Program-made: the position numbers and the translations under genes | Shown: in pieces, positions 1-54,668 of the stretch | Layout of the letters: the number at the start of each line of letters is the position of its first letter | Numbering within the stretch: position 1 is the first letter of the stretch | The notes under the pieces: model-generated | What the model was told of the DNA's origin: nothing | What the model saw: only the letters and a program-made list of their open reading frames with translations | The model's database searches: none | IMG/VR virus record: IMGVR_UViG_3300048592_000644 | Location: 1 to 54,668 of that record | Length of the DNA: 54,668 nt | Direction: 5' to 3' (one strand) | From: a virus | Taxonomy: Duplodnaviria; Caudoviricetes

Positions 1-26
1 TTATGACATTTGCGTTACGTTGTCAA
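1..26 (-). promoter_or_regulatory. sigma70-type promoter (truncated by window edge) with GTAACGCAAA box
   Basis: Minus strand TTGACA (21-26), 17-nt spacer containing GTAACGCAAA, then TAA at the window edge; same layout as promoters at 8056, 50099 and 52057. Confidence 0.6.
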
Positions 27-45
27 TATCTTTTGTCTTGAATGT

Positions 46-756
46 TCAAGGTATCAAATAAACCACTTCCCCGTTACCAGCCTCCCCCTTAACCAGTAGC
101 CCATCCCTAACTGCCCAAACTAAGTACCGTTTTTGCCAACGCTCTCTACCTGTTTTGAACATAGCCCGTTGTATGGCTTGTTTGGTGGTTGGTACTCTGG
201 CCTCTGTTAGCTCTTTTACAGTAGCCAATAGCTCAATAAACTTTTGTTTGCTCTTTAGGTTATGAGCCTGTTTTATGTTTGGCTTAGGGGCTTCTAGCGG
301 GTTCAGAGTATCAAGTTCGGTAACAGCATAAAACCATTTATCCTCCCCCGCCCATCTCCTTAAAATCCCCGCCTTTACGCCGTTGTCCATAGCTTGCCTT
401 AAAGCAGTGTCGCTAACTACGGCATCATGGTAAAAGTCGCCTATAAACTGTCTAATAATGTCAACGTCTATGTGCCTTAACCCTTCACTCTGCAAATAGC
501 CTATACAGCCCATTACCGCCCCTTCTAGCGTGTTTGGTGCATCGGCCGAGGCAAGAGGCGCACCCCACATTTTAGCGGCCTTCTTTTCAGCCTCTTGTAT
601 CGTTTTACCTTCGGCAAAAAAGGCTATCATCTCATTTATCCGGCGGGGAGCAAACACATAACCAGTCTTACTTTTCCTCACCACAAAACCATGAGGCCAT
701 TTGTAACCACATAACTCAGGTAATTCTTGCCCTGGGGCAATGTCATAAATCAGCAT
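46..756 (-). CDS. hypothetical protein, possibly winged-helix DNA-binding
   Basis: 236-aa ORF on the coding strand with AGGTGA-like SD; basic C-terminal half; no family recognised. Confidence 0.6.
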   Translation of the reverse strand: MLIYDIAPGQELPELCGYKWPHGFVVRKSKTGYVFAPRRINEMIAFFAEGKTIQEAEKKAAKMWGAPLASADAPNTLEGAVMGCIGYLQSEGLRHIDVDIIRQFIGDFYHDAVVSDTALRQAMDNGVKAGILRRWAGEDKWFYAVTELDTLNPLEAPKPNIKQAHNLKSKQKFIELLATVKELTEARVPTTKQAIQRAMFKTGRERWQKRYLVWAVRDGLLVKGEAGNGEVVYLIP

Positions 757-768
757 AGTTCACCTAAC

Positions 769-799
769 AAAAAACAGCCTCGAATATTCGAGGCTGTTT
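769..799 (-). terminator. intrinsic terminator
   Basis: Perfect palindrome aaacagcctcgaatattcgaggctgttt followed by a T-run on the minus strand, just downstream of ORF 820-1833. Confidence 0.75.
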
Positions 800-819
800 A
801 CTAGAAAGATTATTTAATT

Positions 820-1833
820 TTAGTTTAGATGTTTAGAAGCATCTTCTACCCAACGCCGGGCGGTACGTTCAGCTTGCCCGTATTTTTCCATGACTGCTTT
901 CCAGTCACTTCCCGCAATAAACAACCAATCCTCTTGGGTTAGTTCGTTTTTGCGTTTTGGTGCGGCCGGGGCCGGGCTAGAAGCCGGGGCAATGGCTTGT
1001 ACTTGGATTTGCGCCTGTTTGGTTTGCTCTTGAGCGATACGCAACTGGTAAGCCAATTGGTCACGCTCTAATTTTTGACGGGCTTCGTCGGCTTCTTTTT
1101 GTAGTTTAAGGCTATGTTCTAGCTCTTGTGCTTTTAAGGCCATCTGGTGGGTAAATTCTCGTTCCTCTTTTTCCAGTTGATAAGCACGGTCGGCCGCTTC
1201 TTTGGCCTCACTCTCTAAGCGTGTTTGTTCAGCCTTAGCTACAGCCGAATCACTTTCAATCTTGGCTATTGCGGCTAATTGTTCGGCTTCTTTTTCTGTG
1301 GCGTGTTTTTGGTCAACCATGTTGGCAAAGTTCATCATACCATTAACCGCATAAGAAAGTGGGGCCAAGATGTAAAGCATGATACCGATAATCCGTAAGG
1401 CTTGGCTCATTTCTTCCAGTAGGATTAGGGCAACGATGGCAATAACAACATACAGCACCACACCTAAGCCGGAAACAAGGGCAAAGAATTTGTAGATTTT
1501 GACATGCTCTTTTAATTCAGCATCCCACAAGGCCATTAAGAAGCGAATGGTTGATTTAGCTGAACCCATACCCAACAGGTCAAGGCCAATAGCCATAGAA
1601 GCGGCCATAAAGAAAGCCACAAAATCACCTAACGCCTCACGCGCCCCATGATAGACGGCCGCCCCCATAAAGATAACCGGGGATAGCACAATAATCATAG
1701 GGGCAATGCGCCAAGAGGTTTCAGTAAACAGCCGTTGGATAGCGTCTACCGCTCCAATGGAGCTATCTACAAATGACCATTTAGAGGAACGTTCATTTAA
1801 CTTAATCATAGCAGGGCGGACATTTGTCAACAT
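820..1833 (-). CDS. multi-pass membrane protein with coiled coil and C-terminal HTH (SpdB/DUF2637-like architecture)
   Basis: About 4 hydrophobic helices, long E/K/Q/A coiled coil, C-terminal WKAVMEKYGQAERTARRWV HTH-like motif; AGGAGATGC RBS. Confidence 0.6.
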   Translation of the reverse strand: MLTNVRPAMIKLNERSSKWSFVDSSIGAVDAIQRLFTETSWRIAPMIIVLSPVIFMGAAVYHGAREALGDFVAFFMAASMAIGLDLLGMGSAKSTIRFLMALWDAELKEHVKIYKFFALVSGLGVVLYVVIAIVALILLEEMSQALRIIGIMLYILAPLSYAVNGMMNFANMVDQKHATEKEAEQLAAIAKIESDSAVAKAEQTRLESEAKEAADRAYQLEKEEREFTHQMALKAQELEHSLKLQKEADEARQKLERDQLAYQLRIAQEQTKQAQIQVQAIAPASSPAPAAPKRKNELTQEDWLFIAGSDWKAVMEKYGQAERTARRWVEDASKHLN

Positions 1834-1888
1834 ATTAGCATCTCCTTTTACAAATCATGTGTCAAATGTCTGTCAAATGACAGACAAA

Positions 1889-2998
1889 CTAATTATGACT
1901 GACAAATTGTAATGGGTCAATGATTTGCCCATTTTTCTTTACCGATAGGTGGGTATGGCAATCTGTGGAGTTCCCATTAGAGCGTTCAACCCCTACAACT
2001 GTGCGCCCTTGTACCACCTCTTGCCCCACTTCTACGATGTAATCACCGTGCATCATTACCACTTCCAAGCCCAAAGGCTTGTTTTTTAAAGCCAAATAGC
2101 TGTTATTGGCCCCGTATGGCCCTACATAGCTATCAGTCCCTTTTCGCACGACAACCCCGGAAATAGGGGCATAAAGGGGAGTTCCGCATGGGGCAAGCCA
2201 ATCACGCCCCGGCCAATCACCCACCCCATGTAACCCATTGTCTACCAGAGTGGGGGTGACATTTGACGGGTACGGCAAAATCACCTCTCCCTCACCGGCC
2301 GGATAAATGTCTGGCACTTGTTTAGAGAGGTAGTTCACCCAAGCCGGTAAGGGGTTTTGAATTGACATATCTGGGGTACGCACTAATTCAGCCTTCGTAC
2401 AACCGTATTTATGTTGGGTATAAAACTCTCTAATCGCCTCACCATTACCACTTAAAACGCCCTTGTAAATGTCGTTTGTCCAACGGCTGTATCTTTGCGT
2501 CTCTTCTCCCCAATTCTTTGAATTTAAGGCCATAAAACCGCCGTTATAACCAGCAAAAGCATTGCCTACATCCCCCCCGGCCGCATTGAGGAAGGTGCGA
2601 TAAACCGCCGCTCCTTTGTCAATATTCACTTGCGGGTCATAAGCAAGGGGGAGTTCGTGGGACATGAAGTTTAGGGGCATCACTTGCATAAGCCCCATAG
2701 CCCCGGCCGATGACACCGCCTCTGGGTTGCCACATGATTCAACCAACATAATTGTTGCCAGGGCATTAGGGTCAACATCATAGGCCGATGCAGAACGCAC
2801 GATAAGCCGCTCCCAACGGGTGATAGTGGGGGGGAATAGGTGTGAGATTCGTTCAGTTTCAAACCCACCAGTGAGATAAACGTACCCTAACCAACCCCAA
2901 AAACAATAACGAAGGGCGGTACGGATACCCTTCCATACCGCCCCTAAATCAATCACTGTGCTAATTATGAGCGTTAAAACAGCCAGTAAGGTACTCAT
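1889..2998 (-). CDS. membrane-anchored lytic transglycosylase (SLT) + M23 peptidase
   Basis: SLT motifs IMLVES, AVSSAGAMGLMQVMP, AGYNGG, ETQRY; M23 motifs HxxxxxxxD, GTPLYAP, MHG, HTH; N-terminal TM segments. Confidence 0.9.
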   Translation of the reverse strand: MSTLLAVLTLIISTVIDLGAVWKGIRTALRYCFWGWLGYVYLTGGFETERISHLFPPTITRWERLIVRSASAYDVDPNALATIMLVESCGNPEAVSSAGAMGLMQVMPLNFMSHELPLAYDPQVNIDKGAAVYRTFLNAAGGDVGNAFAGYNGGFMALNSKNWGEETQRYSRWTNDIYKGVLSGNGEAIREFYTQHKYGCTKAELVRTPDMSIQNPLPAWVNYLSKQVPDIYPAGEGEVILPYPSNVTPTLVDNGLHGVGDWPGRDWLAPCGTPLYAPISGVVVRKGTDSYVGPYGANNSYLALKNKPLGLEVVMMHGDYIVEVGQEVVQGRTVVGVERSNGNSTDCHTHLSVKKNGQIIDPLQFVSHN

Positions 2999-3006
2999 TT
3001 TTGCCT

Positions 3007-4725
3007 CTAAAACATCTTTTCAAGGTTCTCTTTAATCTGCGAAACAGCGTTGTTACGCACGGCATTTTTGGAGTTCCAAATAGCCAAAATGGTTTTGTTT
3101 TGGCTATAGCCATTGAGCAACATAAACGATACTGCACGATGCTCCCCGGCCGTGATTCCGGGAATTGTGGCGGGGGATATGTCGCTCAAAAACTCAGTTA
3201 ATTTGGCTTTGACATAAGCCGGGATTCCCCCGCTATTAGCCTCTAAATCTTCATCTTCCCCTGGTACAATGCCTTGCACCACTGGCTGGTTATACCCCTC
3301 AAAAAGTGGTGTTTTAGTGGTGTTTTGCACTGGTGTAAACACTGGTGTTTCACCTTGCACCACCTCATAATTGGGGCGTTGCCAGTTCAGTTGGTTATTT
3401 TGCGCCCCGTTTTGCACCGGCCGGGAAACACTGGTGCGGCTGGTGTTTTGCCCGTTTGGATAAACCATAGGCATAGGTCGTTGTGTGGCCTCGTCCGGCC
3501 GGGTAGAGGGGTAATTGCCCATATATTCCCCTTCGCTTTCGTCATCGGTCGGCGGACGGTTATCCCCTTCGTTAATAGCTAATTGCTCCCAAAGAGGAGC
3601 CTGGGCAGGGGTTGGGCAGTGCTTTTTGTACAACTTCGGGTCGGGTAAGCGGGGGGTCACAAACTCTTGTTTGTTGCCTCCATACCCATCGGCAATAACC
3701 AGTTTTCGTTCCCCCGTTTTATGGTCTTTTAAGGCTTGGACAATGTAGGTGAAGTTTTGCATCAAATCAGTTTGCCCTTTCATATCCATTGTTTTCATCT
3801 GCTTGTCTTGTACCCCAAGCATTAGATGAATATTTAATTTCCGGCCCCGGCGTAGGATTTGCTCTACAACGGGTTTGACATACTGTGTATTAGCCGTTAC
3901 CGCCGCATATTCGTCAATAACCACATAAAGCGGGGGAAAATCCTCTGCCCCTTCTGCATATAACTTATTGCGGCGGTCGAATAACCGGCCGATGTTAACC
4001 GCCACTTTATCAATAAGGTCATAGTTGCTCCCCCGTCCGTAAACTTTGCACCCCGGCCACAGACCAATAGCGGCATCAGGGTCTAAGACAACCACTAAGC
4101 CTTGTTTAGCGGGGTCTGGTTCACGTTTAGCCCGTTTTACCCACATAGCGGTTAACGCATGATACAGGGTTGTTTTACCCCCCCCTGTATGCCCAATCAC
4201 AAGGTTATGCAGGGCATCAGCCAATAAAGTCATCACGGCCGGGTCTGATTGTTCACCAGCTAAGACAGGTCGGCCGGTCGGCAATGGTGCATGAGCGGCC
4301 GGGGCGGGGCTTTCGTGCCGCATAACAGGGGCAACGGGGCGGGACGGCTGACTAACCGGCCGGGGTATGTTTGGGGTAGTTGGGTTAGGCGAATTAGAGC
4401 CACCGGCCGGGGGATTGTCACCGAACACGCCCATAGTCACAATTTGACCTAAATCACCATTATTGAGGAAATGGTTAACTACCCGGTATGTGCCGTAGGT
4501 TAAAATGCCACCGCTTACGCAGGTAAAGGCAGAGATGGGTACAACTTCCTCTGGCCCAAAAACGTTTTCAATAAAACTAGCCCAGACAAAGCCTCCCCCA
4601 CAAACGGTAAATACTCCCACCCCGGCCGCTTTCACGACAAAACCGCCAGCATCATTTACGATGTCAGCCAAGCCCCGGCCGGTCGTGCGTTGGTTTACAA
4701 AGTTTCTTACTGTGGTCATGTCCAT
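3007..4725 (-). CDS. FtsK/HerA-superfamily (TraB/coupling-protein-like) membrane ATPase
   Basis: Two N-terminal TM helices, Pro-rich linker, Walker A GHTGGGKT, Walker B VVIDE, RRGRKLNIHLMLGVQ motif; start moved to 4725 behind AGGAG. Confidence 0.85.
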   Translation of the reverse strand: MDMTTVRNFVNQRTTGRGLADIVNDAGGFVVKAAGVGVFTVCGGGFVWASFIENVFGPEEVVPISAFTCVSGGILTYGTYRVVNHFLNNGDLGQIVTMGVFGDNPPAGGSNSPNPTTPNIPRPVSQPSRPVAPVMRHESPAPAAHAPLPTGRPVLAGEQSDPAVMTLLADALHNLVIGHTGGGKTTLYHALTAMWVKRAKREPDPAKQGLVVVLDPDAAIGLWPGCKVYGRGSNYDLIDKVAVNIGRLFDRRNKLYAEGAEDFPPLYVVIDEYAAVTANTQYVKPVVEQILRRGRKLNIHLMLGVQDKQMKTMDMKGQTDLMQNFTYIVQALKDHKTGERKLVIADGYGGNKQEFVTPRLPDPKLYKKHCPTPAQAPLWEQLAINEGDNRPPTDDESEGEYMGNYPSTRPDEATQRPMPMVYPNGQNTSRTSVSRPVQNGAQNNQLNWQRPNYEVVQGETPVFTPVQNTTKTPLFEGYNQPVVQGIVPGEDEDLEANSGGIPAYVKAKLTEFLSDISPATIPGITAGEHRAVSFMLLNGYSQNKTILAIWNSKNAVRNNAVSQIKENLEKMF

Positions 4726-4736
4726 AACTACTACTC

Positions 4737-4997
4737 CTAACCTTTGAGGCGAGAGGCGACAAAGGCAATAAACAACAAAGTACCCAAACAACCAACAACG
4801 CCTAAAGAGCTATCTTCACTATTGAAAATCAAGGAAACCTGTGCATAAAAACTGAACATTACCCAAAAAACGAAGGTGCATAACAAGAAAAGGGACGTTG
4901 CCACTACCCCAAGCACCCGGCCGGAGTAGTTTTTGAGGCTCTTAAAGCCATTTACCAAAATATCTTTGATGGTACGCATTGCGTCTGGTTGCATCAT
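4737..4997 (-). CDS. small two-TM membrane protein
   Basis: 3' part of ORF 4737-5159; ATG at 4997 after AGGTG, next to the upstream stop; two hydrophobic helices. Confidence 0.6.
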   Translation of the reverse strand: MMQPDAMRTIKDILVNGFKSLKNYSGRVLGVVATSLFLLCTFVFWVMFSFYAQVSLIFNSEDSSLGVVGCLGTLLFIAFVASRLKG

Positions 4998-5001
4998 ACA
5001 C

Positions 5002-5877
5002 CTACCGTACTGTGAAGATGGCCCCGGCCACGGCCGTACCAAATTGATTGAGATAACAACGGGGCAGTGAGTAGGTCGTACCAAACAACCAACCTGGGCT
5101 TGTTTCTTGGATAGTGGCTGTTTCATCACAAGCACTTGTCCACGCCTTTGCCCCGTCATTCAAAACCACATAAGTACCCCCCGCCAACATTTGCCGTGTT
5201 TGGGTTTGAATAGAACTGTCAGCCCAAAAACTATGTTGCACCCCGCCAAAGAACTGAGTGCGAGTGGTCAATACGGTTTCAGCCTGATTTAACTTATCTT
5301 GTGCCGCCAAACCTTGAACATCCAAAGGGGACATAGCCAAGATAGACTGAACTACCGCCCGGCCTTTGGTGCGGTCGCCGCTTTTTTCAGCATCGGCTAA
5401 CTGAGTGTAATAGCCGAACAATACCTGCATTTCTGCGGTAACGGTTACAGGCGGGGCATAGGAAACGGGTGGTTGGTTGACGGCCGGTACACCCCCGCTA
5501 TAGTTTGGTGGTGGAGCATACCCCCCGCCCACGGCCGGGGCTTGATACTGTTGAGGGGGAGTGTAGGGGGTGTTGGATTGGTAGTAATAATCCATTGTGG
5601 TATTCGTGGTATTGCCCCACAAACCAGTACGCAACCCCAAATTACCAACGGCGTGACTGGCTTCACCCACGATAGGCAACCAATTGTTTCCTACTTGAGT
5701 TTGGGATTTAGTGAAGGCCGTAGGCACTACCCAAACCAGCATGAATACCACAACTGCGGCCACAACACACATGCCGATAAGGTAATTCACGGCCGCTTTG
5801 GCGTTCATGGGGCGCAAATTCCACGCCACATAACCGGCAATACCAAAAATAATGAGGGTCAAAAAAAACGGGGTCAT
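5002..5877 (-). CDS. membrane protein with Pro/Tyr-rich linker and extracytoplasmic domain
   Basis: Two N-terminal TM helices, P/Y/Q-rich linker, C-terminal domain with two Cys; AGGAGATGC RBS. Confidence 0.7.
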   Translation of the reverse strand: MTPFFLTLIIFGIAGYVAWNLRPMNAKAAVNYLIGMCVVAAVVVFMLVWVVPTAFTKSQTQVGNNWLPIVGEASHAVGNLGLRTGLWGNTTNTTMDYYYQSNTPYTPPQQYQAPAVGGGYAPPPNYSGGVPAVNQPPVSYAPPVTVTAEMQVLFGYYTQLADAEKSGDRTKGRAVVQSILAMSPLDVQGLAAQDKLNQAETVLTTRTQFFGGVQHSFWADSSIQTQTRQMLAGGTYVVLNDGAKAWTSACDETATIQETSPGWLFGTTYSLPRCYLNQFGTAVAGAIFTVR

Positions 5878-5910
5878 ACAAGCATCTCCTTTGCTAGAAA
5901 TTCAGTTACA

Positions 5911-6186
5911 TTACAGAGGCCAATCATCAAACCAGATAATCAGCAAAACATCTAAAACAACTTGATACCATTTCAAAGGTATTGGTTGCCAGTTGGGTTT
6001 GTTTGATTTTGCCCGGTTACATTCCCGGCAACTACAAACAACGTTCCCCCAACTTCCCCCGCCCCTAGATACTGGTAAAACATGGTCAAACTCTAAGATG
6101 TCGGGGAACTTTCCACAGTACCTACAATGACCAAAGTCTCTAATAAGTACCCTTAACTTTGTTTTTGTAGATACATGCCTACTCAT
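5911..6186 (-). CDS. HNH endonuclease
   Basis: RDFGHCRYCG...DHVLPVSRGG...NVVCSCRECNRAK. Confidence 0.9.
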   Translation of the reverse strand: MSRHVSTKTKLRVLIRDFGHCRYCGKFPDILEFDHVLPVSRGGGSWGNVVCSCRECNRAKSNKPNWQPIPLKWYQVVLDVLLIIWFDDWPL

Positions 6187-6194
6187 AAACCCCT

Positions 6195-6257
6195 AGTTTA
6201 GCAATGTGGTACAAAATTGGTCAAATGATTGCCTAATTTTAACCACATGAATAGAAT
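6195..6257. promoter_or_regulatory. back-to-back divergent sigma70 promoters with inverted-repeat spacers
   Basis: Plus TTGCCT(6229-6234)-17-TAGAAT(6252-6257); minus TTGACC(6219-6224)-18-TAAACT(6195-6200); both spacers contain AATTTT..ACCACAT. Confidence 0.65.
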
Positions 6258-6330
6258 ATCGGCTTAGGAGATGCTTTTATGAACAATCAAACGAAATACC
6301 CCTTTAGTTTTCTAAAAGGAGATGCCACCA

Positions 6331-6885
6331 ATGCAGGAAACAAGTGATTATATTTATTCTTTCGGGAAAACACTTCCTACTATCTCCCCCAAAGAACAAG
6401 AAGTTCTTGAGCAAGTCCGAAATATTAGCTTTGAAAGGGCGTTAAGTTCCTTCACAAATAAAGGGCATGACCCTCTCTCTTACACCCTAGTAACTCACGA
6501 AAAGGTTGTATGGCGCACTGAGATATTGATTGACTTTCGGGGGTTTAGTCGGCCGGTTGATTATCTCTACAAACCAACACCGCCCCCAACCAAAGAACGC
6601 CACAGTTTCACCTATCTTAGCCTTAGCATGTTTTTGGCTAACCCCTCAATCCTGCCGCTTAATGGGCAGTTAATCATGCCACCAGAGTATCTAAATCAAT
6701 CCCCTGTGCCAGAAGAAATAGGGATGCAATATTTTAATCTTCTCTCGCATGAACGGCCTAATCGCCCTAAAGACATAGTTCTGCATAGAAAAACTTACAG
6801 GGTTGGTATGATGCACTCTTGTTCCTTTTCGTTGGGCGAAGAGGTTTATTATTTATCTTGTTTTGCTTTTCAGAGGAGCGAGTAA
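6331..6885 (+). CDS. hypothetical protein
   Basis: ORF 6322-6885; ATG at 6331 is properly spaced from AAGGAGATGC. Confidence 0.65.
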   Translation: MQETSDYIYSFGKTLPTISPKEQEVLEQVRNISFERALSSFTNKGHDPLSYTLVTHEKVVWRTEILIDFRGFSRPVDYLYKPTPPPTKERHSFTYLSLSMFLANPSILPLNGQLIMPPEYLNQSPVPEEIGMQYFNLLSHERPNRPKDIVLHRKTYRVGMMHSCSFSLGEEVYYLSCFAFQRSE

Positions 6886-7175
6886 TGGATACCAGCGATT
6901 TATTGAACTCTGGTGAAGTGGCCTTGATGTTTAATGTGTCAATTTCTCGCGCCTCCAGGCTCATAAAAAGGGGCTTTGAAAAAAGCGGGGTTGGTTTTAA
7001 GAAGGGGCGCAACTGGTTTATTTTCCGCACAGAAGTAGAAGCTATTCGGCCCCGGCCCACGGCCGGGCGGCCGCGCAAAGGAACGGTAAAAAGTGAGTTA
7101 CAACAAAGCGATGAAACACGCGAACAATCCCCGGCGGTTCAAAATGACCAAAGCACAACGGGCGGGGAATCGTAA
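6885..7175 (+). CDS. excisionase-like HTH DNA-binding protein with AT-hook-like motif
   Basis: LLNSGEVALMFNVSISRASRLIKRG...KKGRNWFIFRTEV, then GRPRK; TAATG coupling to upstream gene and GAGGAG RBS. Confidence 0.75.
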   Translation: MDTSDLLNSGEVALMFNVSISRASRLIKRGFEKSGVGFKKGRNWFIFRTEVEAIRPRPTAGRPRKGTVKSELQQSDETREQSPAVQNDQSTTGGES

Positions 7176-7419
7176 TGTAGGAATGGGGTTATCTGTTTTA
7201 GGCTCTCAGGAACGGCGGGGAAACCCTTCCTTTGGTGGGGGAATAGAGCATAAAAAGCTAATGAAACTTGTCTTACAGTATGATGACGAGACAGAGAAGT
7301 TACTGAAGGAAAACCCCAATCTGGTGATTGTGGGCAACCGGCCGGACAGACAAAAAATATTGTCTCTTTACTTCCCGGACGGGAATTACAATGACTGGAA
7401 GCCGGGGGATGACGAATAA
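7093..7419 (+). CDS. hypothetical protein
   Basis: 108-aa ORF ending just before a terminator; start uncertain. Confidence 0.5.
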   Translation: MSYNKAMKHANNPRRFKMTKAQRAGNRNVGMGLSVLGSQERRGNPSFGGGIEHKKLMKLVLQYDDETEKLLKENPNLVIVGNRPDRQKILSLYFPDGNYNDWKPGDDE

Positions 7420-7424
7420 CACAC

Positions 7425-7457
7425 AACAAAAAAGAGGCCAATGGCCTCTTTTTTGTT
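7425..7457. terminator. bidirectional intrinsic terminator
   Basis: aacaaaaaagaggcc-aat-ggcctcttttttgtt between convergent genes. Confidence 0.9.
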
Positions 7458-7483
7458 ACTCTACCTTTTTTTTTACTTACGGC

Positions 7484-7969
7484 TTAGAGAGTAAAAAACT
7501 CTTTTGAGTTTGTATCAAATTCAAATTTATTCCCTTCAAAAACGTAGACAGGGTGGCCTTCCTCTGATAACCCACCATCAAGCATTGCCAACTCTTGAGC
7601 CATAACTTCTAATGCTTCCCGCCATCCCAACTTTTGCCCGGCCGGGTGCGTGGTCAAAAATTGATACCGTGCATCTAAATAAAAAGAGGTTTTATCTTGA
7701 ACGCTAACGTTAATTACATCTTCTAATTTACCAGCTAACCAATCTTGACCAAACTTCTCACCATCAAAATCAACAATTTCTAAGCCGTTGTCAAAATGAA
7801 ATTTGGCGATGGCTTTGGCGGTTGCTTCAACCGTTCCATAAGCGGCAAATTGTTCTGAGGTGGAACTGTTGGCAAGTGCGCTATCTAACATCTCTGAGGC
7901 GAATTGGTAAGGGTTATATGTACGGGTATCAACGGCAACTACAACGGGGCTAACATTTTTATCGGTCAT
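7484..7969 (-). CDS. hypothetical protein
   Basis: 161-aa acidic ORF with AGGAGATGC RBS, downstream of a consensus promoter. Confidence 0.7.
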   Translation of the reverse strand: MTDKNVSPVVVAVDTRTYNPYQFASEMLDSALANSSTSEQFAAYGTVEATAKAIAKFHFDNGLEIVDFDGEKFGQDWLAGKLEDVINVSVQDKTSFYLDARYQFLTTHPAGQKLGWREALEVMAQELAMLDGGLSEEGHPVYVFEGNKFEFDTNSKEFFTL

Positions 7970-8055
7970 GGTGCATCTCCTATGCTGAATGTGTGTTTAA
8001 TTAAATTATAAAAGCCAGTTGGAAAATTGTTTTACTTCGTTAAGTTATAAAGCTA

Positions 8056-8084
8056 ATTATAGGCGGTTTGCGTTACTTTGTCAA
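8056..8084 (-). promoter_or_regulatory. consensus sigma70 promoter with GTAACGCAAA box
   Basis: TTGACA(8079-8084)-17-TATAAT(8056-8061), followed by TAGCTTTATAACTTAA. Confidence 0.85.
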
Positions 8085-8615
8085 TGGTGAGTTTTGTGGC
8101 ACAAAACGACTTCCCGGCCGCGCTCTTAGCGATTGCTCCCAGGGAAGTTCCCCACTAAGAGCCGTTTCCCATGTTTCTTTTCTACCCGGCCCTTCCCATA
8201 CCGACATGAAAGCACCTGTTACAAAGTTCATGTCGGTATAGCACACGGCGGGTAGATATTCATGCCAAGTCCCAACATAAAAGCCTTGAGCGTCCCTGTG
8301 TATCGTGGCACACCTTGCCCATTCTGGGGCGGTACGCCAATCGTACTGTTTCTCCCAAAATGTTGCGTCAATCTTTCCGGCCGGGGCGGGGAGATTGTTA
8401 GATGCCGGGTTGGTAAGTGGGGCGTTTTTTATCTCATGTAATGCTTTAGAGACTAAATCAGCAACCGCACTTAACTCAACCGTGCTTTTACCAATCTCAA
8501 CCGAATCCCCTCTTTCATCAAACAAACTGACAGTAGGCTCACCATCACTAAACTTTATCTGACAGCTAACCTTACATTTCTCATCACTAAAAATAATTCT
8601 TTTTTGGCTGGCCAT
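8073..8615 (-). CDS. hypothetical protein
   Basis: 180-aa ORF with AAGGA RBS; YDWRTAPEWARCA motif. Confidence 0.65.
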   Translation of the reverse strand: MASQKRIIFSDEKCKVSCQIKFSDGEPTVSLFDERGDSVEIGKSTVELSAVADLVSKALHEIKNAPLTNPASNNLPAPAGKIDATFWEKQYDWRTAPEWARCATIHRDAQGFYVGTWHEYLPAVCYTDMNFVTGAFMSVWEGPGRKETWETALSGELPWEQSLRARPGSRFVPQNSPLTK

Positions 8616-8627
8616 AACAATTTCCTT

Positions 8628-9296
8628 TTAACCCCTTCTCCTGGCTTTAATAACTGGCTTGTCCCCGGCCGGTGCGTATCGCATGAGAGTAACCAGCATA
8701 GCCATAGTTAAGGGGTCATCTATATGCCCATTAAAGGTTAAATCAACTGAACCAGAAACCGTGACGTTAACCACGCCAGTACCATTGTCCTTTTGTGCTG
8801 ATTTACGCCTTTCTATGGTGTATTGACTTCCAACATCCTGACGGGGCATTTCTAGCCCCGGTATAACTTCCTCTAATCTTTCCATTAAGTCATTCCATCT
8901 TGCCCAATCCTCTCTTGCTTTTCGCGCACTTTCGTCATGCCGGGGGACGAAAAGCGGTAAAAAACGCCGTTGAATGTCTTTCGCTATAGCCCCGGCCGGT
9001 CGTGATTCGCTGACATGGATATTAACTGGTTCACCATATGAGCCTTGAAAAATCTGGTTACGGGGATAACTTGAGTTAATAGAGATAGACCACTTACCAC
9101 CCTCAAATACCAGCATAACCCAAATTTTACGCCCCGCCTTATCCACTATATAAACCATCTTGTTTTCTGTGCCGGGGGAGTTATCCCAACCGTTTCTAGG
9201 CACAAGCTCAACCGTCATATCTAAAGCGGTTGCCAACTCATACCAAAAGTCAGGGTACTCATGGGTTAAGGGTGTTTCTTGTTTTAGCCGTGACAT
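8628..9296 (-). CDS. hypothetical protein, tandem paralog A
   Basis: Aligns by eye with 9284-9964 (YPDFW, VSESRPAGAIAKDIQRRFLP, TMAML.TL.RYAPAG). Confidence 0.75.
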   Translation of the reverse strand: MSRLKQETPLTHEYPDFWYELATALDMTVELVPRNGWDNSPGTENKMVYIVDKAGRKIWVMLVFEGGKWSISINSSYPRNQIFQGSYGEPVNIHVSESRPAGAIAKDIQRRFLPLFVPRHDESARKAREDWARWNDLMERLEEVIPGLEMPRQDVGSQYTIERRKSAQKDNGTGVVNVTVSGSVDLTFNGHIDDPLTMAMLVTLMRYAPAGDKPVIKARRRG

Positions 9297-9964
9297 GGGT
9301 GCACCTCTGCCCGGCTGTTGTTATCTTGCCCGGCCGGGGCATAACGAAAGAGGGTAGTCAACATAGCCATTGTCATAGGGTTGTCTAAATCCCCTCTAAA
9401 TTCTATGGTGATTGAGCCGTAAGCGTGAACAGCGGCCGATGCACTGTAACCTCTCTCTAAGTGGCCTGGCGGGGAATAGTGGCGGGTGAGGCGATAAGTT
9501 TTTGCCTGTTCGGTCGGCAAAGGAACGTTGGGTAAAAGTTCCTCCATTCTTTCCATCACTTCCCGCCATTGTGCAATATCTTTTTTTATTTGCACCACCC
9601 GGCCGTCATGCTCTTTCACAAACTCAGGTAGAAAACGCCGTTGAATATCTTTCGCTATGGCCCCGGCCGGTCGTGATTCGCTGACACAAATTGAGAGGGG
9701 CTTGCCACGATACCCCCCAAAGATGGGGTTTTGTGGGTAGGTGCTACTAACCTCAATTACCCATTTTCCCGTTTGAAAGATTAGATAAAGCCAAACCTTG
9801 CGCCCCTCCTTATCCACTAAATACGCACGGTCAAGCATCACTTCTGGGTTATCCGTACCTTCATATTTCTGCATCGTCTCAACCTTCATATTTAAGGCAG
9901 AGGCTATCTCATGCCAGAAATCAGGGTATTGGTGAATAGGGATGGGCTTTTCTTTAAGGGGCAT
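9284..9964 (-). CDS. hypothetical protein, tandem paralog B
   Basis: Paralog of 8628-9296. Confidence 0.75.
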   Translation of the reverse strand: MPLKEKPIPIHQYPDFWHEIASALNMKVETMQKYEGTDNPEVMLDRAYLVDKEGRKVWLYLIFQTGKWVIEVSSTYPQNPIFGGYRGKPLSICVSESRPAGAIAKDIQRRFLPEFVKEHDGRVVQIKKDIAQWREVMERMEELLPNVPLPTEQAKTYRLTRHYSPPGHLERGYSASAAVHAYGSITIEFRGDLDNPMTMAMLTTLFRYAPAGQDNNSRAEVHPCHG

Positions 9965-9969
9965 GGTGA

Positions 9970-10416
9970 TTAGAGGGGTTTAATGGGGTTGTATTCGCAA
10001 ATAAACACTGTTTGTTCGTCGTAATCAATGGTGGTGCTTATTTCTAAATCATCTACATCTAAAGACAGATTGTAAAGATATGTCTCCATATCACTACCTT
10101 TGACCAAATCAGAAACTATCTCTTTGTAGAATGGAATAACGGTGATGTAAACCTTTTCTGGGTCAATCTGTTTCATCACATGCTCAACTAGATTGCGGCG
10201 TTTGTTAACCTGTTCTATCGCCCACTTTTTACCGCCATCCGCCGCACTCAAAACATCTTCACCATTATCATCTTCATTAAAAAGCCAAAGTTCTATGGTT
10301 TCGTCCTTTTTGTCCATTGGCTTTAGTATGTGAAAAATAGCCTTTGCATCCCCATCAATCGCTAAGTCAGTCAAGGTGTTTTGTACTGTGCTTGCCAAAT
10401 CTTCGTTATCCAACAT
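9970..10416 (-). CDS. hypothetical acidic protein
   Basis: 148-aa ORF with GGAGG RBS. Confidence 0.65.
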   Translation of the reverse strand: MLDNEDLASTVQNTLTDLAIDGDAKAIFHILKPMDKKDETIELWLFNEDDNGEDVLSAADGGKKWAIEQVNKRRNLVEHVMKQIDPEKVYITVIPFYKEIVSDLVKGSDMETYLYNLSLDVDDLEISTTIDYDEQTVFICEYNPIKPL

Positions 10417-10452
10417 TTTTATTTTCCTCCTGTTTCCCTTTTTTACCGGGCA

Positions 10453-11046
10453 TTAGTTTTCTATTAACTCTAAATCTTGGAAGGTGTAAGAGAAATGGTG
10501 GGCTTCATCTGCGGGATTGTGTAAGTAGTTAATGAGCCGCCACTTACTGGTATCCCATGCCGGAAAGACTGACAGAGGAAAGACAGACTTATCCCCCTGC
10601 ACCACCGTATCTACTGCGGTTAGATACAGGTGTGTGGCGATTGGTAAAAACGCCTCATAAATTGCCGCTCCCCCCGCAATGATTATCTCCCCATCATACC
10701 GGCCGCATACTTGAGCAATATCTAAGGCATGGGTCACACTACTGGCAGAAATAAACCCCGGCTTGTAATAATCCTTTCGTTCACTCATTAAGATGGCCGT
10801 CCGGCCGGGCAACGGGTGGAAATGGGGCTGGAACTCCACCAAAATATTCCCATGATGTTGATTAACAATTTTCCCCAGATAAGGCTTAGGTAATGATTCG
10901 GCTGTTTTGCGCCCCATAATAACGGGTTTCCCCATTGTTATGGCCCGGAAACGTTTTAGGTCATTTGGTAAGTGCCAGGGCAGTTGTCCATTTTGCCCTA
11001 TGGCCCCATTCTTTGAGATGGCCGCCACAATTGATATTTTCATCAC
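10453..11046 (-). CDS. folA: dihydrofolate reductase
   Basis: AIGQNGQLPWHLPNDLKRFRAITMGKPVIMGRKT, PLPGR, IAGGAAIY; near thyA. Confidence 0.95.
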   Translation of the reverse strand: MMKISIVAAISKNGAIGQNGQLPWHLPNDLKRFRAITMGKPVIMGRKTAESLPKPYLGKIVNQHHGNILVEFQPHFHPLPGRTAILMSERKDYYKPGFISASSVTHALDIAQVCGRYDGEIIIAGGAAIYEAFLPIATHLYLTAVDTVVQGDKSVFPLSVFPAWDTSKWRLINYLHNPADEAHHFSYTFQDLELIEN

Positions 11047-11420
11047 TTCCCCTTTCGCCGTGTGCGAATCTCAAAATACCCCTGTAAATGTGGGTACTCT
11101 GACATAATCTTTCGGGCATAAAAAGCCCCATAGGAATTATTTATTTTCCACTTGTCCCCTGATGTGCGTATAGCACCACGCCGGAGGCTTTCCATATAAA
11201 ACTGTATGCTCATATGCCCAACACCCGCATTAAAGTCATCTTGTACCATGTGGACAAGGTTTTTATAAACATGAGGGTTGAGCATATGGAAAGCCTCAAA
11301 TCGTTCCTTCCGTGTTTGCGGCCGCACCTCTTTGGGTAATTGTTTCAATGGCTCAAAGTCTAGGGTGAAGCGAAGCTGTACAGTTTGGTCAATATCATCT
11401 GGGTCAATCAGGTTATTCAT
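11043..11420 (-). CDS. hypothetical phage protein
   Basis: 125-aa ORF with AGGAGATGC RBS, coupled to folA. Confidence 0.7.
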   Translation of the reverse strand: MNNLIDPDDIDQTVQLRFTLDFEPLKQLPKEVRPQTRKERFEAFHMLNPHVYKNLVHMVQDDFNAGVGHMSIQFYMESLRRGAIRTSGDKWKINNSYGAFYARKIMSEYPHLQGYFEIRTRRKGK

Positions 11421-11429
11421 AGCATCTCC

Positions 11430-12224
11430 TTAAACTGCTACAGGGGCTTTAATCGCCGGGTGGGGATTGTAGCCAGACAAAACAATATCATCATAAACAA
11501 AATCAAAAATATCATATCTGCGAGTTAACTTAACCGTTGGGAGCGGCCGTGGCTCACGGTCTAATAATTGATTAACTTGAGAGAGATGGTTTAGGTAAAT
11601 ATGAGCATCCCCCAGGGTATGAATGAACTCCCCCGGCCGGTATCCCGTCACATTGGCAACCAACAGAGTTAAGAGGGCATAACTGGCAAGATTAAACGGC
11701 ACTCCCAGAAAAGCATCTGCACTGCGTTGGTACAACTGGCAAGATAAACGATTGGTGGTGGAAACATAGAACTGAAAGAGGCAATGACAAGGGGGCAAGG
11801 CCATTTGGTCAATTTCCCCCACGTTCCATGCGGAAACAACGTGTCGGCGGGAATGTGGGTTGTCAATCAGGCCATTAACCAGTTCGGTTATTTGGTCTAC
11901 GGTTCGCCCATCGGCCCCGGCCCATGAACGCCATTGTTTGCCATATACTGGCCCCAACTCCCCCACCTCATCTGCCCACTCATTCCAAATAGATACCCCA
12001 TTCTCTTTGAGGTAAGCAATATTTGTTTCGCCTTTCAAAAACCAAAGTAGTTCGTGAACAATGGACTTAAAGTGTACTTTTTTAGTGGTGAGAAGCGGAA
12101 AAGAGGTGCTAAGGTCGAAACGCATCTGATACCCAAAGGTGCTAACTGTTCCCGTTCCTGTGCGGTCACTCTTTTGCTCCCCATTTTTGAGGATGTGCCA
12201 TAAGAGGTCGTGGTATTGCTTCAT
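11430..12224 (-). CDS. thyA: thymidylate synthase
   Basis: [47 protein letters not shown]; 264 aa. Confidence 0.98.
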
Positions 12225-12505
12225 TATTCCTCTAATTTAGACAGCACCACAAAGGTTTTGCGGGTGCTTAAATTGCCGTTCAAAACTAAGTGGTGTCTGA
12301 TGCCCCCCACCTTGTAAATCGTTTCTAAAGCATCACCCTCAAAGGAGACAAAATCACCAATGCTGTAATGGCTGTTTGGGATAGATACCTCTGTTTCAGG
12401 GCGTTCCCCCCGGCTAAAAATAAACACTACTGAGGTTTGTTTGTTTTGGGCTGGTTTCCCCGTTAATACGGGTTCATCAAATGTCATGTCCATTATCGCC
12501 TCCAT
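12224..12505 (-). CDS. hypothetical protein
   Basis: 93-aa ORF coupled to thyA (TAATG). Confidence 0.6.
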
Positions 12506-13016
12506 TTTGGCGTTTGTATTGGCGTAAATTAAGTCTAATTAGCCAATATGTAATTGTTGATAAAGGCAATTCTAGCTTTTCTGCTAGTTGTTGTTTTGTC
12601 ATGTTAGCTGTTTTGTACTGTTTCAATACCTCCATTTTTTCAGGGGTTAGACTACGGGTGTTACGGGCAGAACTATCTTGAACATTCAAGCCGAATTTAT
12701 TTATTGCCCATCTTAACCGATGCCAGTCTACCCCTATCTTTCGGCTAACATCGGCTCTAGTCAAACCATCATTTACCATTTGAACGGCTTGCGTGGCCTG
12801 TTCTAAGGTGACGGGAGGGAGCGTTTTTTGTCCGTTTCGGGCTTCATTCCAGGGGCGCACCCATAAACCCATTTCCTCAAAACGGCGGTAAAGGTTTTGG
12901 GGATAAACATTTAGCTCGTCGGCCAGTTTGGTAATTGATTCTCCGGCAACATGCCGGGGATGTATGGTAAGAATAACGTGGTCTGTAAGGCTTTTTTTGC
13001 CGTTTTTTCGCTTCAT
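12477..13016 (-). CDS. protein with about 3 tandem HTH domains
   Basis: GESITKLADELNV..NLYRRF, GLTRADVSRKIGV, MTKQQLAEKLELPLSTITYW. Confidence 0.75.
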   Translation of the reverse strand: MKRKNGKKSLTDHVILTIHPRHVAGESITKLADELNVYPQNLYRRFEEMGLWVRPWNEARNGQKTLPPVTLEQATQAVQMVNDGLTRADVSRKIGVDWHRLRWAINKFGLNVQDSSARNTRSLTPEKMEVLKQYKTANMTKQQLAEKLELPLSTITYWLIRLNLRQYKRQNGGDNGHDI

Positions 13017-14524
13017 TTCTGCACCAGTGAAAAGCCGGAAACTAACATTTTACGCACTTCAGCTAGTTCTAATTTGTATTTCTTTGCCAAACTCTCCACA
13101 CTGGCCCCAGACTGCCGCTCATGGGCTAAGACGGCCGGGGTTGCCTGTGGGGTTTGTTTGGGTGGAGTAGCCTTCTTTGGTTGCCGTTTTTGTTTTTGTT
13201 GTGCCTTGCGCTCTTTAATTTGCCCGGCCGTTGGCACTTCATTAAGGGGAGGTAAATTAAATTTAGTGAATTGCTTAACTACCTCAGTCCAACTAATTTT
13301 GAGCATGGCACAAACATCTTTGCGGCTGGCCCCGGCCTTGCGTTTTTCGTAAGCCATCACAATCTCTGCCTCACTAAAGTCTTGCCGTTGGAATGGTTTA
13401 GGACGGGGTTTGTTGATAGGCGTTAACCCCAAACGAACAAAACTTTTTTTGAGGGTATCCCACAACACATTGAGGTTATTACACACCTCGTCCCTATCTA
13501 AGCCATCGGTTAATTGCTTATGGGCGGTAATTATTTGGTGGTCACTGAGTAACGCTTTCGCGCCCGGCCGGTTCTTTTTAATCGTTCCCCTGCGCTCCTC
13601 ATAAATTTTTTTGAGGGTGTTGTAATTCAGATTTAACCGCTTTGCTATGTTTACAAAAGATACTCTTTTTTCTAGCAATTCCTTAACTTTATCAAGGGTT
13701 TCATCGGTGACAATAACCCGCCGCACTCTTTGGCGAGTGAGCTTGCGAACAGGTAACTTGACCCCACGCCGTTTTAATATCGCCCCTAGTGACTTTTTGT
13801 GTATACCGTACTTCTCACCAATTTGGGCTAATGTTAAACCCTCCCCATAATGCCCTAGAATCTCCTCTGTTGGCACATGGTTCAAGTTATGTGCCTCTCT
13901 GACAGGATTCCAGCCCAACGCTTCAAACACCTTTTTTAGCCGCTTATGAGTGGTGCTGTATTTCTTGCTGACTTGCTCCCACGTTGATTCCCCTTGTAGC
14001 TCCTCATAAATCTTTTTGGCTAACTCAGGGGCTATCTTTCTATTAACGCTATAAGGGGATGCGTCACATATGGCTTTGACGGTGTAGAAAGACATCTTGT
14101 GTTTCTTAGCCAACAAACATATAGCCACCCCGCTCATATATTCAGACATAATTTTTTCTTTTACTTCCTGTGGGATTTGGTCGGTGTATCCCCTGGGTAC
14201 GCTACGGGGTAAACCATACTGAATAAACCGCCGCCGCAAAACAGAGGACGTGACATTTAGCTCCTGGGCGACAACCGCCAAAACAGCCCCATTGGAGTAT
14301 TTGGCATGGGCATCCCTTACTTCCTGTTCGGTTAAATCTTGCTCCGGCCGGGCGCGTTTTGGCCCTCTTTTGCGGGGTGGTAACTTTAGACCCATTACCC
14401 CAAAGCGGCGGTAGAAATACGTTTCAGAGACGTTGTATTCAGCCGCGATTTGGTAAACCAATTCCCCGGCCTTTGCCCGTTCATAAACTTTTACTATTTC
14501 TTCATTTGAAATTATGCTTGCCAT
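13013..14524 (-). CDS. large basic protein with about 9 tandem HTH repeats
   Basis: Repeated G-x-(S/T/L)-x3-(I/V)A..(Y/L)(N/G)(V/I) helix-turn-helix units separated by basic linkers; start moved to ATG 14524 behind GAGGAG. Confidence 0.75.
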   Translation of the reverse strand: MASIISNEEIVKVYERAKAGELVYQIAAEYNVSETYFYRRFGVMGLKLPPRKRGPKRARPEQDLTEQEVRDAHAKYSNGAVLAVVAQELNVTSSVLRRRFIQYGLPRSVPRGYTDQIPQEVKEKIMSEYMSGVAICLLAKKHKMSFYTVKAICDASPYSVNRKIAPELAKKIYEELQGESTWEQVSKKYSTTHKRLKKVFEALGWNPVREAHNLNHVPTEEILGHYGEGLTLAQIGEKYGIHKKSLGAILKRRGVKLPVRKLTRQRVRRVIVTDETLDKVKELLEKRVSFVNIAKRLNLNYNTLKKIYEERRGTIKKNRPGAKALLSDHQIITAHKQLTDGLDRDEVCNNLNVLWDTLKKSFVRLGLTPINKPRPKPFQRQDFSEAEIVMAYEKRKAGASRKDVCAMLKISWTEVVKQFTKFNLPPLNEVPTAGQIKERKAQQKQKRQPKKATPPKQTPQATPAVLAHERQSGASVESLAKKYKLELAEVRKMLVSGFSLVQK

Positions 14525-14548
14525 ACATCTCCTCAACAAATCATGTAA

Positions 14549-14827
14549 CTATTGGTCTGAACTTTGCAACCGCTCTAAAGCCTCTAATTCATCATAGGTT
14601 AAACCTACCCCATCCTTTGGCTTTAATTGCCCCAGTGTGGCGGGGGAATAAGAATCAAACAACTCAGTAATAAGCGGTAAAAATTCGGGAAAAACATCTT
14701 GACAATGTGTTTTGCAATTTTGTACCCACCACTGCCAACCAGTAGGCTTGTGCTCCATAACCCGCATAGCGGCCCGGTACAAACTATATTCTTTTTTATA
14801 ATGATTAGCTGGTCGGGGTAGTTTCAT
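14549..14827 (-). CDS. hypothetical protein
   Basis: 92-aa ORF; upstream TGnTATAAT extended -10 (TATAAT at 14848-14853) and AGAGATGC. Confidence 0.6.
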   Translation of the reverse strand: MKLPRPANHYKKEYSLYRAAMRVMEHKPTGWQWWVQNCKTHCQDVFPEFLPLITELFDSYSPATLGQLKPKDGVGLTYDELEALERLQSSDQ

Positions 14828-14869
14828 AATAGCATCTCTTAATAAGTATTATAACACACCTGTTGTAAC

Positions 14870-14913
14870 AAAAAAGAGGAAATTAGCCTTTTGACTGACT
14901 AATTTCCTCTTTT
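14870..14913 (-). terminator. intrinsic terminator ending the late operon
   Basis: aaaagaggaaattag...ctaatttcctctttt stem with T-runs. Confidence 0.8.
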
Positions 14914-14937
14914 GATAGCCGCTTAAATAAAACTCAG

Positions 14938-15405
14938 TTAGTAGGGAATGATTATCCCGTATTGTGTCGCCACAATTTTAGACACCTTTTCTCTGGTTTG
15001 TGGGTGAAGTTGTGAACTAACTCGCCCCCAATGTTTTTCTAACCATTCTTTCAGGTCAAACCGGCCGGAGTAGGCCATTCCGGCCCCGCCCCAATCGGCT
15101 ATCATCTCGACAATATACTTGTCTGGCATAGGCACTGGTGTACCGTGTAATATCCAGTGTTCATAGTGGTGGGGGTTATGGTGAAGGTGGTGCAGGAAAG
15201 CCCGGTCAAAGTTTACTTTGCCTTGCCCATCCCTCGCTCCCCCTTCCCAATATTTAGCATACGGAATAAATTCGGCCGGTGAGAATTTGCTTAAATCATG
15301 TATGAGAAGTTGCCAGAGGGATACATCTAACTCTATCCCACACATAAACACATAATATTTGTGCCTCAAAATCTTAACGAAGTTTTTCCAGTAAATGTTG
15401 TTCAT
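14938..15405 (-). CDS. HD-like metal-binding protein (DUF5662-type)
   Basis: HKYYV, HDLSKFS, HHLHHNPHHYEHW, EMIADW motifs. Confidence 0.8.
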   Translation of the reverse strand: MNNIYWKNFVKILRHKYYVFMCGIELDVSLWQLLIHDLSKFSPAEFIPYAKYWEGGARDGQGKVNFDRAFLHHLHHNPHHYEHWILHGTPVPMPDKYIVEMIADWGGAGMAYSGRFDLKEWLEKHWGRVSSQLHPQTREKVSKIVATQYGIIIPY

Positions 15406-15407
15406 TG

Positions 15408-17543
15408 TTAACCTCTAAAATAGTCATCTACCCCGCGCTCATACCAACTCTCCTGGTTACGCCCAACGGGTGGATTTTGAGTGTAATCTTCATGGGGATG
15501 CCATGAAGCGGTAAAGCTGTAAGCGGCCGCTATTCCCGCCACAGGGTTTAGCAAGTCATAAAAGCGGCGGTAAACATCAGCCTTGTATTGAGCCGAGGCG
15601 GGAAGGTTAACGGAAAACTCCCCTATCATTAGCGGCCGGTTGTAAGCCCATCTGCGGCGGAAGTCCATTACTTCATCAAACATGCCTTGTGCCGCTTGTG
15701 TGGTATTAGAGGTATTGCCTGAATAAACGTGTTCCACTATCCCATAAATGTGCGTAAATGCCCCGGCTCTTGCCGAATCTGCAATAAATGTATGTTGCGC
15801 CCCAAAGCCAGGTGAACAGCCGGGATACCACAACCTCACCCCGCCAAACCCCTGCTTTAGCAGGAAACACAACTCAGAGAAAATAACCCCAAACTGAGAG
15901 CCATTAGACCATCTGATGCCCATGCCCTCTATATTAGGTTCGTTTAATACCACAAAATCCCGCGCCCCTTTAACATAAAATCTTTCTACATCTGCCCTTA
16001 CTTCATTGTAGATAGCTTGCGCCCCGCCTTGAAAAGAGGGGTTAAGCAAGATTCTTACAGGGTTAAATGAGGGGTGCTTAAACCCTTCCCATTTGTCAGG
16101 ATTAACCCCGCCTGTGTGAAACTTGGGGTACAAGCCAGTTCCCCGGTACACATCCCAAGCCTCATGCCGCCAATCACTAGCCGGGGAATCTACCCCTCTC
16201 ACAATGGGTTTAGCAACGGGCGGCCCACTATACCCCCCGGCCGGAGGCTGAGGTGGTGGTGGTTGGGTAGGTGGTTGCTCCCCGGTTATAAAACGGTAAA
16301 CCTCATTAGGGTCATTACTGCTAACACTGCTATAAATTGTGCCGGGGTAATATTGGTTATACCAGCCTGGCATGTCCGGCCCCCAGAGTTGCGGGTTAAT
16401 CAAAATAGCATATCGCTTACTTAGCAAACCCACCCCAAAACCCGCATCATCAGCCGAACAGCCACAAGAATACCCTTTAACCTTAGCGGCCTGTAAAGCG
16501 GCGTTAATAACCGCATCACTATCGCCCCTATGCCAGACTACCGTCCGGCGGGTGTAATCAACTCTGGGGGGTAAAATCTCCCCGGCCGGTGGTTCGGTGT
16601 TGAGGTTCGGCACAACGACTTGTACGGCACTGGTGTTAAAGGCCAACGCCTGTTGCTTGATAGGATTTATTAGGGCATTGGTTTGATGCTCTATCCCAAA
16701 CCCCCCGCCCAAATACCATGTAGTGGCCCCTAAAATGTTAGGGTACTTGGCATATTCCCCGGCCGCTTGCCCCATTTGCTCCACACATCGTTCTACTGAG
16801 GGTAATTGGTTATGGGTATACCCAAACTCTTTAATCAGAATGGGCAAGCGTGACCAATCAATACCCATCGCCTCACACTGCGCTAATAACTGCTTAAACC
16901 GATAAACCTTAAAGCCTTCACCATTAAAGAGGTTAGTGGCATCATAACTGTACTCATGCAGGGCAACCCCGGCCATGCCGTTAGACTGAACACAATACTT
17001 TAGGTATTGCTTCATGCCCTCAGTTAGCCAATGTTCACTCTCTGGCTCTCCACTAGAAAAAGCAAAAGCCATCACCTTGTAGCCTTGAACGTTCAAGATT
17101 TGCGCGGCTTTTAATGCGGCTTTTCCTAGATAGTCAGCCCGGTTTTTATCCACCTCATTAAAGAGGCTAATCCAAACATGAGCCTTATTTTGGGCAACTG
17201 TGGGGTGCATAAACTGTAATAATTTCCCCGCTATCCATTCTCCGGCCTGTTCGGGTGTTCCCCCATAATCAACCCCGTTCACTTTGGGGACAGCATAATA
17301 TTCATTGTTTCCTCCGGCCTCGCCATTGTCGGCCGCTACTAACCGCCAACAAAGAGTGTGTTTAACTTGAGAACCAGAGTTAATACATTGTAGGGCATCA
17401 CTTATCCCTACTACCCCATCAACACAAGTGATGGCGGCCGGTCGGCCAGCCCCGTCAAGGGCGCGAACAAAATCACCTATACCAGTGGGATTCCCACCAC
17501 TGCCAGAGGTATGAAAACCTATAGGGTAACGCACTGCGTTCAT
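15408..17543 (-). CDS. double glycoside hydrolase (two clan GH-A-like TIM barrels); candidate lysin/depolymerase
   Basis: Domain 1 FNE..ALHEY..IKEFG; domain 2 LNEPN..EHVY..IGEFS; Pro-rich linkers; lies after holin-like genes. Confidence 0.7.
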   Translation of the reverse strand: MNAVRYPIGFHTSGSGGNPTGIGDFVRALDGAGRPAAITCVDGVVGISDALQCINSGSQVKHTLCWRLVAADNGEAGGNNEYYAVPKVNGVDYGGTPEQAGEWIAGKLLQFMHPTVAQNKAHVWISLFNEVDKNRADYLGKAALKAAQILNVQGYKVMAFAFSSGEPESEHWLTEGMKQYLKYCVQSNGMAGVALHEYSYDATNLFNGEGFKVYRFKQLLAQCEAMGIDWSRLPILIKEFGYTHNQLPSVERCVEQMGQAAGEYAKYPNILGATTWYLGGGFGIEHQTNALINPIKQQALAFNTSAVQVVVPNLNTEPPAGEILPPRVDYTRRTVVWHRGDSDAVINAALQAAKVKGYSCGCSADDAGFGVGLLSKRYAILINPQLWGPDMPGWYNQYYPGTIYSSVSSNDPNEVYRFITGEQPPTQPPPPQPPAGGYSGPPVAKPIVRGVDSPASDWRHEAWDVYRGTGLYPKFHTGGVNPDKWEGFKHPSFNPVRILLNPSFQGGAQAIYNEVRADVERFYVKGARDFVVLNEPNIEGMGIRWSNGSQFGVIFSELCFLLKQGFGGVRLWYPGCSPGFGAQHTFIADSARAGAFTHIYGIVEHVYSGNTSNTTQAAQGMFDEVMDFRRRWAYNRPLMIGEFSVNLPASAQYKADVYRRFYDLLNPVAGIAAAYSFTASWHPHEDYTQNPPVGRNQESWYERGVDDYFRG

Positions 17544-18322
17544 TATCTTTCTCCACTTTCACAATCGAATAATGCAAAATCCACAATTAGACCGGGGGTG
17601 CTTTGCTGAAAGCCGTTCCCTACTGCCAAGATATTGTGAATATAATAATAATCACCGGCCGGTAAACCAGATAAATCAACCGTGTAATTGCCGGAGTTAG
17701 GGGTGTATTGATTAGCCAACCAAACAGGCTCTAATGTTTTGACCATAGCCCCATTGTTTTTACTGTAAACCGTTGCCACTATAACCGATACTGTTTGCTC
17801 GGAGCGGTCTAAGGGTGTTGTTTCAAAGGATAAGGAGCTATTTAGGCACACTTGTCCGGCCGTGACTTGTAAGAGGGGAGCTTGTGGGTAATTACTGTCT
17901 ATGGAATTGGCAATAGTGACTGTGGCAATCACAATAAAACTAAGAATAGCAAAGGGTAATCCCGCCACTTGCCCCCATCGGTGAGACGGCCGCCCGTAAA
18001 CTAAGTCATGGTAAGCCAATTCATGGAAAAATATTACTGGCCCTGTGGCAAAAAATATGGCGACAACTGAGGCTGTCCAGTACCATTTTGTAATTGCTAC
18101 ATCTGGCCCAAAGAACCAAATTGAATTACTGGCAAAAAAGACATACAGCAAGAGAAAGGCAAACCCCCCGCACTCCATAACCTTTGAATCTAACAAAGGT
18201 TCGCCATGCCCCGTTTGCACCCTGGCGTATTGTGCCAAGCACCATACCCTATACCCCCGGTAAATCCAGTAAGCCAGGGCAGAAAAAAGGCATAGGTCAA
18301 AAACTGCCCATAATAAAATCAT
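17543..18322 (-). CDS. four-TM membrane protein with C-terminal beta-rich domain
   Basis: Four hydrophobic helices, then YTVDLSGLPAGDYY Ig-like segment. Confidence 0.65.
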   Translation of the reverse strand: MILLWAVFDLCLFSALAYWIYRGYRVWCLAQYARVQTGHGEPLLDSKVMECGGFAFLLLYVFFASNSIWFFGPDVAITKWYWTASVVAIFFATGPVIFFHELAYHDLVYGRPSHRWGQVAGLPFAILSFIVIATVTIANSIDSNYPQAPLLQVTAGQVCLNSSLSFETTPLDRSEQTVSVIVATVYSKNNGAMVKTLEPVWLANQYTPNSGNYTVDLSGLPAGDYYYIHNILAVGNGFQQSTPGLIVDFALFDCESGER

Positions 18323-18546
18323 GCGCCATCCCCTAGTAGCTCTTTCCCTCTGTTAATAAGTTCTTTCAATAATTCCGCTTCCCGTTCCTGTTGGGCGTTC
18401 AGTTGCCTTACCTCGTCTTTGGCCTTCTGAATGTAGGCACAGGCAATGACAACTTGCGAGTTAATTGGCTGGTTAGAATCCTGTTTTTTGTCAGGGGGTA
18501 CGGGCGCAATGGGGGATGGTGGTGCGTATCGCTTTCTTCTACTCAT
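18319..18546 (-). CDS. hypothetical coiled-coil protein
   Basis: 75 aa; ATGA overlap with the next gene. Confidence 0.6.
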   Translation of the reverse strand: MSRRKRYAPPSPIAPVPPDKKQDSNQPINSQVVIACAYIQKAKDEVRQLNAQQEREAELLKELINRGKELLGDGA

Positions 18547-18552
18547 ATCTAC

Positions 18553-19068
18553 CTACTTTGGGTGATTAGAATTTACTAATTGCTCTAAACGTTTGTTAAT
18601 TTCCAACGCTTCCCTTAATTGTACTAGATGGTTCATTGTTTGTTGCCCGGTTTTGATTTGCATATCAGCCAACTCCATAAACCTATCCACCATTGTTTTT
18701 AGGCCATCGGCATGGGTGGTTAAGAGACGGGTGTTTTCGGCCTGTAGTGACATTCTTTCTTCCCGCCATGCGGCTTGTAACTGGATAATTCGGTTATCCC
18801 AATTTTGCCGTTCAGTTTTGGCTTCCTCATTGTGCCTATGTTGATTTTGGGCTATTTCTGCCCGAAGCTCTTTTATCTCTAGGATGTGTTCTTTTCTTGC
18901 CGTCCAATAGAGGTATCCGGCCCCGGCCGCCACTACGCCCATAGGCCCCTGTTGGAGGGCGTAGTCTAGCCAAGCAGAGCCGGTGCTTATTTCCTGTAAT
19001 AAGGCACTGGCCCCGGCCGCAAGGGCAACGGAGGTGGGAAGGATGAAGGGGATAAGTGCTAGTTTCAT
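18553..19068 (-). CDS. putative holin-like membrane/coiled-coil protein
   Basis: Hydrophobic N-terminus (QQGPMGVVAAGAGYLYW) and coiled coil; follows the tail genes. Confidence 0.45.
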   Translation of the reverse strand: MKLALIPFILPTSVALAAGASALLQEISTGSAWLDYALQQGPMGVVAAGAGYLYWTARKEHILEIKELRAEIAQNQHRHNEEAKTERQNWDNRIIQLQAAWREERMSLQAENTRLLTTHADGLKTMVDRFMELADMQIKTGQQTMNHLVQLREALEINKRLEQLVNSNHPK

Positions 19069-19082
19069 GTTCTTTTCTCTTT

Positions 19083-20174
19083 TTACAATGCCCAGGCCGA
19101 CGGTACATTTTTATACTCCATGCTTACAGCGTCTTGAGTAGCATCATAAGCTATTTTTTCCAGAAACTGTTGCTCTGGTATGGTTTGGATAGAGCCGAAA
19201 TTTGAATATTCAGCTATTTCTAATCGCCTTGCCCATCTGCCCACATAAAGCGGGGCAAGGTGAGCCGGAATAAAGTCGCCTTGAGGGGTTAATAAATCGC
19301 CTTTTTTAAGCAGTAAATCACTCACACCCCGTTCCGGCTCTTCATAAAATGTTAGGTTACGATAGGGGTCTACCTTAGCCAAATACCTCAACAAATTACT
19401 TGAGCCTAATTCTAACAATGAGGCTGATTGACCTGCTACGGTAGCTTGTAGTTCCTCTAAGCAAGTGCGTGAACCATCACGGTATTGGTTGGTATCTAAG
19501 CCAGAGGCCGGGGTGATGGAAATATTATTAAAATAATCCCCCCCAAATACTGCTATATTGATAATTTGGTCGGACGTTTCTAATAGAGCGGTTGCGCCAT
19601 TCTCATAATAAAATAATCCAAGCGTAAACCACAACCCCTTAGCAATAATGCGGCCCTTCGTTAGCTCACTTACCCCGCTTACACTTGGCTTACGGTACAG
19701 TGGCTTGGCTAATTCAAATAGCCTCAAATCTCTCAGTTGCTCGGCCGCCGTTGCCACCATTTCCCCGGTTGTAATGATGCTTTGTTGCCTTCCATACCGG
19801 GCTACACTATCGCTATCCTCTGCCCATGTGGTGTATAACTCGCCTGTGGGTGTTGTGGCCCCGGCCGGTAGGTTTTTGTACTTTACTCTAATGTCATTCG
19901 CCATGCCCTCTAGGGTGAGGCTATCTTGCCCCACTGCTACCTCAACCACCCGGCCCCACCACACGGCCGTTCTTTGTTGGTTGTAAACCCAAACTAATTC
20001 CCCTAGCTTCTTAAATGTTTCCCACAATGTAGCGGTTGAACCAAAGGTAGAAATCTCACAGTCTACCGGCCCCCCTATTGCGGCATGGGAGTAATGTTCA
20101 GGCACAAAAAGGACGTTTGCGCCTAACTTGCTTGGGTTTAGGTCAAGGTCTTTGAATGAGCATGAGAGCATCAT
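19083..20174 (-). CDS. tail tip/hub protein
   Basis: Second gene after tape measure; VWWGRV, ANDIRVKY, DSDSVARYG motifs typical of siphophage hub proteins. Confidence 0.7.
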   Translation of the reverse strand: MMLSCSFKDLDLNPSKLGANVLFVPEHYSHAAIGGPVDCEISTFGSTATLWETFKKLGELVWVYNQQRTAVWWGRVVEVAVGQDSLTLEGMANDIRVKYKNLPAGATTPTGELYTTWAEDSDSVARYGRQQSIITTGEMVATAAEQLRDLRLFELAKPLYRKPSVSGVSELTKGRIIAKGLWFTLGLFYYENGATALLETSDQIINIAVFGGDYFNNISITPASGLDTNQYRDGSRTCLEELQATVAGQSASLLELGSSNLLRYLAKVDPYRNLTFYEEPERGVSDLLLKKGDLLTPQGDFIPAHLAPLYVGRWARRLEIAEYSNFGSIQTIPEQQFLEKIAYDATQDAVSMEYKNVPSAWAL

Positions 20175-21625
20175 AACGAAAAGTCCAAATAGCGCGGCCG
20201 GTAGTAAGCCCGGACTGTGGCTTGCATAGAAGAAGGGGATGTGTTTACTGAAGTAGATTGTAAGAAAAACAGGTTTTGATTTGCCCCTGGTTTAACATTT
20301 ATTTGGCTTCCCCCGTCAACATAAAAGTTAGAAATCTTTCCCGCCCCCCAACTGGTAAAAATCTCCTCTATCATACGCCCCATATTAACCTCAAGGCGCA
20401 CATTAGTTGATTGGTGAAAAGCATCACTGTAAACCACTCTAAATTCATCACAAGGAATGAGGTACATCACATCTATTGTCTGGGTATAGGGGGCAGTGTC
20501 ATCATAGCTTTGTAAAACAATCTCTATGGGGTGCATCCCTGACACAAAGCTAAGACGGGGGGGGAGTTGAACCATCCCCATATCTAAAATAACCGCTATG
20601 CCTGAATCCCCATACACCTCCTCAGAGGTAAAAATGGTGGTAGTTCCTGCAATTCTTAGTAAGAATCTGAATCTACGGTCGGGGTTAGCCGAAAAAACAC
20701 CTCCCGCACGCCAAAAAAGGCGGAAGTAGGCCCCGGCCGCTAGTGCCAGAGTAGCAGAGTTGAGAGACCAATACCCAACTGTTTGCCAACTACCGGCCGC
20801 TAACCCTGTTGTGGAGGCGAAGATACCATTAGAGTTGCCTGCCACGGCCGATGTGCTAGTAATGCCTGATGCTGATTCGCCTTCATAAGCAGGTGCTACC
20901 CAACCAGGGCAACGATACCCTTTGCCTATCCAATACCGTGCCGTCCGTTGCCCTGCGTCTGTTTTGGTGATATGTAAATCAAGTGGGGCTTCTAGGTCGC
21001 CCAGAATGTCTGTTCCCCGTAGATTGACCACAATATCATTATTATTGTTTGAAATACTTACCCCGCCCGTTTGGTAGTTCCCGCTTGTGGCGGTACTTTT
21101 TAGGGGCAATTCAACCCGGTCGGCGGCCTCAACATAATAAGCCCGTTCATATTCAAACAACACCCCTACCCAACCTTGCCCGGCCGCCCGTTGCCATGTC
21201 CAAGAGCCTTCATCTGGGGTGAAGGTCATATGATAAACCGGGGAGCGAAGCCAACCACTGTCTTCATCCCGCCGAACTTCCACATAATACTCTGCCCCAT
21301 ATCCCCAAAATACCAGTGCCGTTAAATCATCTGCCCATTGTTTAACCTGGTTATACAAGGCTTGCCCACTCTGATTAGCCGTGAACTTAACATGGGTAGT
21401 ATCCATTACATTCTCATAGGTGAGATTATAAGGTAGGTTGCCATGCCTAAAGCTGGTTTTCAAACTCTGAATATTCAAACGTGGGGCAAGAGGCGTTTTT
21501 TCATCCTGAATAACGAACTCCCCAAATAGGTTGATATATTCAAAAGAGGTATTACCCGCCAATCGGCGGGATAACCTCATTTGTGTCTTATTGATAGTGC
21601 GGTAATTTTGGCTATTTTGTGACAT
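20171..21625 (-). CDS. distal tail protein
   Basis: Immediately downstream of tape measure; GDLEAP, VKPGAN and terminal YRPRY motifs. Confidence 0.65.
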   Translation of the reverse strand: MSQNSQNYRTINKTQMRLSRRLAGNTSFEYINLFGEFVIQDEKTPLAPRLNIQSLKTSFRHGNLPYNLTYENVMDTTHVKFTANQSGQALYNQVKQWADDLTALVFWGYGAEYYVEVRRDEDSGWLRSPVYHMTFTPDEGSWTWQRAAGQGWVGVLFEYERAYYVEAADRVELPLKSTATSGNYQTGGVSISNNNNDIVVNLRGTDILGDLEAPLDLHITKTDAGQRTARYWIGKGYRCPGWVAPAYEGESASGITSTSAVAGNSNGIFASTTGLAAGSWQTVGYWSLNSATLALAAGAYFRLFWRAGGVFSANPDRRFRFLLRIAGTTTIFTSEEVYGDSGIAVILDMGMVQLPPRLSFVSGMHPIEIVLQSYDDTAPYTQTIDVMYLIPCDEFRVVYSDAFHQSTNVRLEVNMGRMIEEIFTSWGAGKISNFYVDGGSQINVKPGANQNLFFLQSTSVNTSPSSMQATVRAYYRPRYLDFSL

Positions 21626-21645
21626 AAGTACCTTGAATATTCAAG

Positions 21646-24600
21646 CTATCCGCTAAACCGTCTACGTTGAATAACATCGGCTATTTTTTCGGCAAAGGCT
21701 TCTATGTCGCCTCTTGTGGCTGTTTGTAGCAAAGAAGCGGCCTGTTGTCCCTCTATGATAACACTGACTGATGACGGCCGTGCCAAAAACTCTTTAAGTA
21801 GGTTGATTATTTGTTGCATTTGCGGGTCGTTACTACCGGCCGGTGCATTAGTTGTAGAGCGAGTGCCAGACATTCCCGCCACAGTATCCCCGGCCGGAGG
21901 GCGATTAGCATTAGAGGTTGAGGCACTAGCGGCCCCGGCCGGACGGTCGGCCGCTGTACTGGCGTTGCCTTGTCCACTGGAACTGCTACCACCGCTACCA
22001 GAGTTACCGCCGGGGGTATCTTTGTCTTGCTTATTACCTCCCTCTTTTGCGGCATCCTCAGCTAAACCCATAGCATCTGAGACAGCGTTGATAAACCCTG
22101 CTACCCCGGCTACAAAACCATCTCTAATGCCGTTAATTAACTCAGTCCCAACCGTCACGAATTGAGACACAAAGCCTTTGATGGTGTTGATAACCTCAGT
22201 CATTTTGTCGCTAACAGCCGTGATGATAAACCCAAATTTATCATTAACTGCTAAGGCCATTTCATCATATAGGCCAGTCCATATGCCTAATATTTCCGTG
22301 ACTTTATCCATTAAGGCAGTTTTTAGTTCATCTATTTTAGTGCTAACTGCCGTTTTGACTTCCTCAAATTTGTCTACGGCATCATTGTAAATAGAGAGCA
22401 ACTTGCCTAACCAGTAGACCCCAAATTCATTCCATAGCAGTTTAATGGCCTCAACCATTAAAGCTACCTTTTCTGCCACAGTGGTTTTAATGGCCTCCCA
22501 CTTCTCCACCGCTTTATCTTTAATACTGGTAAACCATTCGACGGCCGCATCATACATTTTGGATACCCAAAGAACTACAGCATCGTAAATGGATTTAGCC
22601 GCATCATAGATAGAGGTTTTTATCTCCTCCCAAGTTTTAGCCGAATCGCCTTCTAACCCTAGAAGGTAGTTAATTGCGGCTGTAGCGGCCCCAGAGATAA
22701 AGCCAGTTATTGCCCCATAGATAGCACTGAACACCCCGCTAACGATATTCCACATACCATTCAGTACCATCCAAAAGCCTTCTTTCATGGCCTCCATTTT
22801 CTGTTGGGCTTCATCCGTTCCCCAATTGCCCGTAAAAATGTCAATGATTAAGCCAAAGGCGTTTTTGACCATTTTAACTAGCCCGGCAAATATCTCTAGT
22901 ATGCCTCGGATAGCTTGGGCAATACCTGGCAAAGCGGCTGTTATCCCTCGGATAAGTCCACCAATAACCGTTACTAAAATAACGGCTATGGCCCGTAGAG
23001 CGGTTGAAACAATGGCTGACATGCCATCAAAAGCATCAGCAAATAAACTGGAAAGAGGGTCTAACATCAAACCTATTTCTGTGAAAGCGGCCTCAAGGTC
23101 GGGTAAAGCATCCTCTATAACCGGGGAGAGAGCGTTAGCCATGCCTTGACCAATATCTGTAATGGTATCCCATAGCCGTTTAGCGGCTTTCTCCACCATG
23201 TCAAACCGCTCTTGTAGTTTCTCAACATCTACCCCTGTGGCCTTGCCCAGGATAATGGCAATATCAATTTCCCCATTCTCATTGCGGAAGTTGTCTAATA
23301 TCTCTTGCCATTTGCCTTTCCCTTCATCTAATCCCTCTGTGATTTGCTCCCAGAAAGATTTACCCTCCATGCCTTTACCAGCGTTCTTTAGTTTCTCGAC
23401 GGCTTCATCTATGCCTGTTGTGAGAGCCTTGAGAGCCGCTTTACCGGCCCCGCCAACCTTTTTGGCAAACTCCTCACCCGCCTTATTCATTTCTTCTAAT
23501 ATTTTTAATTGTTCGGCAAGCAAATCTCTTGTTTCGGTAGCAACATTAAGGCGTTCCTTGAAAATATCAAGCTCATCTTGGGCTTGACTGCTTTCCTGTT
23601 CAGCCATTTGTAATTGCTGTTCGGCGGCCGCTTTTTCGTTTTGGGCGGCCCGGATTTGTTGGCGCATTTGTTCAGACATTTTGCCTTTGCGCCCACCCCC
23701 GGCCGTTTCTTTGGCCCCGGCCAATTGAATTGCCGTGAGCTTCTCTGAGGCACTAGCTACCGCCTCTTGTGCCTTTTTGACCCGCTCTTGTGCCTCTGCT
23801 TGCTTTAGGTACAGTTCGGCTAACCGCGCTACTTCCTCACCAGCTACCCCGGCCGTGTTTTTAATCTGTTCAAAAAACTCAGGGGAAACACTACCTGTTT
23901 GGTTGATTTGTTCAATGGCATTAGCCATCGTATCCCGTAAGGACATCAGTGCTTTATTTGCATCTAATTCACCTATTTGGTCTAAATCAACGGCGGTTTT
24001 GAGTAGCTTTTCAATGTCGCTCCCAAAGTTTTGTAATGTTTGGAAGTCGGCTTTTTCCCAACCTTGCAAATAAACATCGGCCGCACCTTTACCCCACAGG
24101 TCGAGGTTCGGCAAAATGCGGGGTGGGGAGTTGGGTTGTAACCAGTAAGTCATTATAGAGCCAAGATATTGCAAGGCTTCTACAACTACCCCAACCGCAC
24201 TGGTGATGCCGTCGGCAAATACCGTTACTAAATCGCTCCCGTAGGATGCTACCGATTCGACGGCCCCGGCAAACATACCCACAATAACCCCTAAGTTCCC
24301 GCCAAAGGTGGTTTGTAGTGAGCCAAACTGTTGACCGATATTGTTCACCATATCTTCTATGGCTATTTGCACCCGCTCAAAGTCGCTAATCAGCGCATAA
24401 AGAGCGGCCCCGGCCGCTAGGAAGGCAATTACCACAGGCCCGGAGAATACCCCGGCTAAGGCAGTTAACCCGCCTATGGCGGTAGAGAGCATGGTCATTA
24501 ACCCGCCCAAGCCTATCAATAGAGGCCCTATAGCGGCCGCAATGCCCAGGAAGATAAAACCCATTTTAGCCAGTTCGGGATTGGTTTTAACAAAGTCGGT

Positions 24601-26268
24601 TATACGGTTACGAATCCCCTCTAAAACCTCAATTGCCCCGGCAAGTTTGCCTTTGAGGTCAAATGTTTCAATGAGGGATGCACCAATATCTCCCAAAGCT
24701 AATTCAATGTTGTCTTTTAGGGTACTGAACAAACCAGACAACGTTTTAGATTGAGCCTCCATTAACCCGGCAAAGCGGCCACCCTCACCTGTCAGATTCT
24801 TAATAACCTGTTGTAAATCGCTGAAGTGCAACTGCCCATTTTCAGCCATTTTCTTGACTTGCGCCTCAGTCACCCCGTACATTTTGGCGAGTTCAGTAAA
24901 GATGGGGATGCCTCGGTTAGCCAACTCCATTAAATCCATTGTGTATAGAGTTTGTGATGCCCTGGCCTTCCCATATAACAAGGCTAATTCTTTGAGGGGT
25001 GCGCCCGTACCGGCCGCAATATCCCCTAAGCCCCGCATTTCATCAAACACTCCCTCTTGAGTGCTACCAAAAGCAATTAAAATCTTAGTGGCCTCTTGAA
25101 TGTCTGAGAATTGGAAAGGAGTAGCGGCCGAAAAAGATTTAATATCCTCAATCAAAACTTTGGCTTTTTCCGCACTCCCTAACATGGTGGCAAAAGCCAC
25201 TTCTAGTTGCTCGAAGTTAGCGGCCGTCGAAATCGCCGCTCCCCCGGCCAATGTGATAGGGGCGGTAACAAGCATAGAAAGTTGTCCACCAATTGACTGC
25301 ATGGTAGACCCGGCACTTTCCAGCTTAGATTTAAGTGCATCTAGTTTTTGGGACAGACTGGCTACTTGTGCCTCTGCCCCAGATGTATCAACCCCTAACC
25401 GCCCGTTTTTGTCTAGGGGGATGTTTTTAACCTTTTTGCCTAACCTATCAACGCTTTCTTCGGCCCCGGCCGTTTCAGCGTCTACCTTTGTTTTTTTGCG
25501 CCCTTTGGTTGTTTTCTCAATCTTTTGCTCTAAACCGTCTACTTTGGTTTCGGCTTCGGTTGTATCTACTTCTACTTTCGGTTTGCGCCCACGCTTTTTA
25601 CCAACTTTCTCAACAGCCTGTTCTAATTGTTCGGTTTGCTGTTGGGCTTTAGAAGTATCAATATCTATCTTTGGCTTATTAGCCTCAAGGGTTTGGTCTA
25701 ACTTCTCCCCTTGCTGTTCTAAGGCTTTTAACTTTTCTTGTGCTTTGAGGGTATCAATTTCTACCGAATCAGAAAACGCAAATGCCCCTTGCTGTTGCAA
25801 TGCTTGTATTTGCTGTTGGGCTTGAGAGGTATCTAAGGAGACAGGTTCAAAGTTAAAGGTAAGTTGTTTGGCGGCTAACTCATTTAACTTTTGCTCTAGT
25901 TGAGTGACTTGAGAAATGGCCTCTGTGGTGTCAACTTCTACTTTGGCTTTACGGGAACGCCCTTTTTTGGCGGGTGTTTCACCATCGGCCGTGGGCATCC
26001 CTTCCCCGGCCGGTGCAGGTGCTTTGGCTGTCCGTGTTTTTTGGTTGGCACGGTTTAAGGCTTCTGTGGCTTTGGTAAGCTGGTTTATTTGGGCTTGTAT
26101 TTTAGACGAATCAAAACCACCCTGTTCAAGAGAAGATAGGGTGTTCTCTAAATTCTTTAAGTGGTTATCTAATTTATCAAGAGCCTTTTTTGCCCCTTCT
26201 ATCCCCCGTTCAAAGGGAGAGTAGTCGAGGGCAATAATGCCGTAAGCAGAGCCAACATTAACAGCCAT
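21646..26268 (-). CDS. tail tape measure protein
   Basis: 1540 aa; MAVNVGSAYGIIALD start; tape-measure domain (AATPFQ, LANRGIPI, QSKTLSGLFSTLKDN); periodic Trp repeats. Confidence 0.95.
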   Translation of the reverse strand: MAVNVGSAYGIIALDYSPFERGIEGAKKALDKLDNHLKNLENTLSSLEQGGFDSSKIQAQINQLTKATEALNRANQKTRTAKAPAPAGEGMPTADGETPAKKGRSRKAKVEVDTTEAISQVTQLEQKLNELAAKQLTFNFEPVSLDTSQAQQQIQALQQQGAFAFSDSVEIDTLKAQEKLKALEQQGEKLDQTLEANKPKIDIDTSKAQQQTEQLEQAVEKVGKKRGRKPKVEVDTTEAETKVDGLEQKIEKTTKGRKKTKVDAETAGAEESVDRLGKKVKNIPLDKNGRLGVDTSGAEAQVASLSQKLDALKSKLESAGSTMQSIGGQLSMLVTAPITLAGGAAISTAANFEQLEVAFATMLGSAEKAKVLIEDIKSFSAATPFQFSDIQEATKILIAFGSTQEGVFDEMRGLGDIAAGTGAPLKELALLYGKARASQTLYTMDLMELANRGIPIFTELAKMYGVTEAQVKKMAENGQLHFSDLQQVIKNLTGEGGRFAGLMEAQSKTLSGLFSTLKDNIELALGDIGASLIETFDLKGKLAGAIEVLEGIRNRITDFVKTNPELAKMGFIFLGIAAAIGPLLIGLGGLMTMLSTAIGGLTALAGVFSGPVVIAFLAAGAALYALISDFERVQIAIEDMVNNIGQQFGSLQTTFGGNLGVIVGMFAGAVESVASYGSDLVTVFADGITSAVGVVVEALQYLGSIMTYWLQPNSPPRILPNLDLWGKGAADVYLQGWEKADFQTLQNFGSDIEKLLKTAVDLDQIGELDANKALMSLRDTMANAIEQINQTGSVSPEFFEQIKNTAGVAGEEVARLAELYLKQAEAQERVKKAQEAVASASEKLTAIQLAGAKETAGGGRKGKMSEQMRQQIRAAQNEKAAAEQQLQMAEQESSQAQDELDIFKERLNVATETRDLLAEQLKILEEMNKAGEEFAKKVGGAGKAALKALTTGIDEAVEKLKNAGKGMEGKSFWEQITEGLDEGKGKWQEILDNFRNENGEIDIAIILGKATGVDVEKLQERFDMVEKAAKRLWDTITDIGQGMANALSPVIEDALPDLEAAFTEIGLMLDPLSSLFADAFDGMSAIVSTALRAIAVILVTVIGGLIRGITAALPGIAQAIRGILEIFAGLVKMVKNAFGLIIDIFTGNWGTDEAQQKMEAMKEGFWMVLNGMWNIVSGVFSAIYGAITGFISGAATAAINYLLGLEGDSAKTWEEIKTSIYDAAKSIYDAVVLWVSKMYDAAVEWFTSIKDKAVEKWEAIKTTVAEKVALMVEAIKLLWNEFGVYWLGKLLSIYNDAVDKFEEVKTAVSTKIDELKTALMDKVTEILGIWTGLYDEMALAVNDKFGFIITAVSDKMTEVINTIKGFVSQFVTVGTELINGIRDGFVAGVAGFINAVSDAMGLAEDAAKEGGNKQDKDTPGGNSGSGGSSSSGQGNASTAADRPAGAASASTSNANRPPAGDTVAGMSGTRSTTNAPAGSNDPQMQQIINLLKEFLARPSSVSVIIEGQQAASLLQTATRGDIEAFAEKIADVIQRRRFSG

Positions 26269-26288
26269 TGCCGCACTCCTGGGTTAGT

Positions 26289-27479
26289 TTATAAACCCCA
26301 TTTATCCATTAGTTGGGTAGACAGGGTAGTTACAGTATCATCGGACAACGCGCCGCTAAAAACTAAAATCTCTGACACATCCATATCCATTAACCCACCA
26401 CCAATATAGGAAGTTGCCAGTATTAAACCGTGCATCTGTTGGGCTGGAACGGGGAGGGAGAGGTAATTGGTGGTGTTTTGTAATACCCCATTTCTGAACC
26501 TTTTGGCATTATCATTGCCAATTACAAAGGCCCATACTCGGTTAGTCCCCGTATCATTGCCCACACTTACCGCCCCCATAGACAGCGTTTGTGTGCCAAT
26601 GGTCATTTGCCATGTTCCCCCATCAAATCTTGCGGCAATGCGGGATGTATCGGCCGTGGCAAAGAACGCCCCAGGGGAATCAAAAATGTACCTCACCCCG
26701 GCCGGGGAATTAAAAGAAGCTACCATAATTACAGTAAGCGGCCGGTTGATAATTGGCCCCGTCCCAACTCCACCAGTGCTTAAATTGTCATCTGCCCCAT
26801 CAAAAGAAATATGGGGCAACGTTGTAATGGTTGATTGGGTGAATGTCGGCCGGGCGGCGTTTGTGGCCTGATTAAGATTGTGTTGCCCATTTCCTAAATC
26901 TCGCCATGAACTAACGGCTTGGCCGGTATCAAAGGTGTCAATTTCCGCTATTGCAGAGTAAGACAAAACAGGGGCAAGGGGCAAAGGGGATGGGTTAATT
27001 GCCTGACTACTTGTGTGGGTTACAAGTTCCGCTTGTCTGGCAATCCCGCCACCTGACAAAATATAAAATTCATCTTGTGACATTTGTCCGGCAATGTCAC
27101 CCACCAAAACAGCATTGACCAATCGGAGGTGCATATCTCCCCGGCCGTCTGAGGCAATGGCTTGACCTATGATGGTAAATTGCGGGAAGTAGTCACCACT
27201 CCCCATAGTCAATATTTGGCTAGTACCAACACCCTCAGACACTTCTAAAAGTTCCCGGCCGGTCATAATGGCATAGGCTTCTAGGGAGATTGACCCTTCC
27301 TCAAAGCTGAAATTAAAGCCTGTTGTTTGGGTAAATGCCCCTAGAAGTTGCCCACTAGCTCTTACCTCTTTGGTTTCCGTAGTTTCTTGGATAGACAACA
27401 TAGCCCCGCACATATCAGCGCGGCGGCCGGTGTTATCCACTACAGTTAAAGCACGGAGACCAAAAGGTTTAAGAGACAT
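26289..27479 (-). CDS. tail-tube-like N-terminal domain + LamG/ConA-like domain
   Basis: KPFGLR N-terminus shared with 27926 and 33121 genes; VSSWRDL..QATNAARP..FDGADD..SEILVFSGALS. Confidence 0.65.
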   Translation of the reverse strand: MSLKPFGLRALTVVDNTGRRADMCGAMLSIQETTETKEVRASGQLLGAFTQTTGFNFSFEEGSISLEAYAIMTGRELLEVSEGVGTSQILTMGSGDYFPQFTIIGQAIASDGRGDMHLRLVNAVLVGDIAGQMSQDEFYILSGGGIARQAELVTHTSSQAINPSPLPLAPVLSYSAIAEIDTFDTGQAVSSWRDLGNGQHNLNQATNAARPTFTQSTITTLPHISFDGADDNLSTGGVGTGPIINRPLTVIMVASFNSPAGVRYIFDSPGAFFATADTSRIAARFDGGTWQMTIGTQTLSMGAVSVGNDTGTNRVWAFVIGNDNAKRFRNGVLQNTTNYLSLPVPAQQMHGLILATSYIGGGLMDMDVSEILVFSGALSDDTVTTLSTQLMDKWGL

Positions 27480-27481
27480 AT

Positions 27482-27865
27482 TTACTCCATTCCTTCTAAA
27501 TCGGCATCGCTTTCGTCGTATTCATCGTTAAGATGAACATGGACATGGACTTCTAAGGCACTTTTGACAACATCTACGCCCTTTTTGGCGTTAGTAGGGG
27601 TTGTCCGGGGCGCATCTTCTAAAGTTTGTTTGTACGGGTTACGGGGTTGGCTGTTCTCCCCAAAGCAGGTAAACCCCGCTCCCAGTGCCATCGCAGTAGC
27701 GGCAAACCAAACCACCTGTGCGGCAAATTCGGCCGGTACGTCAATGCCAAACCGCTTATCTAAGGTGAATTGATAACTGTCAGTCTTGCTGATATATGTA
27801 CCAGTCAGTCCGGGGACTTCGCAGTTATCGCAAACAACTTGTCCGTTTTGTTGTAAGGTGAACAT
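27482..27865 (-). CDS. hypothetical protein
   Basis: 127-aa ORF with GAGGG RBS. Confidence 0.6.
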   Translation of the reverse strand: MFTLQQNGQVVCDNCEVPGLTGTYISKTDSYQFTLDKRFGIDVPAEFAAQVVWFAATAMALGAGFTCFGENSQPRNPYKQTLEDAPRTTPTNAKKGVDVVKSALEVHVHVHLNDEYDESDADLEGME

Positions 27866-27882
27866 CTTTTCCCTCTTTCTAT

Positions 27883-27909
27883 AAAAAAGTGGGAGGCTTT
27901 TGGCCTCCC
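27883..27909 (-). terminator. intrinsic terminator
   Basis: Minus strand GGGAGGC-CAAAA-GCCTCCC-ACTTTTTT after gene 27926-29050. Confidence 0.75.
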
Positions 27910-27925
27910 TTCCTTCACAGTTGGG

Positions 27926-29050
27926 TTAGACAATACCCCATTTATCCATCAGTTGTGCGCCTAACAATTGAGCCTCAGCCAGACTTAACGCCCGGCCGAT
28001 GATACGCACTTCGCTAAGGTTCATTTCTACCACGCCCAGGGTAAGGGCGGTTAAGTCACCAGCCATCGTTGCCCCAGAGGTGTCTACCTCATTGTCAAAC
28101 AAAATGTAACTGGTTGCCCCATTACTGATAACAGTAAGCAACTTCCAGTCAGCTACCGTTTCAGAGCCAGTTTGGGCTACGGTATCTACGGTCACTTCCC
28201 CGGTTGTACCCACCTCTACCTCAAAAGTAGCGGCTAACAAGTTTCCTGCTAAAGCGGGAGCTTGGGCTTCTACTACTAAAAAGAGGGTAAAGGGTGCATC
28301 CTGAGCCACCCCTGCGGCTGTTACAGCATCCCCGGCCCCGTCAAAAACGAAGGTTGGGTAAGAGCCGTTAAAGCCGTTGGCGGAATAGAGGGGTTGGTTG
28401 GCGAGTGTGCCTTGAATAGCATCCCAACCATTGGCTGACAGGTCAAAAATAGTTGGTACGGGGTCGCCATCGGTGTAGCTATCGGTGCAGGATTGCGCGT
28501 CAAGCCAAAAGATAGGCAGAAATGCTTCGGGGGCCGGTGTGTTGGTCGGCTCTACTACCGCATCATGTTGTACCCATTCAAACAGGTTTCCATCGCGGCC
28601 TTCTGCTACCCCAGACCAAGAGAATGTAGAAAACTCGTCCTGGTTAGCAGAAAACTCATTGGATTCAACTCTTACGCCAAAAATCCGTAGATGCAGGTCT
28701 GCATCGCCGTTTTGCCCCACAACTTTGCCAACAAAGTCAAAGCGGGGCATTAAGTGGCCTTCAGGGATAATGGTTGATTTAGATGCAACGGGACTGCCGT
28801 CTACAATCAAGTTGTGGTTGATTGGTTCAATGCCATACAAAACCCGCATTTCTTCTGGGCTGTACCCATGTTCCTCTGCGGCAACAGTAATGGTATTGAG
28901 GCGTGTAGCAGAGGTCGTGCGGTCGTTGCACTTACTTTCTGTCCGTGTAAAGTTCATGGTCAGGGTAAGTGAGACAGAACACGGCACAGCTACCCCATCA
29001 CAGTCAATCAGGTGTGTTACCCTGAGACCAAACGTTTTTAGGTTACTCAT
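27926..29050 (-). CDS. tail-tube-like N-terminal domain + LamG/ConA-like domain (candidate major tail protein)
   Basis: KTFGLR start; FWLDA..DLSANG..FDGAGD; shares the C-terminal QLMDKWG with 26289-27479; GGAGG RBS and downstream terminator. Confidence 0.65.
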   Translation of the reverse strand: MSNLKTFGLRVTHLIDCDGVAVPCSVSLTLTMNFTRTESKCNDRTTSATRLNTITVAAEEHGYSPEEMRVLYGIEPINHNLIVDGSPVASKSTIIPEGHLMPRFDFVGKVVGQNGDADLHLRIFGVRVESNEFSANQDEFSTFSWSGVAEGRDGNLFEWVQHDAVVEPTNTPAPEAFLPIFWLDAQSCTDSYTDGDPVPTIFDLSANGWDAIQGTLANQPLYSANGFNGSYPTFVFDGAGDAVTAAGVAQDAPFTLFLVVEAQAPALAGNLLAATFEVEVGTTGEVTVDTVAQTGSETVADWKLLTVISNGATSYILFDNEVDTSGATMAGDLTALTLGVVEMNLSEVRIIGRALSLAEAQLLGAQLMDKWGIV

Positions 29051-29084
29051 TGGTGGTGTTCCTCCATAAATGGCCGCACGTTAT

Positions 29085-29987
29085 CTACAGGTTTTTCCAA
29101 AAGTCATCGGTAATAATTAAATCAGCAAGGGGAGTAACTACCGTTTCTACTTCGGCCTGTCCTAAGTGATTAACGATAGGTCGCCCTTGAGGGTCACGTT
29201 TTTGCCGTGTTTCCTCACGATACCCCAGAATTTTCCGGGGGTCGTGGTCTGACTTCTTTACCTCTGGCTTAATGTCATGTAACTGGCTAGATAATCCGTG
29301 CAGTCTATCATCTTCTTTCGTGGTTTGTTCAACGTGCTTGAAGTTATGCTCAAAATAGTCATATCCAAGCCATTGATACAACTCTTTCATCATAACCTCT
29401 GGTTCGTTTACCAAACGGTCATACTCCACAAAAAACATTGAATCTCTAAAGCCCCATTGAACGGCTAGTTTAATCATGTTAGCCGGATGCCCCGCCATCC
29501 CGTTAGACGAGGCCCATACTTTGATTCTATCTTCAATGGTTGCCATAGAAGCATCTTTTGGAGCGGCCGGGGGTGCGCCTGTCGCAACAGCCCGACGATA
29601 CTCTAGTTCAAGTGAAGTCAAGATACCTACCGTGTCCCGCACAGGCACAATCAGCTTGACGGGGTAAGGTAAAGTAGCCTGTAAAAACATTAGGTGTTCG
29701 GGATTGTTCCAGCCTCGGTTTTTATCAAAAATAACCGGGGCTGTTTCCCTTGCATAAAACCCATCTATGATGCCTCGCAAAACCCCCATTTTGCGTTGCC
29801 CATTGATGGTTTTATCCTCAGCTAAATTCAGATATATCTTGTCCCACTGGTTTTTAATGGATACCGTTAGCTCCATGAGGGAGCTAGTACCAGATGCCCG
29901 AAATTGCGGGTTTTGGTTCAAGATATTACAGAGTAACGTTGACCCTGTGCGGGGTAATCCCCCTATAAAATGCACTGTTTTGTTCAT
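29085..29987 (-). CDS. sulfotransferase family protein
   Basis: PAPS-binding loop FIGGLPRTGSTLL, DKNR, VRD...S, VEYDRLV..P motifs. Confidence 0.9.
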   Translation of the reverse strand: MNKTVHFIGGLPRTGSTLLCNILNQNPQFRASGTSSLMELTVSIKNQWDKIYLNLAEDKTINGQRKMGVLRGIIDGFYARETAPVIFDKNRGWNNPEHLMFLQATLPYPVKLIVPVRDTVGILTSLELEYRRAVATGAPPAAPKDASMATIEDRIKVWASSNGMAGHPANMIKLAVQWGFRDSMFFVEYDRLVNEPEVMMKELYQWLGYDYFEHNFKHVEQTTKEDDRLHGLSSQLHDIKPEVKKSDHDPRKILGYREETRQKRDPQGRPIVNHLGQAEVETVVTPLADLIITDDFWKNL

Positions 29988-30025
29988 ATTCTTAATTTCC
30001 CCTTTCTTGAATATTCAAAACTAAA

Positions 30026-30790
30026 CTAAATTTGACGAAGTAATAACCAAAAATTAGTGCCATTCACATTGACCAAAATCCGATGCGTAGCGGCACTAGC
30101 CGAACTGCTTAACGCTTGGTTGACATACAGTTTAGGCATGGTGAACTCACCGGCCGGGCTACAACTAAATGTGTAGCTACTGCTTGGCCCCAAAACGATG
30201 GCCCCGTCTACCAAACAATCAACACCATTACCAATTGCTATACCACCTACTCTGGCATTAGCATTTTCACCAATGGCAATTGCCCCATCCCGGCCGGTCG
30301 CATTACGGCCGATAAGGACACTTCCTTTATCCGTTACTCCACCGCCACTGGCTACATTTGCCCCATCACCAATCACGATAGAAAAAGGTTCTCTGGCAAT
30401 GGCATTGCGCCCCATTACCACACAGTCATCGGCAAGCAAGGTAGTTGGCCCTATGGCAACTGAACGGGCGTTATAGCCTGGCCCACTGGTGATATTGAGG
30501 CTGTACAGGGTCGTACCTTTGCGCTTCATAACTTGGTCGCTTGGAACTACCACTACCGGCCCCGCCACTACATCCCCATCTCTGGCTTCTGCACTTGTGG
30601 CAAAACGGGCGATACCAAACACCCCGGTTGTGGCATCAGGGAACGTAGTTGCAGAGGCTATCTCATTAAATACCCCATCGTCCCCTTTCGTTCCAAATGC
30701 CCCTTCCTCAAAGCCAATGGCATACTGCCCTGGCACGGCCGGGGTTGGGAGAAAAGAGCCATAATTACCACCTAAAATAATGCGTGACAT
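30026..30790 (-). CDS. YadA-head-like fibre protein, paralog 3
   Basis: ATTGVFGIARFAT fibre repeat, multiple SVAIG/AIAIG repeats; 254 aa. Confidence 0.7.
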   Translation of the reverse strand: MSRIILGGNYGSFLPTPAVPGQYAIGFEEGAFGTKGDDGVFNEIASATTFPDATTGVFGIARFATSAEARDGDVVAGPVVVVPSDQVMKRKGTTLYSLNITSGPGYNARSVAIGPTTLLADDCVVMGRNAIAREPFSIVIGDGANVASGGGVTDKGSVLIGRNATGRDGAIAIGENANARVGGIAIGNGVDCLVDGAIVLGPSSSYTFSCSPAGEFTMPKLYVNQALSSSASAATHRILVNVNGTNFWLLLRQI

Positions 30791-30799
30791 AGCTTCTCC

Positions 30800-31564
30800 T
30801 TAGACCAAAGAAATAAGAGCCGCATAAGGCGTACCGTTGACATGAAGGGTTACATAGCGGCTAATACTCCCCCCGCCAATCACGGCCGGGGCAGTATTCA
30901 TTCTGAGGCTTTGAATATTCAAGCGGTTACTGGTGTCTATCCAAAATTCGGCCCCGCCTTTTGACTTAAAGCGTACTTTGTAGGGGGATAAATCAGCGGC
31001 CGCCACGTCGAAACCAACCACTGTTTTGTCAATTCCGGCCGAAGCCGCATAACCTATGGCTGTCCCCCTGGTTGAGGCAAAAGAACGGCCGCCGATGGTG
31101 ACTGCGCTGTAACTATCGGCTTCCGCTTGAGAGCCAATAACCACACTACCGTTAATCCCCCCATTTCGGGCAACAGCCCCATAGCCAATAAGAACACAAT
31201 CATTATTATTGCCATCTGAGACAATCCCATCTCCTAATGTGACTTCACCAAATCCCCAATCGCCATTACCGCCTAGCGTGATGATACTGCCCGAAAGAGT
31301 ATCAACCATTACGTTTTGTCCGGCCGGGGTAAGTGCTTTGTTGCTCACCACGCCTCTGCGCCCTTCGGCCGCTGTGGCAAACTGAACTAACCCCTTTTGA
31401 ACTGTTGTGGCTTGCGGAATAACCGCCGCTAGGGTTTTGGTAGAGCCATCATTGGCTTTAGAAGTAAGTTGCCCAGCTTGCATCCCTAAAATAATGTAAC
31501 TGGTGCTAGGCGGGGTAGGTAGTGTGGCTACGGTTGGTTGTATTAACATAACTCTCCTACACAC
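30800..31564 (-). CDS. YadA-head-like fibre protein, paralog 2
   Basis: ATTVQKGLVQFAT, CVLIG/SVVIG/GTAIG repeats; 254 aa. Confidence 0.7.
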   Translation of the reverse strand: MCRRVMLIQPTVATLPTPPSTSYIILGMQAGQLTSKANDGSTKTLAAVIPQATTVQKGLVQFATAAEGRRGVVSNKALTPAGQNVMVDTLSGSIITLGGNGDWGFGEVTLGDGIVSDGNNNDCVLIGYGAVARNGGINGSVVIGSQAEADSYSAVTIGGRSFASTRGTAIGYAASAGIDKTVVGFDVAAADLSPYKVRFKSKGGAEFWIDTSNRLNIQSLRMNTAPAVIGGGSISRYVTLHVNGTPYAALISLV

Positions 31565-32324
31565 TCGCTAAGAGCAGAAAGCAGTCGCCATTTTGCGTGT
31601 TTATAATTACTTTGTGTGTTGGGGCCATAGGCGTTGCTTCCACAGTGCCTAAGAAGTTAATGCCAGACACCCGCAGTTCATTGTTATAAGAATCTAGTGC
31701 CAACACCTCTTGCCCATTTACCCCTACGGAAAACCGGGGATAGATAGCGGAGGGGTCTATATCGCTACCGATAACTACCTGTTCATAATAACAGTTAGCA
31801 CCTTTACCAATGGCAATAGGATTATTACCCCTTGTATAAGAAGCATAGCCTATGGAAATGGGGTCATTCCCCGCCACACCATCATAGATAAAGTTGCCAA
31901 TGATGATTGACCTAACCATGTTGATACTAGCCGGGGATGGTCTACCGCTAATAACGATTGAATATGCCCCTGAAACATAGCTATATGAATTGGCAAAGAC
32001 AATGGCGTGGTTTCCTGTTACATAAGGCTTTGCGTACCTTGTGGCAATACGGTTATTGGTGTTCAAGATGATAGGCATTTGTTCTGGCTTCATAGCCTTA
32101 TCTGCTACCGTATCATCGTAGAGTTCAGGGGTGTCAGCCAACTTAATTAAGCCAGGGGTGGTAGTGTTTCCATACCCAGGGGTTGCGGCTTCACCCAAAA
32201 CAATTTTTTCGCCCAGTGAATCTTTGATAACAATTTCCTCACCATAGGCCCCCAATGAAAAGAAATTTTGGGGCGGGTTTGGAAGTTCAGATAAATTTAC
32301 GCCTAGCTGTATACCTGCGGTCAT
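31557..32324 (-). CDS. YadA-head-like fibre protein, paralog 1
   Basis: TTTPGLIKLA, SIIIG/PISIG/PIAIG repeats; 255 aa. Confidence 0.7.
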   Translation of the reverse strand: MTAGIQLGVNLSELPNPPQNFFSLGAYGEEIVIKDSLGEKIVLGEAATPGYGNTTTPGLIKLADTPELYDDTVADKAMKPEQMPIILNTNNRIATRYAKPYVTGNHAIVFANSYSYVSGAYSIVISGRPSPASINMVRSIIIGNFIYDGVAGNDPISIGYASYTRGNNPIAIGKGANCYYEQVVIGSDIDPSAIYPRFSVGVNGQEVLALDSYNNELRVSGINFLGTVEATPMAPTHKVIINTQNGDCFLLLASV

Positions 32325-32326
32325 AG

Positions 32327-33121
32327 TTATCCCTCTGGCAAGATGACCAATTCACCTAAAAGGGTAAGCACCCCTTCATTAGTGAATGATTGCCACACAA
32401 TTAGTTGCTTACCGGCCGGAACAGTCAATGTTTCCCCATCACCCAGGCTATTTTTAACCATAGGGTAATCGGTGAACTGAACAGCTATTTGGTCAATAGC
32501 ATCTTGAACATTCAAGGCTGATAGGCCGCTAGTGGATGGGTCATAGCTTACTTGTTCGGCCGTGCCAGAAAATTCAAAGTCATCAATTAACTCTTTTAGT
32601 TCGTCAATAGCATCTTGGACATTCTCAGCCTCTAGCTCAGAATCCGTGTTGTCGTAAGTAATACCGGCCGCCGTTGTAATGACGGGTGGGAGGGCGTTAA
32701 TATCTTCTACAATCTCGTCAATAGCATCTTGGACATTCTCAGCATCTAACTCGGAATCCGTGTTGTCGTAAGTAATGTCAACGGCCGCCCCGCTTACACT
32801 GATAGCGTCAATCTCTGCCTTTAGAGCCTCTATAGCCTCTTGTACATTGCTGGCCCCTAAAGAGGTATCTGTGTCATCATAAGCTACCTCGTCGGCATCT
32901 TGTGGTTCGGCGGCGGCCTCAGCCACCCCTAACACCTCCAAAATAGCCGTTGGAATAGTTGTGGCGGACAGTGCGGGGCTAAAATCGTAAGCCCACATAA
33001 AGGTTCTAATTTCCCCTAATTGCACCTTGTAGTTATCGGTTTCAGTCTGAGAGAAAAAAAGCCGGGATGTATTTAGGTCGGCAAAAACTAGCTCGTCAAA
33101 GTCAGTAGGTTTTAAGCCCAT
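32327..33121 (-). CDS. acidic repeat-containing virion fibre/collar protein
   Basis: Four A..(V/I).YD..S.L.A.NVQ(D/E)AI(D/E) repeats. Confidence 0.7.
   Translation of the reverse strand: MGLKPTDFDELVFADLNTSRLFFSQTETDNYKVQLGEIRTFMWAYDFSPALSATTIPTAILEVLGVAEAAAEPQDADEVAYDDTDTSLGASNVQEAIEALKAEIDAISVSGAAVDITYDNTDSELDAENVQDAIDEIVEDINALPPVITTAAGITYDNTDSELEAENVQDAIDELKELIDDFEFSGTAEQVSYDPSTSGLSALNVQDAIDQIAVQFTDYPMVKNSLGDGETLTVPAGKQLIVWQSFTNEGVLTLLGELVILPEG
32601..32776. repeat. intragenic direct repeat, 62 bp x2, 114-bp period
   Basis: 32601-32662 vs 32715-32776 near-identical; both encode ITYDNTDSELxAENVQDAID. Confidence 0.85.
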
Positions 33122-33732
33122 TATGCTAACTCCCAGAAATCACCATTGGCTGTTTGCCAATTTTGGGTGATGTCTAATTCGTCAATGGCATTATTAAGTA
33201 GCCAGGGCGTGGCACAGGATAAATCAGGAAAAACAGGTACAAGGCGGGTGTAAACCTCTTGGCTAAGTGATACTGTGCCAGTTTGTAGTAACTCAGTTAC
33301 TTTGCCCGTCCATTCAATACTCATAAAGTCATCTTGTGCGGCCGATACCCGGTAAGTTGTGACTTTTACCCGATATAGCTTAAAAAGCAGAGTGCTTAAC
33401 CCATCGCTAGATAGGATTTGTCCTATGATGTTGAATGAAGGGAGAATGAGTTCCCCCCCCATTCGTAAAGTTTGACCATAACTAACCACGGCCGGGGCCA
33501 ATGTACCGCCAAACATCAGGTTAATTTGCGCTAGGCTGTAATCCTGTTGAGTAGCGGTGATTGTCCAACCCCTGAGAGTAGAAATGAGGCTGGATTCATC
33601 ATTACATCTATCCTCTGCCACCAAAATATCAGCTTCCATGCTGAAAGTCGCCGTACAAGGTACGATGTTTTCATCACAGTTATCAGACATAGAGAGGGCG
33701 CGAAAGCCGTAAGGTTTTATTGATTTGCTCAT
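33121..33732 (-). CDS. tail-tube-like protein
   Basis: KPYGFR start, QDDF motif shared with the QDEF of the two downstream paralogs; lies after tail terminator and chaperone. Confidence 0.6.
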   Translation of the reverse strand: MSKSIKPYGFRALSMSDNCDENIVPCTATFSMEADILVAEDRCNDESSLISTLRGWTITATQQDYSLAQINLMFGGTLAPAVVSYGQTLRMGGELILPSFNIIGQILSSDGLSTLLFKLYRVKVTTYRVSAAQDDFMSIEWTGKVTELLQTGTVSLSQEVYTRLVPVFPDLSCATPWLLNNAIDELDITQNWQTANGDFWELA

Positions 33733-34007
33733 TGTGCTTGTCTAAGAAGAGACATAATTTCCGCTTCGGATGCAAAATTGCTGGTATCAGTGGGGGGGGA
33801 GTGCTTTTTCTTTTCTTTTATTTCATCTCTGAGGTGTTGGGCAGTTGCAAATACCTCTATGTCGAAAAGATAAGCCGCGAATCCCCCGTACCTATTCTGA
33901 ATCCCCGCTATCTCCGATGGTCTCTGGTGATAAGTCTGGGCTAGGTTGTCCAGTATCAACGCCATCTGTGGATTCTTGTCGAAATTGGTCTGTGGCTTGT
34001 TTGCCAC
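33729..34007 (-). CDS. tail assembly chaperone extension (probably expressed by +1 frameshift)
   Basis: Overlaps 33892-34383 in the +1 frame; LAQTYHQRPSEIAGI...AYLFD is typical of chaperone second ORFs. Confidence 0.6.
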   Translation of the reverse strand: MANKPQTNFDKNPQMALILDNLAQTYHQRPSEIAGIQNRYGGFAAYLFDIEVFATAQHLRDEIKEKKKHSPPTDTSNFASEAEIMSLLRQAQ

Positions 34008-34383
34008 CTACCTCATTAAAGATAAAAAACAGGTCATTGACTGTAAAAGCATCTATGCCTACTTCATCTTTGTCTTCATCGGCCGTTTCGTCGAAGTCCA
34101 CAATAACAGGATGGGCAATGGCCGGGCGCACCATAATCCGTAAGGTTTCACGCAAGATAGATAAGCCGTGAATATCACTGGTATCTATCTTGAACGTTTT
34201 ACCACTGCTGAACATATTTTGGGCAAATTCTTTAATTTCTTTGCTATGCCCATCTAATTGCAGGTAAATCTCAATCATGTCCATTGGTTTAATGGACATA
34301 GTTAACTGGCTTTCAGGCAAAACAATTTCTCGGTTGGCTCGTTTTTCGCGCCATTGCTTAACGGTTAATCCTTTCCCTTTCAT
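33892..34383 (-). CDS. tail assembly chaperone
   Basis: Position; IVLPES, HPVIV, DLFFIF...FR followed by a low-complexity tail. Confidence 0.65.
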   Translation of the reverse strand: MKGKGLTVKQWREKRANREIVLPESQLTMSIKPMDMIEIYLQLDGHSKEIKEFAQNMFSSGKTFKIDTSDIHGLSILRETLRIMVRPAIAHPVIVDFDETADEDKDEVGIDAFTVNDLFFIFNEVGGKQATDQFRQESTDGVDTGQPSPDLSPETIGDSGDSE

Positions 34384-34805
34384 TACTCACCTGTCTTTTG
34401 TTCGGCTTGTGGCTCTACTACTGGCTCTTGTGGAGCTTCAGCGGCCGGGGCCTTAGATTTTTTGGTAACTGGTTTTTCGTTTTCAGGACGCTTACCCGCC
34501 CGGCTTAATTTGGGGTCATTCACTGGCAACAAGCCCATTTGGGCAAGTGCCTTGCGGTAAGGGGTGGTGGTCGGATTAAAAACTTTGACCCCTGGTATTT
34601 TCCCCAACCCGTTCAATAAGTAGGTGTAATCGCTTTGGGTCATTGTGGCTTGACAACCATAATGAGTGATAGCCTGCCCACTGCCCCCGCCACTGTTAAG
34701 CGGTTGGGTAAACATATAGTGTTTGGGGTCATACTTTTTGGCAACTTCCTCAGCTTCGGGAATCTTCCCGGCCGGGACAATAACAATTAGTTGTTTCCAT
34801 GCCAT
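34383..34805 (-). CDS. hypothetical protein
   Basis: 140-aa ORF inside the tail operon, coupled to its neighbours. Confidence 0.6.
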   Translation of the reverse strand: MAWKQLIVIVPAGKIPEAEEVAKKYDPKHYMFTQPLNSGGGSGQAITHYGCQATMTQSDYTYLLNGLGKIPGVKVFNPTTTPYRKALAQMGLLPVNDPKLSRAGKRPENEKPVTKKSKAPAAEAPQEPVVEPQAEQKTGE

Positions 34806-34808
34806 GTG

Positions 34809-35270
34809 CTACTCTCCACAATTGCTTACTGCGCCAAATCTGTGCCAGTAAACGTTGTATCGGACAAGGTGAACATTACATCTCAACACATCTTCCTTGC
34901 CGTTAGGAACTTCATTCAAAAATAAGGTGCGCCAAACCTGATGGTCTGGGTTTGTCGGCACAATAATTTGGTCGTGCCACAACTGATAAATGCGGCTGGC
35001 CGCTTGCTGTACAACCGTGTACTGGTTTCTCTGGTACAAGTAAACTTCTAACTCAGTCCGGGTAGCACCTTGATAAACATTAGGAACTGGTACGCCTATA
35101 GATACTTTGAATAAAGCACAGGGTAAAAGTTCCTCAGTAGCCGGATCGAAAGCATCTGGGGTGTCTATCTTGCTTATCTCATTGTGAATAGCCTGGTCAT
35201 AGATACCACCTTCTAATAAATTAGTTAGGGTAACATCGTTGATTAGCACATCATAATGAGAATCAAGCAT
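34809..35270 (-). CDS. putative tail terminator/completion protein
   Basis: Size and position; LTNLLEGGIY, EVYLY, RIYQLWH pattern. Confidence 0.6.
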   Translation of the reverse strand: MLDSHYDVLINDVTLTNLLEGGIYDQAIHNEISKIDTPDAFDPATEELLPCALFKVSIGVPVPNVYQGATRTELEVYLYQRNQYTVVQQAASRIYQLWHDQIIVPTNPDHQVWRTLFLNEVPNGKEDVLRCNVHLVRYNVYWHRFGAVSNCGE

Positions 35271-35275
35271 GATTT

Positions 35276-35608
35276 TTAGCCTTCGTTAGCTGGTGCGGGG
35301 TTTTCTTCTAAGGGTTTACGGGTACGGCGGGGAGCTTTCTCAGCCTCTAATTCAGGGGCTTTAGGTTCACCCTTTGGGGCTTCGTTGTCGGCCGGTGCTT
35401 TGGTGTCTGGTTCGTTGGCTGAAACAATTTTCAAGTCATTTTTAGCCAAATAAACAGCAAGCAACTCCTCAACTGTTACCCACTCATAGCCTTTCTTGCC
35501 TTTGAGGGGCCGGGCTACACGTTCCCGCCCATCGGCCGGGGGACGCTCTAGTTTGATTGTTTCAAAGCGGCGGTTGTAATAACTTGCCATAGGGTCATTT
35601 TTGGGCAT
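35276..35608 (-). CDS. hypothetical protein
   Basis: 110 aa, AAGGAG RBS, P/K/E-rich tail. Confidence 0.6.
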   Translation of the reverse strand: MPKNDPMASYYNRRFETIKLERPPADGRERVARPLKGKKGYEWVTVEELLAVYLAKNDLKIVSANEPDTKAPADNEAPKGEPKAPELEAEKAPRRTRKPLEENPAPANEG

Positions 35609-35622
35609 GGGTTTTCTCCTTT

Positions 35623-35955
35623 CTAGTAACGAATTTTCGGGAAATGACGTAAGACGGCCGCTTCTATCTCGGCCGTTAGGGTAGGAAGGTCAACCTCTAC
35701 CCCTAATTTTTTTAATTTTTCTTCGGCATAGGCCAAAGCAACCGCTTTTTTGTTGTCAATCCTTTGAGTAAAGCCAAGCTGTTCAGCATGATAAATGGCG
35801 GTTTCAACCACGTCTTGTACTAACCCTAGCTTTTTACGGGCTGTTTCACTTTTAATCCACTCTCGCCCTTCTCTGCCTAAGACAATGGTGCTTGTACATA
35901 CAAGCACACATACAACAAAAAATGCAATATTGATAGGTTCTAATAGTTCGTTCAT
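35623..35955 (-). CDS. holin, LL-H family-like
   Basis: One N-terminal TM helix, AIYHAEQL, KKAVAL, AEIEAAV motifs. Confidence 0.8.
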   Translation of the reverse strand: MNELLEPINIAFFVVCVLVCTSTIVLGREGREWIKSETARKKLGLVQDVVETAIYHAEQLGFTQRIDNKKAVALAYAEEKLKKLGVEVDLPTLTAEIEAAVLRHFPKIRY

Positions 35956-35967
35956 ATCACCTCTTAT

Positions 35968-36324
35968 TTACTTAAAAACGGCCTTAAAACTCTGCATCAC
36001 CTTGTCTACGTTTTGGGTGATTGTAGGCCAAACAATGGCATACCGGCCACTGTTTTTGAGTTCAAGATACACACCATAAAAAACTTTTTCACTATATGAG
36101 ACGGTTATTCTCATGCGGCCGGGAACTTTTTCATTAAAGCCGAACAAACCTGTTCGGGCATCCCCGGTGCGGTCTGTCCAGGGCGCGTTTTGCCGGGCTA
36201 ACTCTGCTAATCTTGTCCCCCAGAAATCGCCGATTTTGTTCATGCGGTTTACTGAGTTAGCCCCAAATTTAGAGAGGTCACGCTTTAAGTCTTGGAGAGA
36301 ACGTTCCCATTTAATGCCAGACAT
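35968..36324 (-). CDS. HK97 gp10-like neck/tail completion protein
   Basis: ARQNAPWTDRTGDAR..L, YGVYLEL, GRYAIVWPT. Confidence 0.8.
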   Translation of the reverse strand: MSGIKWERSLQDLKRDLSKFGANSVNRMNKIGDFWGTRLAELARQNAPWTDRTGDARTGLFGFNEKVPGRMRITVSYSEKVFYGVYLELKNSGRYAIVWPTITQNVDKVMQSFKAVFK

Positions 36325-36326
36325 GG

Positions 36327-36692
36327 TTAAAAGTTATTCTCCAATATCGCCTCTGCCCTTACCCCTAATTCGTCACGGGTAAGGCCACTTAACACGGTAT
36401 ACAATGCCCCTTGATAAGTGAAGCGGTCGTTAGATTGAATATCAGCCGTTGGTTTACCCAACAACGTTACTCTAATGCGCCATTGCCTAGCCTGAGCATT
36501 AGCCGGAAGGTCAACTGAACCAGTAGCAGAGTTTTCCGCAATCCTAAACTCTTGCTCCGGCAAAGCTATTTCTACCCCGGATACTCGCCTTCTGATGACT
36601 AGGTTTTGTGGGTTGCCCTGGCGAATCTGCGCCATTTCTGCTTGAAACTCGTCAACATTCCACAAATCTAATTCATCAAATAAGCCGGACAT
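36327..36692 (-). CDS. putative head closure protein
   Basis: Position; DIQSNDRFTYQGALYTV. Confidence 0.6.
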   Translation of the reverse strand: MSGLFDELDLWNVDEFQAEMAQIRQGNPQNLVIRRRVSGVEIALPEQEFRIAENSATGSVDLPANAQARQWRIRVTLLGKPTADIQSNDRFTYQGALYTVLSGLTRDELGVRAEAILENNF

Positions 36693-36694
36693 AA

Positions 36695-37630
36695 TTACCA
36701 GTTCCTTAAAAGCGTACTTGGAATGTCGTAAGTGTCTGGGGCTACTCTTGCCCGGTCACGGACGGCCGTAGGTTGGTTGACTAATGCCTTGACAGCCGCT
36801 TCATACATCTGGTTAAAAGTCATGGACATTTTGGCGGGGTTTAATGAGCCATCCCATTTTTTGGTAGCTTGCTCATTCCCTATTTTGGCGGTGTATTCAG
36901 TAATTGCCCCTACTGGTGGCCCGGAACGCCCAAAGGATGCCCCTGGATTAGCACAAGCGATAGCCCATGCCTTGTAGAGAATGATTTGAAAATACTCGTC
37001 GTTTAAGCCGTCAAAATACTGGTTAAGAAGGTCATCGGTTAGGATTGGATAACCAGCCGCATAGGTTAGGTAAAGGGTAGCTGGTGCAAAAGGTTGTTCG
37101 GGGAAAGTTACGGTACGATTGCCGTTGTCAAAAGTAATGTCTTGTACCCCCCATTGTGTGCTATTAAATGGGTTAAAGGGCAAAGCTACTAACCAATCAC
37201 CCTCTATGCTTGCTTCAATCTTAAAAACGTAGTCGGCCGGTAAATCATAAGTTACCGTTCCCGCCACTATCGCTATTTCTGCGGTTTTAATGCGGGGCGC
37301 ACGGCGAGAAAAGTCTTTTACAGCCTCATAAAAAGCCGTTTCTAAAGCATCATAGGAGTAGGTAAAGGCGCATTGGTCGCCATCGGCCACTACGGTACTG
37401 GTTAATACTCTTGTAACTACCCCTGTAAGGTAATTGATGGTGTAGTCAACGCCTCTTACCAAAGCAGTGCCATCATACTTTACGGCTTCATCCCGTCCGG
37501 GCAGTAAAGGGGCGTAGGTAAGGGCGGGTGGAGTAGCATCATTAAGAGTAATCCACTCGTTTTGTTGAGAGCCAAATACTTGCCCTCTTAGTTTGGGGAG
37601 AATGTCAGTCAAATAAAGTGTCATCTTCAT
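36695..37630 (-). CDS. putative head-tail adaptor with inserted beta domain
   Basis: Position after capsid; EAVKDFSRRAP, YDLPADY, LTYAAGY. Confidence 0.6.
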   Translation of the reverse strand: MKMTLYLTDILPKLRGQVFGSQQNEWITLNDATPPALTYAPLLPGRDEAVKYDGTALVRGVDYTINYLTGVVTRVLTSTVVADGDQCAFTYSYDALETAFYEAVKDFSRRAPRIKTAEIAIVAGTVTYDLPADYVFKIEASIEGDWLVALPFNPFNSTQWGVQDITFDNGNRTVTFPEQPFAPATLYLTYAAGYPILTDDLLNQYFDGLNDEYFQIILYKAWAIACANPGASFGRSGPPVGAITEYTAKIGNEQATKKWDGSLNPAKMSMTFNQMYEAAVKALVNQPTAVRDRARVAPDTYDIPSTLLRNW

Positions 37631-37976
37631 TCCCTCCGTTAAACAGTTCTAGCATGGCCCCTAGCAGGGAGGCGGTTGCTTGTAGAATCACGATTAGTTC
37701 ATCTAAAACAATCACCCCACCTGCTATTGAAAGGGGAAAGATAAACCAGTCTAGCAGAGTAAGTGCTTGTGACTGAGATACCAACAGGGTGAGGGTGAGG
37801 GAGCTAAAAACAGCCGTACAGGTCGGACATTGCGTTAAGCCCCTCAAAACAAACTCCAAAACCACTCTCAAGGCTTTTAATAACCCATATGGCCCAGCAT
37901 ACTCACCCGTTATGAGGCGGGTGAGGGCGTAGCCAGACAAAACTAAGAAAGGAAATGTTTGCCAAGAGAGTGACAT
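37605..37976 (-). CDS. DUF1360-like membrane protein
   Basis: YALTRLIT..GP...LR, LTQCPTCTAV, TM helices; start moved to 37976. Confidence 0.6.
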   Translation of the reverse strand: MSLSWQTFPFLVLSGYALTRLITGEYAGPYGLLKALRVVLEFVLRGLTQCPTCTAVFSSLTLTLLVSQSQALTLLDWFIFPLSIAGGVIVLDELIVILQATASLLGAMLELFNGGNEDDTLFD

Positions 37977-37983
37977 GATAGTT

Positions 37984-40473
37984 TTAGGCGGTGACTTGTA
38001 CCCAACTGCCTTTTTGTGGCAATGGGCTAACCCGGCCGTTGTGTTCGCTAACATAGTAGTGCTTGGTATCCGTTGGGATAACATTGCTACCGCTAACGAT
38101 GTAATCTTGGTGCGGCCCGTCTAACAACATCGGCCGGAATACCCGGTGGGCAACCAATTCACGATTAACCACTAAGAGAGCCGGGAAAGAAGTGCCTAAT
38201 TTGGGGAACAGGTTGGTTTTGTAAATGGGCAAGCCTTTAATGCTACCCGCATAACCAGCCCCGTTCAGTGTGACCATACCGGGAGGCATAGGGTCATTGA
38301 ACCAGTTACCCAACACATCTGCCACAGAGTAAGAACACACAATGGCAGTGGCTTGATAGTTGCGCTCGTCAACCTTAACCCGCGCTCCACCAATGGCCCG
38401 TACTAAATCTTCTACGTCATCGGTGCTTGCAGACCATACCCCACCACGATTGCCGATAATGCTTTGAACGGCAGATAGGGCATGGTAGAAAATGGTTTCG
38501 TCAATCGTTTCCCGAATCCGAGAGATTAAGGAAAGGATGGAACGGGCGGTCGTGTCGTAGTTAATGGTCGAGATGGCATAAGCCTGAGCCTCGGCCGTAA
38601 CTTTGGTGGTTAAGCGCATGGCTTCAGTGGTGAGGGTCACAAAGTTTGTGAGGTTCTTACCAGAGCGAATGGCGTTGCCTTCACCGTTCCGTACCCGGTC
38701 ATACACATAATCAATTTCTAAGGCCAAAGGTAAAGCCCAAACATTGGCTGAACCATCTGGTTCCTCAGAGAGAATCATAATTTGCCCCAGGTCATGGTTG
38801 ATAATGTAATCATCTTGATAAACCAACGTGGTTGGCCCGGCCGTGTCCACTACGACAACAGAATCAATAACTACCGCTTTGTTGTCCAAGTTAACCCAGA
38901 CATCTTCGTCCGTCACCGCTACCGCTTCATTGGTCACAGTCACATAGCGGAGGGCATCGTCTTCGTAGGTTTCGTAGTAAATACGGGTGTCTGGGGTATC
39001 AATAACCCCAAAATCAAACACATTGGCCGCCACTAAGAGCGGGAAGGCTTGAGAGATAACAGCCCGCATGTAGCTGTAAGGGATGTTGAGGTCGGAGGTA
39101 GTGGATTCAGCATAGGCTTGAGCCTCTTTCTCCAAAGCCGCTTTATAAGTCTTGTCGTAATGAGCAAGGTATTGAGCGGTAAACACCTCAGCACGGTTTT
39201 TTGGCTTGCGGGGGTCAAAATGATTTTCAAGGTGAAGCGGGTTTTTCCGTTGGACAAAACTTTCTTCAAAAGCGTAAGAGGCCCGTGCAAACGCAGGTTG
39301 GCCGGTTTCGCTTTCAAAGGCAGTGCCGGAGTAGTTGACCCCTAACCCCCCCAAGTTTTGAGTAGCCATAGTAGCGGCGACTTTAGAGTACATAGAAACG
39401 TACTTCTTAATCACTTCGTTGGCTTCTTCAACGGTTTTGGGGTTTTCCGCTTTAATAGCGGCTGTCATTTGCTCATGCAATTCTTTGGCAAAGCGGGGTT
39501 TGGCTGTTTCGGATTCGATGTACTCACGGACTTGCCGGGTTTGGCTTTCTTGGCGAAGCTGTTCTAATTCGCGCATCCGTTGCTCAACGATAACGGTTAC
39601 ATCATCGTGGCTGTCGGCCCCTAACGCCTGAACCAACCCTTTTTGCCGTGCGGCTAAAGCCTCGGCAATGCGTTTTTGGTCGGCTTCTTTTTTCTCTTGT
39701 TCTTCTTTAATCTCTTGAAGAACTTCGGACTTTAATGACTTGCGCCGTTCCTCAGAGATTTGTTCAGCTTCACCGATAATGGCTTGATAAACAAGAGGGT
39801 AATCATTTTTCAACTGGTCTAAATTTTGTACGGCCGCTAAATCCTTGAGAGTAGGATTAGCCGGATTTGGAGGGGTAGGTACGGGCATTGGTTTGTTCTC
39901 CTGTTGCTGTTCAATAGCTTGGAAATTCTCTAACATGGCAATATTGGTAAAAGAAGCGTTGCTTACTAGGTCGAAGTTCATCAACTCTAGTTCCTCAACC
40001 TGCTCTATTGGTTCACCGTCCATGCTAATCTGCCGCCCCCACCCAGACCCAGATAAAGAGCCGGACGGGTACACTTTTGACTTCATAAGCATTAAGACGG
40101 ATTCACCAACCAAAGGGGTAGGAATAAGTGTTCCTACTAAGTGAACGGCACTGTGGCCGGGGAACTCTACGCTTTCCCCATACTCAAAGCGATTCCACTT
40201 AACAACGGTTTGCTTAAAATCCCGCTTAGAGGGGTGTTCAACCTCTCCCGTAAACTGCCCTGCTATCTCATTTGACCCATAGATATTTGACGGGTTGGCT
40301 GATAACTTGCGAAGGGCATTTTCTACCGCCTGTTGGGTGTAAATCCGGCGGTTGCGGTTAATTACGCCTACTACAATTGCATCTTTGATGCGAACAGTAG
40401 GCAAACCGTTCTCCTCTTTCAGAGAAAATTGGGATGGTTCAATGCTCTCTACTAATTTTTTTAGTTCGGACAT
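37984..40473 (-). CDS. fused prohead protease - scaffold - major capsid protein
   Basis: 829 aa: protease motifs NRNRRIY, GEVEHP, FDLVSNAS; coiled-coil middle; HK97-fold-like C-terminal half (RAVISQAFPLLVA, GSIKGLPIYKT). Confidence 0.85.
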   Translation of the reverse strand: MSELKKLVESIEPSQFSLKEENGLPTVRIKDAIVVGVINRNRRIYTQQAVENALRKLSANPSNIYGSNEIAGQFTGEVEHPSKRDFKQTVVKWNRFEYGESVEFPGHSAVHLVGTLIPTPLVGESVLMLMKSKVYPSGSLSGSGWGRQISMDGEPIEQVEELELMNFDLVSNASFTNIAMLENFQAIEQQQENKPMPVPTPPNPANPTLKDLAAVQNLDQLKNDYPLVYQAIIGEAEQISEERRKSLKSEVLQEIKEEQEKKEADQKRIAEALAARQKGLVQALGADSHDDVTVIVEQRMRELEQLRQESQTRQVREYIESETAKPRFAKELHEQMTAAIKAENPKTVEEANEVIKKYVSMYSKVAATMATQNLGGLGVNYSGTAFESETGQPAFARASYAFEESFVQRKNPLHLENHFDPRKPKNRAEVFTAQYLAHYDKTYKAALEKEAQAYAESTTSDLNIPYSYMRAVISQAFPLLVAANVFDFGVIDTPDTRIYYETYEDDALRYVTVTNEAVAVTDEDVWVNLDNKAVVIDSVVVVDTAGPTTLVYQDDYIINHDLGQIMILSEEPDGSANVWALPLALEIDYVYDRVRNGEGNAIRSGKNLTNFVTLTTEAMRLTTKVTAEAQAYAISTINYDTTARSILSLISRIRETIDETIFYHALSAVQSIIGNRGGVWSASTDDVEDLVRAIGGARVKVDERNYQATAIVCSYSVADVLGNWFNDPMPPGMVTLNGAGYAGSIKGLPIYKTNLFPKLGTSFPALLVVNRELVAHRVFRPMLLDGPHQDYIVSGSNVIPTDTKHYYVSEHNGRVSPLPQKGSWVQVTA

Positions 40474-40622
40474 TTGTTACATCCTCTTTTACGGAAACGC
40501 AGGTTACGCAAGTTCCGGGCGGCTCTCCTTAACAGGTCGGAGTTTGCTGGGTCGCGCAATGAAGCATCACCGTATATAGGTGAATCTGTGGTAGTAATTG
40601 TTTGGCTTGTTTTTTTCTTCAT
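40461..40622 (-). CDS. small Arg-rich protein (53 aa)
   Basis: ATG at 40622 after GAGAGG; RRAARNLRNLRFRKR and terminal CNKC; overlaps the capsid start. Confidence 0.45.
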   Translation of the reverse strand: MKKKTSQTITTTDSPIYGDASLRDPANSDLLRRAARNLRNLRFRKRGCNKCPN

Positions 40623-40654
40623 TACATACCTCTCGACAAAGGGCAATAGGCAAC

Positions 40655-40698
40655 AAAAAAGCGGTCTGCAAGCGGAAAAATTTCCACTCGCAGACCGC
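40655..40698 (-). terminator. intrinsic terminator/attenuator upstream of capsid gene
   Basis: 17-bp stem GCGGTCTGCGAGTGGAA/TTCCGCTTGCAGACCGC (two G-U pairs on the minus strand) plus TTTTTT. Confidence 0.8.
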
Positions 40699-40730
40699 AG
40701 TATGTTACGGGGGTCTATTGCGATGCCTTG

Positions 40731-40759
40731 AATATACAAGATTCGCTGTAATATGTCAA
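40731..40759 (-). promoter_or_regulatory. sigma70 promoter upstream of capsid gene
   Basis: TTGACA(40754-40759)-17-TATATT(40731-40736); the -10 lies inside a near-copy of the TTGAAYRTTCAA palindrome. Confidence 0.7.
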
Positions 40760-40760
40760 C

Positions 40761-41096
40761 TTATCGGCTGTTTCTTTCGCTCTTACTTGGAATGGTGCGC
40801 TCTACCCCCATTTGATTTTCCATAAAGCCTAACTCCATAATCAAAATGCGCCTTTTTTGTTCCAAAAACTCTTTGGGCATACAGGTTAACCCGCCTACAC
40901 TTTCGGCTATCATCATTGCCCATCGGTCGGGGTCTACGGTCGGCGGCCGGTTGAGAGCGAAGTCAGCCACCACTACCTGCATAATGAGAGAAAGCCGCTT
41001 TACCTCCATATCAAATAGAGCGATTTGAGCGGCGTTGGTTAAGGCACTGTTTTGTTGGGTATTGAGGGCAGTGTCATCAAAGCTAATGCGGGGCAT
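40761..41096 (-). CDS. hypothetical protein
   Basis: 111-aa ORF in the head module. Confidence 0.6.
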   Translation of the reverse strand: MPRISFDDTALNTQQNSALTNAAQIALFDMEVKRLSLIMQVVVADFALNRPPTVDPDRWAMMIAESVGGLTCMPKEFLEQKRRILIMELGFMENQMGVERTIPSKSERNSR

Positions 41097-41103
41097 ATCT
41101 TAC

Positions 41104-42387
41104 CTACCTGTTCAGGGTATCTAACATTTCATCTGGGTCAGCCAACAGCCAAAATAAAAATACGGCGGAAATAGCCAATAAGTTACGCCAAGCCTTTCCC
41201 CAACTTTCCCCTTTATCCACGGTCGGGGGTTGAATCCCCAAAAAAGCCATGTAATTATCTATTCTAGGATATGCCCCGGTCATTGCCAATCCCATTAAAG
41301 GCTCACCAAAAGCCATGCTAAAGGGTAACTCACCGGCCGGGGGGAGCAATGGTTCTCGTTTTTTAGGGTCAACTCCCACCCATTGCGCCAGTTGTGCCAA
41401 GAAACTATCCTCATCCTCATATTGCCCCACTTTGTAGCAGAGGCAAAGCACATGAATAGGCAACTTAATTGTGCCTAATTGGTAAATACCCTTGCCACCT
41501 TCACCACCAGTTACCACTGTCTCACACTCGCAACCTATGGGGGGATGTTGAGCCGATAGGTAAATACGCTCTTTGGTGATGTATGGCTGTTGCTCTAAGA
41601 GGTAGTCATTCATGGCATGGTGAATGGTTTGAATTTCATTCCGTGCCAACCGTAAAGCATTATAAGATACCCCTTTAGCACTGCATGGTTGCCCATCTTC
41701 TTTGCGAAGTAGCCCCGCCTGACTACCGGCCGCTATAGCGGCTTTAGAGGTACGGTCTAATCGTTCCCTTGTCCACCTGCGGCAATTCTGATTTGCTCCT
41801 AAAAACTGCTCTAGCTCTCTGGCTGTTTCCCATGCTCCTTTGCCCACTGAGTTGAATAATACTTTTTCTATCCCCGCCCAACTTTGGTTATCTAACTTCC
41901 ATATTCTAGCTGATAGGTTTAATCCATCAGGGTACACCCGCTCCCTTGTCTGGTTAATAAATTGGTTTAACTCTGGGGTAAATGGTATTTGCCCTATCCC
42001 GGCCGGGAACGCTTCTTTAACATCCCCTCTTTGGTATGGTTCGGGGCCAATAAAGCGGAAATGATTCCGGGCCACGGCCGCAAAGGGTATGGCAACGGCA
42101 TTTTGTAGGCCGTTGGCTAGTGCCTGTTCGTACTTAGCAAAAGCCGCTTTCCACTCCTCTTTTATAATGCGTGAGGCGGGAAGTACCTCATTAGAATCTA
42201 GTAACCCGTTTGGGCCAGCCTGGTCAATGACAATCTTTTGCGCCTTAGCACTGAACTCACCAAATATTTGATGAACGGTAGCAGTCATAATTAACTGTAA
42301 CCGCATTAAAGCACTGTTTTGGGCAGTGCCTATTTGCTTGCTGGTGTAATTCAAAATATCAGTTGGATTAACCATTCTTTTTATCAT
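41104..42387 (-). CDS. head morphogenesis / minor capsid protein (SPP1 gp7/MuF-like)
   Basis: LSARIW, YNALRLARNEI, LSAQHP..C.C, PIHVLCLC. Confidence 0.8.
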   Translation of the reverse strand: MIKRMVNPTDILNYTSKQIGTAQNSALMRLQLIMTATVHQIFGEFSAKAQKIVIDQAGPNGLLDSNEVLPASRIIKEEWKAAFAKYEQALANGLQNAVAIPFAAVARNHFRFIGPEPYQRGDVKEAFPAGIGQIPFTPELNQFINQTRERVYPDGLNLSARIWKLDNQSWAGIEKVLFNSVGKGAWETARELEQFLGANQNCRRWTRERLDRTSKAAIAAGSQAGLLRKEDGQPCSAKGVSYNALRLARNEIQTIHHAMNDYLLEQQPYITKERIYLSAQHPPIGCECETVVTGGEGGKGIYQLGTIKLPIHVLCLCYKVGQYEDEDSFLAQLAQWVGVDPKKREPLLPPAGELPFSMAFGEPLMGLAMTGAYPRIDNYMAFLGIQPPTVDKGESWGKAWRNLLAISAVFLFWLLADPDEMLDTLNR

Positions 42388-42610
42388 GCTGTTGGTTGAT
42401 AGAATCTATCCAACCCAACACCCCGGCCGCCGCCACCAATAAGCAGATTGAAACAACCGCCTCTATATCAAAATCAACCATTTTAAATGGGATACCGCAA
42501 ATAATAGACATGGCTAACAAAAAAGTAACCCCGGCCGTGAAGCCGGAAACACGGGGGAGTTTAGGGTAGGTTATGTTGACTTGTACGGGTTGTGGTTCGT
42601 TCTCGTTCAT
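42368..42610 (-). CDS. small membrane protein
   Basis: Two TM helices; ATGA coupling. Confidence 0.55.
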   Translation of the reverse strand: MNENEPQPVQVNITYPKLPRVSGFTAGVTFLLAMSIICGIPFKMVDFDIEAVVSICLLVAAAGVLGWIDSINQQHDKKNG

Positions 42611-42825
42611 GTTGTCACTGTTATACCCACAGTCATATTGCGGGTATCTAGGGGTATGAGCCAGTCATCTTCACCCGGCCGGGCGTGTTGCCCATAAAAC
42701 AAAATAAACCGATAGGTGGTGTGTCCGGCCGATGTTCGGGGCAACTTTACTTGGCTGTTGTGTTGCTCTATGGCCTCCACTACGGCTTTACTCAACGGGT
42801 ACGGAAGGGAGGTGAAGTTATCCAT
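42607..42825 (-). CDS. hypothetical protein
   Basis: 72-aa ORF, weak RBS. Confidence 0.45.
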   Translation of the reverse strand: MDNFTSLPYPLSKAVVEAIEQHNSQVKLPRTSAGHTTYRFILFYGQHARPGEDDWLIPLDTRNMTVGITVTT

Positions 42826-42924
42826 AAAATTCTTTGGGACAGGACAATTTTGGGGGTGGTTAGGGTGAGTATGCTTGAGGCATGGGTACTTGACGGCCTT
42901 ACTATTTTGTATGGGGTGGTTGAA

Positions 42925-43236
42925 TTAGTTCCCTTCGGTTTCCGTTTCATTTTCCATTACCGCAATAACATCATGCGCCCGAATCAAAATCATTTGCACC
43001 CCATTTAATTTAACCCGTATTCCGGCTAATTTATCAAAAATGATATTGTCCCCCACCTCTACATCCGGCCGGAGGCGCACCCCTTTTTTGCTAAACTTGC
43101 CACGGCCGACACTGTAAACAATGCCCTCATTCTTATACCCTGTTTTAGTGGGGATAATGAGGCCGGAGGGTGTGGCCTCCTCCATTTTCTTTGGGGCCAC
43201 TAAAATACAATCACCATATGCCAGTAAAGAAGTCAT
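42925..43236 (-). CDS. groES: co-chaperonin GroES
   Basis: GDCILV..EEATPSGLIIP..GIVYSVGRG..VEVGDNIIF.K.AG..VKLNG...IR..DVIAVM. Confidence 0.93.
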   Translation of the reverse strand: MTSLLAYGDCILVAPKKMEEATPSGLIIPTKTGYKNEGIVYSVGRGKFSKKGVRLRPDVEVGDNIIFDKLAGIRVKLNGVQMILIRAHDVIAVMENETETEGN

Positions 43237-43665
43237 CTATTCCCCCTTTGGAATGTCTATAATTTCCCCATAATCATTTAGCTTTTTTTCAAACAACTGT
43301 TTAAGCAACTCTTTTAGCTTTCTCAGTTGCCCTAATTGTACGCTAATGGTGTGAGTGTCAGCGATGCGCCCATGAACCTGCTCTTGTAATTCAATCTTTG
43401 CCATTATTTCCCCAAACAGGCTTTGTATTGAATCTTGAACATTCAAGTCAGAGTTGACCCGGCCGATTAAATCACCTATCACAGCTTTTAAGGCATGGTT
43501 CTCCCCACTCACTTCTATTAGCTTCAGTGCCATATCCCGCACATAAGCCATAGACACATAACTAAGCGATTCACAAACAACTTGGCCTTGTACCATCACT
43601 ATCCACAATGAACCCATTTGCTCTAGGCTAACAAGGGGCTGTTCGGCCGGTTGATTATCACTCAT
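43237..43665 (-). CDS. hypothetical protein
   Basis: 142-aa ORF, coupled to neighbours. Confidence 0.6.
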   Translation of the reverse strand: MSDNQPAEQPLVSLEQMGSLWIVMVQGQVVCESLSYVSMAYVRDMALKLIEVSGENHALKAVIGDLIGRVNSDLNVQDSIQSLFGEIMAKIELQEQVHGRIADTHTISVQLGQLRKLKELLKQLFEKKLNDYGEIIDIPKGE

Positions 43666-44359
43666 CGTTTTTCACCTTGTCTTGTGGTCTAACTCTGGCC
43701 TTACGCGCCGGGGTTGCAATGGCTTGTGGCTCAGGCTCAGGTTCGGGCGTTGGTTCGTCTGGGGCGGGTTGGGCAATAAGGGAGTTAAACATATAACGAA
43801 TAGCATAGGCCAATTCTAAGGCACTACCGGCCGGGGCCGGGGGAACTTTGCCATAAGCCACTTGCACCAAATTAACCCCTTGCATATCGTGAGCCGCTAA
43901 CAAGTGGTCTAAATCACTCTTGATGTTGGTACGGTCTAATTTGCCTAACAACCCCCCACTGCCCAAATTAAGCCGGGCAAACTGTAATTCGGCCGCCACA
44001 CCATGAAGCACAAGGCTTTCTTTAGAGGGGTATGGTTCAAGCCAAAAAGCCAGGGCAGTGGCAATCCCTTGAGGGTGGGAGATAACGGCGGTAACGCTCT
44101 CTCCTAGCTGGTGTTCGTTGACAGCTAGGTACGGCCGGAGGCGATTTTCACGGTTGCCTACATGGGCTTGAGCTTCCTCTGCGCGGTTGGCAAAGCTAAA
44201 GGCTGACAGGTTAGCTTGTCCGGCCGGGCAAAGATTTTCAGGCAAATAGCCGATTCGTTCAGCATAAAACGCCCGGCCGGTATCATCAATTACCGCTAAC
44301 GACAATAAACCGCTCGGAGCGCGGTTATCTACCGGGAAAGAAGCAATGTAAAGGTTCAT
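43658..44359 (-). CDS. degenerate 3'-5' exonuclease-fold protein
   Basis: LLSLAVIDDTGRAFYAE resembles DUF5051/DEDDh nucleases, but the acidic catalytic residues are absent. Confidence 0.45.
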   Translation of the reverse strand: MNLYIASFPVDNRAPSGLLSLAVIDDTGRAFYAERIGYLPENLCPAGQANLSAFSFANRAEEAQAHVGNRENRLRPYLAVNEHQLGESVTAVISHPQGIATALAFWLEPYPSKESLVLHGVAAELQFARLNLGSGGLLGKLDRTNIKSDLDHLLAAHDMQGVNLVQVAYGKVPPAPAGSALELAYAIRYMFNSLIAQPAPDEPTPEPEPEPQAIATPARKARVRPQDKVKNDE

Positions 44360-44367
44360 TTTAAGGT

Positions 44368-45879
44368 TTACTCCTCTGTATCATCGGTATCATCCTCTGG
44401 CTGTTCATCTTGAGTGTCGGCCGGGGGAGCAATAGTTCTAGTTGGTAATTTAGGGGGAATGTTGGGTTGGCTGACTAAGTTAGCCATACGGTTAGTTGGG
44501 TCGGGGAAAGGTGAGGCTATCTCTAAAGCATACGCCTGTTGTAGTTCCTCAAGGCTGACATGGGGGAGCAAAGCGGAAACAATTTTTAGAATAAGGCTAT
44601 CCCCTATAACCATTGTTCCCCGCAAAGAGGCTACGGCTTGCCCCACGTCTATCAATTCGCGGGGGGTTAGTTGGGAGGTTTGTTTCCGGGTAATGGTGTA
44701 GGGGTTGAGTGGGGGAAAAACACCATTTAAATAGAAATGCCTGTCTATGAGAGGCTCAATAAACTGCGCTCCCATCCAATCTACACCATCAGCTACGGCT
44801 TGCCGATATTGCTTGCTTTTTTGTTCTAAAATATCTCGGTTAATGTTTTTGGCGTAACCGATAAGTTCAAGTGGGGTCATAGCCACAATAGCCCCTGTTT
44901 CAATGTGGTGCATAATGTCACCAATGCGGTCAAGCATGGAATCACCCTGAAACTCTTTGTAACTTTCGTTGCCAGAGGCTGTAGTAAAAATGTCTAAGAT
45001 AGAAGCCAAGTTATCAAAAGAAACATTAAGCGTTTCTTTGTTGGCCTCGCGGTACGCTTTTACTGTGGCCTCGCTAACATCTGACAGGGTGTGAACTCTT
45101 GTTTTACCCCCACTCATAGCCCGACGAACAGCCACATCGTCCCATCCCCGGCTTGCCCGGCGAAAAGCACCAATAGCTGAACGGAGTTCCGGCCGCCCGT
45201 ATGGGTTGCGGGGTGTGTTTTGCGGGTTGTTTTTGCCCCAAACAACTAGAAAAAGCGGGTAAAAAACGGCTTCCCCCCCGGCCATGCTCCCAAATTCTTG
45301 CACCTGAAACGCTTTAGAGCGGTCAACAAAGTGACCCCGGCGGTTGAGTACCGGCTTTACATCTAATGTTTCAAATGGGTCAATACGGGTAATTTGCCGG
45401 AGCTTCGTATCTACCCCAACCTCAAGAAAATAATCCCCGTCTATCTTGGCTTGTAAGCACCACTCATAAGTACGGGAATTAACCTTTAAATCTTCCATGA
45501 AGTTGTCAGCTAACTCTTGGGCTTGTCGCTCGGCTATTGCCCCCGGCTGTACCTGAATAACGTACTCTCCCCTGGTGATGTCCACGGCCGATGTTTTTAA
45601 TAAGGCTTCATAAATGGGGTTTTGGTCAAACTGCTTGCGACTTTCAATGATAACCCGTTGCCTTTCGCTTGGCCCCTGCATCATAGCGGCCGCATTTTCG
45701 GCATTAGGTTTTTGGGTGTAGGCCGGGGCAATATAATCTTGCGTGTTTTGTAGTTGATTGCCTTGAGAAACAATTAACTCTGCCCCACGGCCGGGGTTAT
45801 CTTTGCTTTGTCGGCCGACAAGCGTTTGCACAATATTCAATATAGCTTGCACTACCGGGGGTAAATCAAACCGTTCCAT
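44368..45879 (-). CDS. portal protein
   Basis: 503 aa after terminase; IDGDYFLEV, PYGRPEL motifs. Confidence 0.85.
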   Translation of the reverse strand: MERFDLPPVVQAILNIVQTLVGRQSKDNPGRGAELIVSQGNQLQNTQDYIAPAYTQKPNAENAAAMMQGPSERQRVIIESRKQFDQNPIYEALLKTSAVDITRGEYVIQVQPGAIAERQAQELADNFMEDLKVNSRTYEWCLQAKIDGDYFLEVGVDTKLRQITRIDPFETLDVKPVLNRRGHFVDRSKAFQVQEFGSMAGGEAVFYPLFLVVWGKNNPQNTPRNPYGRPELRSAIGAFRRASRGWDDVAVRRAMSGGKTRVHTLSDVSEATVKAYREANKETLNVSFDNLASILDIFTTASGNESYKEFQGDSMLDRIGDIMHHIETGAIVAMTPLELIGYAKNINRDILEQKSKQYRQAVADGVDWMGAQFIEPLIDRHFYLNGVFPPLNPYTITRKQTSQLTPRELIDVGQAVASLRGTMVIGDSLILKIVSALLPHVSLEELQQAYALEIASPFPDPTNRMANLVSQPNIPPKLPTRTIAPPADTQDEQPEDDTDDTEE

Positions 45880-45882
45880 CTT

Positions 45883-46116
45883 TTATTCCTCTATTTTCTT
45901 TCTGGCGGGGGGTGGGGTTAAGCTGGCCTGAAAAGAGATAACCGCCCCATTCCCTTCCTGCTCTAACGCCTGTTCAAACTCACTCAAAGAGTTAAATAAT
46001 CTGGGTGGAGTTTTCATAAACTTAGATACCGTCGGAACGGCGCACACATAGCCATTAGAGAAGATAATACCCTCTCCTACAATAACGCCCTCTGAAACAA
46101 TAACAAAACTTTTCAT
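45883..46116 (-). CDS. hypothetical protein
   Basis: 77 aa, GAGG RBS. Confidence 0.6.
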   Translation of the reverse strand: MKSFVIVSEGVIVGEGIIFSNGYVCAVPTVSKFMKTPPRLFNSLSEFEQALEQEGNGAVISFQASLTPPPARKKIEE

Positions 46117-46132
46117 AAATCCTCATTATACA

Positions 46133-47791
46133 TCAAACATTATCAAAACCAGTTTGTATGTCTTTTTTAAGGCTTATAATTGCCGTCTCAGGGGCAAGAG
46201 AAGCCATTAAACAGTAGTTTTCGGCATGGGCAAAGTGGTCGGCTTCCGTTTCAATATAAACGCTCCGGCCGTTCTTTATTTGCCTCAGTGGTGCTTTTAG
46301 TTGTGAATAATAGCGGGGAATGGAATCAGCATTGCCCGGCAAAGCGTTCTCTCTGGCTCTAAATCTGGAATAGGTGAGGTCGAGGGTACGGGTGCGGTCG
46401 GCGACAACTATCATATCTTCCTCATTCCACTCAACTGAAGCCACACCCCTCAACCCATCGGGGCTGGTGTGGTAACGGCAAAGCCAAACCCGCCCCCGGC
46501 CGTATTGCGCCTGTATCCCCCGCACCATATTTGTTTCCGGGCCTATGTCGAATACTGCCCGTTTAACCTTGTAGACGCTCATAAGGAGCGGAATATCAGA
46601 AGGTTGGGCTTCTGTGGCACACAGTAAAGGTCGTTTGCCTTGCTCATTTAATGGGGCGCGAATAATGACATGAAGCACCTTGCCCACGTCCACTCCCATT
46701 AAATTACCGCCTCCGGCCGGGCCGGGGAGATAACCCATTTTACAGGCGTTCAAATCCTCATCGGTTAGACGGCCACCTCTCGGAGAGTAGGGTAATCCTA
46801 AATCCTGATTCCAACATTCACGGATTTTAGATTCATCAAACGATTGTAAGGCTTGCACCATCTCTTTAAGGGGGCTACGGGGGTAGCAAAGTTTGGTTGG
46901 GTGGAATCCCACTAAGTCATTGCTTCTACTTGGATACTTAGCCACCCACCGGCCGGGGGATTTGCGGTCTAAAATCTTGTGGCACTTTTTACAACAGCAA
47001 AGATACTGGTTAATCTTTTGCCCATACCACGCTATGGGCTGTTGGTCGTGATTCCAGTCAATGACCACATTGTTAATGTCTATCTCTTGCCATGTGCCAC
47101 AATGAGGGCATTTTAAGCACCATACTCTTTGGTCTGACTGCATCCATTCAGCATGGATACCAATAGAGTTAAACGTAGGGGTTGAGAGGCTTAGTTCCTC
47201 TGCTATAAGAGAGTGACCTAACCGTTTTGAAACTAAATCCTTTACCCTGGGGTTCATCACATCTACTTCATCCCTTACCCCTATATCGGCATCAATAGAG
47301 CGTAACTGAGAGGCGTTTCCCTCAGTATCAATCTTCCCCCCTCGAAAGGTTATGAAGTTGTCTCTCACCCGCTTCATGGTCACTCTGTCGGCCCCGCCCT
47401 CCCCGGCATTGACCACTAAAGAAGCGAGATAGGGACTGCTTTTTAAGGCTGGCCCAAAGCGTTTTTGTGAAAAATCGCTTACATCCCCATCGGTTGGCAT
47501 AACATAGAATACATCAGCCTTTCTTACGTCACATGACCACAAGGCACGATTAACCGCATATTCGCTAAGGCCAAGTTGCCCCCCTTTCATTAAGACAATC
47601 TTTTTGGCCTCACACTCATAAATGCCCCTTAAAAACTGGTGATGCTCCAGGTCAAAGGCAAGGTTAGGTTTAATGAGCGGCCGGTGCTTGATTGTCCATT
47701 CCAGCAAACCCATATATTTGCGGCCGGTCTGAATGTTTACCCGCCGCAGTTTTTCATCTAGTGCTGTAATGAGTTCGTGAGTTTGGTTCAT
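46133..47791 (-). CDS. terL: terminase large subunit (lambda GpA-like)
   Basis: MKGGQLGLSE, RDEVD, LSTPT, SDQRVW..KCPHCG, MGVDVG, DHFAHA. Confidence 0.93.
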   Translation of the reverse strand: MNQTHELITALDEKLRRVNIQTGRKYMGLLEWTIKHRPLIKPNLAFDLEHHQFLRGIYECEAKKIVLMKGGQLGLSEYAVNRALWSCDVRKADVFYVMPTDGDVSDFSQKRFGPALKSSPYLASLVVNAGEGGADRVTMKRVRDNFITFRGGKIDTEGNASQLRSIDADIGVRDEVDVMNPRVKDLVSKRLGHSLIAEELSLSTPTFNSIGIHAEWMQSDQRVWCLKCPHCGTWQEIDINNVVIDWNHDQQPIAWYGQKINQYLCCCKKCHKILDRKSPGRWVAKYPSRSNDLVGFHPTKLCYPRSPLKEMVQALQSFDESKIRECWNQDLGLPYSPRGGRLTDEDLNACKMGYLPGPAGGGNLMGVDVGKVLHVIIRAPLNEQGKRPLLCATEAQPSDIPLLMSVYKVKRAVFDIGPETNMVRGIQAQYGRGRVWLCRYHTSPDGLRGVASVEWNEEDMIVVADRTRTLDLTYSRFRARENALPGNADSIPRYYSQLKAPLRQIKNGRSVYIETEADHFAHAENYCLMASLAPETAIISLKKDIQTGFDNV

Positions 47792-47811
47792 GGTGCTTGA
47801 ATGTTCAAGGT

Positions 47812-48495
47812 TTATAACTCGAAGTCTACCACATCGGCCGTGGCCTCATTTTCTTGCGGTTGTCTGTTTGGTTCTAGTCGGCCGGTATCTACAAATTCAG
47901 CATCTATGATGGGGTTATTCCGCTCGGATTGACCACTGAACAATACCTCTACTAAATCAATATCATCTTCATCTGGGGTTGTGGCCTGGGCAGTAATAAG
48001 CGCAAGGTTTTTAATGTGTACCTGTAGTGCTTCATCGCTCATACCCGCCAAGCGGTGATTAATGTCAATTTGTCCGCTCACTAATTGATTAACTTGCCCA
48101 TCTAAGGTGGCTTGTATTCTAGTAATACTTTTCCAACGTTCCGGCGCACGGTTGTACAAAAGTACCTCCATTGCTCTTGTGTCGCCTGACATGCCCTTGA
48201 GATAAAGAGAATCTTCTATATCTTCTACCCGGCTATCTTTGGCCTTGTCAGCTAAAGCGGCAAAAATTGGGTTAGCCAATCGCTCTTTACGGTAGGTTGA
48301 GGTATCTATACCGCACAAAGCGCAAGCGGCATCTACCGTCTTGCAGTCATTAAGCAACTCAAGAAACATGGCTTGCATTTTAGGCGTGAATCTTTTTTTG
48401 CGCCCGGCCCCTTTCGGGTTTTTTGGTTTTTCTTTTTTCTCGCTTTTTTCACTTTGGGGGTCGGCCGGGGGAGTAGCTTTCTTTTTTCTAGGCAT
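47812..48495 (-). CDS. terS: terminase small subunit
   Basis: FLELL...VDAACALCGIDTST HTH, IEDSLY, LLYNRAPERW; directly upstream of terL. Confidence 0.8.
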   Translation of the reverse strand: MPRKKKATPPADPQSEKSEKKEKPKNPKGAGRKKRFTPKMQAMFLELLNDCKTVDAACALCGIDTSTYRKERLANPIFAALADKAKDSRVEDIEDSLYLKGMSGDTRAMEVLLYNRAPERWKSITRIQATLDGQVNQLVSGQIDINHRLAGMSDEALQVHIKNLALITAQATTPDEDDIDLVEVLFSGQSERNNPIIDAEFVDTGRLEPNRQPQENEATADVVDFEL

Positions 48496-48498
48496 GGG

Positions 48499-49203
48499 TT
48501 AAATCTCGTTTTCCTCAAAAGACACACTTTCGCCATGTTCTAGCCAGTCAGACAAACTTTCTTCCATGGCCATCTGTAACATTCTCACATTGCTCTTGAG
48601 GGTTTTCACATTAGCATCTATTTTAACTACGCTTACTGGTTGCCCGTCTATCACAAAACAGACTACGGCCGCCTCCTCATTTTTGGCTATTACCTCAGCT
48701 ACTTTCTTGCTCACTCTTTGGGCTATTTTTAGCACATCGGCTTTTAGCTTCATGCTTTCCCGCCCTTGCTCCACCCGTTGCTCTTGCATCATTTTCATTA
48801 TTTCTACGGTGGGATGCCGGAAAATATCTAGTTTGGCTAGGGTTAACTCTTGAGCGTCAATGATTTGTTTTAGCTTTTTCTTACTGGTTTTGCCATGAAC
48901 GGTGTTGAGGTTGTTTACTAAATTAAACTTCTCCTCTTTAGACAAGTTTCCGGCAAAAACATTGCAAACAATACTGTCATGGCCTAAATTCCCCCATTCA
49001 GTTATGCGGTGTCGGCCCCCAAGCACCTCATACCCATCCTCTTTCTTGAGTAAAGAGGGTAAGGTAACAGGGAGGCCAATACCCTCTAATTCAGATGATA
49101 GGCGTTGCCTTTGGCTATCATCCATCTCATTTGCGCTGAACTCACTCCAAGAAATGTTTTCTAATGGCACTTCATAAGTGCCAACATACTGTAACTTTGA
49201 CAT
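48499..49203 (-). CDS. ParB/Srx N-terminal domain protein
   Basis: ANEMD...L..EL..IG, YEVLGGRHR, NLNTVHG. Confidence 0.75.
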   Translation of the reverse strand: MSKLQYVGTYEVPLENISWSEFSANEMDDSQRQRLSSELEGIGLPVTLPSLLKKEDGYEVLGGRHRITEWGNLGHDSIVCNVFAGNLSKEEKFNLVNNLNTVHGKTSKKKLKQIIDAQELTLAKLDIFRHPTVEIMKMMQEQRVEQGRESMKLKADVLKIAQRVSKKVAEVIAKNEEAAVVCFVIDGQPVSVVKIDANVKTLKSNVRMLQMAMEESLSDWLEHGESVSFEENEI

Positions 49204-49263
49204 GATTTATTACCCCTTTCTTTTCAGGATAATTCATTTTAATATATTTGTCATCTTAACAAC

Positions 49264-49294
49264 AAAAAAAACACCTCGTCAGAGGTGTTTTTTT
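49264..49294. terminator. intrinsic terminator (bidirectional)
   Basis: aaaaaaaacacctc-gtca-gaggtgttttttt. Confidence 0.9.
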
Positions 49295-49408
49295 CTATTA
49301 ACTTAACTTCACCCTTAGTCATCGGAGATGCCTGGTCATGGGGCTTTTGCATAACCCGAACTTTTGGAGGTTCTTTAATGGGTTAAGTGACCTAACGACT
49401 AAAGGATA
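49264..49408 (-). ncRNA. candidate structured small RNA with anti-Shine-Dalgarno loops
   Basis: Promoter TTGACC-16-TATAAT (49415-49442), nested stems across 49312-49405, terminator at 49264-49294; unpaired GCAUCUCC and CUCC. Confidence 0.55.
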
Positions 49409-49414
49409 AATCTG

Positions 49415-49442
49415 ATTATACTTCGCTTTCGGGGTTGGTCAA
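49415..49442 (-). promoter_or_regulatory. sigma70 promoter for candidate sRNA
   Basis: TTGACC(49437-49442)-16-TATAAT(49415-49420). Confidence 0.6.
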
Positions 49443-49613
49443 CATGGTTTTGTTAGCGGCCGCAATTCTTTCTAAAACCGTTTGGCAATCCTGCATGACC
49501 TCACTTAGAATCTCGCTAAAGTACCGCTCATTACTTTCCCGCCTCTCCGCCATACCCGATACGATATTTTGTAATATCCAGGGAACGCCCTCTCGGTCTG
49601 CCCATTCCAGCAA
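49416..49613 (-). CDS. hypothetical protein (start uncertain)
   Basis: 65-aa ORF with TTG start and poor RBS; in frame with the upstream ORF across one TAG. Confidence 0.4.
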   Translation of the reverse strand: MLEWADREGVPWILQNIVSGMAERRESNERYFSEILSEVMQDCQTVLERIAAANKTMLTNPESEV

Positions 49614-49797
49614 AGCCCCAAACTATACCTTTCGCTCCCCATGTACGCAGGTGCGGTGCTGGTGATGGTTAAAGTAACTATGTCGAAACAAAGCCTCTAA
49701 GATGTTTCTTTGGGTGTCATTCAACACCCCGTCCCATAATTTCTTGTTCATATTAAGAGGGAGTGCCGGGTTTACCCGCCCGGCCGGGCTAATAAAA

Positions 49798-50061
49798 CTA
49801 CTCAGTGGCAGAAAGAGGGTTAAAGTCACGGTAAGACGAAAGGGGCAGTGCCTTTTCATCGTAATAATCAACTGTTTTCGCAAAGTATTTGTCGTGGACT
49901 TTAACATAGCAATCTGTTTGTGTACCCCACTGGAACTCCATACAGAAAAACCGTTGGGTAAAGCCGTATTCGTCGGAGTTCCAAGAGAGCGGGGGAAGTT
50001 GCCCTAAAGCATCAAACCATTGCTCCTCTGTAATTTCCTTAAAACCGTTTAGTTCGTTCAT
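49798..50061 (-). CDS. hypothetical protein
   Basis: EITEEQWFDALGQLPP..W...F.CME motif; AGGAGATGC RBS and own promoter. Confidence 0.7.
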   Translation of the reverse strand: MNELNGFKEITEEQWFDALGQLPPLSWNSDEYGFTQRFFCMEFQWGTQTDCYVKVHDKYFAKTVDYYDEKALPLSSYRDFNPLSATE

Positions 50062-50098
50062 AGCATCTCCTTTGTGAAGTGGTTAAGTTATAAAGCTA

Positions 50099-50127
50099 AT
50101 TGTAACAAAAACGTAACGCAAAAGCAA
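50099..50127 (-). promoter_or_regulatory. sigma70 promoter with inverted GTAACGCAAA box
   Basis: TTGCTT(50122-50127)-17-TACAAT(50099-50104), then TAGCTTTATAACTTAA identical to the 8056 promoter. Confidence 0.7.
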
Positions 50128-50129
50128 AC

Positions 50130-50155
50130 AAAAAGAGCCTATTTAGGCTCTTTTT
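50130..50155. terminator. intrinsic terminator
   Basis: aaaaagagcct-attt-aggctcttttt. Confidence 0.85.
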
Positions 50156-50185
50156 GGTAAGAAGTTTTGAGGTTAATAAAGCTAA

Positions 50186-50335
50186 TTAGCGTTTTGTGCC
50201 TTGTTTTTTACCACTTGGCTTTCCATCCCGGCCGAACAATGGCTTAACAAAGGTTCGTTTCCCGCCCCGGTGCTTGGATAAGCGGGGGTATGGGGCAAAA
50301 GTTGGTACACCTGCATAATCTTTTTCTACTAACAT
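50186..50335 (-). CDS. small basic protein (49 aa; absent from ORF track)
   Basis: AAGGAG RBS, then MLVEKDYAGVPTFAPYPRLSKHRGGKRTFVKPLFGRDGKPSGKKQGTKR*. Confidence 0.55.
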   Translation of the reverse strand: MLVEKDYAGVPTFAPYPRLSKHRGGKRTFVKPLFGRDGKPSGKKQGTKR

Positions 50336-50350
50336 GGTCACTTTCTCCTT

Positions 50351-50611
50351 TTATGAGTGGCTTAAATTGCGGGGCCAGAGTGCTTTTATTTTATCTTCTA
50401 GCTCATTGACCCTTGTTTCATCAAAACGCCCCTTGTAGGCTTGCCTACGGCGTAGGGCAAGCAGTTTTTGGGCATTGGTTAGGCGGGAGCGTATCTTTCT
50501 TACTGCTATCCCCCTACCCCGGCCGCCTTCCGGGAAAGGGATGGCACTAGCTTCATTAACCAGCTTGTCAACCAACTGAAGGATGTAAGCGGGTGTTCTC
50601 AGGGTACTCAT
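50351..50611 (-). CDS. hypothetical basic protein
   Basis: 86 aa, ATGA coupling. Confidence 0.6.
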   Translation of the reverse strand: MSTLRTPAYILQLVDKLVNEASAIPFPEGGRGRGIAVRKIRSRLTNAQKLLALRRRQAYKGRFDETRVNELEDKIKALWPRNLSHS

Positions 50612-51162
50612 TGCGCCCCGGCCGACACGTTAAGGTGCGCCTCAATAAAGGTCGCACACTCTAAGAATAGGCTGATTGAATTTAAGGCCATCACTTTGTC
50701 GTAATTGACATTGTAATATTCAATCAAATCAATAACTGAACATAGGCGGGAATAACCTTCCTTTCCTTCCCCATCGCTAATTGACATATCCCCGGCCGGT
50801 GAGAGTTGCGATAAGAAAATATCTTTTCCGGCTTTTTCCGTTAACCGTTCTGGGGTGCAGAAAAAGCGAAAGAAAGAACTTTCAGAACATCTTGCCATTT
50901 CTTGCCGTGCTGACTGCCGTTCATCTCGAATAACGATGGCTCGGCTTGTATGTTCAAGGGCAACCAGTTCTAACTCGCTTTGGTTTTCAGAGATAACAAC
51001 CTCTCCTAAGTTGGCATGGTACATCTCGTTAGGCATGGCACACCAAAGGGTACATTTATCCTGTTGGCTTGCCTTAACAAATAACAAGGCGTGGTAAGCC
51101 TGTTCATAGTACCCCGTTGTCTGGGGTTTATCTTCCTTCCAGTATGTTGCATAAAATAACAT
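50608..51162 (-). CDS. hypothetical protein
   Basis: ORF 50608-51168; ATG 51162 is spaced correctly from AGGAGATGC. Confidence 0.65.
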   Translation of the reverse strand: MLFYATYWKEDKPQTTGYYEQAYHALLFVKASQQDKCTLWCAMPNEMYHANLGEVVISENQSELELVALEHTSRAIVIRDERQSARQEMARCSESSFFRFFCTPERLTEKAGKDIFLSQLSPAGDMSISDGEGKEGYSRLCSVIDLIEYYNVNYDKVMALNSISLFLECATFIEAHLNVSAGAQ

Positions 51163-51234
51163 GGGCATCTCCTTTGGGTTATTGATTTATCTCAGCCTAA
51201 TAACTCAAGGCTATTAGACTGAGTAAGCCAATAA

Positions 51235-51711
51235 CTACCGGCCCCGGCCGCTACCAATACCTTTGGCAATTTCCCCTAAAACATCCCAAACATTTTCGCC
51301 TGGGCTTGGGTTTTCAAACAGGCCGGGAATGTCGTCATCCGGCACATAATCACCCTCAGAGGCTAATACTTCTAAACCAGCTTTAACATAACCATCTGGG
51401 TCAATTTCTGGGTCATCTTCATTGAAAAGCCAGTTATCTAAGGCTTCTTTCGCCATATGGCGAAGTTCGGCGTTGCTGGTTGGTACAGTCGTGCCACAAT
51501 CCCCATCGGCTGGCATGTTGCGCGGGGTAAAAGTTACGTCACTACCCTCACCATCAACCTCATAATAGGCTAACACTTTCTTGCCCAAAGCATACTTGGC
51601 AAAATCTTCGGCGGTTGGGTTATCAACAAAGCCTAATTCATTTGCTTGTAAAGCGAATAATGCGGCTTGTTTTTCTTCTACGGACAAGGTGGTGGCGGTT
51701 TTGGTACTCAT
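51235..51711 (-). CDS. hypothetical acidic protein
   Basis: 158 aa, D/E-rich, AGGAGATGC RBS. Confidence 0.7.
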   Translation of the reverse strand: MSTKTATTLSVEEKQAALFALQANELGFVDNPTAEDFAKYALGKKVLAYYEVDGEGSDVTFTPRNMPADGDCGTTVPTSNAELRHMAKEALDNWLFNEDDPEIDPDGYVKAGLEVLASEGDYVPDDDIPGLFENPSPGENVWDVLGEIAKGIGSGRGR

Positions 51712-51748
51712 GTTGCATCTCCTGGAATATAAAGGTTAATAAAAAAAA

Positions 51749-52018
51749 CTAATCTAAGTCCAAATAAGCACCCCAATCAGCAAGGGTCTTTGTGTTGGTT
51801 GGTTCAACTACGCCATCCTCACCTTCTACGGGTGTTAACTCTGAGACCACCCAATCTTTGCGGCTTTCTGTTTTGCCGTAAAAGGCGCAAACTTGAGCGA
51901 AGGTCATGTATTGGTGTTGGCGGAGTGATGGTTCAACGTTAAATGTTCCTTCCTCAGTCGGAACATCTTTAATAACTTTGTTAATTTCATATCGGTAGTC
52001 ATTCATTGTGTTGGTCAT
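51749..52018 (-). CDS. hypothetical protein
   Basis: 89 aa, AGGAGATGC RBS, first gene after a promoter. Confidence 0.7.
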   Translation of the reverse strand: MTNTMNDYRYEINKVIKDVPTEEGTFNVEPSLRQHQYMTFAQVCAFYGKTESRKDWVVSELTPVEGEDGVVEPTNTKTLADWGAYLDLD

Positions 52019-52056
52019 GTTGCATCTCCTAGCGGGTTAATTAAGTTATAGTGCCT

Positions 52057-52085
52057 ATTTTACGCTCTTTGTGTTACGCTGTCAA
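52057..52085 (-). promoter_or_regulatory. sigma70 promoter with GTAACACAAA box
   Basis: TTGACA(52080-52085)-17-TAAAAT(52057-52062), then TATAACTTAA. Confidence 0.8.
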
Positions 52086-52093
52086 TGGGTTTA

Positions 52094-52387
52094 TTAACCA
52101 ATTTCCCGTTTTGCTTTGAGTGCGGTTAACCCCGGCCGGTAGTGGAGTAGATACCATTCCGGCGGCCGGGGCATTTTTCTTCTGTGCGCTCCCCATGCCT
52201 CAGCCAACCGCTCATTAAAAATTTCGACTATGGCCTCTGAGAAGGGGTCTATAGGCTCAAAGCGACTACTATCAAGGATTCGCTCTATCTCATGTCTGGA
52301 AAGCGGTATTTGTTGTTGGACAACCAAACACTTTGCATCTTTTATCATTTCCCTTAGCTCTAAGAGAGTTACTTCCTCAGCTTTCAT
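52094..52387 (-). CDS. hypothetical protein
   Basis: ORF 52094-52435; likely start MKAEE after GGGGGAG. Confidence 0.55.
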   Translation of the reverse strand: MKAEEVTLLELREMIKDAKCLVVQQQIPLSRHEIERILDSSRFEPIDPFSEAIVEIFNERLAEAWGAHRRKMPRPPEWYLLHYRPGLTALKAKREIG

Positions 52388-52727
52388 ACTCCCCCTTCGC
52401 AATATCCAAAATAGCCTGATTAAACTCACTCTCACCTATTTCTTTGGCCTCAACCTTAGAAAATAATTTTTCCAGCAAAAGGGAATTTTTAGGGTTTTTG
52501 ATGCCGTTGACTAATTGCTCAAAGAGTGTAAACCCGTCAACCCATATAAGCAGGGATGGTTCTGATTCGGCTATGCCATGAAAAGCCCGTCTCAATTCCG
52601 ATGAAGCATCTATGATGCAGAGGGATGAATAGCGACTGTATATTGGTGCGTCATTAAGATAAAGAGCCAATACACCGCCAATTGTTAAGCCAATACGCTC
52701 AAGGCAGTTGTTAATAGGTGGGTGCAT
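52377..52727 (-). CDS. hypothetical protein
   Basis: 116-aa ORF in operon. Confidence 0.55.
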   Translation of the reverse strand: MHPPINNCLERIGLTIGGVLALYLNDAPIYSRYSSLCIIDASSELRRAFHGIAESEPSLLIWVDGFTLFEQLVNGIKNPKNSLLLEKLFSKVEAKEIGESEFNQAILDIAKGEYES

Positions 52728-52728
52728 A

Positions 52729-52983
52729 TTACTTATCCCTATCTAACCCTATTTGCTTGTGTAACATCTGGTACTGTTGTTTCTCCACCTGTTTTAAGTA
52801 GTAATAAAACTCAGTAGAGAGAAGGTCGTTAATGGCCTCGCTTGCCTCTTTGCCGCTTAGGTCACAATCTGGCAAAACATTAAAGATGCCAATAGCGGCA
52901 TCTATCAACCCCACCACCTTACCCTCGTCGCTTCGGCAATCTGTTCTAGTTATGATTGAACCCTTTGTTTTTTCTTCACTCAT
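52729..52983 (-). CDS. hypothetical protein
   Basis: 84 aa, GGGGTG RBS. Confidence 0.55.
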   Translation of the reverse strand: MSEEKTKGSIITRTDCRSDEGKVVGLIDAAIGIFNVLPDCDLSGKEASEAINDLLSTEFYYYLKQVEKQQYQMLHKQIGLDRDK

Positions 52984-53509
52984 TGTTCACCCCACCTTTA
53001 TCTTGAATATTCAAACTTAATTCAATCTTCATAGAATCCCGTAGCCGGATGGGGAACTCGGCGGCCGGGAACTCGTGGTGAAGGCGATTGACCAGCACTT
53101 CCTCAACCGTTTTTACCGCTAATTGATTAGTGAGGTGAAACAGGCCCCGGCACACAATAGTCGGCCGGGTAAGGCTTGCCCTTTTCGTTACCTCGAAAAC
53201 AGGGGAGGCCATATCAACCCTGATGCCGCTCATGCCTAAAAAATGCAACTGGTAAGGCTCAGGCCGTGCGGCCGATGAAACAACAGTGTTCACTAAGTTA
53301 GGGTTACAAAAGGCAATATCAAAGTTATGCCCCACCCACCCGTCCTTTTGCGGAAAAAGAGTGCTTAACTTGTGCCGGGCGTTGCTTCTTACGTCCTTTT
53401 CGTCGGCCGAATGTAAGGCATGAAGGGAGATGTATAACCTCATACCATATTTTTCCTCTCGACGTGCGGCACTCAGTACCATGCCATAGAGGTTGCGTTC
53501 TTTGCTCAT
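52976..53509 (-). CDS. hypothetical protein
   Basis: 177 aa, ATGA coupling to the ClpP-like gene. Confidence 0.6.
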   Translation of the reverse strand: MSKERNLYGMVLSAARREEKYGMRLYISLHALHSADEKDVRSNARHKLSTLFPQKDGWVGHNFDIAFCNPNLVNTVVSSAARPEPYQLHFLGMSGIRVDMASPVFEVTKRASLTRPTIVCRGLFHLTNQLAVKTVEEVLVNRLHHEFPAAEFPIRLRDSMKIELSLNIQDKGGVNNE

Positions 53510-54219
53510 ACTTCATCTCCCCCATAACGTGCCTCACGCGCCTCCATAACACCCCCACCTTTTGCTAAGGGTACATTACTGGCTTGGCGGGGGGGTATCC
53601 CACCAATCACGGTATCCACCATCCCATAGGCCAACGCTTCCCCGCCCGTCAGCCATGTTTCCCGTTCCAGCATATCTGCGATTTTTTCACGGGTAACATT
53701 AGAGCGGAGGGCATACAGGTCAATCGCCTGTTGGTAAACGTACTCAATGACCTTTGTGGTGTCCTTTATCTCCCGATATGTGCCTAAGATTAAGCCTCGT
53801 GGGGGATGGATAAGAAACAAGCTGTTACTGGTGGCAAAACGTTGGTTACAGACCAAATAAATGAGCGTTCCGGCACTTGCCACCAAACCCTCATTAAACG
53901 CCCAAATTTCGTTAGTTGTGAGGCTGTTTAATTCACTGGCAAAAGATAGGGCAATTAACGCCTCTCCCCCGGCCGTGTTGATATGCAGTCTAATGGGGAT
54001 GTCTACGTTCAGTTGGTATTCAGCCTTAAACCGTTCTATGCGGCGGTCGGCCTCAATCAACTCCTTTCGTAAACTCAAAATTGTTTCCGGGGTGATGTCC
54101 TGGTAAAAGAAAATATCAACCCCGCTCCCACCACTTATAGGGGCTGGTGGAGGGGCAATCGGTGAATCAGAATCGTTATTGTGCGGGGGAACTAAACTAC
54201 TTAATTTAGGTAAATTCAT
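53506..54219 (-). CDS. ClpP-family (S14) protease
   Basis: IRLHINTAGGE, GLVASAGTLI (catalytic Ser), FLIHPP (His), RETWLTGGEALAYGMVDTVI. Confidence 0.9.
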   Translation of the reverse strand: MNLPKLSSLVPPHNNDSDSPIAPPPAPISGGSGVDIFFYQDITPETILSLRKELIEADRRIERFKAEYQLNVDIPIRLHINTAGGEALIALSFASELNSLTTNEIWAFNEGLVASAGTLIYLVCNQRFATSNSLFLIHPPRGLILGTYREIKDTTKVIEYVYQQAIDLYALRSNVTREKIADMLERETWLTGGEALAYGMVDTVIGGIPPRQASNVPLAKGGGVMEAREARYGGDEV

Positions 54220-54234
54220 TGTGCCTCTTTTGTG

Positions 54235-54654
54235 TTAAATGCTGATGCCTATTCTTGCCTCTGGGTAATCCCGGCAAGCCTGTAAATAACTCTCGACAAA
54301 GCCGATTAACCCTTTATAGGTACTTGCTATGCCAATATCTTTTTGTAAGGGGATAAAGCGGTCTGGGTGTGACTTTAGTTCGTTCAGTGCTTTTTCTAAG
54401 GTTGGTACAAGTTTCTCTGGCCGCCCCCAACCATCCCTTTCATACAAGCCCCATGTGACTTCCTGCAAACCGCTTTCTATGACCATTTCTTTAACGCAGG
54501 GGGTTAGGTGGTGTTGCCATACTCTTCGGCCGGGGGATTTGACATTACTTTCCGGCACAAAAAACGATATACCAAAAAACACAGGTATTCTACGGGGCGG
54601 GGTAGGATTAAATAGGGGCAATTGTTTGGCCTCTGGCAAGGTGTCAGTTTCCAC
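54235..54654 (-). CDS. hypothetical phage protein
   Basis: 139 aa, AGGAG RBS with GTG start; LEKALNELKSHPDRF...YLQACRDYPEA. Confidence 0.65.
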   Translation of the reverse strand: METDTLPEAKQLPLFNPTPPRRIPVFFGISFFVPESNVKSPGRRVWQHHLTPCVKEMVIESGLQEVTWGLYERDGWGRPEKLVPTLEKALNELKSHPDRFIPLQKDIGIASTYKGLIGFVESYLQACRDYPEARIGISI

Positions 54655-54668
54655 AGGTAGCTCCTAAA

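What the first reader, a model, noticed from the sequence alone, without database searches (positions are those of the whole stretch)
820..6186. A tailed phage carrying a TraB/Spd-like DNA-transfer operon: possible cell-to-cell spread without virions
Seen: one co-oriented unit bounded by its own promoter (6195-6224) and terminator (769-799). It encodes an HNH nuclease, two small-to-medium membrane proteins, a 2-TM FtsK-like ATPase, a membrane-anchored SLT+M23 wall hydrolase, and a 4-TM/coiled-coil/HTH protein. The same genome has a complete terminase-portal-capsid-tail set, so this ATPase is not needed for packaging. Established: Streptomyces plasmids and AICEs move dsDNA with a single FtsK-like TraB and spread through filament septa using Spd membrane proteins (SpdB2 has 4 TM helices and a coiled coil). 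Inference: the phage may pump its genome into neighbouring cells of a filament or into contacting cells, a phage/conjugative hybrid strategy. No relaxase or VirB4 is visible in the window.
Basis: partly seen in the sequence, partly recalled or inferred. Interest (0 to 1): 0.88.

Follow-up and report, generated by a model that had tools for sequence, protein, structure and literature searches.

The report
Membrane DNA-pump operon in a phage
A tailed phage, probably of filament-forming Chloroflexota, carries a conserved operon for a membrane-anchored FtsK-like motor, membrane partners and a cell-wall hydrolase, which may move DNA across the cell envelope, though this is untested.

Summary
Bases 820-6186 form one tightly packed minus-strand operon: HNH nuclease, a 2-TM protein with an outside domain, a small 2-TM protein, a membrane-anchored FtsK/HerA-superfamily ATPase, a membrane-anchored SLT+M23 wall hydrolase, and a 4-TM/coiled-coil protein. 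It ends at a strong terminator, inside a real tailed-phage genome.

It is neither chimeric nor a recent insert. A distant relative, a circular 101.6-kb contig binned with an Anaerolineae MAG, shares only 7 detectable proteins with the window. Four of them are HNH, membrane protein, ATPase and hydrolase, in the same order.

The ATPase founds a rare family:
- It occurs in Chloroflexota phages and integrative elements, and on two plasmids of filamentous cyanobacteria.
- 18 of 25 copies sit beside a protein with two or more TM segments.
- In both phages, the genome's top cluster of short direct repeats (core CACCAG) lies in the 3' part of the ATPase gene. This recalls the 8-bp clt repeats read by Streptomyces TraB.

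Membership in TraB or SpdB2/DUF2637 is not shown, and the 4-TM protein is not conserved with the module. A lysis role for the hydrolase is not excluded, and no function has been tested.

This is a new variant of a known kind (a TraB-like DNA pump carried by a mobile element).

The parts
6195..6224 (-). Promoter-like site (TTGACC, 18 nt, TAAACT, with TG) in the 135-nt divergent intergenic region upstream of the HNH gene
   Evidence: 9 of 12 consensus positions. Such sites are at chance frequency in 1-8000 (10 found, 11.1 expected), so this is position-based only.
5911..6186 (-). Small HNH endonuclease (91 aa), first gene of the operon
   Evidence: Pfam HNH 1.1e-9 and HNH_5 1e-9. 26 PHROG HNH families match. 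40% identical homologue at the same place in the related phage C7.
5002..5877 (-). Membrane protein (291 aa): two N-terminal TM segments, a Pro/Gln/Tyr-rich linker, and a C-terminal domain with a conserved Cys pair that is probably outside the cell
   Evidence: TM prediction. No Pfam, PHROG or Atlas-feature match. Homologue in C7 with conserved C250 and C274. The topology is inferred from the charged loop between the TM segments.
4737..5159 (-). Small 2-TM protein. The ORF runs to 5159, but the likely start is the ATG at about 4997, giving about 86 aa
   Evidence: No family match. No counterpart in C7. A contig of a related strain spans 3959-5244 without gaps.
3007..4791 (-). Membrane-anchored FtsK/HerA-superfamily ATPase. 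The database copy starts at the ATG at 4725 and is 572 aa. Layout: N-terminal TM region, Pro-rich linker, ATPase core (residues about 183-400), disordered linker, small helical C-terminal domain
   Evidence: Invariant residues include K206, E294 and R314/G316/R317/K318. Model core pLDDT is 80-97.
3290..3460 (-). Array of six short direct repeats [AG]CACCA[GC] (spacings 9, 89, 12, 13, 11 nt) inside the ATPase gene, in the part that encodes the disordered linker. Candidate cis site
   Evidence: The copies fall in two reading phases. The related phage has 5 x GATCACCAG at the equivalent place. A related strain carries one more 12-nt unit.
1889..2998 (-). Membrane-anchored bifunctional wall hydrolase (369 aa): N-terminal TM segment, SLT lytic transglycosylase, M23 peptidase. 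It starts 8 nt after the ATPase stop codon
   Evidence: Pfam SLT 5.9e-19, M23 4.4e-10. The ES motif (E87, S88) and H257, D266, H348, H350 are conserved with the C7 homologue, which is 43-45% identical.
820..1833 (-). Four-TM protein with a charged coiled-coil-like region and a short C-terminal motif (ERTARRW) that aligns with HTH regions of relatives. Last gene of the operon, and not conserved with the rest
   Evidence: 24 relatives among 1.84 billion representatives. Absent from C7 and the other loci. The Atlas gave only a weak lead to an SpdB_N cluster, score 0.79.
772..799 (-). Intrinsic terminator hairpin (12-14 bp stem) followed by a T run, 21 nt after the last stop codon
   Evidence: I16: 14-nt arms, 100% complementary.

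Best explanation
The operon encodes an envelope-spanning DNA-translocation device that belongs to the phage.

Proposed parts:
- A motor: the FtsK/HerA-type ATPase, probably a ring, held at the inner face of the membrane by its N-terminal TM region.
- Membrane partners: the 2-TM proteins, and in this phage the 4-TM protein with a DNA-binding tail.
- A membrane-anchored SLT+M23 enzyme that opens the wall locally.
- A small HNH nuclease that could supply a DNA end or a nick.

The motor would load on the phage's double-stranded DNA, possibly at the CACCAG repeat array inside its own gene, which its C-terminal helical domain may read. It would then pump the DNA across the membrane and wall, or across a septum, into an adjoining cell of the filament. 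This is what Streptomyces TraB and the Spd proteins do for plasmids.

Shown: the gene content, the domain classes, conservation of the four-gene core, the family's spread over other mobile elements, its membrane-protein neighbours, and the repeat arrays.

Inferred: that the substrate is DNA, the direction of transport, that the proteins form one machine, and any spread without virions.
For: 1. Fold and sequence place the ATPase with translocases: EccC 3.1e-9, TrwB 2.8e-4, FtsK 1.1e-3; FtsK motor domain 4.7e-7, EccCb1, HerA. The catalytic residues are invariant in 17 of 17 aligned sequences.
2. Of the only 7 window ORFs with a BLASTP match in the circular 101.6-kb relative C7, four are HNH, membrane protein, ATPase and hydrolase, in the same order. 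Their identities (26-43%) are comparable to TerL's (46%).
3. The phage has its own TerL and TerS, so this ATPase is not the packaging motor.
4. The family also sits in elements that have no virion genes beside the ATPase in the stretch fetched. Examples are the 5.6-kb Nostoc plasmid pCC7120zeta and a Pseudanabaena plasmid (104 and 113.6 bits to the family profile). Others are chromosomal loci with a large serine recombinase, a RepB'-like primase or a DUF3987-like protein next to it. That layout parallels TraB on small plasmids and actinomycete integrative elements.
5. 18 of 25 family genes have an immediate neighbour with two or more TM segments, against 93 of 466 control ORFs in the same loci (binomial p 2.8e-8; the loci are not all independent).
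6. C-terminal domains vary across the family. Pox_D5 and RFX-type winged-helix matches occur in 2 of 17 members each.
7. Repeat arrays lie in the ATPase gene. The window has 6 copies in 170 nt, in two reading phases. C7 has 5 copies, and that is the only 170-nt stretch of its genome with 5 copies of a 7-mer. The window's array lies in one of that genome's 3 top k=6 regions, scored on a different co-located repeat because the filter dropped ACACCA.
8. [quoted passage not shown]
9. All named relatives are from Anaerolineae or Chloroflexaceae. The two family-level plasmid hits among 72,556 plasmids are from filamentous cyanobacteria.
Against: - No experiment supports it, and no RNA run holds the sequence.
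- The window's ATPase is below every Pfam cut-off, and I never compared it with a real TraB sequence.
- EccC, a protein-secretion ATPase, is the best sequence match in PDB.
- The C-terminal domain model is weak (pLDDT 61.5) and has no structural match (best E 4.1), so DNA binding by this protein is not shown.
- The repeat arrays lie in a low-complexity coding linker and could be a by-product of slippage.
- By an exact-8-mer criterion, arrays occur in or near the ATPase gene in only 6 of 25 loci. Such arrays are fairly common overall: 44 in 475,075 bases.
- The hydrolase is linked to the ATPase only in the window and C7. In the other 11 Chloroflexota genomes with a family member, no SLT domain lies near it, and no hydrolase was seen among the 10 neighbours tested.
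- None of the seven other wall-hydrolase families searched is in the window, so the hydrolase may simply be the endolysin.
- Host assignment rests on binning of relatives. The window carries no host label.
- The window is only about 52% of a genome.
Confidence: 0.4

Rival explanations
1. Lysis or egress cassette. The SLT+M23 enzyme is the phage's signal-anchored endolysin, and the small 2-TM proteins are holin-like. The ATPase is an accessory of unknown role, for example controlling or energising release of the enzyme.
For: - Amidase_2, Amidase_3, Phage_lysozyme, GH25, NLPC_P60, CHAP and VanY domains are all absent from the window. The module enzyme carries its only SLT and M23 domains.
- PHROG matches of the enzyme include endolysin families.
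- In C7 the module follows the tail genes directly, the usual place of a lysis cassette.
- The enzyme has an N-terminal TM segment and a small 2-TM ORF lies nearby.
Against: - It does not explain a conserved membrane-anchored translocase whose gene sits 8-10 nt from the hydrolase gene in both phages.
- C7 has a separate 210-aa M23 peptidase behind a small TM protein just upstream, a possible lysis pair of its own.
- The ATPase family occurs on a 5.6-kb plasmid and in integrative elements, and in three other phage contigs it lies between replication and sigma-factor genes with no hydrolase seen among the neighbours tested.
- The window holds only about half of the genome, so a lysis cassette may lie elsewhere.
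Confidence: 0.2
2. Vertical DNA handling at the septum. Like FtsK, SpoIIIE or SftA, the motor clears or pumps the element's own DNA across a closing septum, so that a plasmid-like prophage is inherited by both daughter cells of a filament. The hydrolase and membrane partners tie it to the division site.
For: - The fold is closest to the FtsK motor.
- The relatives carry partition genes: ParA-type ATPase families (AAA_31, CbiA) among the C7 ORFs scanned (which ORF is read by eye) and ParB in L006.
- The family occurs on plasmids.
- Phage FtsK/SpoIIIE-like genes of Bacillus phages have been discussed in relation to sporulation septa (PMC3359378, passage read).
Against: - A 5.6-kb multicopy-size plasmid hardly needs a segregation pump.
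- Host FtsK would normally serve this purpose.
- It does not explain the HNH nuclease or a wall hydrolase with two lytic domains.
- No septum-targeting domain was found.
Confidence: 0.15
3. The system handles something other than the element's own DNA. It could be a single-domain relative of the type VII secretion ATPases that exports proteins, or an exclusion or defence device carried by mobile elements that expels or cuts incoming DNA (ATPase plus HNH).
For: - EccC is the top PDB sequence match (3.1e-9), and one plasmid hit lies in a T7SS locus.
- PADLOC gives a local match of the ATPase to mad8 (3.3e-8 over 75 residues) and of the HNH to PtuB (2.9e-7).
- C7 carries other defence genes: CBASS families and AbiU2.
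Against: - There is a single ATPase domain instead of the three of EccC/EssC.
- The PADLOC matches cover only generic motifs, and 8 of the 10 proteins scanned had no defence match.
- The module is conserved with core phage genes, not placed like an accessory cargo gene.
Confidence: 0.1
4. Genome-entry motor. The operon is expressed from the first DNA to enter the cell and pulls the rest of the roughly 100-kb genome in. This is a motor-driven version of two-step DNA entry.
For: - A membrane-anchored double-strand-DNA motor fold.
- The operon has its own promoter region and terminator, apart from the long structural operon.
- Two-step or protein-assisted entry is known for T5 and phi29. This is recalled, not checked here.
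Against: - The family also sits in plasmids and integrative elements that never inject DNA.
- The genome ends and packaging mode are unknown.
- A wall hydrolase acting from inside is not needed for entry.
Confidence: 0.05

Closest known systems
Streptomyces TraB with Spd proteins (pSVH1, pIJ101 and actinomycete integrative conjugative elements)
   Same: - A single FtsK-like, membrane-associated ATPase carried by a mobile element, with polytopic membrane proteins encoded beside it.
- No relaxase or VirB4 family matched the ORFs scanned.
- Hosts are multicellular filaments.
- Arrays of short direct repeats lie in the ATPase gene, and TraB reads direct 8-bp repeats with its C-terminal HTH (PMC4447253, PMC4170104 and PMC5365140, passages read).
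- Family members lie next to integrases and replication genes, as in integrative elements.
- That paper already suggests SpdB2 homologues on actinophages might spread phage DNA.
   Different: - No sequence membership: below the Pfam FtsK_SpoIIIE cut-off, and no DUF2637.
- The phylum is different.
- The carrier is a roughly 100-kb tailed phage.
- A dedicated SLT+M23 hydrolase and an HNH nuclease are built into the operon. The passages of the pSVH1 paper that I read describe peptidoglycan-binding proteins, not a hydrolase.
- Domain order of the 4-TM protein differs. In SpdB2 the coiled coil is N-terminal (residues 1-99); here it follows the TM segments.
FtsK-type coupling proteins and wall hydrolases of Gram-positive type IV secretion systems (TcpA/TcpG of pCW3; PrgK and CwlT are recalled, not checked)
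   Same: - An N-terminally anchored FtsK/VirD4-like ATPase next to a membrane-anchored hydrolase with two lytic domains.
- TrwB matches the family profile at 2.8e-4.
- TrwB_AAD_bind matches 6 of 17 family members.
- The Pseudanabaena family member is annotated as a type IV coupling protein.
   Different: No VirB4, VirB6/VirB8-like or relaxase family matched any of the seven ORFs scanned (the six module ORFs and 46-756). Those systems move single-stranded DNA led by a relaxase.
FtsK/SpoIIIE-like genes already noted in tailed phages (Cluster J mycobacteriophages; Bacillus phages Wbeta, Gamma, BtCS33)
   Same: - A tailed phage with its own terminase also carries an FtsK-like ATPase of unknown role.
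- A variable C-terminal DNA-binding part is discussed for Cluster J (PMC3706429, passage read).
- A sigma-factor gene accompanies it in the Bacillus phages (PMC3359378), as in loci L008 and L009.
   Different: - The Cluster J proteins lack the membrane domain and are about 60% identical to host FtsK.
- The protein here is membrane-anchored and far from any host FtsK.
- It is coupled to a wall hydrolase and membrane proteins.
- tblastn against 50,697 phage records found no relative.
TdtA of Thermus thermophilus ICETh1 (transjugation)
   Same: A HerA/FtsK-superfamily ATPase on a mobile element is proposed to push double-stranded DNA out of the donor, working together with a nuclease (PMC5365140, passages read).
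   Different: The paper says TdtA has no detectable DNA-binding domain. The recipient takes up the DNA by natural competence. There is no wall hydrolase in that account. I made no sequence comparison.
EccC/EssC ATPases of type VII secretion
   Same: The best PDB sequence match (4nh0, 3.1e-9), with an N-terminal membrane anchor followed by FtsK-like domains.
   Different: Those proteins have three tandem ATPase domains and export WXG100-type proteins. This one has one domain, and in some relatives a DNA-binding-type C-terminus.

Membership tests
FtsK/HerA superfamily of P-loop translocases | Walker A and B motifs, conserved arginines after strand 4, RecA-like core of the FtsK type | tested here: met
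   Invariant G200-K206, E294 and R314/G316/R317/K318 in 17 of 17 sequences. Profile matches to EccC, TrwB and FtsK. Foldseek to the FtsK motor at 4.7e-7, with 184 PDB matches at E<=0.001.
Pfam FtsK_SpoIIIE (PF01580) | Score over the curated cut-off of 24 bits | tested here: not met
   The window protein scores 14.1 bits, E 0.032. 7 of 17 family members match at E<=0.01, best 2.8e-6.
Streptomyces TraB | N-terminal membrane association with a cytoplasmic FtsK-like motor | tested here: met
   Hydrophobic N-terminal region before the ATPase core. The motor core is modelled with confidence.
Streptomyces TraB | C-terminal winged-helix/HTH domain that recognises direct 8-bp repeats (clt) | tested here: inconclusive
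   There is a four-helix C-terminal domain, but the model is weak (pLDDT 61.5) and has no PDB match. Repeat arrays of 7-9 nt lie in the gene in both phages. Binding was not tested.
Streptomyces TraB | Sequence kinship with TraB proteins | not tested
   No TraB sequence was available from a tool. The actinomycete plasmid hits were weak (E 2e-4 to 1e-2), and the two inspected lie in a T7SS locus and a conjugation-like locus.
Streptomyces TraB | A hexameric pore that alone transfers double-stranded DNA between cells | not testable with these tools
   This needs biochemistry and genetics.
SpdB2 / DUF2637 | Match to Pfam DUF2637 (PF10935) | tested here: not met
   No hit for the 337-aa protein at E<=0.1. 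0 of 24 family members at E<=0.05. No hit in six frames of the window at E<=1. PF27080 SpdB_N could not be tested. It appears only as a weak Atlas lead: score 0.79, on 29% of one cluster.
SpdB2 / DUF2637 | Four TM helices plus a coiled coil, next to the translocase gene | tested here: inconclusive
   Four TM segments and a charged helical region are present, but in a different order from SpdB2. The protein is not found beside the ATPase in any other locus.
Type IV secretion conjugation system | VirB4-type ATPase and a relaxase | tested here: not met
   None among the Pfam matches of the seven ORFs from 46 to 6186. The rest of the window was scanned only in part, with PHROGs.
Type VII secretion EccC/EssC | Three tandem FtsK-like ATPase domains | tested here: not met
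   One ATPase core (residues about 183-400) in a 572-594-aa protein.
Phage lysis cassette | A wall hydrolase with an export signal or anchor, plus a small membrane protein, as the phage's only lysin | tested here: inconclusive
   The anchored SLT+M23 enzyme and a small 2-TM ORF are present. Seven other lysin families are absent from the window. But the window is about 52% of a genome, and C7 has another M23 peptidase.
Terminase / packaging ATPase | It is the genome's packaging motor | tested here: not met
   A separate TerL (phrog_675, 2.3e-91) and TerS lie at 46133-48495. The ATPase's match to phrog_2666 covers only 47 residues.

The most novel reading that the evidence does not exclude
A temperate tailed phage of filament-forming Chloroflexota has two routes of spread. 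One is by virions. The other pumps its double-stranded genome directly into neighbouring cells of the filament, using a TraB-like motor that loads on a repeat array inside its own gene, with a built-in wall hydrolase and nuclease. The same motor family would mark a so far unrecognised class of TraB-style self-transmissible elements in Chloroflexota and filamentous cyanobacteria, including the small plasmid pCC7120zeta of the model organism Nostoc PCC 7120.
Probability: 0.27. Interest if true: 0.9.

Novelty: new variant of a known kind. Interest (0 to 1): 0.66.

Why it matters
Single-protein, double-strand DNA transfer of the TraB type is known only from mycelial actinomycetes. FtsK-like genes in phages have stayed unexplained for two decades.

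This locus links the two. A membrane-anchored FtsK-like motor family is shared by tailed phages, integrative elements and small plasmids of two other phyla whose members grow as filaments. In the phage lineage it is joined to a wall hydrolase and a nuclease, and a candidate recognition array lies in the gene.

If it moves DNA between cells, virus spread without particles would have to be counted in filamentous bacteria, which dominate activated sludge and microbial mats. TraB-like conjugation would also be far more widespread than thought.

One family member sits on a plasmid of the genetically tractable Nostoc PCC 7120, so the question can be tested directly.

If instead it is part of lysis, it would be an unusual ATP-dependent lysis accessory, which is still of some interest.

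Tried and rejected
**Integrated island with att sites: rejected.** The 19-nt direct repeat at 9-27 and 8067-8085 has a third copy at 52068-52086. At 8084-8045 it reads TTGACA-N17-TATAAT on the minus strand, so it is a promoter motif. GC content is even across the junction.

**Chimeric assembly: not supported.**
- The four-gene core lies next to tail genes in an independently assembled circular relative.
- Contigs of a related strain (about 88-95% identical) cover 1069-16000 at even depth.
- No listed contig bridges 5875-6535, so this is weak support only.

**Direct relatives in public phage records.** None by megablast of 1-20000, nor by tblastn of the ATPase or the 337-aa protein.

**More loci.**
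- The single-protein scans of viral contigs found nothing.
- The metagenome scan matched 587 pattern stretches, but none was confirmed.

**The 4-TM protein as a conserved partner: rejected.** Its family profile finds only itself among the ORFs of the window and loci L002-L009, and it has no BLASTP match in C7.

**Defence system.** Only generic motif matches appeared: mad8 and PtuB.

**Fold of the C-terminal domain.** No PDB match with E<=0.001.

**Atlas search of the 291-aa protein.** No usable hit.

**Complex prediction.** The hydrolase ectodomain with the ectodomain of the 291-aa protein gave no verdict (score 0.00, controls not run).

**Expression.** No RNA holder was listed.

**tRNA genes.** None.

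**Enrichment of exact 8-mer arrays near the ATPase across all 25 loci.** 6 of 25 loci against 44 such regions in 475,075 bases. This is not clearly above background by that crude count.

**Strand skew of the array motif.** 12 to 4 in the window but 10 to 8 in C7, so there is no consistent skew.

**Literature.** Searches found no paper describing this family, pCC7120zeta's ATPase, or a Chloroflexota phage with such a module. Supplements were not opened.

Full report
**What is there**

The window is an IMG/VR virus record, linear, estimated at 52% complete. Nearly all long ORFs are on the minus strand. It is a real tailed phage:
- TerS at 47812-48495.
- TerL at 46133-47791 (phrog_675, 2.3e-91).
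- Portal-like and head-morphogenesis proteins.
- A major tail protein.
- A 1540-aa tape measure protein at 21646-26268.
- Thymidylate synthase and dihydrofolate reductase genes after the tail genes.

I did not find a major capsid match among the ORFs scanned.

Bases 820-6186 hold six co-oriented ORFs separated by 8-55 nt or overlapping:
- An HNH nuclease.
- A 291-aa protein with two TM segments.
- A small 2-TM protein.
- A 594-aa ATPase.
- A 369-aa enzyme with SLT and M23 domains behind one TM segment.
- A 337-aa protein with four TM segments.

The operon ends at a clean hairpin with a T run (799-772). It starts in a 135-nt divergent intergenic region that holds a promoter-like site. Such sites are at chance frequency in this region.

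**The ATPase**

Pfam alone gives only sub-threshold hints. The protein has 16 relatives besides itself in the 5.8-billion-protein collection.
- Their alignment keeps Walker A (GHTGGGKT), Walker B and an RRGRK motif invariant.
- The family profile matches EccC (3.1e-9), TrwB (2.8e-4) and FtsK (1.1e-3) in the PDB.
- Scanned singly, 13 of 17 members match DUF87/HerA, 12 match AAA_10, 7 match FtsK_SpoIIIE and 6 match TrwB_AAD_bind.
- The AlphaFold model is confident only for the core, residues 183-400. Its best structural matches are the FtsK motor domain (4.7e-7), EccC ATPase domains and HerA.

So it is a membrane-anchored member of the FtsK/HerA translocase superfamily, about equally far from the named families. 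It is not the packaging enzyme, because a terminase is present.

**Is the module part of the phage?**

Yes. The contig behind locus L002 (G001:C7, 101,576 bases) has identical 127-base ends, the signature of a circular assembly. It carries a TerL 46-47% identical to the window's.

Only seven window ORFs have a BLASTP match (1e-5) in that genome:
- TerL.
- The tape measure protein.
- One tail-region protein.
- HNH (40%).
- The 291-aa membrane protein (26%).
- The ATPase (31%).
- The hydrolase (43%).

The last four lie in the same order, directly after the tail genes. Among that contig's scanned ORFs are families for an integrase, a ParA-type ATPase, a P22-type antirepressor and CBASS.

GC content is even across the module. 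The apparent flanking repeat is a promoter motif with three copies in the window. A related strain in an activated-sludge metagenome covers 1069-16000 at even depth.

**Where else the ATPase family occurs**

- All named relatives are from Chloroflexota: one Anaerolineae MAG and three Chloroflexaceae MAGs, out of 600 pattern matches of which 4 were confirmed.
- Four IMG/VR contigs carry it (4 of 27 pattern matches). In L007, L008 and L009 it lies between replication genes and a sigma factor, terminase and portal.
- 12 of 401 sampled Chloroflexota genomes have a member at E<=1e-15.
- Beside these members I found a large serine recombinase (L038, L046), a RepB'-like primase domain (L048) and a DUF3987-like protein (L042 group). 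Three other neighbours gave no PDB match, nor did a fourth.
- Among 72,556 plasmids, 15 records match the ATPase, and only two do so below 1e-5. These are a Pseudanabaena plasmid and the 5.6-kb plasmid pCC7120zeta of Nostoc PCC 7120. Both proteins score over 100 bits against the family profile.
- Two of the weaker plasmid hits were inspected. One lies in a T7SS locus and one in a conjugation-like locus of an actinomycete plasmid.

From general knowledge, Anaerolineae, Chloroflexaceae, Nostoc and Pseudanabaena all grow as multicellular filaments. The pattern is suggestive, but the sample is small.

**Neighbours**

18 of 25 family genes have an immediate neighbour with two or more predicted TM segments. 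In the same loci, 93 of 466 control ORFs do (p 2.8e-8; some loci are related to each other). A motor with polytopic membrane partners is therefore the conserved unit.

The wall hydrolase is not. An SLT domain lies next to the ATPase only in the window and C7. Ten further neighbours showed no hydrolase.

The 337-aa protein is not conserved with the module either. Its family has 24 members among 1.84 billion representatives. The shared layout is four TM segments, a charged helical region and a C-terminal HTH or zinc finger. Neither C7 nor the other loci searched have it. No member matches DUF2637. The only link to SpdB is a weak Atlas lead.

**Repeat arrays**

In the window's ATPase gene, the part that encodes the disordered linker (3290-3460) holds six copies of [AG]CACCA[GC], with spacings of 9, 89, 12, 13 and 11 nt. 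The copies fall in two reading phases, giving N-T-S, R-T-S, T-P-V, T-P-V, N-T-T and T-P-L. This argues for a constraint on the DNA rather than on a peptide.

C7 holds five copies of GATCACCAG at the equivalent place.

In a genome-wide scan, the C7 array is the only 170-nt stretch with five copies of a 7-mer. The window region is among that genome's three best k=6 regions, even though my filter dropped the two-letter core. The related strain has a 12-nt insertion that adds one more unit. Other family loci have arrays of other 8-mers in or beside the gene (L005, L006, L011, L046, L049). By the exact-8-mer count this is not clearly above background.

TraB recognises direct 8-bp repeats of the clt locus through its C-terminal HTH (PMC4447253, PMC4170104 and PMC5365140; passages read). 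My recollection that the pSVH1 repeats lie at the 3' end of traB was not checked.

The C-terminal domain of the window protein is a four-helix bundle of modest confidence with no structural match. In the family, Pox_D5 and RFX-type winged-helix families each match 2 of 17 members.

**The main rival: lysis**

- The window has no Amidase_2, Amidase_3, Phage_lysozyme, GH25, NLPC_P60, CHAP or VanY domain. Its only SLT and M23 domains are in the module enzyme.
- Both catalytic sites look intact.
- In C7 the module sits where lysis cassettes usually sit.
- Against this, C7 has a separate M23 peptidase behind a small TM protein just upstream.
- The window is only half a genome.
- The lysis reading leaves the conserved motor unexplained.

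**Comparison with what is known**

- FtsK-like genes in tailed phages are on record. Examples are Cluster J mycobacteriophages, where the membrane domain is missing, and Bacillus Wbeta-like phages. Their function is unknown.
- The suggestion that Spd homologues on actinophages might spread phage DNA is in print.
- New here: a distinct, membrane-anchored family outside the actinomycetes; its presence across phages, integrative elements and small plasmids; the hard-wired hydrolase and HNH in one phage lineage; and the arrays in the gene.
- I found no paper on this in eight searches.

**Verdict**

The anatomy is confirmed, and the module is a genuine, conserved phage feature. The best reading (0.40) is a TraB-like DNA-translocation device. 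The next readings are a lysis role (0.20), septal segregation (0.15), secretion or defence (0.10) and genome entry (0.05). Nothing functional is shown. Novelty: a new variant of a known kind. Interest: 0.66.

Noticed in passing
window 8045-8085, 9-27 and 52068-52086: A 19-nt motif occurs three times on one strand, against 0.05 expected. On the minus strand the copy at 8084-8045 reads TTGACA, 17 nt, TATAAT. It is probably a phage promoter with a conserved spacer that may serve as an operator.
   Followed up: partly
window 7423-7459: A perfect 16-17-bp hairpin flanked by A and T runs lies between the converging genes 7093-7419 (+) and 7484-7969 (-). It looks like a two-way terminator.
   Followed up: no
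window 6322-7419 (+): A small plus-strand operon of three ORFs is transcribed away from the module. By eye, the middle ORF (6819-7175) resembles excisionase-type HTH proteins. This is recalled, with no family search. It could regulate the module. None of the three ORFs had a PADLOC hit.
   Followed up: partly
window 2912-2945 (-): A strong hairpin (14 pairs, 8 of them G-C) followed by a T-rich stretch lies about 50 nt inside the hydrolase gene, just after the ATPase stop codon. It may be an attenuator between the two genes, or chance.
   Followed up: no
window 10453-12224 (-): Dihydrofolate reductase (phrog_316, 1.2e-41) and thymidylate synthase (phrog_160, 2.5e-118) genes lie between the tail genes and the module.
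   Followed up: no
window 12477-14539 (-): Two adjacent ORFs (179 and 508 aa) have many weak matches to HTH DNA-binding and HNH or invertase-type families, spread over several stretches. They may be repeated DNA-binding modules.
   Followed up: no
G001:C7 (loci L015-L020), 30-95 kb: The circular 101.6-kb relative carries many non-structural gene families: type II CBASS-like genes (SMODS, SAVED, AGS_C, E2, ThiF), AbiU2, Mrr, a DnaA N-terminal domain, a DNA polymerase III beta clamp, MgsA, a response regulator and histidine-kinase ATPase, a polyprenyl synthetase, an integrase and a ParA-type ATPase. It may be a phage-plasmid.
   Followed up: partly
L003 2318-4174: In a Chloroflexaceae MAG contig, a canonical FtsK/SpoIIIE-like protein (phrog_1358, 5.4e-51) lies about 1 kb downstream of the family ATPase. 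It is followed by multi-TM proteins and a 999-aa Calx-beta protein.
   Followed up: partly
L005 4395-4700: Directly after the ATPase stop codon there is a dense 300-nt field of direct and inverted copies of CCGTTCAA/TTGAACG. It looks like an iteron or transfer-origin-type site.
   Followed up: no
window 25636-25810 and 32499-32895: Clusters of four copies of an 8-mer (TTGCTGTT in the tape measure gene; GCATCTTG in a tail-region gene). These are probably coding repeats.
   Followed up: no
window 11686-12224: In all three activated-sludge runs, many short contigs of other organisms match the thymidylate synthase gene in pieces, which produced spurious joints in the read layout. This is a conserved-gene artefact, not a rearrangement.
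   Followed up: no

Follow-up and report, generated by a model that had tools for sequence, protein, structure and literature searches.

Between the early genes and the packaging genes of an uncultured tailed phage lies a short unit that resembles the gene of a small RNA. This unit contains the exact complement of a ribosome-binding motif found ahead of ten non-virion genes, which raises the question of whether its RNA silences those genes or whether the unit has another purpose, such as controlling entry into the late operon. The window analysed here is the whole available stretch of 54,668 nucleotides.

A ribosome-binding motif shared by non-virion genes

The 8-mer GGAGATGC occurs 11 times in the window compared to 0.82 expected copies, and none of 100 shuffled sequences reaches 11. 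Ten of these copies are found 1–5 nt ahead of the ATG of a called ORF, and all ten have the 9-mer AGGAGATGC in common. The ten sites (Table 1) belong to non-virion genes and all lie outside the packaging, head and tail block; the ribosome-binding sites of the virion genes are of a varied GGAG type. The eleventh copy occupies positions 49324–49331 of the plus strand, where it is antisense within the predicted RNA. The expected number of chance copies of the complement in the 146-nt unit is about 0.002 (0.82 × 146/54668). The base 5′ of GGAG is C in the template copy of the RNA compared to A in all ten targets.

Table 1. Positions of the predicted RNA, its putative targets and the neighbouring genes in the window
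Feature	Position	Strand	Remarks
-35 hexamer TTGACC	49437–49442	minus	11/12 together with the -10; overlaps the upstream ORF in its final codons
-10 hexamer TATAAT	49415–49420	minus	contains the upstream ORF's stop codon
-10-like TATCCT	49403–49408	minus	at the transcript start, six bases past the -10
Predicted RNA, ~140–145 nt	49264–49408	minus	ends placed from the -10 (5′) and the U tract (3′)
Upstream ORF	49416–49751	minus	42 + 65 codons with an in-frame TAG (49625–49623) between them; promoter in its 3′ end
Outer helix, 5′ arm CCUUUAGUCGUU	49394–49405	minus	predicted fold
Outer helix, 3′ arm GAUGACUAAGGG	49312–49323	minus	predicted fold; three G-U pairs
CUCC	49366–49369	minus	8-nt apical loop of GAAC/GUUC; unpaired probability 0.92
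GCAUCUCC	49324–49331	minus	exact complement of the shared motif; internal loop
Linker AGUUAAGUUAAUAG, core to terminator	49296–49308	minus	single-stranded; complements UAUAACUUAAY, with which two early leaders begin
Intrinsic terminator, hairpin and U8 (U7 on the opposite strand)	49264–49295	both	also closes the early operon beginning near 50100
23-aa ORF that follows the motif on the plus strand (GGAGATGC-N6-ATG)	49338–49409	plus	expression judged unlikely
First gene past the terminator, ParB-like N-terminus	48499–49203	minus	PHROG
TerS	47812–48495		next after the ParB-like gene
TerL	46133–47791		next after TerS
Second promoter-terminator pair, late block	40655–40759	minus	TTGACA-17-TATATT, then 15–17 bp hairpin and U6
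Ribosome-binding site AGGAGATGC of gene 51749–52018	52022–52029	minus	
Ribosome-binding site of gene 51235–51711	51715–51722	minus	motif match
Ribosome-binding site of gene 50608–51162	51165–51172	minus	motif match
Ribosome-binding site of gene 49798–50061	50063–50070	minus	motif match
Ribosome-binding site of gene 11043–11420	11422–11429	minus	motif match
Ribosome-binding site of gene 7484–7969	7973–7980	minus	motif match
Ribosome-binding site of gene 6331–6885 (plus)	6318–6325	plus	motif match
Ribosome-binding site of short ORF starting at 6279 (plus)	6267–6274	plus	motif match
Ribosome-binding site of gene 5002–5877	5882–5889	minus	motif match
Ribosome-binding site of gene 820–1833	1838–1845	minus	motif match

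The promoter-to-terminator unit

The unit begins with the minus-strand promoter TTGACC-16-TATAAT (49442–49415), which scores 11/12. Including this one, only four minus-strand sites in the entire 54.7-kb window score at least 11/12, and each of these gene-strand sites is located at the end of a gene or in a gap. At three other strong minus-strand promoters, the place of the unit's TATCCT is taken by TATAAC; the general pattern TAHAAT-N6-TATNNY has 8 matches in comparison with 1.15 expected, and half of the 8 are at strong promoters. On sequence evidence, 142 nt separate the promoter from the U8 terminator, whose hairpin (CACCUC-UGAC-GAGGUG, lengthened by A-U pairs and followed by U8) reads as a terminator on either strand.

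The initial annotation, made from the sequence alone, had described at the early/packaging boundary a minus-strand unit with this promoter, an RNA of about 145 nt and a strong terminator, and had noted that a seed in this RNA complements the motif at 10 non-virion ribosome-binding sites. These elements were all recovered: the predicted RNA runs for about 140 nt into the U8 intrinsic terminator (49295–49264), the ten sites precede their ATG by 1–5 nt, and the ParB-like, TerS and TerL genes follow directly. A small RNA gene has no need of a position directly ahead of the late operon; a transcriptional gate does.

Fold and accessibility of the complement

The minus-strand RNA from 49409 to 49264 folds at −42.9 kcal/mol (z −4.85), a value equalled by none of 200 shuffles. 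When the terminator is left out, the core has a z of −2.21 on the minus strand (equalled by 6 of 200 shuffles) compared to −0.45 on the plus strand (61 of 200), which means that the strand asymmetry of the fold is real but moderate. Because it contains three G-U pairs, the outer helix pairs on the minus strand alone. Within it, the computed fold has the inner stems GGUCA/UGACC, UAACCC/GGGUUA and GAAC/GUUC. This is the same architecture that had been drawn by eye, with a 12-bp outer stem (CCUUUAGUCGUU/GAUGACUAAGGG), three inner stems, CUCC in the apical loop and G-U pairs that favour the minus strand, the last at the moderate strength just given.

The seed had also been described as unpaired, and this holds in part. 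GCAUCUCC does lie in an internal loop and needs about 1.4 kcal/mol to be opened, but the MFE fold puts two weak G-C pairs across it, and the probability that all eight bases are unpaired is 0.10. In the modelled fold, GCAUCUCC is thus accessible rather than free. The tetramer CAUG is located 5 nt to its 5′ side in the RNA.

In an Rfam scan of the whole window, there were no matches at the gathering cut-off; the best sub-threshold match, which rests on the terminator, reaches 26 bits compared to the 60 needed. The RNA therefore has no known class. ARAGORN detects no tRNA or tmRNA. We also reject a reading as a riboswitch or attenuator, as the sole alternative pairing to the terminator that was drawn by eye spans 5 bp and an Rfam match is absent.

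Predicted targets and a possible mechanism

Target prediction that takes accessibility into account places the motif genes at ranks 1–5, 7–9, 13 and 26 among 69 start regions. Rank 6 is held by the near-motif GGAGATGT, and eight of the best nine predicted targets carry the motif itself. Ten start regions reach −8 kcal/mol or better with the real RNA, whereas the median over 42 dinucleotide-shuffled RNAs is 2, the highest value is 8 and none reaches ten. By two looser measures, shuffles match the real RNA in 4 and 2 of 42 cases, respectively. The predicted pairing of seed and target spans only 8–9 bp. Plain duplexfold on long sequences was dropped, since it gave unrealistically long duplexes. 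The linker between core and terminator is predicted to pair with two early leaders: with one it scores −16.9 kcal/mol, within the top 1% of 2732 windows, and with the other −14.0 kcal/mol, within the top 5%; in a wider control against all transcript windows, such two-site pairing with early leaders is unexceptional.

As judged from its letters, the unit has a promoter, a terminator, a strand-specific fold and an exact complement of the motif that is predicted to be accessible. We tentatively suggest that the predicted ~140-nt RNA pairs with the ten motif start regions and represses the early non-virion genes. Host sigma-70 polymerase would initiate at the promoter that the last early ORF harbours in its 3′ end, and transcription would stop at the terminator shared with the early operon. 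The resulting RNA would be a rod closed by a 12–15 bp helix, with GCAUCUCC in an internal loop and CUCC in the apical loop. These exposed bases could then pair with AGGAGAUGC-N(1–5)-AUG at the starts of the ten non-virion genes and keep 30S subunits from binding. Finally, as the RNA builds up, or as late transcripts appear that carry it as a 5′ leader, translation of the early set may be lowered. In this scheme, we infer the synthesis of the RNA, its pairing in vivo and the repression that pairing would cause.

The proposal of a small RNA acting on a whole regulon goes back to the initial annotation and is partly supported. Its promoter, terminator and fold have stood, the 8-mer is accessible and the motif starts rank best among the predicted targets; what it overlooked is the alternative of a gate to the late genes.

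A possible gate ahead of the late operon

In lambda, the pR′-6S-tR′ arrangement consists of a strong constitutive promoter and a short terminated RNA directly ahead of the late genes, which are reached by Q antitermination; the lambda gate lies ahead of the lysis genes. No regulatory complement is known in the lambda 6S RNA. The unit could be a gate of this type, in which the late genes are reached only after a phage antiterminator, either a protein or an RNA, acts on transcription from a constitutive promoter. The 140-nt RNA would then be a terminated by-product or a loading site, and the motif match a relic or chance. This reading is a strong rival because the unit directly precedes the ParB-like, TerS and TerL genes and because a second promoter-terminator pair exists in the late block; taken by itself, we consider it somewhat unlikely, and only slightly less probable than the pairing reading. 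The two readings can both hold.

The unit resembles the lambda gate in its strong promoter, its short terminated RNA and its position directly before late genes; a -10-like element is also present at its transcript start. It ends 60 nt ahead of the first late gene, and the sole promoter-like site in the gap between them is ATGACA-17-TATCCT (49254–49226), which scores 9/12. TerL is of the lambda gpA type. The second pair (~40759–40655) has an 11/12 promoter with a terminator about 70 nt further on, and the next gene begins 33 nt later without a promoter of its own. Another terminator is present at 27909–27891, with a gene starting 20 nt after it. With terminators inside the late block, late transcription must get past strong terminators. 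The small ORF 40461–40622 follows the second promoter-terminator unit.

The TATCCT element, 6 nt past the -10, lies in the place that the sigma-dependent pause element takes in lambdoid late promoters. However, an equivalent -10-like element follows three promoters of ordinary early genes that have no terminator nearby. A cis antiterminator of the put type was also weighed but discarded: transcripts arriving from upstream would contain it as well, leaving the terminator without a purpose.

Distant relatives provide further evidence on both sides. A consensus promoter and terminator are found upstream of TerL on the sense strand in 3 of 62 distant TerL relatives and on the antisense strand in none. 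In two of these three, L010 and L077, the pair is 1.4–1.9 kb upstream of TerL, as in the window, but L077 has a second 11/12 promoter past the terminator, which suits a free-standing RNA gene better. A search with k-mer complements of the RNAs of these two loci gave no match to a ribosome-binding motif.

Unlike lambda, the window has no Q-family protein among the proteins searched, and the lack of an antiterminator family among them counts against a gate, although the window covers only about 52% of the genome. Pfam and PHROGs gave no antiterminator, Q-like or other, for the eight early-side ORFs at 49416–52018 (five called proteins, two small ORFs and the ORF with an in-frame TAG), the ParB-like protein or ORF 40461–40622. 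PHROG scans of 30 further proteins gave no Q-family match, and two feature and structure look-ups in a protein atlas gave no antiterminator. A gate also leaves unexplained the exact 8-mer complement, of which the unit would hold about 0.002 copies by chance.

Other explanations

The unit may encode a genuine phage small RNA with a different function, such as acting on a host target or binding a protein, in which case the complement would be a coincidence or the remnant of an inverted early leader. The anatomy of promoter, terminator and fold suits this reading as well as the pairing one, and an Rfam family is absent. As for an inverted leader, the plus strand does look like a start region, with motif, spacer and ATG, and the upstream TATTAACTTAAC is similar to the UAUAACUUAAC leaders. 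However, a local-alignment scan against the window puts the likeness of the locus to leaders at the null level, and TAACTTAA has 6 copies compared to 3.26 expected (11 of 100 shuffles reach 6). In addition, if such an RNA is made and its exact complement is accessible, it should pair with the ten strong start regions, whatever its origin. We regard a different function as distinctly unlikely.

Slightly less probable still is that there is no separate transcript, and that the segment belongs to the early operon (start near 50100) as its 3′ untranslated region and terminator, with promoter hexamers that arose by chance. Promoter-like sites of at least 9/12 are no commoner than in shuffles (8 compared to 10.8 expected at 47500–54668), and the hexamers overlap coding sequence. 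Against this, sites of at least 11/12 are rare, as the gene strand has just four over 54.7 kb, and the -10/N6/TAT element is common to the unit promoter and three others. Even as a 3′ untranslated region, the segment would still be produced and its complement exposed.

The weakest reading, which had been offered as an alternative from the outset, is a 23-aa peptide gene on the plus strand with the minus-strand RNA as its cis-antisense, in the style of type I toxin-antitoxin systems: the ORF exists and is opened by GGAGATGC-N6-ATG, and the other ten motif copies are all ribosome-binding sites, but this one departs from AGGAGATGC (C, not A, precedes GGAG) and has a spacing of N6 compared to N1–N5, no plus-strand promoter lies between the terminator (end 49295) and the motif, the sole upstream plus-strand site (49221–49248, 9/12) leads into the bidirectional terminator, MGLLHNPNFWRFFNGLSDLTTKG is short and without the hydrophobic span typical of type I toxins, and the plus strand folds no better than shuffled sequences, all of which makes it very improbable.

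Relatives of the unit

A blastn search of 48400–50200 against phage records gave no match, nor did searches of viral contigs with the ParB-like protein, TerL and a 24-mer, or of metagenome contigs with a two-sequence TerL alignment and a 22-mer. TerL has a single match (26%) in genome contigs. With tblastn against phages, its best identity is 25.5% among the 25 matches listed, and all 948 records fall below 60%. The only close relatives are a ParB-like protein (56%) and a TerL (79%) on one contig (P0002 and P0004). A public contig of 204 bp, one of three small contigs from a single DNA run, overlaps the window at 49335–49538; it is 98% identical and the RNA part is unchanged. A covariance model of the RNA core matches only itself in the window and 80 distant loci.

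Comparison with known systems

The closest parallel to the motif is the start-associated sequence (SAS) of cluster K mycobacteriophages. SAS is an asymmetric conserved motif with AGGAG that reaches beyond 16S rRNA pairing, is found in one orientation 3–7 bp before the starts of 11–19 non-structural genes, and has a lone reverse copy away from gene starts; a phage- or host-encoded RNA or protein has been proposed as its partner (PMC3203893). The function of SAS was still called unknown in 2024 (PMC11373665). Like SAS, the window motif extends past the Shine-Dalgarno core, stands a few bases before non-structural starts, keeps to one orientation there and has a lone reverse copy. Unlike SAS, its reverse copy is in a promoter-to-terminator unit, its sequence is AGGAGATGC instead of GGGATAGGAGCCC, and its host and phage lineage differ as well. 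With the features of SAS but a different sequence, the window motif is an analogue and not a member.

In cluster K1, the reverse SAS occupies the apical loop of a hairpin that is kept by compensatory changes and is preceded by a conserved promoter-like pair. In a non-random sample of 17 of 182 matching records, taken from a spread listing, the loop motif is wholly absent in 5 phages. Krueger keeps 14 exact SAS, yet its loop matches at only 9 of 13 bases. Both observations count against the pairing reading of the window unit. The consensus fold rests on 11 of the 17, with Yuna, Bryler, Hurricane, SirPhilip, Oscar and Marshawn omitted because the loop region could not be aligned. Among the papers covered by the literature search, none describes an antisense partner RNA for SAS.

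Among phage RNAs, the immunity RNA c4 of P1 and P7 sets a precedent: it is an antisense RNA whose exposed loops pair with the icd/ant ribosome-binding region and thereby stop translation (PMC12197685). The window RNA is similar in being a predicted folded small RNA of a phage with exposed bases that match the ribosome-binding region of the phage's own mRNA. However, c4 is cut from the transcript that it controls and acts on one operon at two sites, while the predicted window RNA starts from a separate promoter, and a single 8–9 nt motif would direct it to ten scattered genes. It has no match to the c4 Rfam family.

The S. aureus RNAs RNAIII and RsaE use unpaired loop motifs of the CUCC type and short seeds to repress multiple targets at their ribosome-binding sites. 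The window RNA likewise has a loop CUCC and a short seed. RNAIII and RsaE are host RNAs directed at the generic Shine-Dalgarno core, whereas the specificity of the window RNA would lie in four extra bases (AUGC) that set one class of phage genes apart.

Implications for phage gene timing

If the unit is a gate, the lambda-style design would extend to a very distant, ~110-kb uncultured phage lineage, a useful result and an unsurprising one. If it is a pairing RNA, the proposal is directly testable, since a single RNA with an 8-nt seed would act on ten targets. A broader idea, which we consider unlikely, is that extended phage start motifs are addresses for a phage antisense RNA that bears the reverse motif in an exposed loop and silences the early non-virion set at the early-to-late switch. 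If true, the window would be the clearest case, and the reverse SAS of cluster K1 would add another, independent case. An RNA that works in this way would also explain why an identical, longer-than-needed ribosome-binding motif is found across a class of genes, a question that has stood for the cluster K SAS since 2011 (PMC3203893, PMC11373665). Regulon-scale, RNA-based shut-off of early genes would then join the known modes of phage gene timing.

Genome setting

The record comprises 54,668 bp, an estimated half of a genome, and the proteins of the window are also present on a 114-kb contig. The minus strand carries almost all of the genes. Packaging, head and tail genes form the late (virion) block, and thymidylate synthase, a ClpP-like protease, a transglycosylase/peptidase and many unknowns occupy the two flanks. 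The ClpP-like protease also matches head maturation protease families and is remote from the head genes. Among the 25 matches listed from cultured phages no TerL exceeds 25.5% identity, and all 948 records lie below 60%.

Features of the window and of the compared loci
Feature	Position	Strand	Remarks
ParB-like protein, TerS, gpA-type TerL, head-morphogenesis, tail proteins, tape measure	49203 down to ~15000	minus	
ClpP-like protease	53506-54219	minus	
Thymidylate synthase	11430-12224	minus	
Focal promoter	49442-49415	minus	TTGACC-16-TATAAT
Focal terminator	49295-49264	minus	hairpin with U8
Second promoter-terminator pair	40655-40759	minus	TTGACA-17-TATATT; 15-17 bp hairpin, U6
Early promoter cassette	8044-8084, 50087-50104, 52045-52085	minus	-10, six bases, TATAACTTAAY
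Promoter-terminator unit of TerL relatives	L010 4131-4285; L077 4500-4700		RNA 85-125 nt
gp96-gp97 gap of cluster K phages	L083 34717-35060 (Mycobacterium phage Anaya 59716-60059); also L085-L100		

A shared ribosome-binding motif

The motif GGAGATGC occurs 11 times in the window, against 0.82 copies expected. Ten copies lie 1-5 nt before an ATG, at ribosome-binding sites as initially annotated, and all ten share the longer AGGAGATGC. None of them is inside the virion block, where the sites vary (GGAGAA, GGAGAG, GGAGG and GGAGT among others). Near-motifs stand at two more starts, GGAGATGT at 14524 and AGAGATGC at 14827. With the usual 16S 3′ end, pairing would be possible for GGAG and the following UG only, so that rRNA pairing would not account for the fixed A and C of the motif.

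Two arrangements around these sites can be described. The minus-strand gene starting at 14827 uses AGAGATGC as its ribosome-binding site, and upstream of it lie a terminator and then a perfect extended -10, TGTTATAAT (14876-14909 and 14835-14843, minus). The divergent region 6187-6330 holds two plus-strand motif copies 51 nt apart. Behind the first copy there is just a very short ORF, with its ATG at 6279, ahead of the gene at 6331-6885.

The focal transcription unit

The proposed minus-strand promoter scores 11/12, as do only three other gene-strand sites in the whole window (52085, 40759 and 8084). RNA synthesis is predicted to start at about 49408 and to yield some 140 nt ending in a strong terminator, much as first proposed. 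The fold of minimum energy has -42.9 kcal/mol and a z of -4.85, and it includes all of the helices drawn by eye in the initial annotation. Without the terminator, the minus strand keeps a z of -2.21, equalled by 6 of 200 shuffles, and the plus strand has a z of -0.45 (61/200); the three G-U pairs of the closing helix, said to favour the minus strand, agree with this asymmetry. The one overlapping public contig, of 204 bp, is 98% identical; all four of its differences precede the promoter, and the RNA is unchanged. An Rfam scan gave no match at the gathering threshold, and the sub-threshold matches were driven by the terminator only. Very probably, then, the gene strand has a genuine transcription unit here.

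The last codons of a minus-strand ORF at 49416-49751 hold the focal promoter. This ORF consists of 42 and 65 codons in frame across a single TAG (49625-49623). Since TAG is the normal stop of 17 of the 67 called genes, the codon would mark a nonsense break or a site of read-through, or be there by chance; translated with X at the TAG, the ORF has no family match.

The complement and its predicted pairing

The eleventh GGAGATGC copy lies on the plus strand and serves as template for GCAUCUCC of the focal RNA, which bears out the perfect complement originally reported. About 0.002 copies are expected by chance in the 146-nt unit; if a copy at any intergenic position would have drawn notice, a fairer expectation is close to 0.05. 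CUCC of the apical loop is unpaired in 0.92 of the ensemble, as was claimed. The seed was also said to be unpaired, and this holds in part: the 8-mer does lie in an internal loop, but its per-base unpaired probability is 0.16-0.85, and the fraction of the ensemble with the whole 8-mer open is 0.10, which corresponds to an opening cost of 1.4 kcal/mol.

In a ranking of 69 start regions by the sum of the duplex energy and the opening costs of the two partners, the ten genes with the motif took ranks 1-5, 7-9, 13 and 26, and in several of these targets the start codon is predicted to pair as well, with CAUG of the RNA. Ten start regions reach -8 kcal/mol, compared to a median of 2 and a maximum of 8 for 42 dinucleotide shuffles of the RNA; by two looser measures, the real RNA is equalled by 4/42 and 2/42 shuffles. 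Caution is due because the complementarity is short and the RNA mismatches its targets at the base before GGAG. A longer predicted pairing, at two sites, with the leaders of the transcripts from 52085 and 50100 (-31 and -29 kcal/mol) is unexceptional against every 45-nt transcriptome window scored in the same way, and the plus-strand likeness of the locus to these leaders is not significant. We tentatively read the focal RNA as an anti-ribosome-binding-site sRNA, at less than even probability.

Start-associated sequences of cluster K mycobacteriophages

The excerpted text of Pope et al. 2011 describes a 13-bp motif of cluster K mycobacteriophages that contains AGGAG and lies, in one orientation, 3-7 bp before 11-19 non-structural gene starts (start-associated sequences, SAS); four K1 phages carry a single reverse copy away from gene starts, and the authors there are undecided between RNA and protein as the reader of the motif (PMC3203893). 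A passage of a 2024 paper still calls the SAS role unknown (PMC11373665), and one from 2025 states that it awaits experimental verification (PMC12699233).

In Anaya, the reverse copy falls in a 385-bp gap past a terminator, and on the gene strand CCUCCUAUC occupies a hairpin apical loop (171-nt fold, z -4.29). We sampled 17 phages out of 182 matching records. The gp96-gp97 gap looks like a conserved small-RNA locus, given a promoter-like TTGnCG...TAGACT pair followed by two hairpins with compensatory changes. The pair is conserved throughout the sample, with TAGACT invariant, and a consensus fold of 11 of the 17 phages has compensatory changes in 10/33 pairs. The reverse SAS lies in the loop of the second hairpin in 8 of the 17, as exact CCTCCTATCCC; four others have a C/U-rich variant and five lack it. 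Some records annotate an ORF across the gap.

Krueger keeps 14 exact SAS copies, and its loop matches 9/13 bases only and fits no SAS variant, which argues against a strict pairing model. Retention of the motif with loss of its complement, named at the outset as contrary to the proposal, is thus seen in part of the cluster K analogue. By analogy, cluster K nevertheless lifts the sRNA idea from odd to plausible.

Alternative readings

The main rival reading is that the promoter and terminator gate the late operon, the motif match being incidental; we rate it only slightly less probable than the sRNA. All early transcription ends at the focal terminator, and the first late gene begins 60 nt past it, with only a 9/12 promoter-like site in front. 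Within the late block, a terminator of very high stability (z -7.55) lies some 70 nt past the second strong promoter, with the next gene 33 nt beyond, and a gene follows a third terminator (27909-27891) after 20 nt. Late transcription must therefore pass strong terminators, and this is the purpose of processive antitermination. The 40655-40759 pair would be one or the other, a further small RNA or a further gate; its transcript would comprise a C-rich 5′ tail of 27 nt and the hairpin.

A -10-like TATCCT lies six bases past the focal -10, and the pattern -10/N6/TATNNY occurs 8 times against 1.15 expected, but three of the four promoters bearing it drive ordinary early genes, and no antiterminator family was found among the scanned proteins of the window, itself about half the genome. 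Two of the three early cassettes have TAGCTT between promoter elements in common.

Among 62 distant TerL relatives, three have a sense-strand consensus promoter and terminator upstream of TerL and none an antisense pair. In L010 and L077 (TerL 46% and 43% identical to that of the window), the distance from the pair to TerL is 1.4-1.9 kb, similar to that in the window. L010 has no second promoter after the terminator, which fits a gate, but L077 has a strong one (11/12) right there, which fits a free-standing RNA gene. Neither RNA resembles the focal RNA in sequence.

An sRNA with some other function is improbable, and the absence of any separate transcript is about as improbable. The weak reading of a plus-strand peptide gene is very improbable: no promoter was found between the bidirectional terminator and the plus-strand motif, whose N6 spacing and base before GGAG differ from those of the ten true sites. 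The peptide of 23 aa lacks hydrophobic character, and the plus-strand fold stays at shuffle level.

The sRNA and gate readings are compatible, as the complement would remain exposed whether the RNA is a terminated leader or forms the 5′ end of the late transcript. Antisense RNA that blocks ribosome-binding sites is a kind already known. If the sRNA reading is true, the focal RNA would be a new variant of it, in which a single phage RNA addresses a motif-marked regulon.
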